This document shows positions 1 to 32,000 of a stretch of DNA of 32,000 nucleotides, piece by piece. A program made the translations under genes and the position numbers. Source of the stretch: Acaryochloris marina S15. GTDB lineage: Bacteria; Cyanobacteriota; Cyanobacteriia; Thermosynechococcales; Thermosynechococcaceae. Location of the stretch: NCBI RefSeq assembly GCF_018336915.1, contig NZ_CP064923.1:3720001-3752000 (forward strand), in the 5' to 3' direction. The notes beneath the pieces are model-generated. The model saw nothing but the letters and a program-made list of their open reading frames with translations. It was not told where the DNA came from and did not search any database. How positions within the stretch are numbered: the stretch's first letter is position 1; every line of letters begins with the position of its first letter.

Positions 1-1146
1 CCCGCGACCTCACGCCAAGTTCAAGCCCTGGGCCAAGTTGTGACCCAATGCTTCAATGTGTCTCCTGAGCATTGGCAGACCTATGCGCGTCAGCTTGGGC
101 AAGATAATTTAAGGGTGATTTGCCACGGCCCTAAGGTCTTGGGTGGCCTTGGTATTTATCCCATGGGGCAGTGGTTTGGGGGGCAGCGAATTCCCATGCA
201 TGGCATTGCTGGGGTAGGAGTAGCTCCAGAATATCGAGGGGCAGGGGTAGCCCAGTTCCTTATGACAGAAACGGTGAAAACTTTGCATCAGCAGGGCGTT
301 CCGTTAGCCACCCTGTATGCTTCCACTTCACAACTCTACCGAAGCGTGGGGTTTGAACAAGCGGGCACCTACTGTCGCTATCAGCTCCCCACTCAGTCCT
401 TGACGATTAAAGATCGCAGTTTACCTATAACGGCGATTGACCTCAGCGATTTAGCTGTCCTAGCCGAGCTGTATCAGCAGCGGGCCCAACAAACCAACGG
501 CAACCTGGATCGACATCCAGCCATTTGGGAGCAGATGCTGGAGGATGATACCCCTATCTATGCCTACCTAATTGGGGAAGAGGCGCACCCGGAGGGATAT
601 GTTATCTTTGCCCATCAGGTTGATTCTGGGTGTTACAACATCAATATTTACGACTGGGTGTGGTTAACCCCCGCCGCAGGGCAACGACTGTGGACCTTTT
701 TCGCCGATCATCGATCCTTGGCCCAGGACATCTTCTGGTATGGGGCTCCAGTTGACCCATTTCAACTGATGCTGGCGGAACAAACCTATCAGGTGCAAAA
801 AACGGAGCGCTGGTTGTTGCGGATTGTCGATTTACCGAAGGCGTTAACTTTGCGGGGCTACCCACCGGCCCTTGAAGCAGAGCTGCATTTACAGGTAGAA
901 GATCCGCTCGTGCCTGCCAACTCGGGTCAGTTTGTATTGCAAGTGTCGCAAGGGCAGGGACAAGTGAGAACGGGGGGGCGGGGCGACTTGAAGTTGAATA
1001 TTCGAGGTCTTGCTCCTCTATATTCCAGCATGTTGACAGCGCAGGAGTTGAAACTGCTGGGAGCTGTAGATGGATCGAGGGAGGTCCTGGCTTTGGCGAC
1101 TATGCTCTTTAGTGGTCCTCAACCTTGGCTGAGCGATCACTTTTAG
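1..1146 (+). CDS. GNAT-family N-acetyltransferase, Eis-like (acetyltransferase plus SCP2-like C-terminal region); 5' end probably outside the window
   Basis: The reading frame is open from base 1, with no stop before the listed start at 40. It has a GNAT acetyl-CoA loop-like motif (GVAPEYRGAGVAQFLM) and an Eis-type length of about 370-400 aa. Confidence 0.65.
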   Translation, partial: PATSRQVQALGQVVTQCFNVSPEHWQTYARQLGQDNLRVICHGPKVLGGLGIYPMGQWFGGQRIPMHGIAGVGVAPEYRGAGVAQFLMTETVKTLHQQGVPLATLYASTSQLYRSVGFEQAGTYCRYQLPTQSLTIKDRSLPITAIDLSDLAVLAELYQQRAQQTNGNLDRHPAIWEQMLEDDTPIYAYLIGEEAHPEGYVIFAHQVDSGCYNINIYDWVWLTPAAGQRLWTFFADHRSLAQDIFWYGAPVDPFQLMLAEQTYQVQKTERWLLRIVDLPKALTLRGYPPALEAELHLQVEDPLVPANSGQFVLQVSQGQGQVRTGGRGDLKLNIRGLAPLYSSMLTAQELKLLGAVDGSREVLALATMLFSGPQPWLSDHF

Positions 1147-1162
1147 CTGAGGTGCTGCCAAA

Positions 1163-1963
1163 TTAGCTTATGGCAACTTTAATGAGCGTGATCGCCGCGA
1201 CGACCCAAAGGTAAGGGGCAAACCATTTAAACTGTCCCTTTTTTAAGACAGAAAACAACCAAAGCAACGCAATGTAGCCCGTAATAAAAGAGGCAATAAT
1301 CATGCCAAGGAGGGGAGCGAGTTGCAGCCCTTCTTCTCGCACTTCATCGATACCCAAAATAGCGACACCGAAGGACACTACCAAATACATGAGAAAAGAG
1401 AATCGGGGTGCCAAATCGGATGTAGCACCTCGCCAGAGCATAGTGGAAATGGTACTACCCGACCGAGAAATTCCTGGAATGACGGCACAGCCTTGAGCAA
1501 TGCCGCCAATGGTGGCATCTAGCCAACCTAGAGACATGGCATTCCCCTTGAGGCCAGACTTGGGGGTGAACCACAGCACGATTCCCGTGACAATAAGCGC
1601 AAAGGAAACATACAGCGGCTGATTGAGTTCTTCAAAAATCGGTTTCAATCCCAAACCAATCATGGCCGTGGGAATGGAGCCTAAAACAACGAGTAACGCC
1701 ATCCGCCACCCTTCTTGCTGGCGAGCTGCAGACGAAGTGAGGCCTGCAAAAAAGCCAGATAGAGCTTGCCAGACATCCTTACGAAGGACAACTAGAACAG
1801 CAAAAAAGGTACCCGTGTTCGTGGCTATATCCACATAGAGCGGCAGCTTTTCCCACCAACCTAAGTAATAGCTGGCGAGCACTAAATGCCCAGAACTGGA
1901 GACGGGCAGAAACTCAGTGAGTCCTTGCACAATCCCCAAAATAATTGCTTGCAGTAAGGTCAT
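1163..1963 (-). CDS. uppP: undecaprenyl-diphosphate phosphatase (BacA/UppP)
   Basis: The N-terminus MTLLQAIILGIVQGLTEFLPVSSSGHLVL is the canonical UppP signature. A second conserved PGISRSGSTI motif is present, and the 266-aa protein is polytopic membrane. Confidence 0.92.
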   Translation of the reverse strand: MTLLQAIILGIVQGLTEFLPVSSSGHLVLASYYLGWWEKLPLYVDIATNTGTFFAVLVVLRKDVWQALSGFFAGLTSSAARQQEGWRMALLVVLGSIPTAMIGLGLKPIFEELNQPLYVSFALIVTGIVLWFTPKSGLKGNAMSLGWLDATIGGIAQGCAVIPGISRSGSTISTMLWRGATSDLAPRFSFLMYLVVSFGVAILGIDEVREEGLQLAPLLGMIIASFITGYIALLWLFSVLKKGQFKWFAPYLWVVAAITLIKVAIS

Positions 1964-2037
1964 AGCCGTTTAAAGGGAATGAAGAGAAATCGCGTTGTTT
2001 TAATATCCTTGGCGAATTTACCATTAATAACCTAGCT

Positions 2038-3597
2038 ATGGGGTACTTATGGATGGTGAATAACGACAATTTAGATGTAATCATCATCGGCAGTGGCATT
2101 GGTGGATTAAGCTGTGGGGCACTGTTAGCCCAGTATGGCCTCAAGGTTTTGGTATGTGAAAGTCATACTTTGCCAGGGGGAGCGGCTCATGGATTCCAAC
2201 GCCAGGGCTATACCTTTGACTCGGGGCCTTCTCTATTTTCGGGATTATCCTTTAGTCCATCTCCTAACCCCTTACGCCAGGTCTTGGATGCCATTGATGA
2301 GGATCTGGAATGGGCCACCTACGATACTTGGGGATGTTGTTTACCGGAGGGGAATTTCTTTACCTCTGTCGGGGCCGATCAATTTTGTGATGTCGTGCAG
2401 GAGTTGAGAGGAGACTCAGCGGTTGCCGAATGGCGGACCTTGCAGCAACGAATGGAGCCATTGAAAGAGGCTGCGATCGCACTTCCTGCTGCAGCAATAC
2501 GGTTTGACTTAGGTGTATTACAAACCGTTGGTCGGTTTATCCCCAAGCTGCTCAAACAAATCCCCTACCTCAGCCAACTCACAGGTCCCTTTAGCCAGGT
2601 GATTGAGGGACAAGTCACGGACCCATTTCTGCTTAACTGGCTAGATTTAATGAGTTTTTTATTGGCAGGGTTACCCGCAGATGGGATTATTGCGGCGGAA
2701 ATGGCTTTTATGTTTGGGGAATGGTATCGCCCGGATGTGGTGTTGGATTATCCCATCGGTGGCAGTGGTGCGATCGCAGATGCACTACTCCGAGGCTTGA
2801 CAAAACAGGGCGGCCAAATTCGACTCGGTGCCCACGTTGAGGAGATTCTGATTGAGAACCAGCGAGCCGTTGGGGTGCGATTGCGGACAGGTGAGGAATT
2901 GCGATGCCGTCAGGCGGTGATTTCTAATGCGTCTTTTTGGGATACAGCCTCTTTACTGCCCGCTTCCCATACTCGCTATCGCCAAAAACAAACCTTGCCA
3001 GACTGCCCCAGCTTTATGCACTTGCACTTGGGTATTGACGGGCTGGACCTTCCCTCAGATTTAGCGTGTCACTACATTGTGGTTAACGATTGGCAGCAAG
3101 GGGTGACTGCGCCCCAGAACGTGGTGTTGGTGTCTATCCCATCCCTTCTGGATCCCTCTCTGACCCCAGAAAACAAACAGGTGATTCATGTCTATACCCC
3201 CGGTAATGAACCCTATGACCTCTGGCAAGGTTTGGACCATAATAGTGCTGCCTATGCCCAGCTTAAGCAGCAGCGAGCCGAGGTGATGTGGCAGGCTCTG
3301 GAGCGGATTATTCCCGATATTCGAGCCCGTTGCGAGGTGTCCTTAGTCGGTACGCCTTTAACCCATGAGCGCTTTTTACGCCGCCATCGGGGTACTTATG
3401 GCCCAGGGATTCGGGCAGGTCAAGGCCTTTTCCCCGGCCCCAAAACAAAAATTCCGGGTCTGCTTTGCTGTGGTGACTCCACTTTTCCGGGTATTGGTAT
3501 GCCTGCGGTTGCGGCCAGTGGATTCTTAGGGGCCCATGCGCTAGTCCCTGCCCAGCAACAGCTGGAAATGCTTCGACATATTGGCTGCATAAATTAA
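2038..3597 (+). CDS. FAD-dependent oxidoreductase of the phytoene desaturase / carotenoid isomerase (CrtISO-like) family
   Basis: The N-terminus has a Rossmann dinucleotide motif (DVIIIGSGIGGLSCGALLA...VCESHTLPGGAAHGF). The C-terminal GDSTFPGIGMPAVAASG is typical of the CrtI family. The true start may be the internal M at 2053. Confidence 0.75.
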   Translation: MGYLWMVNNDNLDVIIIGSGIGGLSCGALLAQYGLKVLVCESHTLPGGAAHGFQRQGYTFDSGPSLFSGLSFSPSPNPLRQVLDAIDEDLEWATYDTWGCCLPEGNFFTSVGADQFCDVVQELRGDSAVAEWRTLQQRMEPLKEAAIALPAAAIRFDLGVLQTVGRFIPKLLKQIPYLSQLTGPFSQVIEGQVTDPFLLNWLDLMSFLLAGLPADGIIAAEMAFMFGEWYRPDVVLDYPIGGSGAIADALLRGLTKQGGQIRLGAHVEEILIENQRAVGVRLRTGEELRCRQAVISNASFWDTASLLPASHTRYRQKQTLPDCPSFMHLHLGIDGLDLPSDLACHYIVVNDWQQGVTAPQNVVLVSIPSLLDPSLTPENKQVIHVYTPGNEPYDLWQGLDHNSAAYAQLKQQRAEVMWQALERIIPDIRARCEVSLVGTPLTHERFLRRHRGTYGPGIRAGQGLFPGPKTKIPGLLCCGDSTFPGIGMPAVAASGFLGAHALVPAQQQLEMLRHIGCIN

Positions 3598-3822
3598 AGG
3601 CTAGAGTTTCAGGGGGGACTGGAGAGGATTAACCACAATTCTCAACAAAGGGAAGAGGCGTTGGTCAGTATGGTAATGCCCTTTTAAGGCAGTGGCTATG
3701 TGTCTATGAAAGAGAATTTGGCGTTATCCTTAGGGGTAGGGTAATCAATTCATGTAGTGGCTTGCTGCTACATTGTTCAGTCGATTGGTCTAAATCCTCA
3801 GCAAACCTGTCTTCAAAAACGC

Positions 3823-4650
3823 ATGAACATTCTCTCTAATCTATTGGCTCAGCCTGCCCAACCCTCTATATCGAAGCAACGTGGTCGAGGGATTGAAATC
3901 AAGTCCAAGCGTGAGATTGAGATCATGCGACAGTCGTCTCGGATTGTAGCCACTGTCCTGAAAGAGATTTCTGAACTGGTCGAACCGGGCATGACCACTG
4001 CCGATTTAGATGCCCATGCTGAAAAGCGAATTCGTGAGATGGGGGCTACCCCTAGTTTCAAGGGATATCACGGTTTTCCAGCCTCTATTTGTGCCAGCAT
4101 TAATCACGAAGTGGTACATGGTATTCCCAACTCCAAAAAAGTCATTCAGTCGGGTGATGTTTTAAAAGTGGATACAGGCGCATTTTTTGAAGGCTTCCAC
4201 GGTGATTCCTGCATTACGATTGCGGTGGAAGAAGTAACCGATGATGCCGCCAAGCTGATTCGAGTGGCTGAAGAATCTCTCTTCAAAGGGATTGAGCAGG
4301 TTAAAGAAGGTAATTATCTAATGGATATTGCCGGGGCTATTCAAGACCATGTGGAAGGAAATGGTTTTGTAGTCGTCGAAGATTTCACGGGACATGGGGT
4401 AGGTCGCAATCTCCATGAAGAACCCTCAGTGTTTAACTACCGCACTCCTCAGATGCGTAATGTCAAACTCCGTTCGGGAATGACATTAGCGATTGAACCG
4501 ATTCTCAATGCCGGAACTAAGGTGACCAAGATTCTTCGCGACCGCTGGACGGCGGTTACGGTTGATAACGCTCTGTCAGCCCAATTTGAGCACACAATCC
4601 TGGTGACCAAGACAGGCTATGAGATTCTGACAGACCGTAATCTAGTATAG
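3823..4650 (+). CDS. map: type I methionine aminopeptidase
   Basis: Motifs seen are [48 protein letters not shown] and EPIL...FEHT (metal ligands). I prefer the ATG at 3823 over the GTG at 3757, which would add a non-conserved leader. Confidence 0.9.
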
Positions 4651-4692
4651 GAATAACTGCCCCTAAACTTGCAGCAGATCATAGGCCTTTAT

Positions 4693-4715
4693 CTTCACTG
4701 CTTGATGCAGTGAAG
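4693..4715 (+). terminator. stem-loop downstream of map (9-bp perfect stem CTTCACTGC/GCAGTGAAG, 5-nt loop)
   Basis: Read directly: 4693-4701 pairs with 4707-4715. The hairpin lies about 45 nt after the map stop. No clear U-tract follows, so terminator function is uncertain. Confidence 0.35.
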
Positions 4716-4764
4716 TAATGTTCTCCTGATAAAAAAGTTGTTGTGCAGCTTTATTAAACGAGAA

Positions 4765-5001
4765 ATGCTTCAAGCATTAGCAGCGATAGGGATCTTAATT
4801 CTGGCTTCTGGTTGTCAGTCAACAGACAGAATTGATAAAACAATCGATAGCTCAGTTTGCGAGTCAGGTAAGGACGGATGGGTTAATCCAACTGCAGTGA
4901 CTCCTGATGCCGTGTCCCCGTGCAATAGAGGATCCACGGGGACATGTCCTAGTTCAGACTATCAGTACCTGAAAGGGACAGGATGGTGCGCCCCAAAGTA
5001 G
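4765..5001 (+). CDS. small Cys-rich putative lipoprotein
   Basis: It has a signal peptide with a lipobox (MLQALAAIGILILASGC). The mature part has five further Cys residues. No family was recognised. Confidence 0.4.
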   Translation: MLQALAAIGILILASGCQSTDRIDKTIDSSVCESGKDGWVNPTAVTPDAVSPCNRGSTGTCPSSDYQYLKGTGWCAPK

Positions 5002-5143
5002 TCGCACAGCGAATTGAGATAACGGATGGGCTTGAGATTCGAGTTTATTGCTTGAGAAGTCTGGTGTTAGTATCGTTCAGCCTCCCGCCAGCCGCAAATG
5101 CCTAGCTCGGTAGCCTGTGGATTCCAATCGCTACAATCGCATC

Positions 5144-6340
5144 ATGATTAAGCGAAGAGAATTCTGTCGATATGCAATAGGCTCAGCCGGTTTAGCTGGA
5201 ATTGCCGGCAGTCATCTAACCTTTGCCAAACCCTCCAAATGGGTTCCATCCAAATCACGCCATAAATGGGCTGTTTTGTACTGGATGCCCTACGATAACG
5301 ACCTTTCGCATTTTGGTGAACCTATCATTGAAATGCTGACTTGTGGCACTCAAAATTCTGAAGTAGCCGTAACGGTTCAATCTGACTATTGGGGAAAATC
5401 CCGAATGCGCCGTCGTCAGATTGTGAAGGGTGCTGTCACTGAGATCGAGGTCTTAGGAGAAGACAGTAGCGATAACGCCGCTTTTGTAGCGTATTTGAAT
5501 TGGGCCAATCACACCTTTGAAGCTGACTATTGGGCCGTTATGGTGGTGGGTCATGGTGGCAAGATTAATGAACTGAGTCCAGATGATCACACCCAAAATC
5601 ATCAGACACGCACCTGGATGAAGGTTGACCAATTTACCCGGGCTGTCAGTCAATTCAACCAGTCGGTTCATGGCCAGGTTGAGCTACTGTATTTCCAAAA
5701 TTGCAACAAAGCGACCCTTGAAGTGATTTACGAAGCCAGGGACTGTGCGCGATACACCCTTGCCTCGCAACTTACCCTTGGTGCTCCTAATTACTACTAT
5801 GAGGATTGGCTGAAACAGCTTGACTCTTTGGCAAATGGACGCGAAGCCGCCGCCATCATCATGGATGCTGAAAGGGCTGATATGTATCACACCCTGACTT
5901 TAGTGGATAACCAAGCCGTCGGGGGAATTCCAGAAAAACTCTCCCAATTGCTCCAATCCATTCTGAAGAGTCATTTACCTACACTCAGTCAATTAAATAT
6001 TTCCACTTTTCAATACTTCGATGAGCTACATTGTGATGCGCTCAGTCTACTCAAGCGTCTCTCGGCATTCAGTGAACAAGGTGAGGATGAACTCATTGAA
6101 TTTACTGATTTTCTCAAAACCTCGGTGATCGTGTCCCATAAGACTGGAGGAAAACTTTTCGGTCCCCCTCTACCTAATGCTGAGACTGAAGCGTTGTGTG
6201 GCTTAGGTTTATATTTTCCTGAAACTCAACAAGATGTTACTCGTTATTCTTCTTTAGCCTTGTATCAGGGAGTGGACATAGTGGAGCTATATGCACGTTT
6301 AGTGGAGGGGCAGTCATATTCCCCTGACCTAGGTTTATAA
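5144..6340 (+). CDS. clostripain-like cysteine peptidase (MEROPS C11 family) with twin-arginine signal peptide
   Basis: The Tat motif is MIKRREFCRYAIGSAGLAGIAGSHLTFA. The C11-like blocks are WAVLYWMPYDNDL, a His-Gly block VMVVGHGG and a Cys block LLYFQNCNKAT. The ATG at 5144 is preferred over the GTG at 5117. Confidence 0.6.
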   Translation: MIKRREFCRYAIGSAGLAGIAGSHLTFAKPSKWVPSKSRHKWAVLYWMPYDNDLSHFGEPIIEMLTCGTQNSEVAVTVQSDYWGKSRMRRRQIVKGAVTEIEVLGEDSSDNAAFVAYLNWANHTFEADYWAVMVVGHGGKINELSPDDHTQNHQTRTWMKVDQFTRAVSQFNQSVHGQVELLYFQNCNKATLEVIYEARDCARYTLASQLTLGAPNYYYEDWLKQLDSLANGREAAAIIMDAERADMYHTLTLVDNQAVGGIPEKLSQLLQSILKSHLPTLSQLNISTFQYFDELHCDALSLLKRLSAFSEQGEDELIEFTDFLKTSVIVSHKTGGKLFGPPLPNAETEALCGLGLYFPETQQDVTRYSSLALYQGVDIVELYARLVEGQSYSPDLGL

Positions 6341-6425
6341 GCTCAACAGGAAGGAACGCAGGGTCGTGCCTCAAGTAATTGTGGGTTGAGTATACTAGAG
6401 GCTCAGCTCAGCTTCTAACCTACCC

Positions 6426-6803
6426 ATGCAATGCCCACTATGCGGTCATTCCAAAGCACACAAGCATGGCAAGATGCCCAACATGCTTCAACGATACCGT
6501 TGTCCTGAGTGCCAGCAGACCTTTACTGAACGCTTTGATACCCTTTACTATCGTCGTCAGGTGAGTCCAGAGCAGGTCCGACAAGTCCTCCAAGCCCATG
6601 CAGAAGGGAGTAGTCTTCGAGGTATCACTCGGACCAGTGGCCTGGCTTACAACACTGTAGTCTCTCTAGTAAGAGCTGCTAGCCAACGATCTCAGCAACT
6701 CCATAATGGTCAAGTGCAAGCCGTTGAAACGGAGGATGTCAGTGCAGATGAAATGTGGTCCTTTGTGAAAAAAAGCAAAAACACTGTCTTCCCCATGAGC
6801 TAG
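6426..6803 (+). CDS. insA: IS1-family InsA-like protein (zinc finger plus HTH), upstream frame of the transposase
   Basis: It has a CxxC...CxxC zinc finger (MQCPLCGH...RYRCPECQ) and the DEMWSFV motif just before the A-run. Confidence 0.8.
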   Translation: MQCPLCGHSKAHKHGKMPNMLQRYRCPECQQTFTERFDTLYYRRQVSPEQVRQVLQAHAEGSSLRGITRTSGLAYNTVVSLVRAASQRSQQLHNGQVQAVETEDVSADEMWSFVKKSKNTVFPMS

Positions 6804-7255
6804 AGATGGGTGATTGTTGGATGGCGATTACCTTGGCAAATACAAGCGGCGTGATCCTCTCGTGTCGTGTGGGCAAGCACACCGATTCATTATTGAATGA
6901 ACTGGTGACTAGCACTGAAGGTAAGACCGATTGCAAGGACTGGAATAGCGACGATTGGGGGGGGTACGAAAGAGTGTTGCCTTGGGAGATTGACCATTAC
7001 ATTGGCAAGGACAGAACTCAACGACTCGAACGCACCAATGGCATTATTCGACAGCACAGTGGTCGATGGCATCGACGCCAGAACAAATTTGGCAAAGTGT
7101 GGGCGCAAACCAAAGTCACTGCTCGATTAGTGGTCAGCTATTTCAATTGGATTTGGACACACAGTCGGCTTAAAACAACGGCGGCACAACGTGCTGATCT
7201 AGCCTCGCGAGCTTGGCATTGGGATGACATACTCACCTACCCCACAATTGTTTGA
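6755..7255 (+). CDS. insB: IS1-family InsB-like catalytic frame (expressed as an InsAB' fusion by -1 frameshift)
   Basis: This frame overlaps insA in the -1 frame. Continuing across the A-run gives DEMWSFVKKKQKHCLPHE...W.A, typical of IS1 transposases. The ORF ends inside the right IR. Confidence 0.8.
   Translation: MVLCEKKQKHCLPHELEMGDCWMAITLANTSGVILSCRVGKHTDSLLNELVTSTEGKTDCKDWNSDDWGGYERVLPWEIDHYIGKDRTQRLERTNGIIRQHSGRWHRRQNKFGKVWAQTKVTARLVVSYFNWIWTHSRLKTTAAQRADLASRAWHWDDILTYPTIV
6768..6774 (+). promoter_or_regulatory. A7 slippery run, the likely programmed -1 frameshift site of the IS1 transposase
   Basis: The sequence GTGAAAAAAAGC sits in the insA/insB overlap. IS1 elements are known to frameshift on an A-run. 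Confidence 0.6.
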
Positions 7256-7582
7256 TGCACGACCGAACGCAGCAAAGGGAGAAATATGATCCGTTGAGAT
7301 ATTTTGAGCTTTCAAAGGAAATAGCACTCTGTGCTGAAGCTTCCATGACATTTTATCTGGCTATTGCTACCCCCAGCGCCGATCGCTGATGCCCATGGGT
7401 GGCTTGAGTTAAAAATACGCTTAACGAAAAAAAAGAGCAAGGTAGAATCTCTTTGATTCAATTATATTTGCAGAAAAAATAAATATTGCTCTTCAAATTT
7501 CCATGAGCTAGATTAAGAACAGATATTTGGGAACTATTGGTTTACTGTCTCTAACGCATCTTCTGCTGTTTTAATTTCTCCC

Positions 7583-8131
7583 ATGAAAACTGAATTTATT
7601 AAAATTGCCTGTGTAGTAATTTCTGTCGGCACAATAGCCTTATTTGATATAGCTCAAGCAGCAGAGAAAAATATTCCAGAAACACCTTTACCAGGCTTGG
7701 ATCAACCGCGAAATTATTTGCCGAGTGCCCATGGAACTCGCCGGTTAGAACTCAGCATTAGTCGTCGCCAGGTGACATTATTGCAAGGCGATCAAGTCCT
7801 AAAATCCTATCCAGTCGCGGTAGGAAAAGCTGGCTGGCCTACGCCCGTGGGAGATTTTGCCGTGAAGACCAAAGTTCGCAATCCACCCTGGCAAAATCCT
7901 TTTCAGGGTAAAGGGTATGTGATTCCTGGCGGTGCCTCCGATAATCCCCTCGGCACCCGTTGGTTAGGATTTTGGACCAATGGCAAAAACTGGATTGGGT
8001 TTCATGGCACTCCCAACCGGGCGTCTGTTGGCTCAGCGGCGTCCCACGGTTGCGTCCGCATGTATGACGAACATATTCAGGAGTTATTTGAACTGGTTGC
8101 TGTGGGGACTCCCGTTAAGGTGACTCGTTAG
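7583..8131 (+). CDS. L,D-transpeptidase (YkuD domain), secreted
   Basis: It has an N-terminal signal peptide and the catalytic motif GFHGTP...ASHGCVRM. Confidence 0.85.
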
Positions 8132-8735
8132 ACCATAGTTCTGTCACGTCATAGCCCAGCTCTGTTAGCATCTGCCGCAGTAGCGGCAGACTCAGGCCAA
8201 TCACGTTGCTATGGCAGCCCCTAATCTGATCAACGAAGAGTCCACCTCGACCATCCAGGGCAAAACAGCCTGCACAGTGTAAAGGTTCACCGGTTTCTGC
8301 ATAGGCTCGGATTTGAGCATCCGTGAGGGGGGCGAAATCTACTTCGGTAATTTGGCAACGAACGAGCTGACGATTCTGCTGCAGATCGATCAGGGTATGT
8401 CCTGTGAGGAGGAGGCCCGTTTGACCGCGCAAGGTTTTCCATTTTGCGATCGCATCCTCAGTACCCTGGGGCTTGCCATAAATTTCTCCCCCCAACTCCA
8501 ATACAGAATCGCATCCCAACACTAATGCAGGAGACTGTTGCTGCTGAGCGACTACTTCAGCTTTGCCGGTAGCGAGGGTCGTTACCAAGGCTTCTGGATC
8601 CGTCGTGGTGATCTGAGACTCGTCAAAATGACTGGGAAGAACCATCGGATCGACACCCACTGTCTTCAGTAGTTGTCGACGAGCGGGTGAAGCAGACGCC
8701 AGAATGAAAGGGATAGTCATAGGGAGTGATACCAA
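8115..8735 (-). CDS. maf: Maf-like nucleoside triphosphate pyrophosphatase / septum formation protein
   Basis: The motifs [13 protein letters not shown] and GCDSVL plus GKP...A are Maf-type. The 3' end overlaps the convergent L,D-transpeptidase gene by 17 nt. Confidence 0.85.
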
Positions 8736-8806
8736 GCTGGTATCAGTCTAGAGGAGCTTGCCCTGCTTTTGGACCCAACTTAGCGATCATTCATTGATCG
8801 CAGCGC

Positions 8807-9028
8807 TTATGTACCAAAGCGAAACCCCAGAAAGAACAGAGTGATTCCTGCATAAACCAGTAAAGCCGATTTCGCGTTCTCCGATAGTTGACGCGAAGAT
8901 AAATCGATTGTCCCTAAAAACAAGCCCACCAGAAACTCACCGATACATCCCGTCAACCGAAAGCGATTTAAGGGAATATTGCCTTTTTCATCGACAATAA
9001 ACCGCAAGTAGCCTGCCAACAGACTGAT
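8807..9028 (-). pseudogene. 3' portion of a small hydrophobic-protein gene split by the ISKra4-like insertion
   Basis: The listed 70-aa ORF has no ATG. Deleting 9029-10523 (the IS plus one TSD copy) keeps the frame open into 10524-10625, with a candidate GTG at 10562-10560. That gives ...KSLLIPLFILGCISLLAGYLRFIVDEKG.... Confidence 0.5.
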
Positions 9029-10514
9029 GGGCGTATTTAGCGGATCGGGGATGCCTTAGTTTTCGGAATGGTCACCTCTGGGAATAAGGAGTCAAACCGT
9101 TCATTGACCCAGGCAATTCTCAAGATCAGTAAATGGTTGAAACCATCCTCACTCCAGCGCATGCCAACTCCCTTAAAGCGCTGCTGAATCAACCACTTGC
9201 ATGCACTTTCAACCATTCCTGACCCGAGAGGAATCTGTTGCTGTTCAAAGTGCCGATAACGGATGTGGTTATGATGGCGTTGGAAATAAGCCTGCACCTG
9301 GAGCAACGTTGAAAAAGACTTTCCCGTTAACAGTTGTGAGTGAATCAATATCGTCAAGGACCGTAATACAAGTAGGTGTTGCCCGTGTCGCAATTGGTGT
9401 CGCCAGTGCCGGAACCAGGCTTGGGCTTGAGCAGAGCGGGCATCTCCAAACATCGCTTTAGTTGCTCGTGCCAGATGGCCTGCTGAATGAAAAAAGTCGA
9501 GGACTGCCACAGCACAATGAGAGAACAAGGTGCGATAGACTCGCCAGAAGCCTCGTCCCCCATCACTGAGCCAGATGACTTTTGGAGCAGATTCAAAGTC
9601 TTGTTTGTGAGCTTCGAGTTGAAGTAAAGGGATGAACTGGTCGATATCGCCCAATACTGCCACCAGTCTTCGACGCAGTAATTGGGGGACCTCCTTTTTA
9701 GCTCGGGTAACCCGTGTTCCCAGGCGAGCTAAGATGGCGACTTTGACTTCTCGCCACTGGATTTTTCCCTTGGGTGAGTTCGGGGTGGGGCGAAAGGGGA
9801 CCATCACACCATCGGCGGCAATGGCCAAAGGTAGAGCAGATAACATCTCTGAAATCGCTTCACAAGGGGCCTGAGTCCCTGATGATTGAGCGTTGAGTTG
9901 AGCTTCTAATTCCTGCTGAGCTTTGTTACCCACGGATTGCACCCAGTTCCACAAACTGGATGGACTCACGGATAGACCACTCCACTGACCCAGCATCCAA
10001 CTGGCCAGTTCATAGGGCATGAACAGACTCAACAAGCAGCCCAGACGCACCAGTTCTTCGCTGCTGTGCTGATAGGGGGCAATCCCAATGGCTTGATCCA
10101 GGGGAGTCAACAGACTGCCTGGACATCCTTTGGGACAACGGCCCACCCGTCGCTTTCAAGAGATAGTGCCTACCAGTGTCTGCATCTGACGAGATTCCCA
10201 TCCCTTCGAATGTAAGCGGGTTCCGCAGGTAGTACATACAGGCCATACAAATACTGCTTTCGCGCGCCTTGAGAGTTCATCCTCCAGAAGACAGCGAGCT
10301 AGAAACAAGCCCATTTGCAGAACGATATAAACCATCTGACTCAGGCTGGTTGATACTTTGAGTGCTTCAGTTTGTTCTAGAAATTCGTCATGGGCTAGCA
10401 CGGTTAGCAATTGCGATGGTAGGGTCATGATAGTTTTTTGGTTCGGGTACAGGATCTATTGTCCTTGACCCGTTTTTCTTTGAGCCATGCATCCCCGATC
10501 CTTTGCTTACGCCC
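9029..10514 (-). mobile_element. ISKra4-like insertion sequence (1486 bp) with 26-bp IRs and a 9-bp target duplication
   Basis: The IR GGGCGTATTTAGCGGATCGGGGATGC (9029-9054) matches the reverse complement of 10489-10514 at 21/26 positions. A direct repeat CAGACTGAT flanks the element at 9020-9028 and 10515-10523. Confidence 0.8.
9037..10428 (-). pseudogene. ISKra4-family-like DDE transposase interrupted by one in-frame TGA
   Basis: ORFs 10156-10428 and 9037-10146 are in the same frame, separated only by a TGA at 10156-10158 (...GTIS*KRRVGRCPKGC...). The motifs LDFFHSAGHL and GSGMVESACKWLIQQRFKGVGMRWS resemble ISKra4 transposases. The family call is from memory. Confidence 0.7.
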
Positions 10515-10822
10515 CAGACTGATGCAGCCCAAGATAAATAGGGGAATAAGTAGACTTTTCACGAATTCGCTCAAAACCTCCAACCTCTTTAGGATGGACC
10601 ACTGTAATCTCCGTTTGAACCGAGTTTAAAATTGAATAAAAAGCAGTGCACATCACAGTATGGAATCGTTCGCTGTTGCCAAAATAAATATCAAATCAAT
10701 TAATTATTGCCTTGAGTACCTATACGTATCATGGCTGACTATTATTTTTTCGATAGCAGATTGTCATAGGGTGTTCTACCAAGGTCTCGATATCATCTAA
10801 GCACTACCGAGACCTACTTTAT

Positions 10823-11209
10823 TTAACGTTTAAGAAAAAACTCTGCTAGGGCATCATCAAATGCATTAGAGGCGAGTCCTGTCGTGTCATCAATGGAGTC
10901 ATTAAATAAAAGCTCTAGATCTCCAGCAAATTCTTCGTTGGGTACTCCTAAGGTATACATAGAATTTTGAGTAGTGATATATATGTGCATATCCTTAGCA
11001 AAAAATCCATCAATCCTTGAAGTTTTAATTTCTTGCCCTTGAGGATATTTAGGATGATTATAAATGTGACCTACTAAAGCAATCCCTTTCTTGACACACA
11101 CACAAGTCCAGTCTTCTAGTACAGAAGAACACAATGCTCGGCAATCTGATGCCGTCATGCTTGATGATAAATGATCTAGATAAAAATCAATCAATTCGTT
11201 AGAGGTCAT
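10823..11209 (-). CDS. hypothetical protein (128 aa from the ATG at 11209), in the AT-rich island
   Basis: This is the only long ORF here, and its composition looks coding (acidic C-terminus, no low-complexity runs). No family was recognised. The listed TTG at 11230 is less likely than the ATG at 11209. Confidence 0.45.
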   Translation of the reverse strand: MTSNELIDFYLDHLSSSMTASDCRALCSSVLEDWTCVCVKKGIALVGHIYNHPKYPQGQEIKTSRIDGFFAKDMHIYITTQNSMYTLGVPNEEFAGDLELLFNDSIDDTTGLASNAFDDALAEFFLKR

Positions 11210-11662
11210 GATGAATCCACACAAAAACAATCACAAAAGAGAAGAATAATACTCTTAAAAAGATTTTATTCTCTTAGATAATATTTTATTCATCTCGACA
11301 TAATGTCGAACTGAGTAATAATTCTGAACTAGGTTATATTGTCTAGCAAAGTAATAGTTTACATTTGTGTATTTTTGTGTATTTCTTAAAAACTAAGTAA
11401 TTATACTAATGTCATTAGAAAATCAAAAAAAGTGAGTTTATTTGGAGGAGTCTAATATATTGATATCTCCTTATAGCCCTTTGATAGTAATCATTTAAGG
11501 ATTATTTTCGCCAAGCAAAAGATACATGGAAGGATATATGAGCGTATAAATATTTTGAGTATTTTTACTGATTTAAGTCTTTTTTTGTCTCTGTTAAAAC
11601 TAGCTTTAGAGATATTTGTTGTACATTTATAGGTATCTTTAAAGTGAGTTAAACTTATTTGA

Positions 11663-11702
11663 TATTCTGAATAATGTATAAGCTTATACATTATTCAGAA
11701 TA
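11663..11702. repeat. 40-bp perfect loop-less palindrome centred on AAGCTT
   Basis: The sequence is TATTCTGAATAATGTATAAG|CTTATACATTATTCAGAATA. All 20 base pairs were checked pairwise from the centre between 11682 and 11683. The symmetry breaks at 11662/11703. Confidence 0.95.
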
Positions 11703-12605
11703 ATTCGCTCGGTAAAATAAGTATATTTAATGAGGTTTGCTAGCTCAATATGTGTCATCGTTGAGGTTATAGCTATTTCTTCGGAATAAGCCTAATGTAT
11801 CTTCGAAGATGCATGAATTTATATGCAAATAGTTGAAAAGATTGTCTCGGTGTTTTCTAGATAACTGAAATGCCCTGGCATACTGGATATAGAAAATGTT
11901 GTATATCTTTTGATGTCAGTTCTATTAGTCCGACAAACAGTTTTACCTAATTACTCTCAATAAACAGTTCTTAGGAGAACAAAATGATACCGTAGATTCC
12001 TCAAACAACATCCAATTTGTACTCTGTGTACTCTAATCTTGGAGATTATCCAGGAACTACATGCCAAAACTCAACTGTATCTGTTTTGGATTGGCTTCTT
12101 TGAAGTCGTAAATCATCATTGCCAACCTATTATCAGTGATGTCAAACGTGACTTTCCCTGGCAAAAGTCCTGCAAATCTATATTCTCTACCCTCGGCTAA
12201 CTGTCCAATATCTGGGGCAAGCTAGATCAGTGATAAGGAGCTATTGGTTTTACCTGGCTGTGCTTTCAGAAAATCGGGTGTTAAGTCTGGAACTAACAAA
12301 ATATGACCATCAGCGATGAATCATGGATAGCTTCAATGATTACCAAGGAAAAGTGGATCAGCGACGGAGGTAATGTTGATCTCAGCTAGTGTAGATCTAA
12401 TAAAAATCCAGGCTGTAGTTTTTATGCTGCATCATCGCCACATACTGAATTGAAGGGTGCCAAAGCTCAGTCTGATTTTCCTGACTCTCTACCTTTATGG
12501 AAAAGTAGGCGCGGTTTGATTTACCTTGGTTTGGACAATCATCCGACATTCAGCAGGTACTAACCATCAAGGGATAATTTTGAGGTTGTCTCTCAACGCA
12601 AGTCC

Positions 12606-14312
12606 ATGTATTCACCTCAAGAGATAGACGTTCAGGATATTGACCATCTCGGTATTATTGCCGGTATCGTCGATGAGATCGGCATTGTCGAAATAGTGGA
12701 TCGATTATTAGGTACTCACGAGCAAGAGAATGTTAGTTGTGGTCAAGTTGTCAAAGCCCTGATTCTAAATGGTATGGGCTTTTTGAGTGCTCCATTGTAC
12801 TTATTTAGTGAGTTTTTCGAAAGCAAAGCAACCGAGCACTTACTCGGTCAAGGTGTACTGCCAGAGCACCTCAACGATACCCGTATCGGTCGAGTCCTCG
12901 ACAAGCTCTATGCCTATGGTGTGACCCAGATATTTATCCATGTGGCAATGGCAGTCGTTCAGAAATTCGATGTAGCTCTAAGGTGTGCGCATCTAGATGC
13001 GACAAGCCTTAGTGTTGAGGGGCAATACTTAGATAAACCACAGGTTGAGGCGTCAGACGAATCCCCCTCTGCACCTGAGTCCCCCTCCCCTGCACTGGCT
13101 GAATCAGAGGAGCCGATACCCGTGAAAATCACCTACGGCTACTCACGGGACAATCGTCGTGATCTCAAGCAGTTTGTATTGAACCTACTGGTGAGTGGGG
13201 ACGGGGGTATTCCTTTATTTTTACAAGTGGGCAACGGTAATGATGCGGACAAAAGTACGTTTGTGCCTATCATCCATGAATTTAAGCAACAGTGGAGTCA
13301 GCAACAGCCAGAGGTGATTGTTGCTGATAGTGCCCTCTACAGTGCCGACAATCTGCAAGCATTAGGAAGTACATCTTGGATTAGCCGAGTTCCAGCAAGT
13401 TCAACGGCAGCCCAAGACTTATTACAAGGGCTGCCGGGTTCACAGTTTCACCCCAGTGCTCTCAACGGCTATAGCTTTGTCGAAGTATGTAGTACCTATG
13501 GAGAGATTCAACAACGGTGGCTGGTGGTTGAAAGTAAAGCTCGCAGAGACTCTGGACTCAAACAAGTGCAAAAGCGGATTGATCAGGCGTTTAGCCAAAA
13601 AACTACTGCACTTAAAACCCTCTGCAAACAGACCTTCTTGTGCCCTGCAGATGCTTTAGCTGCAGCCCAAGATTTTGGCAAAATCCTCAGGTATCACACC
13701 CTTGACGATCTCAAAATCCACAAAAAACCTCATTATTCAAAGGCTGGACGACCGACAAAAGCAACGGTTGTGACTCACTACACCTATTCTATTGAGGCTA
13801 CCTTAACCCTCAATGAGCCAGTCATCGAACGCTATCGGCGGCAAGCAGGTCGTTTCATCTTAGCCACCAATCTCTTGGAACAAGAGCAATGGAGCAATGA
13901 TGATATTCTGCGCGAGTATAAGAACCAGCAGGCGTGTGAAGGAGGCTTTCGCTTTATCAAAGATCCACTCTTCTTTGCCTCTAGTGTTTTCCTGAAGACA
14001 CCTCGGCGTATCGCTGCCTTAGCCATGATCATGGCCTTGTGTTTGATGGTCTACAGCTTAGGACAACGACAGTTAAGAAATGCACTAGAACAAGTACAAA
14101 CAACTCTCCCTAATCAGAAGGGGAAACAAACTATGAAACCTACGTTACGTTGGATTCTCCAATGCTTTCAGGCCGTCCATTTAGTTTGGCTTGATGGTGC
14201 CAAGCATCTCATCAAGCTCAACAGCAGGCAGCAACTTATCTTGCCGTTCCTTGGGAAGGGCTGTAAAAAATATTATCTGCTCTGCTATAGATCTACAGAT
14301 AAAGATCCGTGA
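12606..14312 (+). CDS. IS1634-family transposase, with a C-terminus altered by the IS630 insertion
   Basis: The N-terminal block DIDHLGIIAGIVDEIGIVEIVD..LG...VSCGQVVKALILNGMGF is typical of IS1634-group transposases. The last 8 codons (YRSTDKDP) are read from IS630 sequence. Confidence 0.85.
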   Translation: MYSPQEIDVQDIDHLGIIAGIVDEIGIVEIVDRLLGTHEQENVSCGQVVKALILNGMGFLSAPLYLFSEFFESKATEHLLGQGVLPEHLNDTRIGRVLDKLYAYGVTQIFIHVAMAVVQKFDVALRCAHLDATSLSVEGQYLDKPQVEASDESPSAPESPSPALAESEEPIPVKITYGYSRDNRRDLKQFVLNLLVSGDGGIPLFLQVGNGNDADKSTFVPIIHEFKQQWSQQQPEVIVADSALYSADNLQALGSTSWISRVPASSTAAQDLLQGLPGSQFHPSALNGYSFVEVCSTYGEIQQRWLVVESKARRDSGLKQVQKRIDQAFSQKTTALKTLCKQTFLCPADALAAAQDFGKILRYHTLDDLKIHKKPHYSKAGRPTKATVVTHYTYSIEATLTLNEPVIERYRRQAGRFILATNLLEQEQWSNDDILREYKNQQACEGGFRFIKDPLFFASSVFLKTPRRIAALAMIMALCLMVYSLGQRQLRNALEQVQTTLPNQKGKQTMKPTLRWILQCFQAVHLVWLDGAKHLIKLNSRQQLILPFLGKGCKKYYLLCYRSTDKDP

Positions 14313-15521
14313 TTAGCTAGGCAGCTTGTGTACCCAAGGTTTTGCAATATTTGCCCATTAAGACAGTAATTTCATTGGGAGTCTGACTAAAGTACAGTAG
14401 CCCCTCATCGACCTGCTGAACTAAGTCATCAAATTGCTTGAAGAACCGTAGGTGTGTGCTGCGTTTTTTGAGTTTCTTCCACAAGAATTCAATTGGGTTG
14501 AAGTCAGGAGAATATGTGGGTAATTGGAAAGGAGTAAGGCGAGCGGATTGCTGGTCAAAGAACTGCTTAGTTGCTTTACTGGTGTGATATCTAGCCCCGT
14601 CCTGAATGAGAATAATATGCTTGTGAGTCTGCTGGAGTACTTGAGTTAGAAAAGCAGTATACCCTTCAGAATTGAAGCGTCCCGTCTGACCTTGATAGAA
14701 GAACTGACCAGAATGATAATCAATTAATCCAAACACCTTGTAAGCCTTCCGTTTACCACTGGTGGGCAATGTTGGCTGGTCTCCACGAAGACTCCAGGTG
14801 TAGCTTAACGACCCCCACTGCGCAAAACTGGCCTCATCCCCAAATAAAATTAGGGCATCTTTGGCTGCTGATAAACGCAAAATCTCAGGCCATTTGTGTG
14901 TCATCCATTCTTGTCGCTTGGCTTCATTGAGATGAGCTGCAACAAACCGTGCTCTTTGAAATGAAAAGCCTAAGTTCCTCAGTAGAGTACTCACATAATG
15001 GGGATGATAGGAAACATTGAAGCGTTTCGCAATCAGGTCTTGAACCATTAATGCACTCCAACAACCACACTCGTATCCAGCTTTGAGCGGACCTGCTTTA
15101 ATCCATGACTTGAGCTGTTGTCGTTGCCGTGGAGTGAGTTTGCTGCGACGTCCTTGAGACGCTTTGTATCTAAAGCTAGCGATACCTCGTTTTAGAAATG
15201 CATGCAGATAATCCCTGATCGTTTGTTCGCCTAGTGCCAATGTTTCAGCTACCTGTGCCACTGAACCACCTTGACCAAGCTGCAATAAAGCACTAATACG
15301 TTTGACCAGACGTAAATTCTGACTCCCGTATGCCTGGCGCAGTTTAGCTTCAATCTTTTTGCGTGTTGATTGGGTAAAGCGCAGTTTGAATTGTGCGAGC
15401 ATACTGGATGACCTCTGATAATCTTGAAATCCTTGCCAGAGCTAAGAGTATCAGGAGCTAGTTACTATATTTAATGAAGATGTAGTGTCGCTAAAACCAC
15501 GGATGCTTTTCTGAAGATCTA
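14288..15521 (-). mobile_element. IS630-family insertion sequence (1234 bp) with a TA target duplication
   Basis: The IR TAGATCTACAGATAAAGATCCGTG (14288-) matches the reverse complement of the right end (TAGATCTTCAGAAAAGCATCCGTG) at about 20/24 positions. TA is present at 14286-14287 and 15522-15523, as expected for IS630/Tc1-mariner elements. Confidence 0.85.
14317..15402 (-). CDS. IS630-family transposase (HTH plus DDE_3)
   Basis: It has N-terminal HTH regions and the DDE region LFGDEASF...ILIQDGARYHTS...YSPDFNPIEFLWKKLK. Confidence 0.9.
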   Translation of the reverse strand: MLAQFKLRFTQSTRKKIEAKLRQAYGSQNLRLVKRISALLQLGQGGSVAQVAETLALGEQTIRDYLHAFLKRGIASFRYKASQGRRSKLTPRQRQQLKSWIKAGPLKAGYECGCWSALMVQDLIAKRFNVSYHPHYVSTLLRNLGFSFQRARFVAAHLNEAKRQEWMTHKWPEILRLSAAKDALILFGDEASFAQWGSLSYTWSLRGDQPTLPTSGKRKAYKVFGLIDYHSGQFFYQGQTGRFNSEGYTAFLTQVLQQTHKHIILIQDGARYHTSKATKQFFDQQSARLTPFQLPTYSPDFNPIEFLWKKLKKRSTHLRFFKQFDDLVQQVDEGLLYFSQTPNEITVLMGKYCKTLGTQAA

Positions 15522-15852
15522 TAGCTAGCCTGCTGAATGTAGGATCATTAGACCTCTTGTGTAATTGATCACAAGATTATGAATGGAGTCTCAAATATAT
15601 AGACAGAATTGGCCCAGTTTATGAGCCAATGGCATATCGTGAAATGAATATTGCAAGAGGTCTAGTAGTTCTTCGTCTAATGCATTTAAATTGATAGCCA
15701 TGTTCTGGACATCGGTATCAAACTGAAGCTGGATACCGATGGGAGGCAGAATGCTACAAATCTAGGACTCCAAACCTTTTGAGACCTATTAACAGTTAGA
15801 GTATTGAGGCATGACCTATAGGCTACAAGGGCGTGAGATGTTTTAAAGATCC

Positions 15853-15908
15853 GTTCTAGTTACTTCATCCCAGACTATAAATGTAGCCTGGGATGAAGTA
15901 ATTAGAAC
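15853..15908. repeat. long hairpin / inverted repeat (21-bp arms with one mismatch, 14-nt loop)
   Basis: GTTCTAGTTACTTCATCCCAG (15853-15873) pairs with CTGGGATGAAGTAATTAGAAC (15888-15908). The inner 14 bp are perfect. Confidence 0.85.
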
Positions 15909-16058
15909 CCTATCTAAAGCAATATTGCAGCCGATATCACTGAGAGCCATTGCCTCAAGTTTTTGATGCTACCTCTAATCCAGAAAGTCATTCCAAGGCT
16001 CAAGAAGATGTCTCACAGCCTTAAATAATTAGCAGCTGTAACTCTAAGAGAGATTCGT

Positions 16059-16571
16059 TTAGCTATGAACGGGCTGAATTGAGCGTTCAGCAACTTTTTG
16101 AGTCGCTGCATATAGTTCACGGATTTGTTCTTCGGAAGAGTAAAGTCTTCGGTCTCGTAAGATGCTGAATGCCTTAGCATCCTCTTGGGCAATCTTCGAA
16201 TCAAGAAAATATGCCATATCTTCTCTACCGGGTTTCCCCCATTCCAGAACTGCCCAGCGAATCAAGCCTTTAAAAATGTCATGATCCCAGGCAAAGGGCA
16301 CATGACGGTGAAGATTCGCTTGTTGATGTAATAACTCTGAATAATGCTTGACGAGAGATGGATCATCAGAGCTCATCGTATTTTTGTAGTTCGCAAACAT
16401 TTGAGCATCTTCTTGAGCGGTTTCTTCATTTACAAAATAAGCAACATCTCTTCTGGGGGGTAAGGCCTGTGGCCCTCCAAATTTTTCGCCAAGGCTAGAA
16501 CACTCTACCACTAGCCAATGAATAGGTGGGTGCGCAACTTTGTGGTCCCACTCTAACGCGACGTATACCAT
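16059..16571 (-). CDS. hypothetical protein built from two tandem copies of an about 60-aa unit
   Basis: Residues 7-62 and 94-138 align: E/AWDH..(8)..W.V.E ... R.D.AYF......AQEDA..F. It has an ATG start and is the only long ORF in the region. No family was recognised. Confidence 0.6.
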   Translation of the reverse strand: MVYVALEWDHKVAHPPIHWLVVECSSLGEKFGGPQALPPRRDVAYFVNEETAQEDAQMFANYKNTMSSDDPSLVKHYSELLHQQANLHRHVPFAWDHDIFKGLIRWAVLEWGKPGREDMAYFLDSKIAQEDAKAFSILRDRRLYSSEEQIRELYAATQKVAERSIQPVHS

Positions 16572-17718
16572 AATTTCTTACCCTAACTGATTATTCATAG
16601 AGAACAATTTCAGGTTTAAACTATCAATATCTCAGAAAAAATACAACTGGAAAATATTTACTATAATCCTGCTTAAGTTATTGCCATTACTGAATAAAAG
16701 TAGCTAAAAATACAAAAACTTTGTTACAAAAAAGACAACGAAATATTTACTGTAAAATATTTAATATAAAACCATATATTTCTCTTTTGATAATTAAATA
16801 TCTCTATCTCTAGCGACCCAATCTATTGATATTGAGCGAATAGTGAATGTATCGATTTACATCTTCTCAACAATGATCAGTGAGGTGGGAAAGAGCCCAA
16901 AACCTAAAAGCCATAAACTCTGTGTAAGCTGGGTTGAGCTTGCACAGTGGAGGACTATGGCCCAACTTATGACTAAAGAAATAGATTTCTGATTCTAAGG
17001 GACACTTGGAAGGAATTAATTGATAGATGAGACTCGCAGTTGAACGTTTTTCAATATTGACTGCAGCAAAGAATGAATGTTCTAGCTTCAAAAAAGATGA
17101 TTTGAAACGGTAATCGATTGATTTGGAGTACTTGCAGCTGTTTATATAAAACATCATTTTTCTCTATCGATTGAATGGATGGGGTGCATTCAGCTAGTCG
17201 ACATTTACTGCTTCTAAGGCAAAATAAAATCCGAACATGAAACAAATAGTCCAAACGCTCATGATTTGAGTAAATACGAATGCCAGCATAGTTGGTTATC
17301 CTTTTCTTTCTGCGGAAGTTGTGGGTTGGTTCTGCACTGCTGTGCTTTGTTGAATTCACTATCCTCTAAATTTTCAGCAGAAAAAATCCTGAAAAGTTCA
17401 GATTCTTTCAGGTATGAGTTCAGGTATTGATATGGGCAATTAGCTGACTGATGCCTTGTTGGCAGGGTTTGCCCTTTTTTGAAGACAGTGGATATCTTCG
17501 AAGAACACTCGAATTGCCTATCTGATAACTGCCATTGTGTTGCCTAGGACAGATTTAGCTGCCATGAAACGTTGATGAGATCGCAAACCCATCCAAACCG
17601 TTGACTAAAACCATCATTCTCTAGAAACATAAACACTTCTCCGTCTTCAGACAGCCTCGCATAGAGCCAACTCTTCATCCGACTCACAATCAACAAAGAT
17701 AGATGCAACCAAAGTCAT

Positions 17719-17852
17719 GTTTAACGGGGGTATCAATACAGATAAATTCTCGCCCCCCTGACGTAAATGAGGCTTGTTCTATTTTGTCGTTTTTCTAACC
17801 CTCAGAATAGAAGGTTGCTTTCTGAACGTCTGAATTGAGGAAAAGGCTAGAA
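17719..17852 (-). repeat. attC-like junction element C (downstream of the Uma2 gene)
   Basis: On the plus strand it reads TTAACGG 17721-17727, GGTTG 17813-17817, CTGAACGT 17822-17829 and GGCTAGAA 17845-17852. In the gene direction it ends CCGTTAAAC, which fits GTTRRRY. An internal hairpin pairs GGGGG 17726-17730 with the C-run at 17753-17758. Confidence 0.4.
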
Positions 17853-17938
17853 GTTCATTGCTTCTGCTGCAATGCAAACATCAGGTGTGTGCGGATGTGA
17901 CTTGCCATCAGTTTATTCCTGGCTGACAACTTCAATCC

Positions 17939-18502
17939 TTACTCCAGCAGCCAAGCAAATAACTCTCTTACCGTAAGCTGTAACTCGTTGGCAAAAGAGG
18001 GTGCAGGAATGATTTTATCTGGCTCATCCAGGACTTCAGGTTCTTGCTTGGGACGATAGACAAACACTGTTTGTTCACCTGGGTCGATTAACCAACCCAC
18101 TTCGGTTCCATGCTGCAAACAGTGAAGAATATTCTTTGTGACCTTTGTTTGGCTTTGATTGGGAGATAGGATCTCAACTACCCAATCTGGTGCAGTAGAA
18201 AACGCGTTGGCAATTTCCCCATTCTGATCGCGGGGAATTCGGTGCCAAAGAAACACTGCAATATCAGGAACGATTGAACGATGGCCAAATGTACAGCGCA
18301 GTTCAGGAAAGGCACGAGCAATACGTTTGGATTTAACGACCCCATTGATAGCAGGTACAAGTTCTCCTTGAATGACGCTATGTTTCCCTTGGGGTATTGG
18401 CTTTTGAATAATTTGGCTATCAAGGTATTCATTGGCAGGTTTCGTTTCTGGCAATTCCAAAAACTCTGCCAAGGTCAGCGTTTTTGAGGAGGGCTGTACC
18501 AT
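17939..18502 (-). CDS. Uma2-family (DUF820) putative restriction-endonuclease-like protein
   Basis: It shows the typical cyanobacterial Uma2 layout: LTLAEFLELPE...EYLDSQI...P..KHS..QGEL...PDIAV...APDWVVEILSP. Confidence 0.85.
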   Translation of the reverse strand: MVQPSSKTLTLAEFLELPETKPANEYLDSQIIQKPIPQGKHSVIQGELVPAINGVVKSKRIARAFPELRCTFGHRSIVPDIAVFLWHRIPRDQNGEIANAFSTAPDWVVEILSPNQSQTKVTKNILHCLQHGTEVGWLIDPGEQTVFVYRPKQEPEVLDEPDKIIPAPSFANELQLTVRELFAWLLE

Positions 18503-18650
18503 TTAGGTTTACTCTTTGCCCGTAAGTTTGGAAACTCAACACTATTTTATCTAGAAACTGTATGGGGAGTACGTTTTTGCTGGGGATTACGACTATTGCG
18601 CCTGACAAATCACTAGAAAAGCTGGATTCTCTTTCATAATCAACGACCCA

Positions 18651-18754
18651 AGCCAGCTAACTCCAATTAACGGCCTTGCCTCACTGGCGTGAGTAGACCT
18701 CAAAAAACAATATGGCTATGGTTACTGAACGTCCGGTGCAGGGGTTGGCTAGAA
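18651..18754 (-). repeat. attC-like junction element B (between the TA cassette and the Uma2 gene)
   Basis: On the plus strand it reads TTAACGG 18667-18673, GGTTAC 18720-18725, CTGAACGT 18725-18732 and GGCTAGAA 18747-18754. The outer arms CCAGCTAAC (18653-18661) and GTTGGCTAG (18744-18752) pair at 7/9. The element starts 17 nt after the antitoxin stop. Confidence 0.45.
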
Positions 18755-18770
18755 ATGGATTTAGCTCAAA

Positions 18771-19064
18771 CTAAGGTGTTGGTTGAATGGTTAGCTTGAA
18801 CCCAAGCGCTTTAGTAACTTCAGCTATCGTCGAAAATGTGGGGTTACCATCAGGAGACAGCGCTTTATATAGCCCTTCTCTACTCAAACCTGTATCTCGG
18901 GATAGCTGACTCATATTTTTAGCTCTAGCGACTACCCCTAGGGCATGAATAATTAAAGCAGGATCATCTTCGGCTTCTTCCAGGCATGCTTCTAGATATA
19001 GCTGAATATCTTCTTCTGTTTTGAGATGTTCGGCTGAATCCCAGCGGGTTATGCTTATGGCCAT
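18771..19064 (-). CDS. addiction-module antidote protein (HTH, HigA-like family)
   Basis: The sequence ...AEHLKTEEDIQLYLEACLEE.DDPALIIHALGVVARAKNMSQLSRDTGLSREGLYKALS..GNP.F.T matches the probable-antidote family that pairs with the killer family upstream. Confidence 0.85.
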   Translation of the reverse strand: MAISITRWDSAEHLKTEEDIQLYLEACLEEAEDDPALIIHALGVVARAKNMSQLSRDTGLSREGLYKALSPDGNPTFSTIAEVTKALGFKLTIQPTP

Positions 19065-19067
19065 AAC

Positions 19068-19364
19068 TCAATCCTCCAACTGTTTAGCAATTTCTTTAGC
19101 CCTTTTGATGTCAGCATTTTATGAGCCTTTATCACCACCAGAAAGCAATATGACAACCACTGGACCACGTTGTATAAAGTAAACCCTGTAACCAGGACCA
19201 TAATGAATGCGAAGTTCGCTAACACCTTCCCCGACGGGGGCGACATCTCCAAAGTTGCCAATCTCGATACGGTCAATACGTGCTTGTATTCGCGCTTTAG
19301 CCTTTCGATCTCGCAGTTTCTTGAACCAATTAGCAAAAATGTCTGTTTGGCGCACCTCAATCAT
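19068..19364 (-). pseudogene. addiction-module killer protein (RelE/ParE superfamily) with a premature in-frame TAA
   Basis: The sequence is MIEVRQTDIFANWFKKLRD..AKARI..RIDRIE.GNFGD..PVGEGVSELRIHYGPGYRVYF......VVILLSGGDKGS*. The frame continues as NADIKRAKEIAKQLED to a TGA at 19068-19070, which abuts the antitoxin ATG. The TAA is at 19119-19121. Confidence 0.8.
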
Positions 19365-19422
19365 GTGTCAACCATAGTTAACGAGCAATAAGCTGTCAAC
19401 TACAGTTATCAGTCAAGATGAT

Positions 19423-19566
19423 TCTAGGCTGGGTCAAATTTTAACGGCTCGGCATCAGGGGCGCGAGAATTATTTTAAAGCGTTGACCAGTAGCGTGTTT
19501 CGAGCGTCCTGCCTGCATGCCATGGTTAGACTACAGCACAGAACATGCAAGACTTATACGCTAGAG
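19423..19566 (-). repeat. attC-like junction element A (between the OLD-family gene and the TA cassette); best-folding copy, core 19439-19531
   Basis: In the gene direction the core begins GTCTAAC (fits RYYYAAC) and ends GTTAAAA. About 22 bp pair between 19440-19468 and 19498-19530. An unpaired spacer (GGCTC vs CAT) lies after the terminal box, and all bulged bases (19502-03, 19507, 19510-11, 19516) are on one arm. The shared blocks are TTAACGG 19441-19447, GGTTAG 19524-19529, CAGAACAT 19539-19546 and CGCTAGAG 19559-19566. Confidence 0.55.
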
Positions 19567-19574
19567 GCGATCGC
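19567..19574. repeat. HIP1 palindrome GCGATCGC (one of seven exact copies in the window)
   Basis: Exact copies were read at 2473-2480, 2770-2777, 8446-8453, 19567-19574, 24762-24769 and 29547-29554, plus this one. HIP1 enrichment is a known cyanobacterial hallmark. Confidence 0.8.
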
Positions 19575-19860
19575 CCAAAACCAGAAAACGGTACTCACAA
19601 AAGTATAACTGGAGCAAAATGAAGACGGGACAAAGACAAGAAACACTTACTAAGCCATCAAAAATTACAACCAAAACGAGATAGTGGTAACAACAGACAA
19701 ATGTATGGCTGAGACGAGAATATGATATCAGTGTTTTGGCTAATATTCCCAATCACTGAACTTAGGAGGTTTTTAAACATAACAAAAATATACAGTGTTT
19801 CGTTTCAGTAAGCTTGTTAATTTAGTCACTATCTAATCAACATCTTGCTCGCACAATGCC

Positions 19861-22065
19861 TCATACTACTATTTCTTGAATCACTGATTTAATTTCTGAA
19901 TCAATTTCATCTTTCCTCATCAAGCTTGCCAACTTAGAAGTATCTTTTTCCTTTTTAAAGCGTAGATTATATTCTTTACAAACTTCATCTAATAAAAGAT
20001 CACCAGGAACTATATCCATCTTCTTAGATTCCCAAATATTTTCTATTTCGTCAATTTTACTAGTGTAAATAGATTCAAGATTTCTTTTCTCTGTTTCTAA
20101 CTGACTAATCATTGATTGAATTGATTCAGTGATTTTATCAACTCCCTCTTGATCTTGGAATTCTTCAAAAATTGATTTAGTTTCTGGATAAATGGGTTTG
20201 CAGACTATTTTTACTACTCGTTTGCAAATTGCAAATTGCTTTAAATTTTCTGCACATCCATTAATTTTATCTTGTACTTCGTTTTCTGTTGGTAATTCTT
20301 GATTAAGAGTATTCGATATTTTTCGTTTATACTCAATGAAGCTTCTTACTGCTCTCGGACAAATTAGATAGTTCTCCACTTCCCTCTTATTTAATACTTT
20401 AAGTTTTGCATTCTCCCCAAGCCTGGCTTGCATTTTCAAAATCTCAGAATCGTCCTTTTCATCTCTATCTATGAGGAACCACATCCTGACTTGACGTTTA
20501 GCTAGAAAGTTTAAAGTTTCTTCTGTAGCAAAATGAGCAAAATTACGTGCTCCACCCATACGAATAAATCCTACATTTGCTTGACTAAGATTAACGCCTA
20601 GTACAGAAGCCCATTCTCGAATTGCATCCTCGTCTGTTATACCCTCTACAAAAACAAGACGGTCAAACATAAATAGAGAGCTTAATCTAATACCAAGCTC
20701 TTGTGGAATCTTTGCTTCTGCCTCTCCAATATCAATTTGACGTATCTGAGTTGAATTTGGTTTCGTAACCAAATATACATTATTCATTTCAGCAGTATCT
20801 AAGAAATTAGTTGAGTGAGTTGTTATAAAAACCTGGCAATCACAACTTATACGTTTCAAATATCGCATCATACTTGTCTCAAGAGCTGGATGCAAATGTA
20901 TTTCTGGCTCTTCAACAAGTAGTATATCTGGATGCTCAAACTCAACATCTAGTAATAGTCTTAAAGCTTCCTTTATGCCCGACCCATTTACTCCCACCAA
21001 AAAATTATCGACATCCATTTCGGCAGACATCTGATTTGTAGATATTGAGGAGTCGCTTTCAAATGCATCAACATACACACCTAATAATGCTGAAACTGTT
21101 TCTTGGATGTTTTTAAGAGCTTCAAATCCCCCTCTTCGCGTTTTTAATGAAAGAAGTCGTTCAGCCTCTTCTTTACCTATTCTCTTACGTTTCTCAGTAA
21201 GATAGAGAACGTTAATTTCACCTATTCTCTTCAAAAGAGTTTTGACGTAATGAGGTATTGATGCTTCTTCTCCAGCAAAAGTTCCTATTTTATTACTCAG
21301 GACTTTATTCACAGTAGATATTGATTCTTCTTTATAGCTAGTAGACAGATCAGGGATTGCACTTTTTAGATCTTCAATAGATGCTTGCGTCCCAACTCTT
21401 TCTTCAAGAATTTTTATGGTGTCACCATCAATTTTTCTAGCTAAATACTCAAGAGGGGGACGGTCACGTAAGTCAGGTCGAATATATCTTCTAAGACCGT
21501 CTAAATCTAGAGAATTCAAGTCCTCTGAAATATTATCTAACTCTTTAGATCGTAAAAAATTATCATATAGTTCCAAAGCACTTCTTTCATCTACACTCAA
21601 AATGATTCCTTCACAATTAAAAAGTGCTACTCCAGATTTAGGAATTCCTCCTAAACTCACTTTTTGAATATAGCTAAAGGTAGATGGTGGAGGCATAACA
21701 ACAAGTGCCACAGAAAGATGAAGTGATGGATTAATTCCATCCACTGCATTTTTCATTTGCGGTGCTTCTGTAGCAATATCTCTTATCAAAGCATCTCTTT
21801 CAGATAATTTCAAAGAAAACACTAGATTAATCTCTATAGGATATTGAGATTCTTTGTTAAAGAAATCAATTTCCTTTCCAATATTAGGGCTGAGATTTAA
21901 TACTTCCCCATTATTTATGCATTTAAAGAACGCATTTATAGCAGAAAGAGCACTTGATTTTCCAGAGTTATTTTTGCCTATAAGGACATTGAATTCTCCA
22001 CAATCATCTAGTTTCGCATCTTCAATACTGCGAAATCTTTTGATTATTACATTTTCAAGCTTCAT
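19861..22065 (-). CDS. OLD-family nuclease-like protein: N-terminal ABC/AAA_15-type ATPase fused to a Toprim (DUF4435-like) domain with a long helical C-terminal tail
   Basis: Motifs seen are Walker A GKNNSGKS (aa 30-37), signature-like NGSGIKEAL (aa 360-368), Walker B ILLVEEPEIHLHP (aa 381-393) and H-loop FITTHS (aa 413-418). The Toprim motifs are VFVEGITDE (aa 471-479), LIDRDEKDD (aa 531-539) and REVENYL (aa 561-567). The protein is 734 aa. Confidence 0.8.
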   Translation of the reverse strand: MKLENVIIKRFRSIEDAKLDDCGEFNVLIGKNNSGKSSALSAINAFFKCINNGEVLNLSPNIGKEIDFFNKESQYPIEINLVFSLKLSERDALIRDIATEAPQMKNAVDGINPSLHLSVALVVMPPPSTFSYIQKVSLGGIPKSGVALFNCEGIILSVDERSALELYDNFLRSKELDNISEDLNSLDLDGLRRYIRPDLRDRPPLEYLARKIDGDTIKILEERVGTQASIEDLKSAIPDLSTSYKEESISTVNKVLSNKIGTFAGEEASIPHYVKTLLKRIGEINVLYLTEKRKRIGKEEAERLLSLKTRRGGFEALKNIQETVSALLGVYVDAFESDSSISTNQMSAEMDVDNFLVGVNGSGIKEALRLLLDVEFEHPDILLVEEPEIHLHPALETSMMRYLKRISCDCQVFITTHSTNFLDTAEMNNVYLVTKPNSTQIRQIDIGEAEAKIPQELGIRLSSLFMFDRLVFVEGITDEDAIREWASVLGVNLSQANVGFIRMGGARNFAHFATEETLNFLAKRQVRMWFLIDRDEKDDSEILKMQARLGENAKLKVLNKREVENYLICPRAVRSFIEYKRKISNTLNQELPTENEVQDKINGCAENLKQFAICKRVVKIVCKPIYPETKSIFEEFQDQEGVDKITESIQSMISQLETEKRNLESIYTSKIDEIENIWESKKMDIVPGDLLLDEVCKEYNLRFKKEKDTSKLASLMRKDEIDSEIKSVIQEIVV

Positions 22066-22680
22066 ATTTTTATCGATGTTATTTCCTTAGAGAGGTATTT
22101 TTCGAGAGATAGGAGGAAGAATAGAATTTAAGCAGTAACCCTTACAACAATAAAATATATTTTATGATTCAAGTATGACTTTATTAAACAATACTTCAGA
22201 CAGTTATAAATGCAACGCCTAGTATTCCTGATGTTTTCGTTGAGTCTAAAATCTTGAAAGCCTTATTTTTTCTTCAAATTTAAAACAATCCGAGCTATTA
22301 CGGCTCAATTTCTCTATCAATAATTTCAAACCATTACTTTAATAATGAATTGGCTCTATCTTTACATTATTTCCTGACGAGTAATTCTACAATCTCACTC
22401 TCACTAAACATAAGGACTAACTATAATTAGAAGGCAAATTTCCTCCTAACACGAAATAAATTAATAGCTTGTCTGCTCCTTAAAGCCAAGCCTCTTCTAC
22501 ATTAGTACTACAGCAGAAAGAGTACGTATTACGGAAATTTCCCGATATGCAAAATTGTAGTTGATTATCTAAAAACAATATAGAAAAAGCATTTCTAGCA
22601 TCTTTATCATGCAGCAATGAAGAATGTTAATGGACAAAATAACTGTATAAGTCCCAATATCGGTTGTTATCAGACACACA

Positions 22681-23033
22681 ATGCCACCCCAAAAACTCCT
22701 TGACCAAGTCCGTGATGTAATGCGAACCAAGCATTATGCGTACAGTACTGAAAAAACTATGTGCAGTGGATCCGGCACTATATTATCTTCCACAACAAAC
22801 GTCATCCTAAAGAAATGGCTGAACCTGAAGTTGAAGCGTTTCTGACTCATCTAGCCGTAAGCGAACATGTTTCTGCCTCAACCCAAAATTAAGCCCTCTG
22901 TGCCCTGATATTTCTGTACCGATACGTTCACAAATAGCCTCTGACTGAAACGACTGAAGCAGCGCGTGCCCAACGCTCACAACATCTACCCACAGTCTTT
23001 ACCCCTGACAAAGTAAGCCGACTCCTCCAGTAA
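22681..23033 (+). pseudogene. intI: N-terminal remnant (about 118 codons) of an integron-integrase-like tyrosine recombinase
   Basis: Conceptual translation gives MPPQKLLDQVRDVMRTKHYAYSTEKT[-1 nt near 22758]YVQWIRHYIIFHNKRHPKEMAEPEVEAFLTHLAVSEHVSASTQN*ALCALIFLYRYVHK*PLTE..RSQHLPTVFTPDKVSRLLQ*. The stops are at 22890-22892 (TAA), 22935-22937 (TAG) and 23031-23033. It is collinear with the IntI1 N-terminus ([21 protein letters not shown]..RHP...EVEAFLS.LA....VS.ST..QAL.AL.F.Y...L......RLPVVLTPDEV). The catalytic domain is absent. Confidence 0.8.
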
Positions 23034-23098
23034 GGAAAGTTTAGACCAGATATTCTCTAGAATAGTGAAGCAAACGCAGACCTTCAGGAGTAATAGTA

Positions 23099-25666
23099 GT
23101 GGAGTCCCGTTACAATCCCACCGAGATTGAACCCAAATGGCAAGCAAGCTGGGCCAAACAGGGGCTAGATGCAACTCCTGAAGATACCAGCAAACCCAAA
23201 TTCTATGCCCTGTCCATGTTTCCCTACCCCTCAGGTAGCTTACACGTCGGCCATACCCGCAACTATGTAATTACCGACGTCATCGCCCGCCTCAAGCGGA
23301 TGCAGGGCTACCGAGTTCTCCAGCCCATGGGTTGGGACGCCTTTGGTCTACCTGCCGAAAATGCCGCCATCGCTCGGGGGATTCATCCCGCCGAGTGGAC
23401 CTATGCCAACATGGCGCAAATGAAAAAGCAGCTAGAGCCTCTGGGACTCTCCATTGACTGGAGCCGGGAAATCGCCACCTGCTCTCCTGACTACTATCGG
23501 TGGACCCAGTGGATCTTTCTGCAATTTCTGGATATGGGACTGGCTTACCAGAAAGAAGCCGCTGTCAACTGGGACCCGGTGGACCAAACTGTTCTTGCTA
23601 ACGAGCAGGTGGATAATGAAGGTCGCTCTTGGCGATCCGGGGCCAAGGTGGAGCGCAAACTGCTGCGCCAGTGGTTCCTAAAAATTACCGACTATGCGGA
23701 AGAACTCTTAACCGACTTAGATAAACTGACCGGCTGGCCTGAACGGGTCAAAACCATGCAGGCCAACTGGATTGGCAAATCCGTGGGGGCCTATCTGGAG
23801 TTCCCAATTGTGGGTATGGATGACAAGGTAGCCGTATTCACGACCCGCCCTGATACGGTCTATGGCGTCACCTATGTGGTGCTGGCCCCAGAACATCCCC
23901 TCACTCCCCAAGTCACCAGCAAAGCCCAGAAAAAAGCGGTGGATAAATTTATTGAAGAAGTTGGGGCCGAGAGCGAAATGGATCGCACGGCGGAAGACAA
24001 GCCTAAGAAAGGCATTCCCACAGGTGGCAAAGCCATCAACCCCTTTACGGGGGAAGAAATTCCCATCTGGATTGCCGACTACGTACTGTATGAGTACGGG
24101 ACAGGTGCGGTGATGGGGGTGCCCGCCCATGACACACGAGACTTTGTCTTTGCCAAGCAGAATAAGCTGCCGATTCAAACGGTAATTGTGCCTGAAGGTA
24201 GTGATGCGGATACGCCCTTAGAAGCCGCCTATACCGAACCTGGATTGATGGTGAACTCCGGTGAATTTGATGGCAAAGCCTCCACCGAAGGCAAGCAGGC
24301 CATTATTGCCAAAGCCGAGACCAAAGGCTGGGGAAAGGCTAGGGTGCAATATCGTCTGCGGGATTGGCTGATTTCCCGACAGCGCTATTGGGGCGTGCCG
24401 ATTCCGGTGATTCACTGTCCCAAGTGTGGGGCTGTGCCCGTACCCGAAGCCGATCTGCCCGTGGAGCTGCCCGAAGATGTGGAGTTCTCGACTCAAGGTG
24501 GATCGCCCCTGGCCAAACTAGAATCCTGGGTCAATGTCGCTTGTCCCACCTGCGGGGCAGATGCCAAACGGGAAACCGATACCATGGATACCTTTATTGA
24601 TTCGTCTTGGTATTTTCTTCGTTATCCCGATGCCAAAAATGACAAAGCAGTCTTTGATTCAGCGAAAGCCAATGATTGGCTACCCGTTGATCAATATGTA
24701 GGTGGGATTGAACATGCGATTTTGCACCTATTATATTCGCGATTTTTTACGAAAGTGATGCGCGATCGCAAACTCCTCAACTTCGATGAACCCTTCAAAA
24801 AGCTGCTCACCCAAGGGATGGTGCAAGCTCTCACCTATAAAAACCAGGAGACGGGGAAGTATATTGCACCTATTAATGTTGATGCTGACGATCCTAAGGA
24901 TCCAGAAACAGGTGCACCCTTGGAAGCCTTTTACGAAAAGATGTCCAAGTCTAAATACAATGGCGTCCCCCCGGAAGAGGTCACCAATAAGTACGGAGCC
25001 GATACCGCCCGTCTATTCACCTTATTTAAGGCCCCCCCTGAAAAAGATCTGGAGTGGGAAGGCGCAGATGTGGAAGGTCAATTCCGGTTTCTGAATCGGG
25101 TTTGGCGACTGGTCAGTGAACATGCCGCCCAAGCCAAGGGCAAGAAAGCAAAGGTAAATAAAGCCAAGCTCTCGAAAACAGAGAAGGAACTGCGAAGATC
25201 CGTTCATATTGCCATCAAAGAAACCAGTGAAGATTTAGACGGCGATTATCAGTTCAATACTGCCGTATCCGAACTGATGAAGCTGAGCAATGCCCTCAGT
25301 GATTCCAAGGAGAAAGCGTCTCCCGTCTATGCCGAAGGTGTGGAAACCTTGCTGCTGCTCCTCACCCCCTTTGCCCCCCATATCAGTGAAGAGCTGTGGG
25401 AGAACCTAGGGCATTCCGAGTCGATTCTGGGTCAGCCTTGGCCTCAGGTGGATAAAGAGGCTCTGGTGGCCGATGAAATTACCTTAGTGATTCAAATTAT
25501 GGGCAAAACCCGAGGCACTATCCAAGTGCCGGCTGGAGCCAGCCGGGAAGATTTGGAACAGCTCGCCCGCGAGTCGGAAGTGGCCCAGCGGTATATTGCT
25601 GACAAAGAAGTGAAAAAGGTGATTGTCGTTCCGGGCAAGCTGGTGAACTTTGTGGTGCCAAAATAG
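23099..25666 (+). CDS. leuS: leucine--tRNA ligase
   Basis: It has the HIGH-type motif [11 protein letters not shown], the KMSKS motif and an 855-aa class Ia layout with a CP1 editing insertion. The GTG start is preceded by AGGAG about 9 nt upstream. Confidence 0.96.
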
Positions 25667-25677
25667 TACTGAGGCCG

Positions 25678-26313
25678 TCAGGCTAGGGTATCTAAGGACT
25701 GGGCAATATCCTCAAACACTGGGGTGGAATTCATAATAAAGGTGTGAATGGCAGGCACGGTCACTACCCTGTGACCGCCACTGGCTTCTGCAACTGAGAG
25801 AATGCCATCGTTTAATTCGTTGCCAAAGGGGAGCCACGAGGCCCTGGGACCACCCGTGCCAACGTAGATTTTGGTATGGGGCGGTAGAGTGAGTTGGTCA
25901 ATAAAACTATCCTGGGCGAGTAACTGTCCCATTTCTCCTGTGAGCAGCCGATAGAGGCCGACTTTGGAGAAGAATTTGGCGGCTTTACAGGCCATCATGG
26001 GTGGGGCGAGGAAGAAGCAGGCTACTGGTGGAGGGGAGATTAACTTGGGGTAGGCGTTGCGGATAATAATGGTGCCGAGGGAATGGCCCAACAGGGTATA
26101 GGGTTGGGAACTGATTTTAGTGTGAATCCGTTGCACCAATCGGTCTGTGACGGTTTGCAAGGATTCTAAGGTGGGGGAATAGCCAAATAGGTGGGGGGTA
26201 TGGCCCAGCTTGCGGAGTCGGTGCTGTAAGTACAGCATGGACAGGGGCGTTCTACCCATACCATGAATCAATACTACATTTAGTCCCATCCACTTACGCT
26301 CAGCACTATGCAT
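25678..26313 (-). CDS. alpha/beta-fold hydrolase (esterase/lipase-like)
   Basis: It has an oxyanion-region VVLIHGMG and a nucleophile elbow LLGHSLGT. It is 211 aa. Confidence 0.7.
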   Translation of the reverse strand: MHSAERKWMGLNVVLIHGMGRTPLSMLYLQHRLRKLGHTPHLFGYSPTLESLQTVTDRLVQRIHTKISSQPYTLLGHSLGTIIIRNAYPKLISPPPVACFFLAPPMMACKAAKFFSKVGLYRLLTGEMGQLLAQDSFIDQLTLPPHTKIYVGTGGPRASWLPFGNELNDGILSVAEASGGHRVVTVPAIHTFIMNSTPVFEDIAQSLDTLA

Positions 26314-26564
26314 CGATAGAGATCATTATTGCTTTTAGCTGTAAGTTATGGCGTGACTATTTGCGATCTCAGTTCGATGGAGGTTGCGATCACTGGACTT
26401 AAAATCTAGTTGGATCGAACTTCCAAATCTTGAGATTGATAGCGCTTGGAGTTACGATTCGATTATTGGAGATGGTGAAACCGAGGCAGGAAAAGTCATT
26501 GTCAGTAACGAGAATTGTAGATGTCTTAGAGCTGGAATAGGGGCGACCATAGAGTCAAACAATA

Positions 26565-26990
26565 TCAATCAGCAATCTCAAAAGGGTTAATCAGGGATGC
26601 CCCTGTATCAGCAAAATCACTCACATTACGAGTCACCAAAGTTAAGTCACGAGTAAGAGCAATAGCAGCAATTTGTTTGTCGATGGCATTTTGGGGGTGG
26701 GGAGCGCATAAACACCCCCATACCTGAGCTTCCACTTCCGTAAAATCGAGAATATGGTCAGCATAGCTGTCTAAAATGGTTTGCAACCAATTCTCTAATA
26801 GGCTAGCTTGCGGTAAATCACCACGATAGCGAATCAGTTCAACCCCTCGACGTAACTCTCCAATAGTGATGGCACTGATGTATAAGCGAGCTTTTTGCTC
26901 AGCAGCAACCTGAAAAAACTTCCGTACACCCGGATCAGCTCTTGCCTGCTTGCGGAGTTCACTAATGACGTTGGTATCAATCAAATACAT
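26565..26990 (-). CDS. vapC: type II toxin, PIN-domain ribonuclease (VapC/FitB-like)
   Basis: It has the MYLIDTNVISELRK N-terminal PIN motif and later acidic residues (...ALTRDLTLVTRNVSDF). It overlaps the upstream antitoxin gene by 14 nt. Confidence 0.85.
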   Translation of the reverse strand: MYLIDTNVISELRKQARADPGVRKFFQVAAEQKARLYISAITIGELRRGVELIRYRGDLPQASLLENWLQTILDSYADHILDFTEVEAQVWGCLCAPHPQNAIDKQIAAIALTRDLTLVTRNVSDFADTGASLINPFEIAD

Positions 26991-27210
26991 CTTGAGCTAA
27001 GTCATCCTGGATTCGCTCAAAATCTTCGTCACAGCCAACCTGTGGAATTTGGCAAAGAACTTCAGAGAAGGACTTCTGGGGTGGATGAAACAATACCTGT
27101 TCTAAGATTTTGCGATGTTCGGCCTCAGCGCTCACGCCATTCTGACTAGCCCGCATCTTTAAGGCTCTGACTATAGAGTCGTCAATATTACGAACAATCA
27201 GATTTGCCAT
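26977..27210 (-). CDS. type II antitoxin, ribbon-helix-helix (FitA/VapB-like)
   Basis: The start MANLIVRNIDDSIVRALKMRASQNGVSAEAEHRKILEQ is typical of FitA-like RHH antitoxins. It is translationally coupled to vapC. Confidence 0.75.
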   Translation of the reverse strand: MANLIVRNIDDSIVRALKMRASQNGVSAEAEHRKILEQVLFHPPQKSFSEVLCQIPQVGCDEDFERIQDDLAQDVFD

Positions 27211-27303
27211 AAACTTTACTGTAGTTTAGGGATTCTCTCTAACGATAGCATTGATATCATTATATGATCCTCAACTGCTTATGCCACCACATCAGGTACC
27301 TGA

Positions 27304-27708
27304 CTAAATACGATTGAGAAGGTTCGTATACCCTAAAAATTCGTTCTTCCAGTCGCCATAAACACCTGAGAGTCCACAGGCAGAACATTCACAGCCTAAA
27401 TAAAACCACCGCACATCTTCACTCATACGGTAGAGAGCCACCCCTGCCATAATTTCAAATTGATCATTATCACAGGAGCAATTTACTGGGTAAACGGCTT
27501 CGACTTCATCGATATAGTCATCACTATCGCCAATACCATGCTCGGTATCGCAGGCAGTACAGATTCGTGCGGCCACCCCTTCCTCTTCATTGATGACTAG
27601 TCGAAAAACATTACGGTCGCAGCATTTGGCAACAGCAAAGTGTTCAGCTTTGTAGCCATTTTGGATGCTGTAGTCGATGATTTGCGATTGCAACAGTGCT
27701 TCATTCAT
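27304..27708 (-). CDS. hypothetical Cys-rich protein (134 aa)
   Basis: It is an ATG-initiated ORF of normal composition with paired Cys motifs (CC, CTAC, CSC, CECSAC) that suggest metal binding. No family was recognised. Confidence 0.5.
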   Translation of the reverse strand: MNEALLQSQIIDYSIQNGYKAEHFAVAKCCDRNVFRLVINEEEGVAARICTACDTEHGIGDSDDYIDEVEAVYPVNCSCDNDQFEIMAGVALYRMSEDVRWFYLGCECSACGLSGVYGDWKNEFLGYTNLLNRI

Positions 27709-27859
27709 ATCCTCAATCGTAAGGAGATTGACCCATGTTGTCTTGCTCTAAACCCTAATCAGTTTCTCTGCTGGCATGGAAAGTCAGGAACGAGTGTGGC
27801 TGGTCTAGGGTCAGTTTCCTTAACGGCAACGTCACTCTAACGGATGATCTCAATCGAGA

Positions 27860-28825
27860 ATGTTAAAACACCTCACCAAAGTTGCTCAAATAGGCTGCTT
27901 GTCTCTCTTCTTTTTTCTACCTAGCCGCGTTGATGCTCAGCTCATGACTGACCAGAAAATCCGTGTCGCTGGTGTAGAACGTGAATATCACCTTTTCGTG
28001 CCTGATGATCACCACAACGCCCCGGTGGTTTTGCTGTTTCATGGGCACACCAACAGCAGTGATGAATTAATCGGGCTATCTGGCAAAAGAGCCCCTCAGG
28101 CTTCGTTTCGAGTTTGGCTGGATATTGCGAAAAAAGACAATGTTATTTTAGCCATCCCCAATGGCCGCTACGTCTCTAGACGAGAAAAAGGGTGGAACGA
28201 TTGTAGGGCTGACGCTCCCACCAATTCAAAGGCGGATGATGTTCTGTTTATCAACAAGCTTCTGGATTCCATTGTGGACGAGTACAAAGCGAATCCCAAA
28301 CAAGTCTATGCCACTGGACATTCAAACGGTGGGCATTTTGCCATTAGACTCGCTCAAGAAATCCCCGAAAAAATAACAGCATTTGCCGCAATCTCTGCTT
28401 CCAATGCCGCTAATTCAGAGTGCAAAGATGCAAATATTCCGGTTTCCGCATTGGTTATGAATGGCACTGCAGACCGTTTTTTGCCCTATAGCGGCGGCCC
28501 AATGATGGCCAAGAGAGGCGATGTCTTATCAACCGCTGGAACGCTTCATTATTGGATCAAGAGAAATGGCACCGACCCGTTCGCTGAAATGGACAAGTTG
28601 CCCGACACGACCGTGAAAGATCAAAGTAGAGCCGAGAAATATACCTATAAAAACGGCATCAACAATACTGAAGTTGTTCTGTTTAGAATCTTGAATGGTG
28701 GTCACACCACTCCCAGCATTCAAGTAAGAAACAGGAGGCTTCTCCTGCGCATACTAGGGAACCAAAACGCTGATATCGAGATGGCCGATGAGGTTTGGTC
28801 ATTCTTTAAAACGAAAAAGAAATGA
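27860..28825 (+). CDS. secreted esterase of the PHB-depolymerase / LpqC-like alpha/beta hydrolase family
   Basis: It has a signal peptide, then VVLLFHGHTNS, the nucleophile elbow YATGHSNGGHFA, and GTADRFLPY and GGHT blocks. Confidence 0.7.
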   Translation: MLKHLTKVAQIGCLSLFFFLPSRVDAQLMTDQKIRVAGVEREYHLFVPDDHHNAPVVLLFHGHTNSSDELIGLSGKRAPQASFRVWLDIAKKDNVILAIPNGRYVSRREKGWNDCRADAPTNSKADDVLFINKLLDSIVDEYKANPKQVYATGHSNGGHFAIRLAQEIPEKITAFAAISASNAANSECKDANIPVSALVMNGTADRFLPYSGGPMMAKRGDVLSTAGTLHYWIKRNGTDPFAEMDKLPDTTVKDQSRAEKYTYKNGINNTEVVLFRILNGGHTTPSIQVRNRRLLLRILGNQNADIEMADEVWSFFKTKKK

Positions 28826-28889
28826 ATTGGCATGGAAAACATGTCTTCATGGGAGCAGAGATCTATCGAGATAGATTGTTCCCGTAGTC

Positions 28890-29858
28890 TTAGCCATCTG
28901 TGGCTGCTTTCTTTTGCGATTTGAGGGTTGCCAAATAGGTCCGTAAAAAGGGTAATCCACCAATGGCGGGCAGAAAATAGCGCATAGTACACAGAAGCCC
29001 TAAAGCAGCACCTGTTGCTTCATCAAAGTAATTGGCATAGAGGGCAATTAGGGCCGCATCACGAGTACCAACCCCTGCAAAAGTCAGAGGTAATAATCCT
29101 GCCAAAATGGCCAGCGGAGAGAGGGCAAGGCTGACAATAAAAGGCACCGTAGCCTTCAGCGCTAAGGTAAAAAACCAAATCTGCACCATGTGCAGAAACC
29201 AGATAAAAATTGAGGTGCCTGAGACCTTGGCCAATTGAATCCGATCTTGCCAGAAATGTTGCTGCATTTCTTGCCAGGATTCTTGCAGACTCTTAAATTT
29301 CTGACTAATCCCCTTAGGCGTGATCTTTCTCAGGATGCCAAAAAATAGGTGGGCAAATTTAGCAGACCCTAATAACAGTAGCCCTAGGGTCACCCCTGCC
29401 ACCACTCCAGCCGTCATGGTCCAGAAAAAGGCATCTTTTTGGGGATAGAGAATCAGACCAAATGCACACCAGAACAACAGCGACAGCATGTCGCAGGTTT
29501 TTTCGAACACCACCAGAGAGACCGAGAGGGTGCCGGTCAGATAGCCGCGATCGCGAATAAAATACGCCTTGGCTATATCTCCCATTTTGGAAGGCAAGAC
29601 CATATTTAGGGTACTGGCTGCCAACACGAGTTTGTTCGCTTCCCCTGCCCCCATCCCTGAACCGGAAGGCATTAATTGCTGCAATCGCCAGGAGGTAAAT
29701 CCCGTCAGGGGAATCACCATTCCCAGACTGATCACCATCCACTTCAAGTCACAATTGCGGAAAACCTCAATCAGTCCCTGGAAGTCAATCTTTGAGTAAA
29801 TAATGCAAAGAATGAGAACGCTAACGGCAATGGAAATGGGGCGTTTGTACCGTTTCAT
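28890..29858 (-). CDS. flippase-like / lysylphosphatidylglycerol-synthase transmembrane-domain (UPF0104) protein
   Basis: The N-terminus MKRYKRPISIAVSVLILCIIYSKIDFQGLIEVFRNCDLKWMVISL is followed by about 8 predicted TM segments, typical of the family. It is the last gene of a tightly packed three-gene operon. Confidence 0.72.
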   Translation of the reverse strand: MKRYKRPISIAVSVLILCIIYSKIDFQGLIEVFRNCDLKWMVISLGMVIPLTGFTSWRLQQLMPSGSGMGAGEANKLVLAASTLNMVLPSKMGDIAKAYFIRDRGYLTGTLSVSLVVFEKTCDMLSLLFWCAFGLILYPQKDAFFWTMTAGVVAGVTLGLLLLGSAKFAHLFFGILRKITPKGISQKFKSLQESWQEMQQHFWQDRIQLAKVSGTSIFIWFLHMVQIWFFTLALKATVPFIVSLALSPLAILAGLLPLTFAGVGTRDAALIALYANYFDEATGAALGLLCTMRYFLPAIGGLPFLRTYLATLKSQKKAATDG

Positions 29859-29859
29859 A

Positions 29860-31452
29860 TCAAAGTTTGCGCTCCAGTTTAAAGGATTCTCCTGCCCCTA
29901 AAGATCGGACATGCTGGGTTAGGTCTTGCCAGGGCTGTAACTGTCCCACCTGAAAGGTCCGACTCATCACCACATAAATTGAGGTTTGAGCGCCACCCAA
30001 GCCCATTGACAGAACATTCTGCCAAGAGGGGGACTGTAATTCATCCGTCACCACCCAGTATCCTTCTTGCCAACTAAAACTACGCTTGAACTGAAAATCA
30101 GTGCTATTTTTGCCCGTAATCAGCATTTTTTGCAGCAGTGACCGGATCAAGTTGGGAAAGAATCGGCCCACCGTCAACATGACCACTCGCAAAATCATCA
30201 GATTCAGGGGCGTCATTTGTTTCTGTTTGGCCCAGCCCAAAGCCCCTTGCACCAAAATTTGGTCTTCTTGGAGGGTACTGGGGTAATCCCCAACCAAATG
30301 GCCGACGGCATTTTTAACTTTGCCCCCCTCTTTTACTTGCAAAGATAGGTGCGTATCCGATGCCACCAGCTGCCCATGACGAAAGAACTTAAACACCCCA
30401 CCTTTATTCAGGGCCAGATACAGCTCCGTATCCCCTCGTCGATCAATTAGAACTCGGGCTTCGGGTAACCAAAACCGTCCCTGGGGACGAGGTTTTTGCG
30501 GCGGACGAGCAGGGACAAAATCCTGCCAGGCCAATAGATAGTTCCAAGTATGATGGCCGACAATATGGTCGTCGGCATAGCAAGACCCTAGGCCATTCGC
30601 CAATCCAGCTAATATCCGGTCATTGATATTGAGCGCTTCCGGCCACCATTTACCCACTAGTTCAAATCCGTGGGGGAAAAAGTTGTAGGTATTCCGGCTG
30701 GTATATTCTCCACCATAGGACCCGTCGGGATGGACGAACTCTGCTACCAAGGCCACTGCTTTTTTCAGCGCCGTTTGCAGTTGGTCCGTCGGATGAAGTT
30801 CATAAATTCTGGCCAGACAGGAAATCGTTAAGGTGTGGTAGCCCGGATCGCAGCCTTCATATTCTTGAAACCAGCCTTCAGGATTTTGCCATTCAAATAC
30901 GCGGGCTAGGCGCTCCGCCTTGGCCTGATCCCATTTAGACGTTTTCAGCAACTGAGACACTTGCTCCAGGCAAAGCACTATCAGCGCCTGGTGATTGGTC
31001 AATCGACCACTTTCATTGTGATGGGCCAGCCAGTCTGCTCGCAGTTCAAAAAAGCGCAGGGCCTCTTCATTCTGCAATCCCAATAAGGTATAGCTTTCCA
31101 CACAGGCCAACAGGGAAAAAGCGGCAGCCCCACCCGCTCGCTCAAACGGGAAATAGTCATCGCAGGAGCCATCTTTATGGGCACTGCGAGCCGCAAACAG
31201 AATTCCCGCTTCAACCCAATTGCGAATTGATTCCTGTTGATAATACTGATTGCTGGGCAGTTGATGGGCACAAACTAACGCCAGGGGCCAGACAAACTCC
31301 TGGGACATGCCGCTGGGGAAATCAATGATTTTGTATTGCCAATAGTTGCGATCAAAACAACCATAGTGGGGACTATGGGGGTTCCGATCCTGCAAGGTCA
31401 ATATCTTGGGAATCTGGGCTAAGGCAATCTGGGCAAAAAGATCTTTATTCAT
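29860..31452 (-). CDS. conserved hypothetical protein (530 aa); helical N-terminal half and beta-rich C-terminal half, possibly polysaccharide lyase/hydrolase-like
   Basis: This is a long uninterrupted ORF. It shares a 4-nt ATGA overlap with the upstream GT2 gene and lies 1 nt from the downstream gene. The fold guess rests only on sequence character (W/Y-rich helical repeats, then a beta-rich segment). Confidence 0.6.
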   Translation of the reverse strand: MNKDLFAQIALAQIPKILTLQDRNPHSPHYGCFDRNYWQYKIIDFPSGMSQEFVWPLALVCAHQLPSNQYYQQESIRNWVEAGILFAARSAHKDGSCDDYFPFERAGGAAAFSLLACVESYTLLGLQNEEALRFFELRADWLAHHNESGRLTNHQALIVLCLEQVSQLLKTSKWDQAKAERLARVFEWQNPEGWFQEYEGCDPGYHTLTISCLARIYELHPTDQLQTALKKAVALVAEFVHPDGSYGGEYTSRNTYNFFPHGFELVGKWWPEALNINDRILAGLANGLGSCYADDHIVGHHTWNYLLAWQDFVPARPPQKPRPQGRFWLPEARVLIDRRGDTELYLALNKGGVFKFFRHGQLVASDTHLSLQVKEGGKVKNAVGHLVGDYPSTLQEDQILVQGALGWAKQKQMTPLNLMILRVVMLTVGRFFPNLIRSLLQKMLITGKNSTDFQFKRSFSWQEGYWVVTDELQSPSWQNVLSMGLGGAQTSIYVVMSRTFQVGQLQPWQDLTQHVRSLGAGESFKLERKL

Positions 31453-32000
31453 CCTTTGTTATGGGACTCCAAGTCAGCTCGGCGTTGCCGCAGCTGGATA
31501 TCTTCCAACAGTTTACGATTGACCGTTAATAAATCAGCTAACAAGCCAAACATATAGAGCTGAAAGCCAATCAAAATTAACACTGCCGAAATAATCAGAC
31601 TTGGTGCCCGAGCTCGGGTCGGATCTTGGAAATACAAAATCAACCAACGGATCCACAGGAGTAGACCGAAAACCGATGGAATACTGCCTAGAAAAGTAAA
31701 GAACTTCAAGGGCCGATAGGCCATGAAAATCCGCAGAATGGTGAGAATAGATCGCTGAATATAGGAAGCGATACTCTTGACCAAACGGGACGGTCGCAAA
31801 TAACCATTTGTGCGAATCGGCACAGAGGTAATCACCATGCCATGTTGTCCCGCTTGAATAATGGTCTCCAAGGTATAGGTATATTCATTGAACACATTCA
31901 TCCGCAGGGCAGCGTTGCGGCTAAAGGCTCGAAACCCGCTAGGCGCATCGGAGATATTTGTGCCACTGGCAATTCGCACGACCCAGCTGCCTAGTTTTTG
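31449..32000 (-). CDS. family 2 glycosyltransferase, C-terminal part with two TM helices; N-terminus lies beyond the window end
   Basis: The frame stays open to base 32000. The block SDAPSGFRAFSR..A.....N.YTYTLETIIQAG is typical of the end of the GT2 catalytic domain and is followed by membrane helices. Confidence 0.8.
   Translation of the reverse strand, partial: QKLGSWVVRIASGTNISDAPSGFRAFSRNAALRMNVFNEYTYTLETIIQAGQHGMVITSVPIRTNGYLRPSRLVKSIASYIQRSILTILRIFMAYRPLKFFTFLGSIPSVFGLLLWIRWLILYFQDPTRARAPSLIISAVLILIGFQLYMFGLLADLLTVNRKLLEDIQLRQRRADLESHNKG

Follow-up and report, generated by a model that had tools for sequence, protein, structure and literature searches.

The 32,000-nucleotide stretch of Acaryochloris marina DNA analysed here (hereafter the window) holds, between maf and leuS, a locus that we read, with a probability of about 90%, as the integrase-proximal end of a degraded sedentary chromosomal integron whose integrase is dead in this strain. 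An integrase stub beside leuS is followed by an attI region and by cassettes with attC sites (Table 1), and alignment to related loci (designated by L numbers) places the module boundaries at crossover points and reveals a deletion of the integrase gene that is shared by descent.

Table 1. Features of the maf–leuS locus, in window positions.
Feature	Position	Strand	Description
intI pseudogene	22681..23033	+	N-terminal ~120 codons of integron integrase; one frameshift, two internal stops, catalytic half deleted
attI region	22421..22680		Crossover 22421|22420 (...ATAG|TTAG... on the top strand); conserved 23-nt hairpin 22427-22449
Cassette 1	19445..22420	-	2976 bp, attI G|TT to attC1 G|TT; ~34% GC
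734-aa ABC-type ATPase + TOPRIM nuclease, OLD family	19861..22065	-	Pfam AAA_15, AAA_21, OLD-like_TOPRIM
attC1	19437..19532	+ (= recombinogenic bottom strand)	R' AAC 19443-19445; crossover 19445|19444; covariance models R1, R2
Cassette 2 (toxin-antitoxin pair)	18671..19444	-	774 bp, between attC1 and attC2 crossovers
RelE/ParE-family toxin (HI1419 type), 81 aa	19119..19364	-	TIGR02683 117.8 bits, cutoff 62.85
Antitoxin (HI1420 type), 97 aa	18771..19064	-	TIGR02684 123.7 bits, cutoff 53.7; PF21716
attC2	18663..18751	+ (bottom strand)	R' AAC 18669-18671; crossover 18671|18670; covariance models R1, R2
Third module	17925..18670	-	Uma2-family nuclease gene 17939-18502 and upstream element; without recognisable 3' attC
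Third palindrome	17725..17780	+	GGGGG/CCCCC hairpin beginning at an AAC; possible attC R' relic (CCCCCG|TTAAAC), unconfirmed
170-aa ORF	16059..16571	-	Internal duplication, no family match; in distal block 15544-18599; array membership unproven

The integrase gene survives only in part. Its intact orthologue, a 322-aa intI, is found in the Acaryochloris contig L093 at the same position, directly upstream of leuS. Aligned with L093, the stub lacks 9 nt, in frame, after codon 2 and 1 nt of an A-run at ~22750 (codon 27), and carries two nonsense codons, CAA>TAA at 22890-22892 (codon 74) and CAG>TAG at 22935-22937 (codon 89). Homology stops after ~23029, and ~718 bp corresponding to positions 405-1122 of L093, the catalytic half, are absent. 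A sequence-only reading of the window had described 22681-23033 as a truncated integrase N-terminus with a 1-nt deletion and two nonsense codons, and the alignment bears this out base by base. Codons 1 to ~120 are retained; the IntI-specific insertion and the catalytic residues are deleted, which makes the locus a former rather than a complete integron.

The family of the recombinase, which the sequence-only reading had left to be decided between IntI and Xer or phage integrases, is IntI. The conceptual 117-aa product of the stub scores 133.6 bits with TIGR02249 (integron integrase; model positions 1-112 of 315), as opposed to 30.9 bits with the XerD model, and 110 bits with PF13495. The intact same-locus orthologues, L093 and L086, both carry the IntI-specific ALERKYP segment. 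The L086 protein, 95% identical to the L093 copy, reaches 469.8 bits with TIGR02249 (cutoff 265) versus 155.6 bits with XerD (cutoff 329.6), and its residues 10-321 align with VchIntIA (PDB 2A3V, E 2.5e-95), ALERKYP insert included. A competing explanation holds that no integron was ever present and that leuS adjoins a generic island or defence hotspot, an integrative element with a decayed phage- or Xer-type integrase, whose palindromes are terminators or arose by chance. IS elements and defence-type genes do gather here and across leuS, and the hairpins are thermodynamically unremarkable; however, the fragment by itself scores about 100 bits higher as IntI than as Xer, its intact orthologue is a complete IntI, no att-type direct repeats flank the island, and, as described below, attC models trained elsewhere match exactly the junctions on the predicted strand and variation is modular at G|TT. 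Taken together, these observations make a generic island highly improbable, and the degraded integron is the reading retained here.

In a GTDB scan, no sequence came close to the 117-aa fragment (69% identity at best); the scan supplied independent attC sites. Same-clade IntI proteins in Stenomitos frigidus ULC18 (L027) and Leptolyngbya sp. JSC-1 (L031) are 59-67% identical over the fragment. Since the best 120 protein matches were all ≤204 aa, a near-universal truncation of cyanobacterial intI was considered; it was rejected because, of 80 genome loci inspected directly, the majority have a full-length gene in a single reading frame, about a quarter being broken. The stub also exposes a detection gap: intI remnants that consist of the N-terminus only escape pseudogene searches keyed to the IntI-specific C-terminal domain, and the one in the window, of which the N-terminal domain alone survives, would be missed by the IntI_Cterm-based pseudogene search of Cury et al. 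(PMC4889954).

The attI region adjoins the 5' end of intI, with the ATAG|TT insertion point 260 nt upstream of the intI start. Homology of the window to L002, L005, L086 and L092 ends exactly at the attI crossover, and the identical ATAG|TT is followed by five different first cassettes in five related contigs. Conservation between this region and the attI side of L004, whose intI is near-intact, amounts to 78%, and the attI allele type is common to the window, L002, L005 and L086 (86-89% identical). The attI hairpin is present in a single copy within the window, and a metagenome pattern scan with it matched one contig, L086. The attI of the window is intact-looking. A promoter-consensus scan of the attI/intI region for a cassette promoter (Pc) that would drive the array returned 4 sites against 3.5 expected, a chance level. 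One minus-strand promoter-consensus site lies within the stub, at 22805-22777.

The attC sites were identified with surrogate covariance models in which no window sites were used: R1, from Stenomitos and Leptolyngbya JSC-1, and R2, from 62 sites of many phyla. attC1 scores 16.1 bits with R1 and 30.0 bits with R2 (E 1.8e-4), and attC2, at a spacing of ~690 nt, scores 13.5 and 25.6 bits (E 1.6e-3), both R2 matches being full length. These are the only two R2 matches in the 32-kb window, the next best reaching 11.6 bits, and both fall at gene junctions on the bottom strand, as predicted. Across ~87 kb searched with filters off (the window and three relatives), matches were confined to the maf–leuS interval. 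The two window scores are below those of relatives (41-46 bits); the L002 orthologue of attC2 carries a deletion and scores 10.6 bits, a case of attC erosion. The single-strand DNA folding energy of the window sites is no better than that of shuffled sequences (z = +0.94 and -0.94), but a strong L002 attC also gives a z of only -1.5, and folding energy is therefore no useful discriminator here.

Three consecutive gene junctions had been proposed to carry related palindromes with AAC...GTT boxes. Two of them are attC1 and attC2; the third is not attC-like and matched neither R2 nor the lineage-specific model R3 (see below) at E<=10. It is possibly the relic of an attC R' end. The same ...ATACCCCCG|TTAAAC junction recurs in L002, ahead of the same short cassette. 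An Rfam scan of 10000-23200 at E<=10 yielded no relevant family, and its best hit, a sub-threshold microRNA match to a hairpin at 15853-15908, was dismissed as spurious.

The gene content agrees with the cassette-typical repertoire first recognised from the open reading frames: a toxin-antitoxin pair (TIGR02683/TIGR02684), a Uma2 gene (PF05685, 129 bits; PADLOC PDC-S03) and a defence-type nuclease (AAA_15 with OLD-like TOPRIM) in AT-rich DNA, with a GC content of 32-37% over 19.5-22.5 kb versus ~50% in core genes. The expected geometry is also found, in that the OLD, toxin, antitoxin, Uma2 and 170-aa reading frames all lie on the minus strand and diverge from the stub. Further left, a plus-strand transposase (12606-14312) sits in a strain-specific IS insertion. 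For the 734-aa protein of cassette 1, the best PADLOC match is fused AriAB (118 bits), followed by AriA (106.6 bits) and then GajA and Old; retron-effector models match too. By HMM similarity alone, this protein is a candidate member of the PARIS/OLD group, which makes cassette 1 a candidate anti-phage gene. First-position cassettes with GmrSD-like genes occur in other strains.

Cassette presence and absence was compared between the window and L002, L005, L092, L087 and L088. An integron had been predicted to vary by junction-delimited modules and an integrative element as one block; the locus varies module by module, with breakpoints at the G|TT of attI and attC. All three checks suggested beforehand as able to refute an integron (attC matches, recombinase family and mode of variation) favour it, each in surrogate form. 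Cassette 1 is swapped entirely for unrelated DNA in L002, L005 and L092, and at attC1 the homology break with L002 and L005 falls within 8 nt. Cassette 2 is present in L002 at ~91% identity and partially in L005, and homology of the third module with L002 ends at 17925. Three further strain comparisons also have breakpoints at an attC G|TT. A simple MazE-PIN cassette indel was dropped, the 13-nt match after Uma2 in the window and after PIN in L002 being at chance (E 0.25). The leuS-side boundary GTTTAGRCC, present in all strains, was likewise rejected as a secondary IntI site: in the intact L093, it is where the conserved leuS upstream region starts.

The junction of the ~718-bp deletion is identical in the window, L002, L005 and L092, and the allele occurs in at least four Acaryochloris lineages with 12-15% divergence at neutral sites. 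These four contigs have four different first cassettes, all inserted at exactly ATAG|TT. Because strains with different cassettes have this dead-integrase allele in common, turnover went on after the death of the integrase. It is probably at least partly the work of homologous recombination, which exchanges attI and array relative to the stub, as in the mosaic L092: this contig has the 9-nt and 1-nt lesions of the window, and its attI is 70.8% and its leuS 94.3% identical. We consider it unlikely that the array is still active in practice, its attI and two attC sites being intact enough to serve a second functional IntI, encoded on a plasmid or at another place in this genome, that inserts first cassettes site-specifically in trans, so that the orphan attI would have gone on receiving cassettes in place long after its own integrase died, rather than by homologous recombination. 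The four first cassettes at one insertion point and the common attI allele type would fit such insertion, and one genome of a related family member does contain a pair of intI loci, L030 and L041. Nevertheless, there is no second intI within the 32-kb window and no full-length A. marina entry among the best 120 relatives of the intact protein, L092 documents the homologous route, and attI recognition is usually integrase-specific. If in-place insertion in trans were true, integrase-less platforms would be live cassette acceptors, and CALIN-type loci would be part of a population's active integron network.

For the degraded integron favoured here, the following history can be proposed. The ancestral IntI (322 aa, encoded divergently from the cassettes) would have acted on circular cassettes, recombining the folded bottom strand of their attC with attI at G|TT; because IntI joins the cassette attC to attI, every new cassette would have landed beside attI. 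What remains is ~120 codons of intI, attI, cassette 1, attC1, cassette 2, attC2 and a Uma2 module whose attC was lost. The toxin-antitoxin pair of cassette 2 would stabilise the array, and the locus is unable to move cassettes by itself. Differences between strains with the same dead allele would have arisen later, by homologous recombination with strains that possess a working integron and/or by an integrase acting in trans.

The array had further been thought to reach left to 16059, or as far as 10823, an extent for which no attC evidence was obtained. Left of 18663, no attC site was found with the general model or with R3, built for eroded sites in the distal block, and 16059-18600 varies differently between strains. 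The distal block is common to strain 'Moss Beach' (96% identity, collinear), and its 170-aa ORF has no Pfam, NCBIfam or PADLOC match. It is possible, if only tentatively so, that the whole maf–leuS interval (8.7-23.1 kb), with 16059-18600 and the AT-rich 10.5-12.5 kb, is one fossil array in which the older attC sites have eroded. IS elements aside, its AT-rich DNA has ORFs on the minus strand only, most of them short and without a family match, and the interval is filled likewise in 'Moss Beach'. In addition, attC erosion is directly visible in L002, and the ...CCCCCG|TTAAAC junction is used in two contexts. Against this stand the lack of matches to either attC model left of 18663, the breakpoints at 17925, 17995 and 18599, which are away from attC-like sites, and the behaviour of the block as one unit, 96-97% identical to 'Moss Beach' versus 91-93% for core genes.

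The locus documents a fixed-locus chromosomal integron, at maf–leuS, in the chlorophyll-d cyanobacterium Acaryochloris. Elements of this kind are known, none so far from Acaryochloris in the literature searched, and the present one leaves the understanding of how integrons work unchanged. Cyanobacterial integrons are already recorded in genome surveys (PMC4889954, PMC2426708), and many cyanobacterial relatives of the intact protein are annotated 'integron integrase'. One genus presents every stage of decay: an intact intI in L093 and L086, an N-terminal stub with attI in the window, L002, L005 and L092, an attI remnant only in 'Moss Beach', and cassettes only in CCMEE 5410. With this series, one can examine the origin of CALINs and whether arrays continue to evolve after the loss of the integrase.

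CALINs (clusters of attC sites lacking an integron integrase) were defined by IntegronFinder (Cury et al. 2016, PMC4889954), which lists intI loss as one of their origins and found intI pseudogenes near 15/279 of them (PMC4889954). The definition is at least two attC within 4 kb and no integron integrase within reach; with surrogate attC models, the window has two attC <1 kb apart, and its only intI is the pseudogene. In contrast, this pseudogene keeps the N-terminal domain only, and attI is still present. Anti-phage systems are described in integron cassettes in 'Mobile integrons encode phage defense systems' (bioRxiv 10.1101/2024.07.02.601719), and SCIs are portrayed as biobanks of defence cassettes (PMC12614218). 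The putative PARIS/OLD-like nuclease in the large first cassette of the window and the GmrSD-like first genes of other strains resemble these cassettes and would extend defence-gene storage by integrons to cyanobacteria by homology only; the host is a cyanobacterium, not Vibrio or an enterobacterium, and defence is assigned here by HMM.

The integrons of Stenomitos frigidus ULC18 and Leptolyngbya sp. JSC-1 are similar in their same-clade IntI, in the attC architecture AACGG...TCCGCTGCA...GTT with extrahelical T and C, and in the placement of attC sites upstream of intI and on its strand. They differ in that their intI is intact and their attC sites number at least six, regularly spaced, whereas the intI of the window is dead and its two sites are weaker. 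In 2005, Gillings and colleagues reportedly described a Xanthomonas integron that occupies a fixed chromosomal site beside ilvD and whose integrase is degraded. The likeness would lie in the fixed site by a housekeeping gene (leuS here), in an intI that is intact or inactivated according to strain, and in arrays that are said to be strain-specific and variable at the integrase-proximal end. Compared with the Xanthomonas integrons, the subject of a genus-wide survey (bioRxiv 10.1101/2025.06.18.660453), that of Acaryochloris belongs to another phylum, has another neighbour gene and a very short recognisable array (two attC), and its strains with different first cassettes share one deletion allele.

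In this Acaryochloris marina window, the segment at 18663-23033 is best read as a degraded sedentary chromosomal integron, a known type of element, with a probability of about 0.9. The repaired 117-aa translation of its intI stub scores 110 bits on PF13495 and 133.6 bits on the 'integron integrase' model TIGR02249 (model positions 1-112 of 315), against 30.9 bits on XerD. Because the second half of the protein is absent from the window, the family of the full protein was judged in relatives. An intact 322-aa intI lies immediately upstream of leuS in L093, a contig from Logan SRR12447963, whose run series also yields a contig identical to the window, and a 95%-identical copy occurs in L086, a JGI metagenome contig whose overlap is confined to attI and intI. 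The L086 protein reaches 469.8 bits on TIGR02249 (cutoff 265) versus 155.6 bits on XerD (cutoff 329.6), and its residues 10-321 align with 2A3V, the structure of the Vibrio cholerae integron integrase (E 2.5e-95), with the IntI-specific segment present within the alignment. Many cyanobacterial proteins labelled 'integron integrase' by their sources are among the best 120 full-length relatives. These scores bear out the family proposed for the remnant in the sequence-only reading, and the stub lesions, mapped by alignment to L093, coincide exactly with its description of a broken recombinase N-terminus.

Features of the integron remnant (window coordinates; lesions relative to L093; R2 E-values approximate, from a shortened calibration)
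Feature	Position	Strand	Description
leuS	23099-25666	same as stub	product identical to WP_212662249.1/QUY41043.1
intI stub	22681-23033	+	tyrosine recombinase N-terminus split over three frames, upstream of leuS
Stub lesion	after codon 2		9-nt in-frame deletion
Stub lesion	~22750		1-nt deletion
Stub lesion	22890-22892		TAA stop
Stub lesion	22935-22937		TAG stop
Stub lesion			~718 bp deleted (L093 405-1122); codons ~121-322 and most of 3' flank gone
attI	22421-22680		
Cassette 1	19445-22420		2976 bp
attC1	19437-19532	+	R2 30.0 bits, E 1.8e-4
Cassette 2	18671-19444		774 bp
attC2	18663-18751	+	R2 25.6 bits, E 1.6e-3
Uma2 module	starts 18670		

An Rfam search returned no attC matches, and purpose-built covariance models were used. 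A GTDB genome scan with the stub fragment yielded 80 intI loci, two of which, from Stenomitos frigidus ULC18 and Leptolyngbya sp. JSC-1, carry textbook attC direct repeats upstream of intI, spaced 600-800 nt. Model R1, built from eight of their attC sites, detected 62 sites across the 80 loci (cyanobacteria, Chloroflexi, Acidobacteriota, Planctomycetes and others), from which R2 was built; the window and close-relative sequences were kept out of the training of both. Run on the 32-kb window with filters off, R2 ranks attC1 and attC2 first, the third score being 11.6 bits, and the same two sites lead with R1. Both are full-length matches, each immediately downstream of a minus-strand gene, and lie on the expected bottom strand for cassettes pointing away from intI. 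The unequal spacers (6 nt followed by 5 nt) and the extrahelical bases of the 3' arm fit this orientation. In a test of specificity, matches in three related loci (55 kb) were confined to the maf-leuS interval. The window sites score below those of the relatives (41-46 bits), and their hairpins showed no gain in stability over shuffled sequence. Of three junction palindromes proposed earlier, two are thus recovered as attC sites, on the predicted strand and beside genes; the third (~17725-17780) matches neither R2 nor R3, a model trained on Acaryochloris-lineage sites, even at E<=10. It may be a relic of an R' end, since a ...ATACCCCCG↓TTAAAC junction precedes the same short cassette in the related contig L002.

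In the alignment of the 62 sites, mostly environmental and cyanobacterial, the extrahelical base beside the L box (column 182) is C in 53, the second (column 191) is T in 56, and the 5-nt spacer consensus is GAATT. Classical attC sites such as that of aadA7 have G at the first extrahelical position. In some non-cyanobacterial loci (L037, L070, L058) the attC arrays lie on the strand opposite to intI and downstream of it. Of the 80 loci, roughly a quarter have an intI that is truncated, frameshifted or interrupted, such as those of Egbenema (L022, internal deletion), Drouetiella (L025, several frameshifts) and Pseudanabaena minima (L072, 1.26-kb insertion).

The leuS region was compared across seven relatives at 91-95% identity (L002/L003, L005, L087 or 'Moss Beach', L088 or CCMEE 5410, L091, L092 and L093). 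Window homology ends at the attI G↓TT (22421↓22420), where the window, L002, L005, L086 and L092 share an identical ...CCTTCTAATTATAG↓TT and then continue with five different sequences. It picks up again at the attC1 G↓TT, and three distinct upstream sequences lead into CG↓TTA(A/G)AATTTGACC, the start of the toxin-antitoxin cassette. In 'Moss Beach' and CCMEE 5410 it is their own attC whose G↓TT marks the switch. The strains thus differ in modules bounded by junctions, as had been anticipated, and not in a single block. The product of cassette 1 is a 734-aa ATPase-TOPRIM protein with AAA_15, AAA_21 and OLD-like_TOPRIM domains, a predicted defence protein judging by its PADLOC matches (fused PARIS protein AriAB, 118 bits, then AriA, GajA and Old). 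Cassette 2 carries a HI1419/HI1420-type RelE/ParE toxin and its antitoxin, both over curated cutoffs; after cassette 2 comes a Uma2-family nuclease gene. The products of first-position cassettes of other strains include GmrSD_N-type proteins and a RelA/SpoT-like protein.

Two divergent attI allele types (~70% identical; window 22421-22680, L092 1654-1915, L087 9628-9769) occur among strains with leuS ~94% identical. Both retain the crossover-adjacent hairpin and a palindrome-like motif, TACGRAAATTTSCSRATAT, to which an integrase or a regulator might bind. In L002 the 32-nt attI-proximal hairpin sequence (compare window 22418-22449) occurs a second time, far down the array (1332-1410), directly upstream of an adh_short gene and fused to a Uma2-upstream element (compare window 18532-18580). 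A simple attI x attC event does not explain this copy, which could stem from an event at a secondary site or from a promoter/leader module that is shared.

Left of ~18600 the window contains no attC sites. There, two stretches (10515-12542 and 15544-18599) run collinear with 'Moss Beach' at 96-97%, above core genes, the gaps being window-specific IS insertions (9030-10514 and 12543-15543), and none of the distal breakpoints (17925, 17995, 18599) falls on an attC-like site. That this block is a fossil cassette array is conceivable but somewhat doubtful. The integron first proposed for 16059-23033 accordingly stands for 18663-23033, on attC sites and G↓TT breakpoints, and is unproven for the attC-free 16059-18600 and beyond.

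Three IS insertions are missing from 'Moss Beach', two of them within the maf-leuS interval: a 1.5-kb element at 9030-10514 (369-aa ORF without Pfam match, inverted ends GGGCGTA, with the direct repeat ATCAGTCTG of 9 bp on either side) and a DUF4277+DDE_Tnp_1 element at 12543-15543, whose end contains a nested IS630-type (DDE_3) element (14284-15525). The third, at ~6314-7287, is an IS1-like InsA/InsB pair. A 56-nt near-perfect hairpin (15853-15908, GTTCTA...TAGAAC, 25-nt arms) and a perfect 40-nt palindrome (11663-11702) in AT-rich DNA are both kept in 'Moss Beach' and L091; their GTT...AAC order is the reverse of attC, and neither matches an attC model. A second strain-variable spot lies on the far side of leuS, past an alpha/beta-hydrolase gene (~26300-27300), with a toxin-antitoxin pair in the window (PIN 26565-26990, RHH antitoxin 26977-27210), AbiH and an acetyltransferase in CCMEE 5410 (L088 13513-15043) and an mCpol-domain protein in L091 (13387-13794).

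The deletion junction …CTCCTCCAG(T/C)AAGGAAAGTTTAG… is identical in the window, L002, L005 and L092, and the truncation is therefore ancestral to all four. The window and L092 have both the 9-nt and the 1-nt deletion in common, the 9-nt one also with L005; the stop codons are lineage-specific. The dead alleles are 12-15% apart and adjoin first cassettes that differ from one allele to the next, so that turnover of cassettes has outlasted the integrase. Insertion by an IntI acting in trans after integrase death could account for this, but we consider it unlikely. L092 carries the window's private stub lesions and a leuS 94.3% identical, with an attI only 70.8% identical that resembles the 'Moss Beach' type. 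L092 is a recombination mosaic with its breakpoint between attI and the stub, and directly shows one turnover route; homologous-recombination import from strains with working integrons thus suffices. For Vibrio, PMC12614218 documents cassette traffic driven by transformation. Across the genus the platform is intact (L093, L086), reduced to stub and attI (window), reduced to an attI remnant ('Moss Beach') or gone (CCMEE 5410), decay stages that form a useful natural series.

Integrons in Cyanobacteria already appear in genome surveys (PMC2426708; PMC4889954). The latter defines CALINs, clusters of attC sites lacking an integron integrase, lists intI loss among their origins, and reports nearby intI pseudogenes for 15 of 279, found by a C-terminal IntI-specific profile that would miss an N-terminal stub such as that of the window. 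The window locus lacks the integrase of a complete integron, retaining the stub only, and fits the definition of a CALIN. A full-text literature search for Acaryochloris and integron returned incidental mentions only. As an example the locus is clean and well resolved, and its host is unusual; the mechanism is one already known. In Xanthomonas the chromosomal integron occupies a fixed locus, its integrase is frequently inactivated and its arrays are strain-specific; we take it to be the closest analogue of the window locus.

Follow-up and report, generated by a model that had tools for sequence, protein, structure and literature searches.

Three imperfectly palindromic elements lie in a minus-strand gene array within the 32-kb window (the whole stretch of DNA that was analysed), and the locus raises the question of whether they are cassette junctions of an integron, dispersed repeats or transcription terminators. 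The initial annotation described them as three copies (A, B and C) of an attC-like junction made of the same four sequence blocks. The blocks were present where it had placed them in all three copies, and a regular expression for the four blocks with the proposed spacings had just three matches across the 32-kb window (17721-17851, 18667-18753 and 19441-19565), always on the minus strand. No match was obtained in 500 dinucleotide shuffles, a statistic that is inflated because the four-block pattern was derived post hoc. The reading as cassette junctions was supported by a remnant of an integron integrase gene (intI) with an attI site, by a covariance model that recovered B and C, and by breaks in homology between strains at GTTA. 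We conclude that the three elements are very probably attC sites between the gene cassettes of a decaying chromosomal integron with a broken integrase gene. This type of locus has already been described; it is an ordinary chromosomal integron in a worn-down state. Its features are as follows.

22681..23060, plus strand: intI remnant (delta-intI), from three-frame translation, NCBIfam TIGR02249, Pfam Phage_int_SAM_4 and tblastn; leuS, next to it, starts at 23099
22417..22450, minus strand: attI core end, GTTAGGAGGAAATTTGCCTTCTAATTATAG|TTAG, from identity across the window and strains L002 and L087
19445..22420, minus strand: cassette 1 (2976 bp), with an OLD-family ATPase/TOPRIM gene (734 aa, 19861-22065; Pfam)
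19439..19531, minus strand: attC of cassette 1, the inner part of copy C (model R2, 30.2 bits, E=2.2e-6)
18671..19444, minus strand: cassette 2, with higB-like toxin and higA-like antitoxin genes (Pfam Gp49, dnstrm_HI1420)
18665..18754, minus strand: attC of cassette 2, copy B (model R2, 21.8 bits, E=5.6e-4)
17725..18670, minus strand: cassette 3, with a Uma2-family gene (17939-18502; Pfam Uma2, 1e-37) and its leader
17719..17852, minus strand: copy A, apparently the remnant of an attC that is eroded or composite, from homology of its left arm to that of B (TTCTAGCC...GACGTTCAG)

The integrase gene is a disrupted remnant beside a shared attI

Only the N-terminal ~115 residues of the integrase (about a third) were left, and they were interrupted by one frameshift and in-frame stops. 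The remnant matched positions 1-112 of the 315 positions of the integron integrase model TIGR02249 (E=6e-38), whereas XerD reached only 9e-7, and it also carried the Phage_int_SAM_4 match. When full-length IntI was searched by tblastn, only residues ~50-165 were matched at the locus, and no integrase catalytic domain was found anywhere in the 32-kb window. Of the IntI expected in an integron platform, with its specific extra domain and catalytic residues, the window has only this disrupted N-terminal third. Strain L087 has an intact IntI of 322 aa (469.8 bits against a cut-off of 265), which adjoins the same attI and to which the remnant was 86% identical. A scan of the genome contigs showed no integrase above 70% identity.

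The remnant is divergent from the array genes, all of which are on the minus strand, and lies directly upstream of them together with attI. The window, L002 and L087 had the same attI sequence through ...ATAGTTA, and after the conserved ...AATTATAGTTA each of the three strains continued with a different sequence, as is expected of the attI of an integron platform. The crossover would lie between G22421 and T22420. The array of Synechococcus sp. PCC 7336 (L004) likewise begins with ...GTATAGTTAGG.

Cassette contents

The cargo was typical of chromosomal integrons, namely a toxin-antitoxin pair, a defence-like ATPase-nuclease and a Uma2 protein. The product of cassette 1 (Pfam AAA_15, AAA_21 and OLD-like_TOPRIM; PADLOC AriAB, 1.3e-34) resembles a fused form of AriAB of the PARIS system; L002 has four small genes at this position instead. 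In cassette 2, which was 95% identical to its L002 counterpart, the higA-like gene occupies 18771-19064, and the frame of the higB-like gene (19119-19364) ends early, with a stop at codon 82. The promoter scan gave this cassette its own promoter-like site (19399->19371). Cassette 3 was also found in L002, with 92% identity. Defence genes are reported in integron cassettes, and the PARIS-like and Uma2 genes fit this pattern.

A covariance model from foreign integrons recovers copies B and C

Our own covariance model, R2, was made from attC sites of foreign integron loci only, with no window sequence. Its reference alignment comprised 75 sites from 25 loci, in 20 of which an open frame of 316-405 aa ran through the intI match, and it behaved as a real structured family, with 91.5% of cells paired and compensatory changes in 18 of 22 pairs. 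Although its E-values are rough owing to shortened calibration, C and B were followed by a next best match of only 12.5 bits in 64 kb of searched sequence, and the window yielded no further convincing site. Two additional elements in the initial annotation, a partial fourth copy at 15981-16007 and a TTACGGCTC match at 22298-22306, received no score with the attC model and are not attC sites; the second of them belongs to a small local hairpin. The aadA1 attC was not reported by R2 at E<0.01.

Other searches were less informative. An Rfam scan of the window at gathering thresholds gave zero matches; attC is not known to have an Rfam family. A generic repeat finder recovered just a 27-mer common to B and C and an inverted 17-mer common to A and C. 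The naive search for R''/R' pairs with constrained folding gave many false candidates, and a heuristic stem finder, with 221 matches against 182 in a reversed-sequence control, served only the choice of seeds by eye. A narrow first model (R1, eight seeds) was marginal for C (E 0.23) and B (E 1.4), and its match at 19738-19822, which looked spurious, was absent from the broader R2.

By sequence and structure, B and C are members of the attC family. C was aligned to R2 over its full length (positions 1-88) in the expected orientation, with its E-value calculated for the whole window, and reads R'' GTCTAAC - CAT - GGCAT[G]CAGG[CA]GG[A]CGC ... GCGCC CCTG ATGCC - GAGCC - R' GTTAAAA. The site is 93 bp long and has the R'' (RYYYAAC) and R' (GTTRRRY) cores that delimit attC sites at distances of 57-141 bp; the last base of its R' is A, not Y. 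B was likewise aligned over positions 1-88, on the gene strand, and reads R'' TTCTAGC - CAAC - CCT[G]CACCGG[A]CG ... CG CCAGTG AGG - CAAGGCC - R' GTTAATT. The GTT of its R' is kept, whereas its R'' has AGC where 75 of 75 reference sites have AAC. We took TTCTAGC as the R'' of B on the basis of L-box pairing, homology to PCC 7336 and the R2 alignment; an internal CAGTAAC, which corresponds to the GGTTA block, was dropped in its favour. The L box of B is nearly identical to that of a PCC 7336 attC (GCT[G]CACCGGA...CCGGTGAGC), and its CCT[G]CACCGG[A] pairs with CCAGTG-AGG. The [G]-N6-[A] of the top strand of B corresponds to T-N6-C on the bottom strand, and among the reference sites the unpaired G was present in 67 of 75 and the unpaired A in 72 of 75. 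In both B and C every unpaired base lay on the arm of R'', which is also the pattern of the 75 reference sites; in C this covers all inserts and bulges. In the R box of both copies, only 3-5 of 7 positions were paired.

The three copies are not equivalent, and copy A is scrambled

The four blocks turned out not to be the same elements in each copy. The R'' box falls on the GCTAGA block for B (and A) and on the GGTTA block for C, so the proposed assignment of blocks to boxes did not hold. TTCTAGCC and GACGTTCAG were common to A and B in unchanged order, whereas C matched the two outer blocks only weakly (TCTAGCG and ATGTTCTG). GTTAAAC, given as the end of C, is the end of A; C ends in GTTAAAA and B in GTTAATT. 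The idea that each element begins soon after a stop codon applied to B (17 nt) and not to A (87 nt) or to C as initially delimited (~296 nt).

The proposed scoring with a covariance model bore out C and B and not A, which R2 did not detect (best 2.7 bits in a 291-bp search). The left arm of A is homologous to that of B. Its internal GTTAGAA (17799-17793) is complementary to TTCTAGC, its 17-mer is inverted relative to copy C, and it ends in CCCCCGTTAAAC. The ATACCCCCGTTAAAC|ATGACTTTG junction of A is also present in L002, where it follows an adh_short gene.

Folding with DNA parameters showed the claim that A folds best to be wrong, since its z-score against dinucleotide shuffles was about 0 on both strands. 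The z-scores of C were +0.75/+0.73 and those of B +0.05/-1.14, the lower value being on the bottom strand (-11.2 kcal/mol, compared with -7.2 on the top strand). None of the three copies folded significantly better than shuffles on either strand, whereas five genuine attC controls gave z-scores of -1.2 to -5.8. We read this failed thermodynamic test as erosion of the sites, not as a refutation of attC.

Strains differ at the core sites

The cassette content of the strains differed exactly at GTTA core sites, with sharp breaks in homology at attI (ATAG|TTA) and at R' of copy C, where homology with L002 ends at GCCGTTA (GCCG|TTA). L002 had two further model-positive attC sites (59.2 and 24.5 bits). 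The break downstream of Uma2 (17925) was not at an attC, and the copy A junction shares 8 nt upstream of GTT with L002, indicating that not every rearrangement was integrase-mediated.

The C-terminal deletion of intI is common to the window and L002 and is therefore older than their ~8-9% leuS divergence. Because two strains ~9% diverged have this truncation in common, yet differ in their first cassettes at the attI/attC cores, cassette turnover may have gone on after the integron's own integrase lost its catalytic domain, which we consider rather doubtful. If true, the locus would show in nature how an integrase acting in trans keeps an integrase-less array dynamic, and T-N6-C sites with the non-canonical AGC in R'' would still be usable.

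Alternative explanations

Short repeats are abundant in cyanobacterial genomes, and HIP1 (GCGATCGC) occurred six times in the window. A generic dispersed repeat (REP- or MITE-like), or an intergenic palindrome of cyanobacteria situated between genes by chance, would also agree with the short blocks common to A, B and C and with their unremarkable thermodynamic folding. However, no copies were present outside the array in the window, A, B and C share one orientation, the model of structure and sequence built from foreign loci recognises B and C, and neither terminal inverted repeats nor target duplications were found. In addition, a search of 241 million metagenome records for the left-arm pattern of A and B gave no exact match. 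This origin is extremely improbable. Intrinsic terminators, or 3'-UTR hairpins that stabilise the transcripts of upstream genes, are nearly as improbable: the elements are imperfect palindromes located 3' of genes, but the terminator scan was negative at A, B and C, no short G+C-rich stem with a T run 3' of it was present, RNA-like and DNA folding did not exceed shuffles, and the conserved GTTA ends coincide with the breakpoints between strains.

A further possibility, which we regard as unlikely but worth considering, is that the elements are still active and that an integrase acting in trans, from elsewhere in the genome or from an incoming element, moves the cassettes. The intI deletion predates the split from L002, yet the first cassettes differ with breaks at both core sites; the lineage also has intact integrases (L087); and Cury et al. 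2016 (PMC4889954) propose trans mobilisation of integrase-less attC clusters. Against this, the R boxes of B and C are poor, both sites are weak and give no folding signal, A is scrambled, the L002 copy of B is without 13 nt of the right arm, and other breakpoints are off the core sites. Homologous recombination of whole segments between strains would give the same pattern.

Proposed history of the locus

The decaying-integron reading would make ~17.7 to 23.06 kb a degenerate sedentary chromosomal integron, with a plus-strand intI stub, attI and at least three minus-strand cassettes, in which B and C are attC sites, imperfect palindromes at cassette 3' ends. From the known integron mechanism, the recombination chemistry at these sites would be as follows. 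In a working integron, the bottom attC strand forms a hairpin in which an unpaired spacer separates the R box (R''/R') from the L box, the latter with extrahelical bases on one arm. IntI binds this hairpin and cuts in the bottom-strand AAC (G|TT on the top strand); attC x attI recombination gives insertion, and attC x attC recombination excision. The cis integrase of the locus is dead, its catalytic domain having gone already in the common ancestor with L002. Site decay is reflected in the AGC, not AAC, in R'' of B, in the poor R-box pairing of B and C and in folding that does not exceed shuffles. Copy A looks like what is left, in scrambled form, of one or two attC sites, and it continues to mark a cassette boundary. 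The A, B and C sites are probably inactive at present.

With these results, a repeat that had no explanation can be annotated clearly as part of a chromosomal integron that is fossilising beside leuS, and the PARIS-like ATPase-nuclease and Uma2 genes are placed in cassettes. The results also document a case of integron decay, with integrase truncation, loss of attC R boxes, arm deletions and a stop in a toxin gene, and the comparison of three strains is a small natural experiment on the mobility of integrase-less arrays. The current understanding of integrons is unchanged by them.

Comparison with known systems

The class 1 aadA1 attC of Tn21/R100 (the 59-base element) resembles the window sites in its RYYYAAC...GTTRRRY ends, its spacer of 5 nt, the additional base that its L box has on the R'' arm, and its position directly after a gene and divergent from intI1. 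Unlike the window copies, it folds strongly (z -4.7), and its unpaired top-strand base is C (T-N6-G on the bottom strand), whereas that of B, C and 67 of 75 references is G (T-N6-C).

For IntegronFinder, a CALIN (cluster of attC sites lacking an integron integrase) has two or more attC sites within 4 kb and no functional intI nearby; the locus fits this definition, with B and C separated by 0.7 kb and a non-functional intI. Among 279 such clusters, Cury et al. 2016 (PMC4889954) counted 15 with an intI pseudogene close by. Pseudogenes were recognised there by the C-terminal IntI-specific domain; as none of this domain is left here, the same test would probably class the locus as a plain CALIN.

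Also among the closest counterparts are the sedentary chromosomal integrons of Cyanobacteria (Cury et al. 2016, PMC4889954; Ghaly et al. 2021, PMC8352920), whose attC sites are taxon-specific and of which PCC 7336, also with a fragmented intI, is an example. The window differs from these in its weaker sites, one of which is scrambled, in R' (GTTAA(A/T)N versus GTTAGGY), in the AGC in R'' of B, and in having only a third of intI. It shares with them the divergent intI, attI and same-strand cassettes, the cassettes rich in toxin-antitoxin genes, and the attC layout R'' (RYCTAAC), 8-9 nt, [G], CAGCGG/CACCGG, A ... CCGCTG ... ..CC, GTTAGGY.

An integrase remnant beside a same-strand gene array

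Every gene from 22065 down to 16059 lies on the minus strand, and three-frame translation revealed a broken integrase (intI) frame on the opposite strand, directly 5' of leuS. The features are as follows.

22681-23060, plus strand: broken intI reading frame
19861-22065, minus strand: OLD-family ATPase/TOPRIM protein, 734 aa, first cassette
higB-like gene at 19119-19364, minus strand: HigB-like/HigA-like pair
17939-18502, minus strand: Uma2-family cassette protein
within 22065-16059, minus strand: Mo-nitro_C family protein
within 22065-16059, minus strand: 170-aa protein, function unassigned

The broken frame reads MPPQKLLDQVRDVMRTKHYAYSTEKT / YVQWIRHYIIFHNKRHPKEMAEPEVEAFLTHLAVSEHVSASTQN* ... 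RAQRSQHLPTVFTPDKVSRLLQ. The joined remnant matched the NCBIfam integron integrase model TIGR02249 with E=6e-38, covering positions 1-112 of its 315 (XerD, 9e-7), and its closest relatives were cyanobacterial. A tblastn search of the window with full-length cyanobacterial IntI queries matched only residues ~50-165 and found no catalytic domain. A divergent intI, a gap and same-strand genes each with a palindromic element 3' constitute an integron arrangement. The window contains six HIP1 sites.

The best PADLOC profile for the OLD-family protein was fused AriAB (PARIS; E=1.3e-34), above the GajA and Old profiles. This gene is a candidate single-gene phage-defence cassette; its leader spans about 355 bp, and its 3' sequence up to the attC site about 330 bp. 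For the Uma2-family protein, PADLOC gave a match to PDC-S03, a candidate defence family (E=1.5e-17). In the higB-like toxin gene, a premature stop at codon 82 shortens the product to 81 aa; the related-strain locus L002 (3748-4044) has CAA there and encodes 98 aa. The antitoxin gene is intact. The HigBA cassette also contains a good sigma-70-like site (TTGACA-17-TATGGT, 19399->19371). Beyond leuS and outside the array, a PIN-domain (VapC-like) gene of 141 aa (26565-27210, minus strand) is overlapped by an upstream 77-aa ORF, and the two are probably an ordinary toxin-antitoxin pair.

On the distal side of the array, transposase genes or fragments occupy 12606-15402 and 6426-7255. They include a back-to-back pair, DUF4277 plus DDE_Tnp_1 (IS4-like, 568 aa, plus strand) and IS630-like with DDE_3 (361 aa, minus strand), with IS1-like fragments farther out. 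The transposase genes may mark the cut point of the array. Between the IS630-like gene and the 170-aa gene, a 56-bp near-perfect palindrome was observed at 15853-15908 (25-nt arms, 92% complementary, 6-nt loop, GTTCTAGTTACTTCATCCCAGACTA...TAGCCTGGGATGAAGTAATTAGAAC), which is not an attC site by the model described below.

Covariance model for attC sites

Loci retrieved via the integrase remnant, among them that of Synechococcus PCC 7336 and other cyanobacteria, carried textbook attC sites. The cyanobacterial layout opens with R'' (RYCTAAC); after 8-9 nt come an unpaired G, either CAGCGG or CACCGG, a second unpaired base (A) and a variable loop, followed by CCGCTG, a short stem, a spacer with a CC end and GTTAGGY. 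A first model, built from eight seeds, was searched against ~1 Mb of foreign loci, and the 75 sites obtained at E<0.01 served as the reference set. These came from 25 loci, 20 of which had an intI-matching open frame of 316-405 aa, and one of the integrases scored 469.9 bits against TIGR02249. In the reference alignment, 91.5% of cells were paired and 18 of 22 pairs showed compensatory changes. The second model (R2) was built from this alignment, in which the window sequence was absent, and was run on the whole window with filters off.

19439-19531, minus strand: copy C, 30.2 bits, E=2.2e-6, model positions 1-88
18665-18754, minus strand: copy B, 21.8 bits, E=5.6e-4, model positions 1-88
inside the OLD gene: next best hit, 12.5 bits, E 0.26, local alignment without 38 central model positions
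17719-17782, minus strand: copy A, 2.7 bits, E 1.6, best of a separate 291-bp search

L002 contained two more R2-positive sites (59.2 and 24.5 bits).

Anatomy of the three copies

The initial annotation had described A, B and C as copies of one element built from four blocks. All four blocks were located in each copy at the positions given there, and a regular expression combining them with their spacings matched three times in the window (17721-17851, 18667-18753 and 19441-19565), always on the minus strand, with no match in 500 dinucleotide-preserving shuffles, a statistic inflated by drawing the pattern from the same sequences. Copies A and B have the long exact words TTCTAGCC and GACGTTCAG in common, in the same order; in C the match to the two outer blocks is loose.

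Copy C reads GTCTAAC-CAT-GGCAT[G]CAGG[CA]GG[A]CGC ... GCGCC-CCTG-ATGCC-GAGCC-GTTAAAA, and copy B reads TTCTAGC-CAAC-CCT[G]CACCGG[A]CG ... CG-CCAGTG-AGG-CAAGGCC-GTTAATT; in both, all unpaired bases lie on the R'' arm. From this anatomy it follows that the GCTAGA block is R'' in B (and A), where AGC replaces the invariant AAC. R'' of C is the GGTTA block; the outer two blocks of that copy fall beyond the site and probably arose by chance or represent a remnant. Copy A has the left arm of B, then an internal GTTAGAA complementary to TTCTAGC; further on come a stretch with a 17-mer inverse to the right arm of C and a GTTAAAC preceded by CCCCC only. This GTTAAAC, earlier assigned to the end of C, ends A. 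With modest confidence, we regard A as one or two eroded sites. The position shortly after a stop codon, attributed to every element, holds for B only.

Folding and probable decay

When both strands were folded with DNA parameters against shuffles, A, B and C folded no better than shuffles on either strand, the outcome that the initial annotation had named as refuting its attC reading. The z-scores were +0.75/+0.73 for C and +0.05/-1.14 for B, and about 0 for A, which had been proposed as the best folder. Controls gave -4.7 and -4.9 (aadA1), -4.1 and -5.8 (foreign integron locus L023), -2.9 and -2.3 (an L002 site) and -1.2 to -2.9 (two PCC 7336 sites). R2, which scores sequence and structure, together with the integrase remnant, attI and the inter-strain junctions, outweighs the failed folding test. 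Copies B and C are genuine attC sites, albeit weak ones, and copy A is what remains of such a site. In our reading, the poor folding reflects decay of sites freed from selection. Further signs of decay are the right arm of B in L002, shorter by 13 nt, and the premature higB stop in the window. The locus as a whole is a chromosomal integron in a worn-down state; IntegronFinder would probably class it as a CALIN.

Breakpoints in related strains and alternative explanations

L002 (a Logan contig of 9.8 kb) is syntenic with the window at ~91% identity; both have leuS, the truncated intI, the attI side and the HigBA-attC-Uma2 block. Between attI and HigBA, L002 carries four small genes and the window the OLD gene, and a second difference lies 3' of Uma2. 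In base-level alignments, identity at attI extends through ...AATTATAGTTAG and then ends, and 5' of HigBA it begins at AGCCGTTA, where copy C ends in R'. One cassette start, CCCCCGTTAAAC|ATGACTTTG, is preceded by copy A in the window and by an adh_short gene in L002. Not all breaks fall at core sites: that after Uma2 lies 14 nt beyond the stop codon, and the copy A junction has 8 nt in common 5' of GTT.

A third strain (L087), located in metagenomes by an attI 21-mer, shares this attI; the sequence after it differs from those in the window and in L002. The integron integrase of L087 is intact (322 aa, 469.8 bits where the cut-off is 265) and 86% identical to the window remnant. Directly after this attI (…ATAGTTA), a 64-bp palindrome, TACGAAC-TAGCGGAT…ATCCGCTA-GTTCGTA (26-116, minus strand; R2 10.2 bits, E 0.05), resembles a minimal cassette lacking an ORF, or a bare attC, in first position. 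In L002, a second 32-bp attI end (TAGGAGGAAATTTGCCTTCTAATGATAGTTA; 1332-1410, minus strand) lies 5' of adh_short, joined to a copy of the Uma2 cassette leader, and near 1800 a higB-like fragment terminates at GATAG|TTAGCC; both are signs of earlier rearrangement within the array.

Trans mobilisation of cassettes, with the sites still in use rather than fossil, fits the integrase truncation being common to the window and L002 while their first cassettes differ at core sites; however, exchange of segments by homologous recombination fits the same pattern. A terminator scan found none at A, B or C, and we reject transcription terminators as their explanation. A dispersed repeat is unlikely, with no further copies in the window outside the array and no exact match to the A/B left arm in the metagenome collection.

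Comparison with known integrons

Most of the 75 reference sites lie on the strand divergent from intI. Cyanobacterial loci have this divergent arrangement, the reverse of that in five non-cyanobacterial loci (L037, L070, L058, L083 and L064; Acidobacteriota and others), where attC hits lie 3' of intI on the same strand. The unpaired top-strand base beside the L box was G in 67 of the 75 aligned environmental sites (loci L004-L085), with an unpaired A six pairs further on in 72; the bottom strand therefore reads T-N6-C, as it does in copy B. By contrast, the class 1 aadA1 site, examined within the annotated R100 sequence, reads T-N6-G. Larouche and Roy 2011 (PMC3053210) reported that IntI1 uses both T-N6-G and T-N6-C, so the difference is a known variant. 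Earlier work has described both integrons and taxon-specific attC sites in Cyanobacteria (PMC4889954, PMC8352920), and the present locus adds one more case.

Follow-up and report, generated by a model that had tools for sequence, protein, structure and literature searches.

Which kind of protein is encoded by the AT-rich gene at positions 19861 to 22065 of the window, i.e., of the whole stretch of 32,000 nucleotides from Acaryochloris marina S15 that was analysed, and does it serve in defence against phages? The original prediction described a stand-alone ATPase-Toprim protein of the OLD family, carried as the integrase-proximal cassette, and offered a class 1-type solo nuclease and a fused AriA-AriB-like protein as the two possible architectures. 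The gene itself can be described as follows:

19861..22065, minus strand: OLD-family ATPase-Toprim gene, a complete ORF of 734 aa plus stop codon with an ATG start

This reading frame is real and intact. Its product is 100% identical to the annotated A. marina protein WP_212662248.1, an accession for which we found no mention in the literature, the start M-K/R-L-E is common to all 32 aligned homologues, and the AT-richness originally noticed is borne out by a G+C content of about 0.34 as compared to about 0.47 for the window. It is an intact, horizontally acquired gene for a single-gene, ATP-driven OLD-family nuclease, which most likely acts as an anti-phage defence protein. The protein is a member of a large uncharacterised branch within the known OLD family. 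Along the polypeptide, the following regions and motifs were assigned:

20731..22065, minus strand: ABC-type ATPase region, residues 1-445 (Pfam AAA_15/AAA_21)
21955..21978, minus strand: Walker A GKNNSGKS, residues 30-37, with K36 (motif position and alignment)
21280..21648, minus strand: helical insertion in the ATPase, residues 140-262 (AF2 helices at 160-252)
20902..20988, minus strand: ABC signature-like NGSG (360-363) to Walker B/D-loop ILLVEEPE (381-388) (motif position and alignment)
20815..20817, minus strand: H-loop histidine H417 in THSTNF (invariant in the alignment)
20359..20670, minus strand: Toprim nuclease domain, residues 466-569 (PF20469, alignment and fold)
19864..20358, minus strand: C-terminal helical domain, residues 570-734 (AF2 model and alignment)

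The motif positions of the ATPase and the nuclease proved exact (GKNNSGKS 30-37, NGSG 360-363, LLVEEPE 382-388, H417, E474, DRDEKDD 533-539, ENYL 564-567), and the residues concerned show little or no variation across 32 family members aligned at 48-84% identity, the conserved H-loop stretch THSTNFLD having served as a pattern for finding homologues. Pfam AAA_15 matches residues 1-421 (6.7e-25), and the Walker A, signature-like, Walker B and H-loop motifs of an OLD superfamily ATPase are all present: G30, K31, N32, N33, G35 and S37 are invariant, K36 occurs in at least 90% of the 32 sequences, and N360, G361, G363, E366, E385, E386, P387 and E388 are again invariant. The insertion at 140-262 is the most variable part of the family, with a mean column conservation of 0.41 as compared to 0.74-0.84 in the catalytic cores; by analogy with Thermus scotoductus OLD (Ts OLD) and GajA it is a putative dimerisation or sensor module (PMC10568477). 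The protein also possesses the conserved glutamate and the DxD motif of an OLD superfamily Toprim domain. A lack of conserved acidic residues in this domain had been named as a possible refutation, and the alignment shows E474, D478, D533-R-D535-E536, R561, E562 and E564 to be invariant in all 32 sequences. As PF20469 (OLD-like_TOPRIM) scores 27.5-28.7 bits with a cut-off of 23.2, the description of the module as Toprim/DUF4435-like is upheld in its Toprim part; the DUF4435 label finds no support in Pfam. The extra tail of about 165 aa that had been described corresponds to residues 570-734. It is matched by no Pfam family and is predicted to be helical in the AF2 model of the C-terminus (pLDDT 87.6, pTM 0.82), it contains invariant K580, W678, G688, D689, R702, K705 and D708, and it is conserved over its full length, both within the family and in a Bacillus homologue of 30% identity.

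When solved structures in the PDB were searched with the family profile, GajA of Gabija, a Class 2 OLD, was the best sequence match (8e-15), followed by retron Eco8 OLD (1e-11) and Ts OLD (9e-10), and the C-terminal profile found nothing in a sequence search of the PDB. With the full model, Foldseek placed retron Eco8 OLD (3.8e-12), GajA and Ts OLD on top, at about 1e-11 to 1e-12, and the fold also matched Rad50 heads. With the C-terminal model, C-terminal regions of class 2 OLD proteins (6NK8 and 6NJV; 1e-3, TM 0.5-0.57 on the target) ranked first, AriB came next and then Ts OLD, and a BFVD fold search yielded no significant viral match. A Toprim and a helical domain are common to GajA, class 2 OLD and the 734-aa protein. 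In the latter, the spacing between the Toprim glutamate and DxD is compact, at 59 residues (E474 to D533); in GajA about 130 residues lie between them (E379 to D511). Unlike in Gabija, no GajB UvrD/PcrA/Rep-like helicase adjoins the gene, neither in the window nor in 45 other genomes. The Eco8 effector (Class 3), the top full-length fold match, is of similar length (about 750 aa), and retron_eff_Eco8 is the best NCBIfam match, yet it reaches 52.7 bits as opposed to a cut-off of 250. Unlike in type I-B retrons (Class 3 OLD), there is no reverse transcriptase ORF near the gene, and no Rfam match to a retron non-coding RNA (msr/msd) was found in the window.

In its build, the protein is like the Class 1 OLD proteins P2 Old, Ts OLD (6P74) and Vc OLD of Vibrio cholerae. 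The same polypeptide carries an N-terminal ABC ATPase interrupted by a helical insertion and, at its C-terminus, a Toprim domain that has a two-metal set of acidic residues, the Pfam matches are AAA_15 plus OLD-like_TOPRIM, and the gene is horizontally mobile and stands alone, i.e., has no fixed helicase, reverse transcriptase or other partner. It differs in length (734 aa as compared to 586 aa for P2 Old and 528 aa for the 6P74 chain), in the addition of a C-terminal helical domain that is conserved and has invariant residues of its own, and in that similarity to P2 Old is confined to about 150 columns (154 columns in hhalign, 95% probability). The excess of 150-200 aa over P2 Old and Ts OLD is an observation that speaks against a defence role. 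On the PADLOC Old model the protein attains 84 bits at partial coverage, as compared to 712 bits for P2 Old itself, and close sequence kinship to P2 Old or Ts OLD is not apparent. All PADLOC scores of the protein are in fact at the background level of the superfamily, and it is remote from every characterised OLD, a second point against the defence reading. Since class 1 is defined by genetic context, the distance from P2 Old lowers the degree of relatedness and not the class assignment.

According to the second of the two architectures, the protein would be a merged AriAB (single-gene PARIS, Class 4 OLD), in which the ATPase senses a phage anti-restriction protein and the Toprim domain cuts tRNA anticodon stem-loops, so that translation would be shut down in abortive infection. 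Merged ariAB genes are known from bioinformatics (PMC11464382), and we found no experimental characterisation in the literature. An AAA_15-type ATPase fused to a compact Toprim domain and followed by a helical region is seen in both cases and the lengths are similar, the PADLOC AriAB model having 694 positions. This model is the best whole-protein match (1.3e-34, 118 bits), also for the Bacillus homologue and L064, as well as the only PADLOC profile that covers nuclease and tail (380-730 onto 332-688 of 694; 1.9e-11 on the C-terminus alone). Foldseek likewise found AriB (8ux9_A, probability 0.94), and the spacing of E474, D533xD535 and E562/E564 is like that of the AriB Toprim segments 19-43, 80-87 and 109-115 (PMC12409363). 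The score has to be viewed in the light of P2 Old, however, which reaches 712 bits on its own model, 115 on AriA/AAA_15 and 108 on GajA, with a cross-family range of 70-115 bits on foreign PADLOC models; the 118 bits obtained with AriAB therefore appear to be superfamily background. A separate AriB model was not matched, and the DUF4435 signature (PF14491) is missing at any threshold applied, with the C-terminal region searched at E up to 10 and the whole protein at E up to 1. It is also missing from three distant full-length relatives and from the Bacillus homologue; all of these proteins match OLD-like_TOPRIM instead. The protein resembles E. coli AriA and AriB only very weakly: in the PDB profile search AriA (8ux9_B) attained E = 0.0057 over 45 residues, as opposed to 8e-15 for GajA. 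Moreover, AriA does not appear among the 50 best fold matches, the nuclease fold is fitted slightly better by class 2 OLD C-terminal regions than by AriB, and effector release, the core mechanism of PARIS, is impossible in a fusion. A fused PARIS protein is thus a weak alternative that we consider unlikely, and of the two architectures originally left side by side the solo nuclease is the better fit.

The genetic environment was decisive for the class assignment. All-against-all BLAST of 347 neighbouring ORFs revealed no gene that recurs beside the family gene across 45 genomes from many phyla, nor was there one in six further contigs. The only neighbour cluster spanning seven loci was rejected as a fixed partner because its positions vary and up to two members occur per locus. 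Among the ORFs of the window, no UvrD-like helicase, reverse transcriptase or separate DUF4435 gene is adjacent, just as had been claimed, and neither a UvrD-like helicase nor a reverse transcriptase nor a separate Toprim gene is conserved next to the family genes. By definition, Class 1 OLDs are encoded by single genes (PMC10568477), and with no conserved neighbour in 45 genomes the protein is therefore a Class 1 OLD by genetic context. Intact catalytic motifs and the absence of a partner gene, by which the description as a stand-alone OLD-family ATPase-Toprim protein is sustained, make it reasonable to regard the protein as a candidate for single-gene defence against phages. Of 149 ORFs that neighbour the gene in other genomes, about 8 match defence models; these hits are sporadic and thus do not provide a strong defence-island signal around the homologues, which is a further point against the defence reading. 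Class 1 OLDs in the literature likewise lack such a signal. In some cases the surroundings are of a defence type, which speaks for the defence reading. On a Bacillus thuringiensis plasmid, a homologue lies beside a DUF262 gene and next to a gene with the annotation 'retron-system HNH endonuclease', which itself follows an AAA ATPase. Toxin-antitoxin genes surround the A. marina gene and its close relatives.

The full-length family comprises at least 319 clusters at 50% identity, as estimated from a search of representatives with the C-terminal profile, the results of which were filled by the family itself. Members occur in cyanobacteria, Chloroflexi, Acidobacteriota, Streptomyces, Bradyrhizobium and the archaeon Methanothrix; none were found in 2.9 million viral contigs or in phage and plasmid collections. 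In all 45 genomes the family gene has a lower G+C content than its flanks, the difference reaching 22 points, and one identical protein was found behind two different upstream neighbourhoods. Together with the patchy phyletic spread, which extends to an archaeon, this constitutes a signature of mobility. The same data bear on a role outside defence, be it in housekeeping DNA repair and chromosome maintenance (in the manner of RecF, SbcC, Rad50 or Cran1) or in the maintenance of a mobile element. RecF, Rad50 and SMC models do match the N-terminal P-loop region, archaeal Cran1 exemplifies an OLD-family ATPase with a non-defence role, in the cell cycle (PMC12796447), and the weak defence-island signal is in line with such a role. 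However, the RecF and Rad50 matches span a mere 43-48 residues with 16-26 bits as opposed to cut-offs of 172-1000, and a housekeeping gene would show synteny and an adapted composition, whereas this gene is accessory, with no other Acaryochloris genome among the relatives found, patchy across phyla and foreign in composition wherever it occurs. Placement in a housekeeping RecF/SbcC-like family, which had been named as a possible refutation, is not what the searches returned, RecF and Rad50 being matched by the first 45 or so residues, and a non-defence role appears highly improbable.

The last part of the original prediction concerned the surroundings of the gene, where four features are to be distinguished:

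22066..22142, minus strand: roughly 77 nt preceding the ATG, in which the closest relatives are about 80% identical
22143..22680, no strand assigned: remaining AT-rich leader, locus-specific, no similarity to the flanks of close homologues
19575..19700, plus strand: A-rich, T-poor stretch of the 3' flank, locus-specific composition
22681..23033, plus strand: fragment of an integron-integrase (intI) pseudogene comprising roughly the first 112 codons, interrupted by one frameshift and two stops

The 615-bp gap to the recombinase remnant exists (22066-22680), and so does the strikingly A-rich, T-poor stretch, which has the most extreme A-T skew of the window (50.8% A, 11.9% T). This stretch shows no significant folding (z = 0.18) and is not conserved with the relatives, and promoter-like matches in the leader at 22143..22680 are no more frequent than in shuffles. 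Similarity to the relatives L089-L093 ends at 22142 upstream and at 19837 downstream. The leader and the A-rich tail were therefore rejected as parts of the system: the unit common to close relatives consists of the ORF with 77 nt upstream and 24 nt downstream, and the upstream segment probably serves the transferred unit as 5' UTR or proximal promoter.

Recombination by an integron would offer a different route to this position. The recombinase remnant is real and of the integron-integrase type (TIGR02249, 6.2e-38, positions 1-112 of 315; Phage_int_SAM_4, 5.6e-31; XerD only 9e-7), and it lies 615 bp upstream of and divergent from the OLD gene, as in the classical integron layout. The next genes on the same strand as the OLD gene, a RelE/ParE toxin-antitoxin pair and a Uma2 gene, are typical cassette-like cargo, and defence cassettes are known in integrons (bioRxiv 10.1101/2024.07.02.601686). 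The gene might accordingly be regarded as the first cassette beside intI, captured and expressed by integron recombination as in defence-storing sedentary chromosomal integrons. Such a cassette should carry at its 3' end an attC site (R''-L''...L'-R', imperfectly palindromic and 57-141 nt long), for which the region 15400-23100 was scanned with strict and relaxed consensus sequences, arm alignment and folding z-scores, a combination that very divergent sites could escape. None was found: R''/R' box pairs show no arm pairing beyond that of shuffles, whose median equals the best score obtained, shuffled sequence folds as well as the inverted repeat at 19480-19574 (z = +0.65), and no attC-type family is repeated between the neighbouring genes that could be taken for cassettes. 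The sole significant hairpin (19366-19412) is explained by a palindrome pair over the toxin gene promoter, i.e., a toxin-antitoxin operator. The attC-like site postulated earlier was thus not recovered by any of these scans, and of intI, which a working array would possess in functional form together with attI, only codons 1-112 are left with a frameshift and two stops. In addition, none of the 45 other genomic contexts has a conserved integrase neighbour, and the unit shared with close relatives contains no attC. In the integron preprint of Darracq et al., consulted for PARIS or OLD cassettes, 'Paris' refers to the city only. We consider it very unlikely that the OLD gene is an integron cassette, and the intI pseudogene is a neighbour and not a working part of the system.

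Taken together, we put the probability at roughly 70% that the protein is a single-polypeptide, horizontally acquired Class 1 OLD-family nuclease for stand-alone defence against phages or other invading DNA; the data show its domain content, the intact and invariant catalytic residues, the solo context and the signature of horizontal transfer, and its role in defence, its oligomeric state and its substrate are what we infer. P2 Old and Vc OLD protect against phages and are the only Class 1 OLDs for which this has been demonstrated (PMC12392090). By analogy with the OLD-family proteins of solved structure, the ABC ATPase heads would pair via the variable helical insertion (140-262) to form a homo-oligomer, with ATP sitting between Walker A (K36) of one head and NGSG of another, and the conformational state would be governed by ATP binding and hydrolysis (E386, H417). 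The Toprim domain would catalyse two-metal phosphodiester cleavage by means of E474, D478, D533, D535, E536, E562 and E564, and the C-terminal helical domain (K580 and the W678/G688-D689/R702/K705 cluster) may aid in substrate binding or regulation. As ATPase and nuclease are covalently joined, activation would occur in cis and not by release of a separate effector. With regard to the substrate, the odds are roughly even between nicking or degradation of DNA, as by Vc OLD, Ts OLD and GajA, and cleavage of tRNA, as by AriB.

More speculatively, and with a rather low probability, the family of about 735 aa may constitute a distinct class of single-chain OLD nuclease, the C-terminal domain of which is an in-cis regulatory or substrate-selecting module. 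This module, to which K580 and the cluster of W678, G688-D689, R702, K705 and D708 may belong, would turn the enzyme into a PARIS-like tRNA-targeting abortive-infection protein that does without effector release. If true, it would show how a fused AriAB-type protein stays inactive and is then switched on.

For annotation, our results mean that a best PADLOC match to 'AriAB' at about 100 bits should not be taken as PARIS. Within a widespread defence superfamily, Class 1 OLDs form the branch about which least is understood, and reviews ask whether a solo OLD can provide broad defence and in what way AriAB-like fusions in a single gene function (PMC10568477). Since the family described here is large, conserved end to end and compositionally foreign, it offers a clean test case for both questions, and the A. 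marina gene is a candidate defence gene for cyanobacteria, in which few systems have been tested.

The minus-strand frame at 19861-22065 is a genuine ORF of 734 codons with an ATG start, and its product is identical to the annotated Acaryochloris marina protein WP_212662248.1/QUY41042.1, listed publicly as 'ATP-dependent endonuclease' or 'AAA family ATPase'. The G+C content of the gene is about 0.34 compared with a window mean of about 0.47. Every motif named in the original prediction was found in the protein at exactly the position claimed for it:

Residues 30-37, Walker A, GKNNSGKS (K36)
Residues 360-363, signature-like NGSG
Residues 382-388, Walker B/D-loop, LLVEEPE
Residue 417, H417
Residue 474, Toprim E474
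Residues 533-539, DRDEKDD
Residues 564-567, ENYL

Pfam AAA_15 matches residues 1-421 (6.7e-25), AAA_21 is also matched, and OLD-like_TOPRIM (PF20469) is recognized on residues 466-513 at 27.5 bits, above its cut-off of 23.2. The latter takes the place of the DUF4435-like module that had been suggested for the nuclease part, as Pfam gave no DUF4435 match in the protein, even when the C-terminal half was searched alone at E values up to 10. A placement in a housekeeping RecF/SbcC-like family was also checked, and the RecF, Rad50 and SMC models matched only the first ~45 residues, well under their cut-offs. In an alignment of 32 full-length homologs (48-84% identity), the residues that are invariant or nearly so comprise the Walker A set, N360/G361/G363, E385/E386/P387/E388 and H417 in the ATPase, E474, D478, D533, D535, E536, R561, E562 and E564 in the Toprim domain, whose acidic residues are thus conserved, and K580, W678, G688, D689, R702, K705 and D708 in the helical tail (residues 570-734). 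The catalytic cores are the most conserved parts (0.74-0.84), and the helical insertion at residues 140-262 (0.41) and the mid-tail (0.44) are the least conserved.

The AlphaFold predictions for the full-length protein (pLDDT 78.8) and for its C-terminal 290 residues (pLDDT 87.6, pTM 0.82) were confident enough for use. When the full model was compared with the PDB by Foldseek, retron Eco8 OLD, GajA and Thermus scotoductus (Ts) OLD led (4e-12 to 1e-11), followed by SMC and Rad50 heads. The C-terminal model retrieved first 6NJV and 6NK8, which are C-terminal regions of class 2 OLDs (1e-3 to 4e-3, target TM 0.5-0.57), then AriB (8UX9_A; 1.5e-2, probability 0.94) and after it Ts OLD. Among PDB sequences, a profile of the family retrieved GajA (8e-15), Eco8 OLD (1e-11) and Ts OLD (9e-10), and AriA only at 0.0057 over 45 residues. 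Domain matches, invariant motifs and fold matches therefore allow us to place the protein securely, as judged from sequence and predicted structure, among OLD-superfamily ATPase-Toprim enzymes, with a helical domain following the Toprim domain.

OLD classes are defined by genetic context: Class 1 consists of a single gene, Class 2 is accompanied by GajB, Class 3 by the reverse transcriptase of a retron, and Class 4 corresponds to PARIS, mostly split and now and then merged (PMC10568477, PMC12392090, PMC11464382). By this definition, the gene belongs to Class 1. The original prediction had left a choice between a Class 1-type solo OLD and a fused AriA-AriB, and the first of the two fits better. 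That the family belongs to the merged AriAB (PARIS) radiation is unlikely in view of the profile and fold comparisons: merged AriAB is the best-scoring PADLOC model for the protein (118 bits, 1.3e-34) and the sole one to align with nuclease and tail end to end, but P2 Old, whose own PADLOC model gives it 712 bits, still scores 115 on the AriA/AAA_15 model and 108 on a GajA model, so that any OLD-type protein can be expected to reach ~100 bits when scored on a foreign OLD-type model. Furthermore, DUF4435 was found neither in the protein nor in its distant full-length relatives, no separate AriB model was matched, and the AriA signal was very weak in both the profile-versus-PDB and the Foldseek searches. 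Because the 118 bits lie near background, DUF4435 and AriB profile matches are absent and AriA is faint, membership in PARIS is not demonstrable from sequence profiles and models. The relationship to P2 Old is likewise remote, with an hhalign probability of 95% but over 154 columns only. The description that suits the family best is that of solo OLD nucleases forming a distinct long-form clade.

The genetic environment bears on both partners and mobility. Upstream of the gene lie an integrase fragment and leuS, and downstream a toxin-antitoxin pair and an Uma2 gene, both of which share the OLD gene's strand. The features are:

9037-10146, minus strand, ISKra4-family transposase (NF033572, 8.1e-66, model positions 89-421 of 422), either N-terminally truncated or with a late start
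10823-11230, minus strand, ORF of 135 aa, no Pfam or NCBIfam family
11663-11702, perfect 40-nt palindrome
12537-15549, nested insertion sequences with transposases and inverted repeats
12606-14312, DUF4277 and DDE_Tnp_1 transposase of the outer element (21-nt inverted repeats 12537-12557 and 15529-15549)
14317-15402, IS630-type DDE_3 transposase of the element within it (31-nt inverted repeats 14284-14314 and 15495-15525)
17939-18502, minus strand, Uma2-family putative restriction endonuclease (PF05685, 1.3e-37)
18771-19412, minus strand, type II toxin-antitoxin pair with toxin, antidote and probable operator region
18771-19064, minus strand, antidote (TIGR02684, 2.5e-36)
19119-19364, minus strand, RelE/ParE-family toxin (TIGR02683, 2e-34)
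19561-19752, minus strand, very hydrophobic ORF of 63 codons, TTG start (mean Kyte-Doolittle +1.28)

The tandem palindromes GTCAACCATAGTTAAC and GTCAACTACAGTTATC at 19366-19410 overlap a 10/12 sigma-70-like promoter match just upstream of the toxin gene and probably form the toxin-antitoxin operator. The 63-codon ORF, downstream of the OLD gene on the same strand and within a minus-strand T-rich stretch, has no NCBIfam match and may either result from the base composition or encode a small membrane peptide. A second AT-rich block at 10500-12500 (G+C 0.30-0.35), which holds the 135-aa ORF and the 40-nt palindrome, may be another foreign insert.

In the window the gene has no helicase, reverse transcriptase or DUF4435 gene near it, as originally claimed, and no other separate Toprim gene either. 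When the gene's neighborhoods in 45 genomes, taken as the closest four ORFs to either side, were clustered by BLAST, no neighbor family recurred save for synteny among three Nostoc strains, and six further contigs gave the same picture; the gene is therefore truly solo. Across these 45 genomes, which represent many phyla, the G+C content of the homolog was in every case 1 to 22 points below that of its flanks (e.g., 0.51 vs 0.73 in Streptomyces and 0.47 vs 0.67 in Bradyrhizobium), and in hosts of very high G+C the gene remains near 0.51, which reflects either continually recent transfer or selection for low G+C. Two loci of close relatives encode an identical 734-aa protein (L089, 1183-3387; L090, 1700-3904) behind different upstream genes, DUF4926/DUF433 at one and ParE-like at the other, and their DNA is 99.5% identical starting ~825 nt upstream of the gene. 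We read the low G+C and these two upstream neighborhoods as signatures of repeated horizontal transfer of the family. Toxin-antitoxin genes abound at both loci, and the closest relatives' genes are set among them as in the window. PADLOC matches among 149 neighboring ORFs were sporadic (mad2 twice; HEC-06, Orf5, PD-T4-6 and mad6 once each), and a strong association with defense islands is therefore absent, as reported for Class 1 OLDs (PMC10568477). A Bacillus thuringiensis homolog adjoins a gene annotated as retron-system HNH endonuclease (with an AAA ATPase before it) and a DUF262 gene.

The recombinase remnant beside the gene (22681-23033, plus strand) is real: it matches the N-terminus of integron integrases (TIGR02249, 6.2e-38, positions 1-112 of 315; XerD 9e-7 at most), carries one frameshift and two stops, and runs divergently to the OLD gene, which is the classical integron arrangement. 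The attC-like site proposed on the other side of the gene could not be reproduced. Between 15400 and 23100 there was a single strict R''/R' consensus pair (16960-17045), which folds poorly, and a relaxed attC scan with arm alignment gave a top score equal to the shuffle median. For the inverted repeat at 19480-19574, folding is no stronger than in shuffled sequence (z = +0.65); the repeat includes GGCGATCGCC (19566-19575), which we take to be a cyanobacterial HIP1-type palindrome, and may be what was regarded as attC-like. The only significant hairpin is at 19366-19412 (z = -2.67) and is made up of the two tandem palindromes of the probable toxin-antitoxin operator; no repeated sequence family separates the putative cassettes. 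With neither an attC found between 15400 and 23100 nor a repeat family, and with a degraded intI fragment, the gene's description as an integron cassette is unsupported, and the locus does not resemble a working integron array. The 615-bp leader (22066-22680) and the A-rich tail (19575-19700; A 50.8%, T 11.9%, the strongest A-T skew in the window) do exist, but the nucleotide match with the closest relatives (80%) ends 77 nt before the ATG and 24 nt past the stop codon, and both are therefore local DNA that does not belong to the system. The DNA adjoining leuS has the appearance of a decayed accessory region, with the intI fragment, toxin-antitoxin genes, the Uma2 gene and three IS elements.

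The protein is no orphan. An initial database search gave 671 relatives, the best 120 of which are mainly full length (~730-790 aa) with a few shorter ones. When clusters at 50% identity were searched exhaustively with a profile of the C-terminal part, 319 were retrieved at E <= 1e-30, 686 at <= 1e-10 and 1774 at <= 1e-3. In a collection with one genome per species, full-length homologs occur in cyanobacteria (Nostoc, Aulosira, Microcoleus, Okeania, Richelia), Herpetosiphon and other Chloroflexi, Terriglobia/Acidobacteriota, many Streptomyces and other actinomycetes, Bradyrhizobium, Rhizobium, Verrucomicrobia, Planctomycetota, Bacillota and the archaeon Methanothrix (L025, 10001-12223; 49% identity); Acaryochloris is absent among the relatives found there. 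Searches of plasmid, phage and viral-contig collections found no close family members. The B. thuringiensis protein (719 aa, plasmid-encoded) shares 30% identity from residue 286 through the last tail helix, which makes the tail an ancient element of the architecture. On a Promethearchaeia contig (L080, 4002-5918), the same ATPase type is fused to a Schlafen AlbA_2 domain in place of Toprim.

The mechanism as a whole we infer from the analogous Ts OLD, GajA and Eco8 OLD. ATPase heads would pair via the helical insertion, with ATP bound between one head's K36 and another's NGSG loop; its hydrolysis (E386, H417) would govern the nuclease, in which the Toprim acidic set would bind two metals for phosphodiester cleavage. 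Class 2 OLD structures have a catalytic or phosphate-binding lysine, a role that may fall here to K580, an invariant residue where the tail begins. Unlike PARIS, where AriB is released from AriA, sensor and effector are one chain here, and activation would therefore have to be conformational and in cis. The substrate may be DNA, nicked or degraded as by Vc OLD, Ts OLD and GajA, or tRNA, cleaved as by AriB, the two being about equally likely; P2 Old also disturbs tRNA charging (PMC12392090).

Motifs, domains, fold matches and partnerless context agree on the core of the original prediction, a solo OLD-family ATPase-Toprim protein. The gene is of a known kind, which public databases already list as an OLD-family nuclease, and is a candidate for single-gene defense. 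Its family is a large, clean and uncharacterized long-form clade that could show how solo or fused OLD nucleases work.
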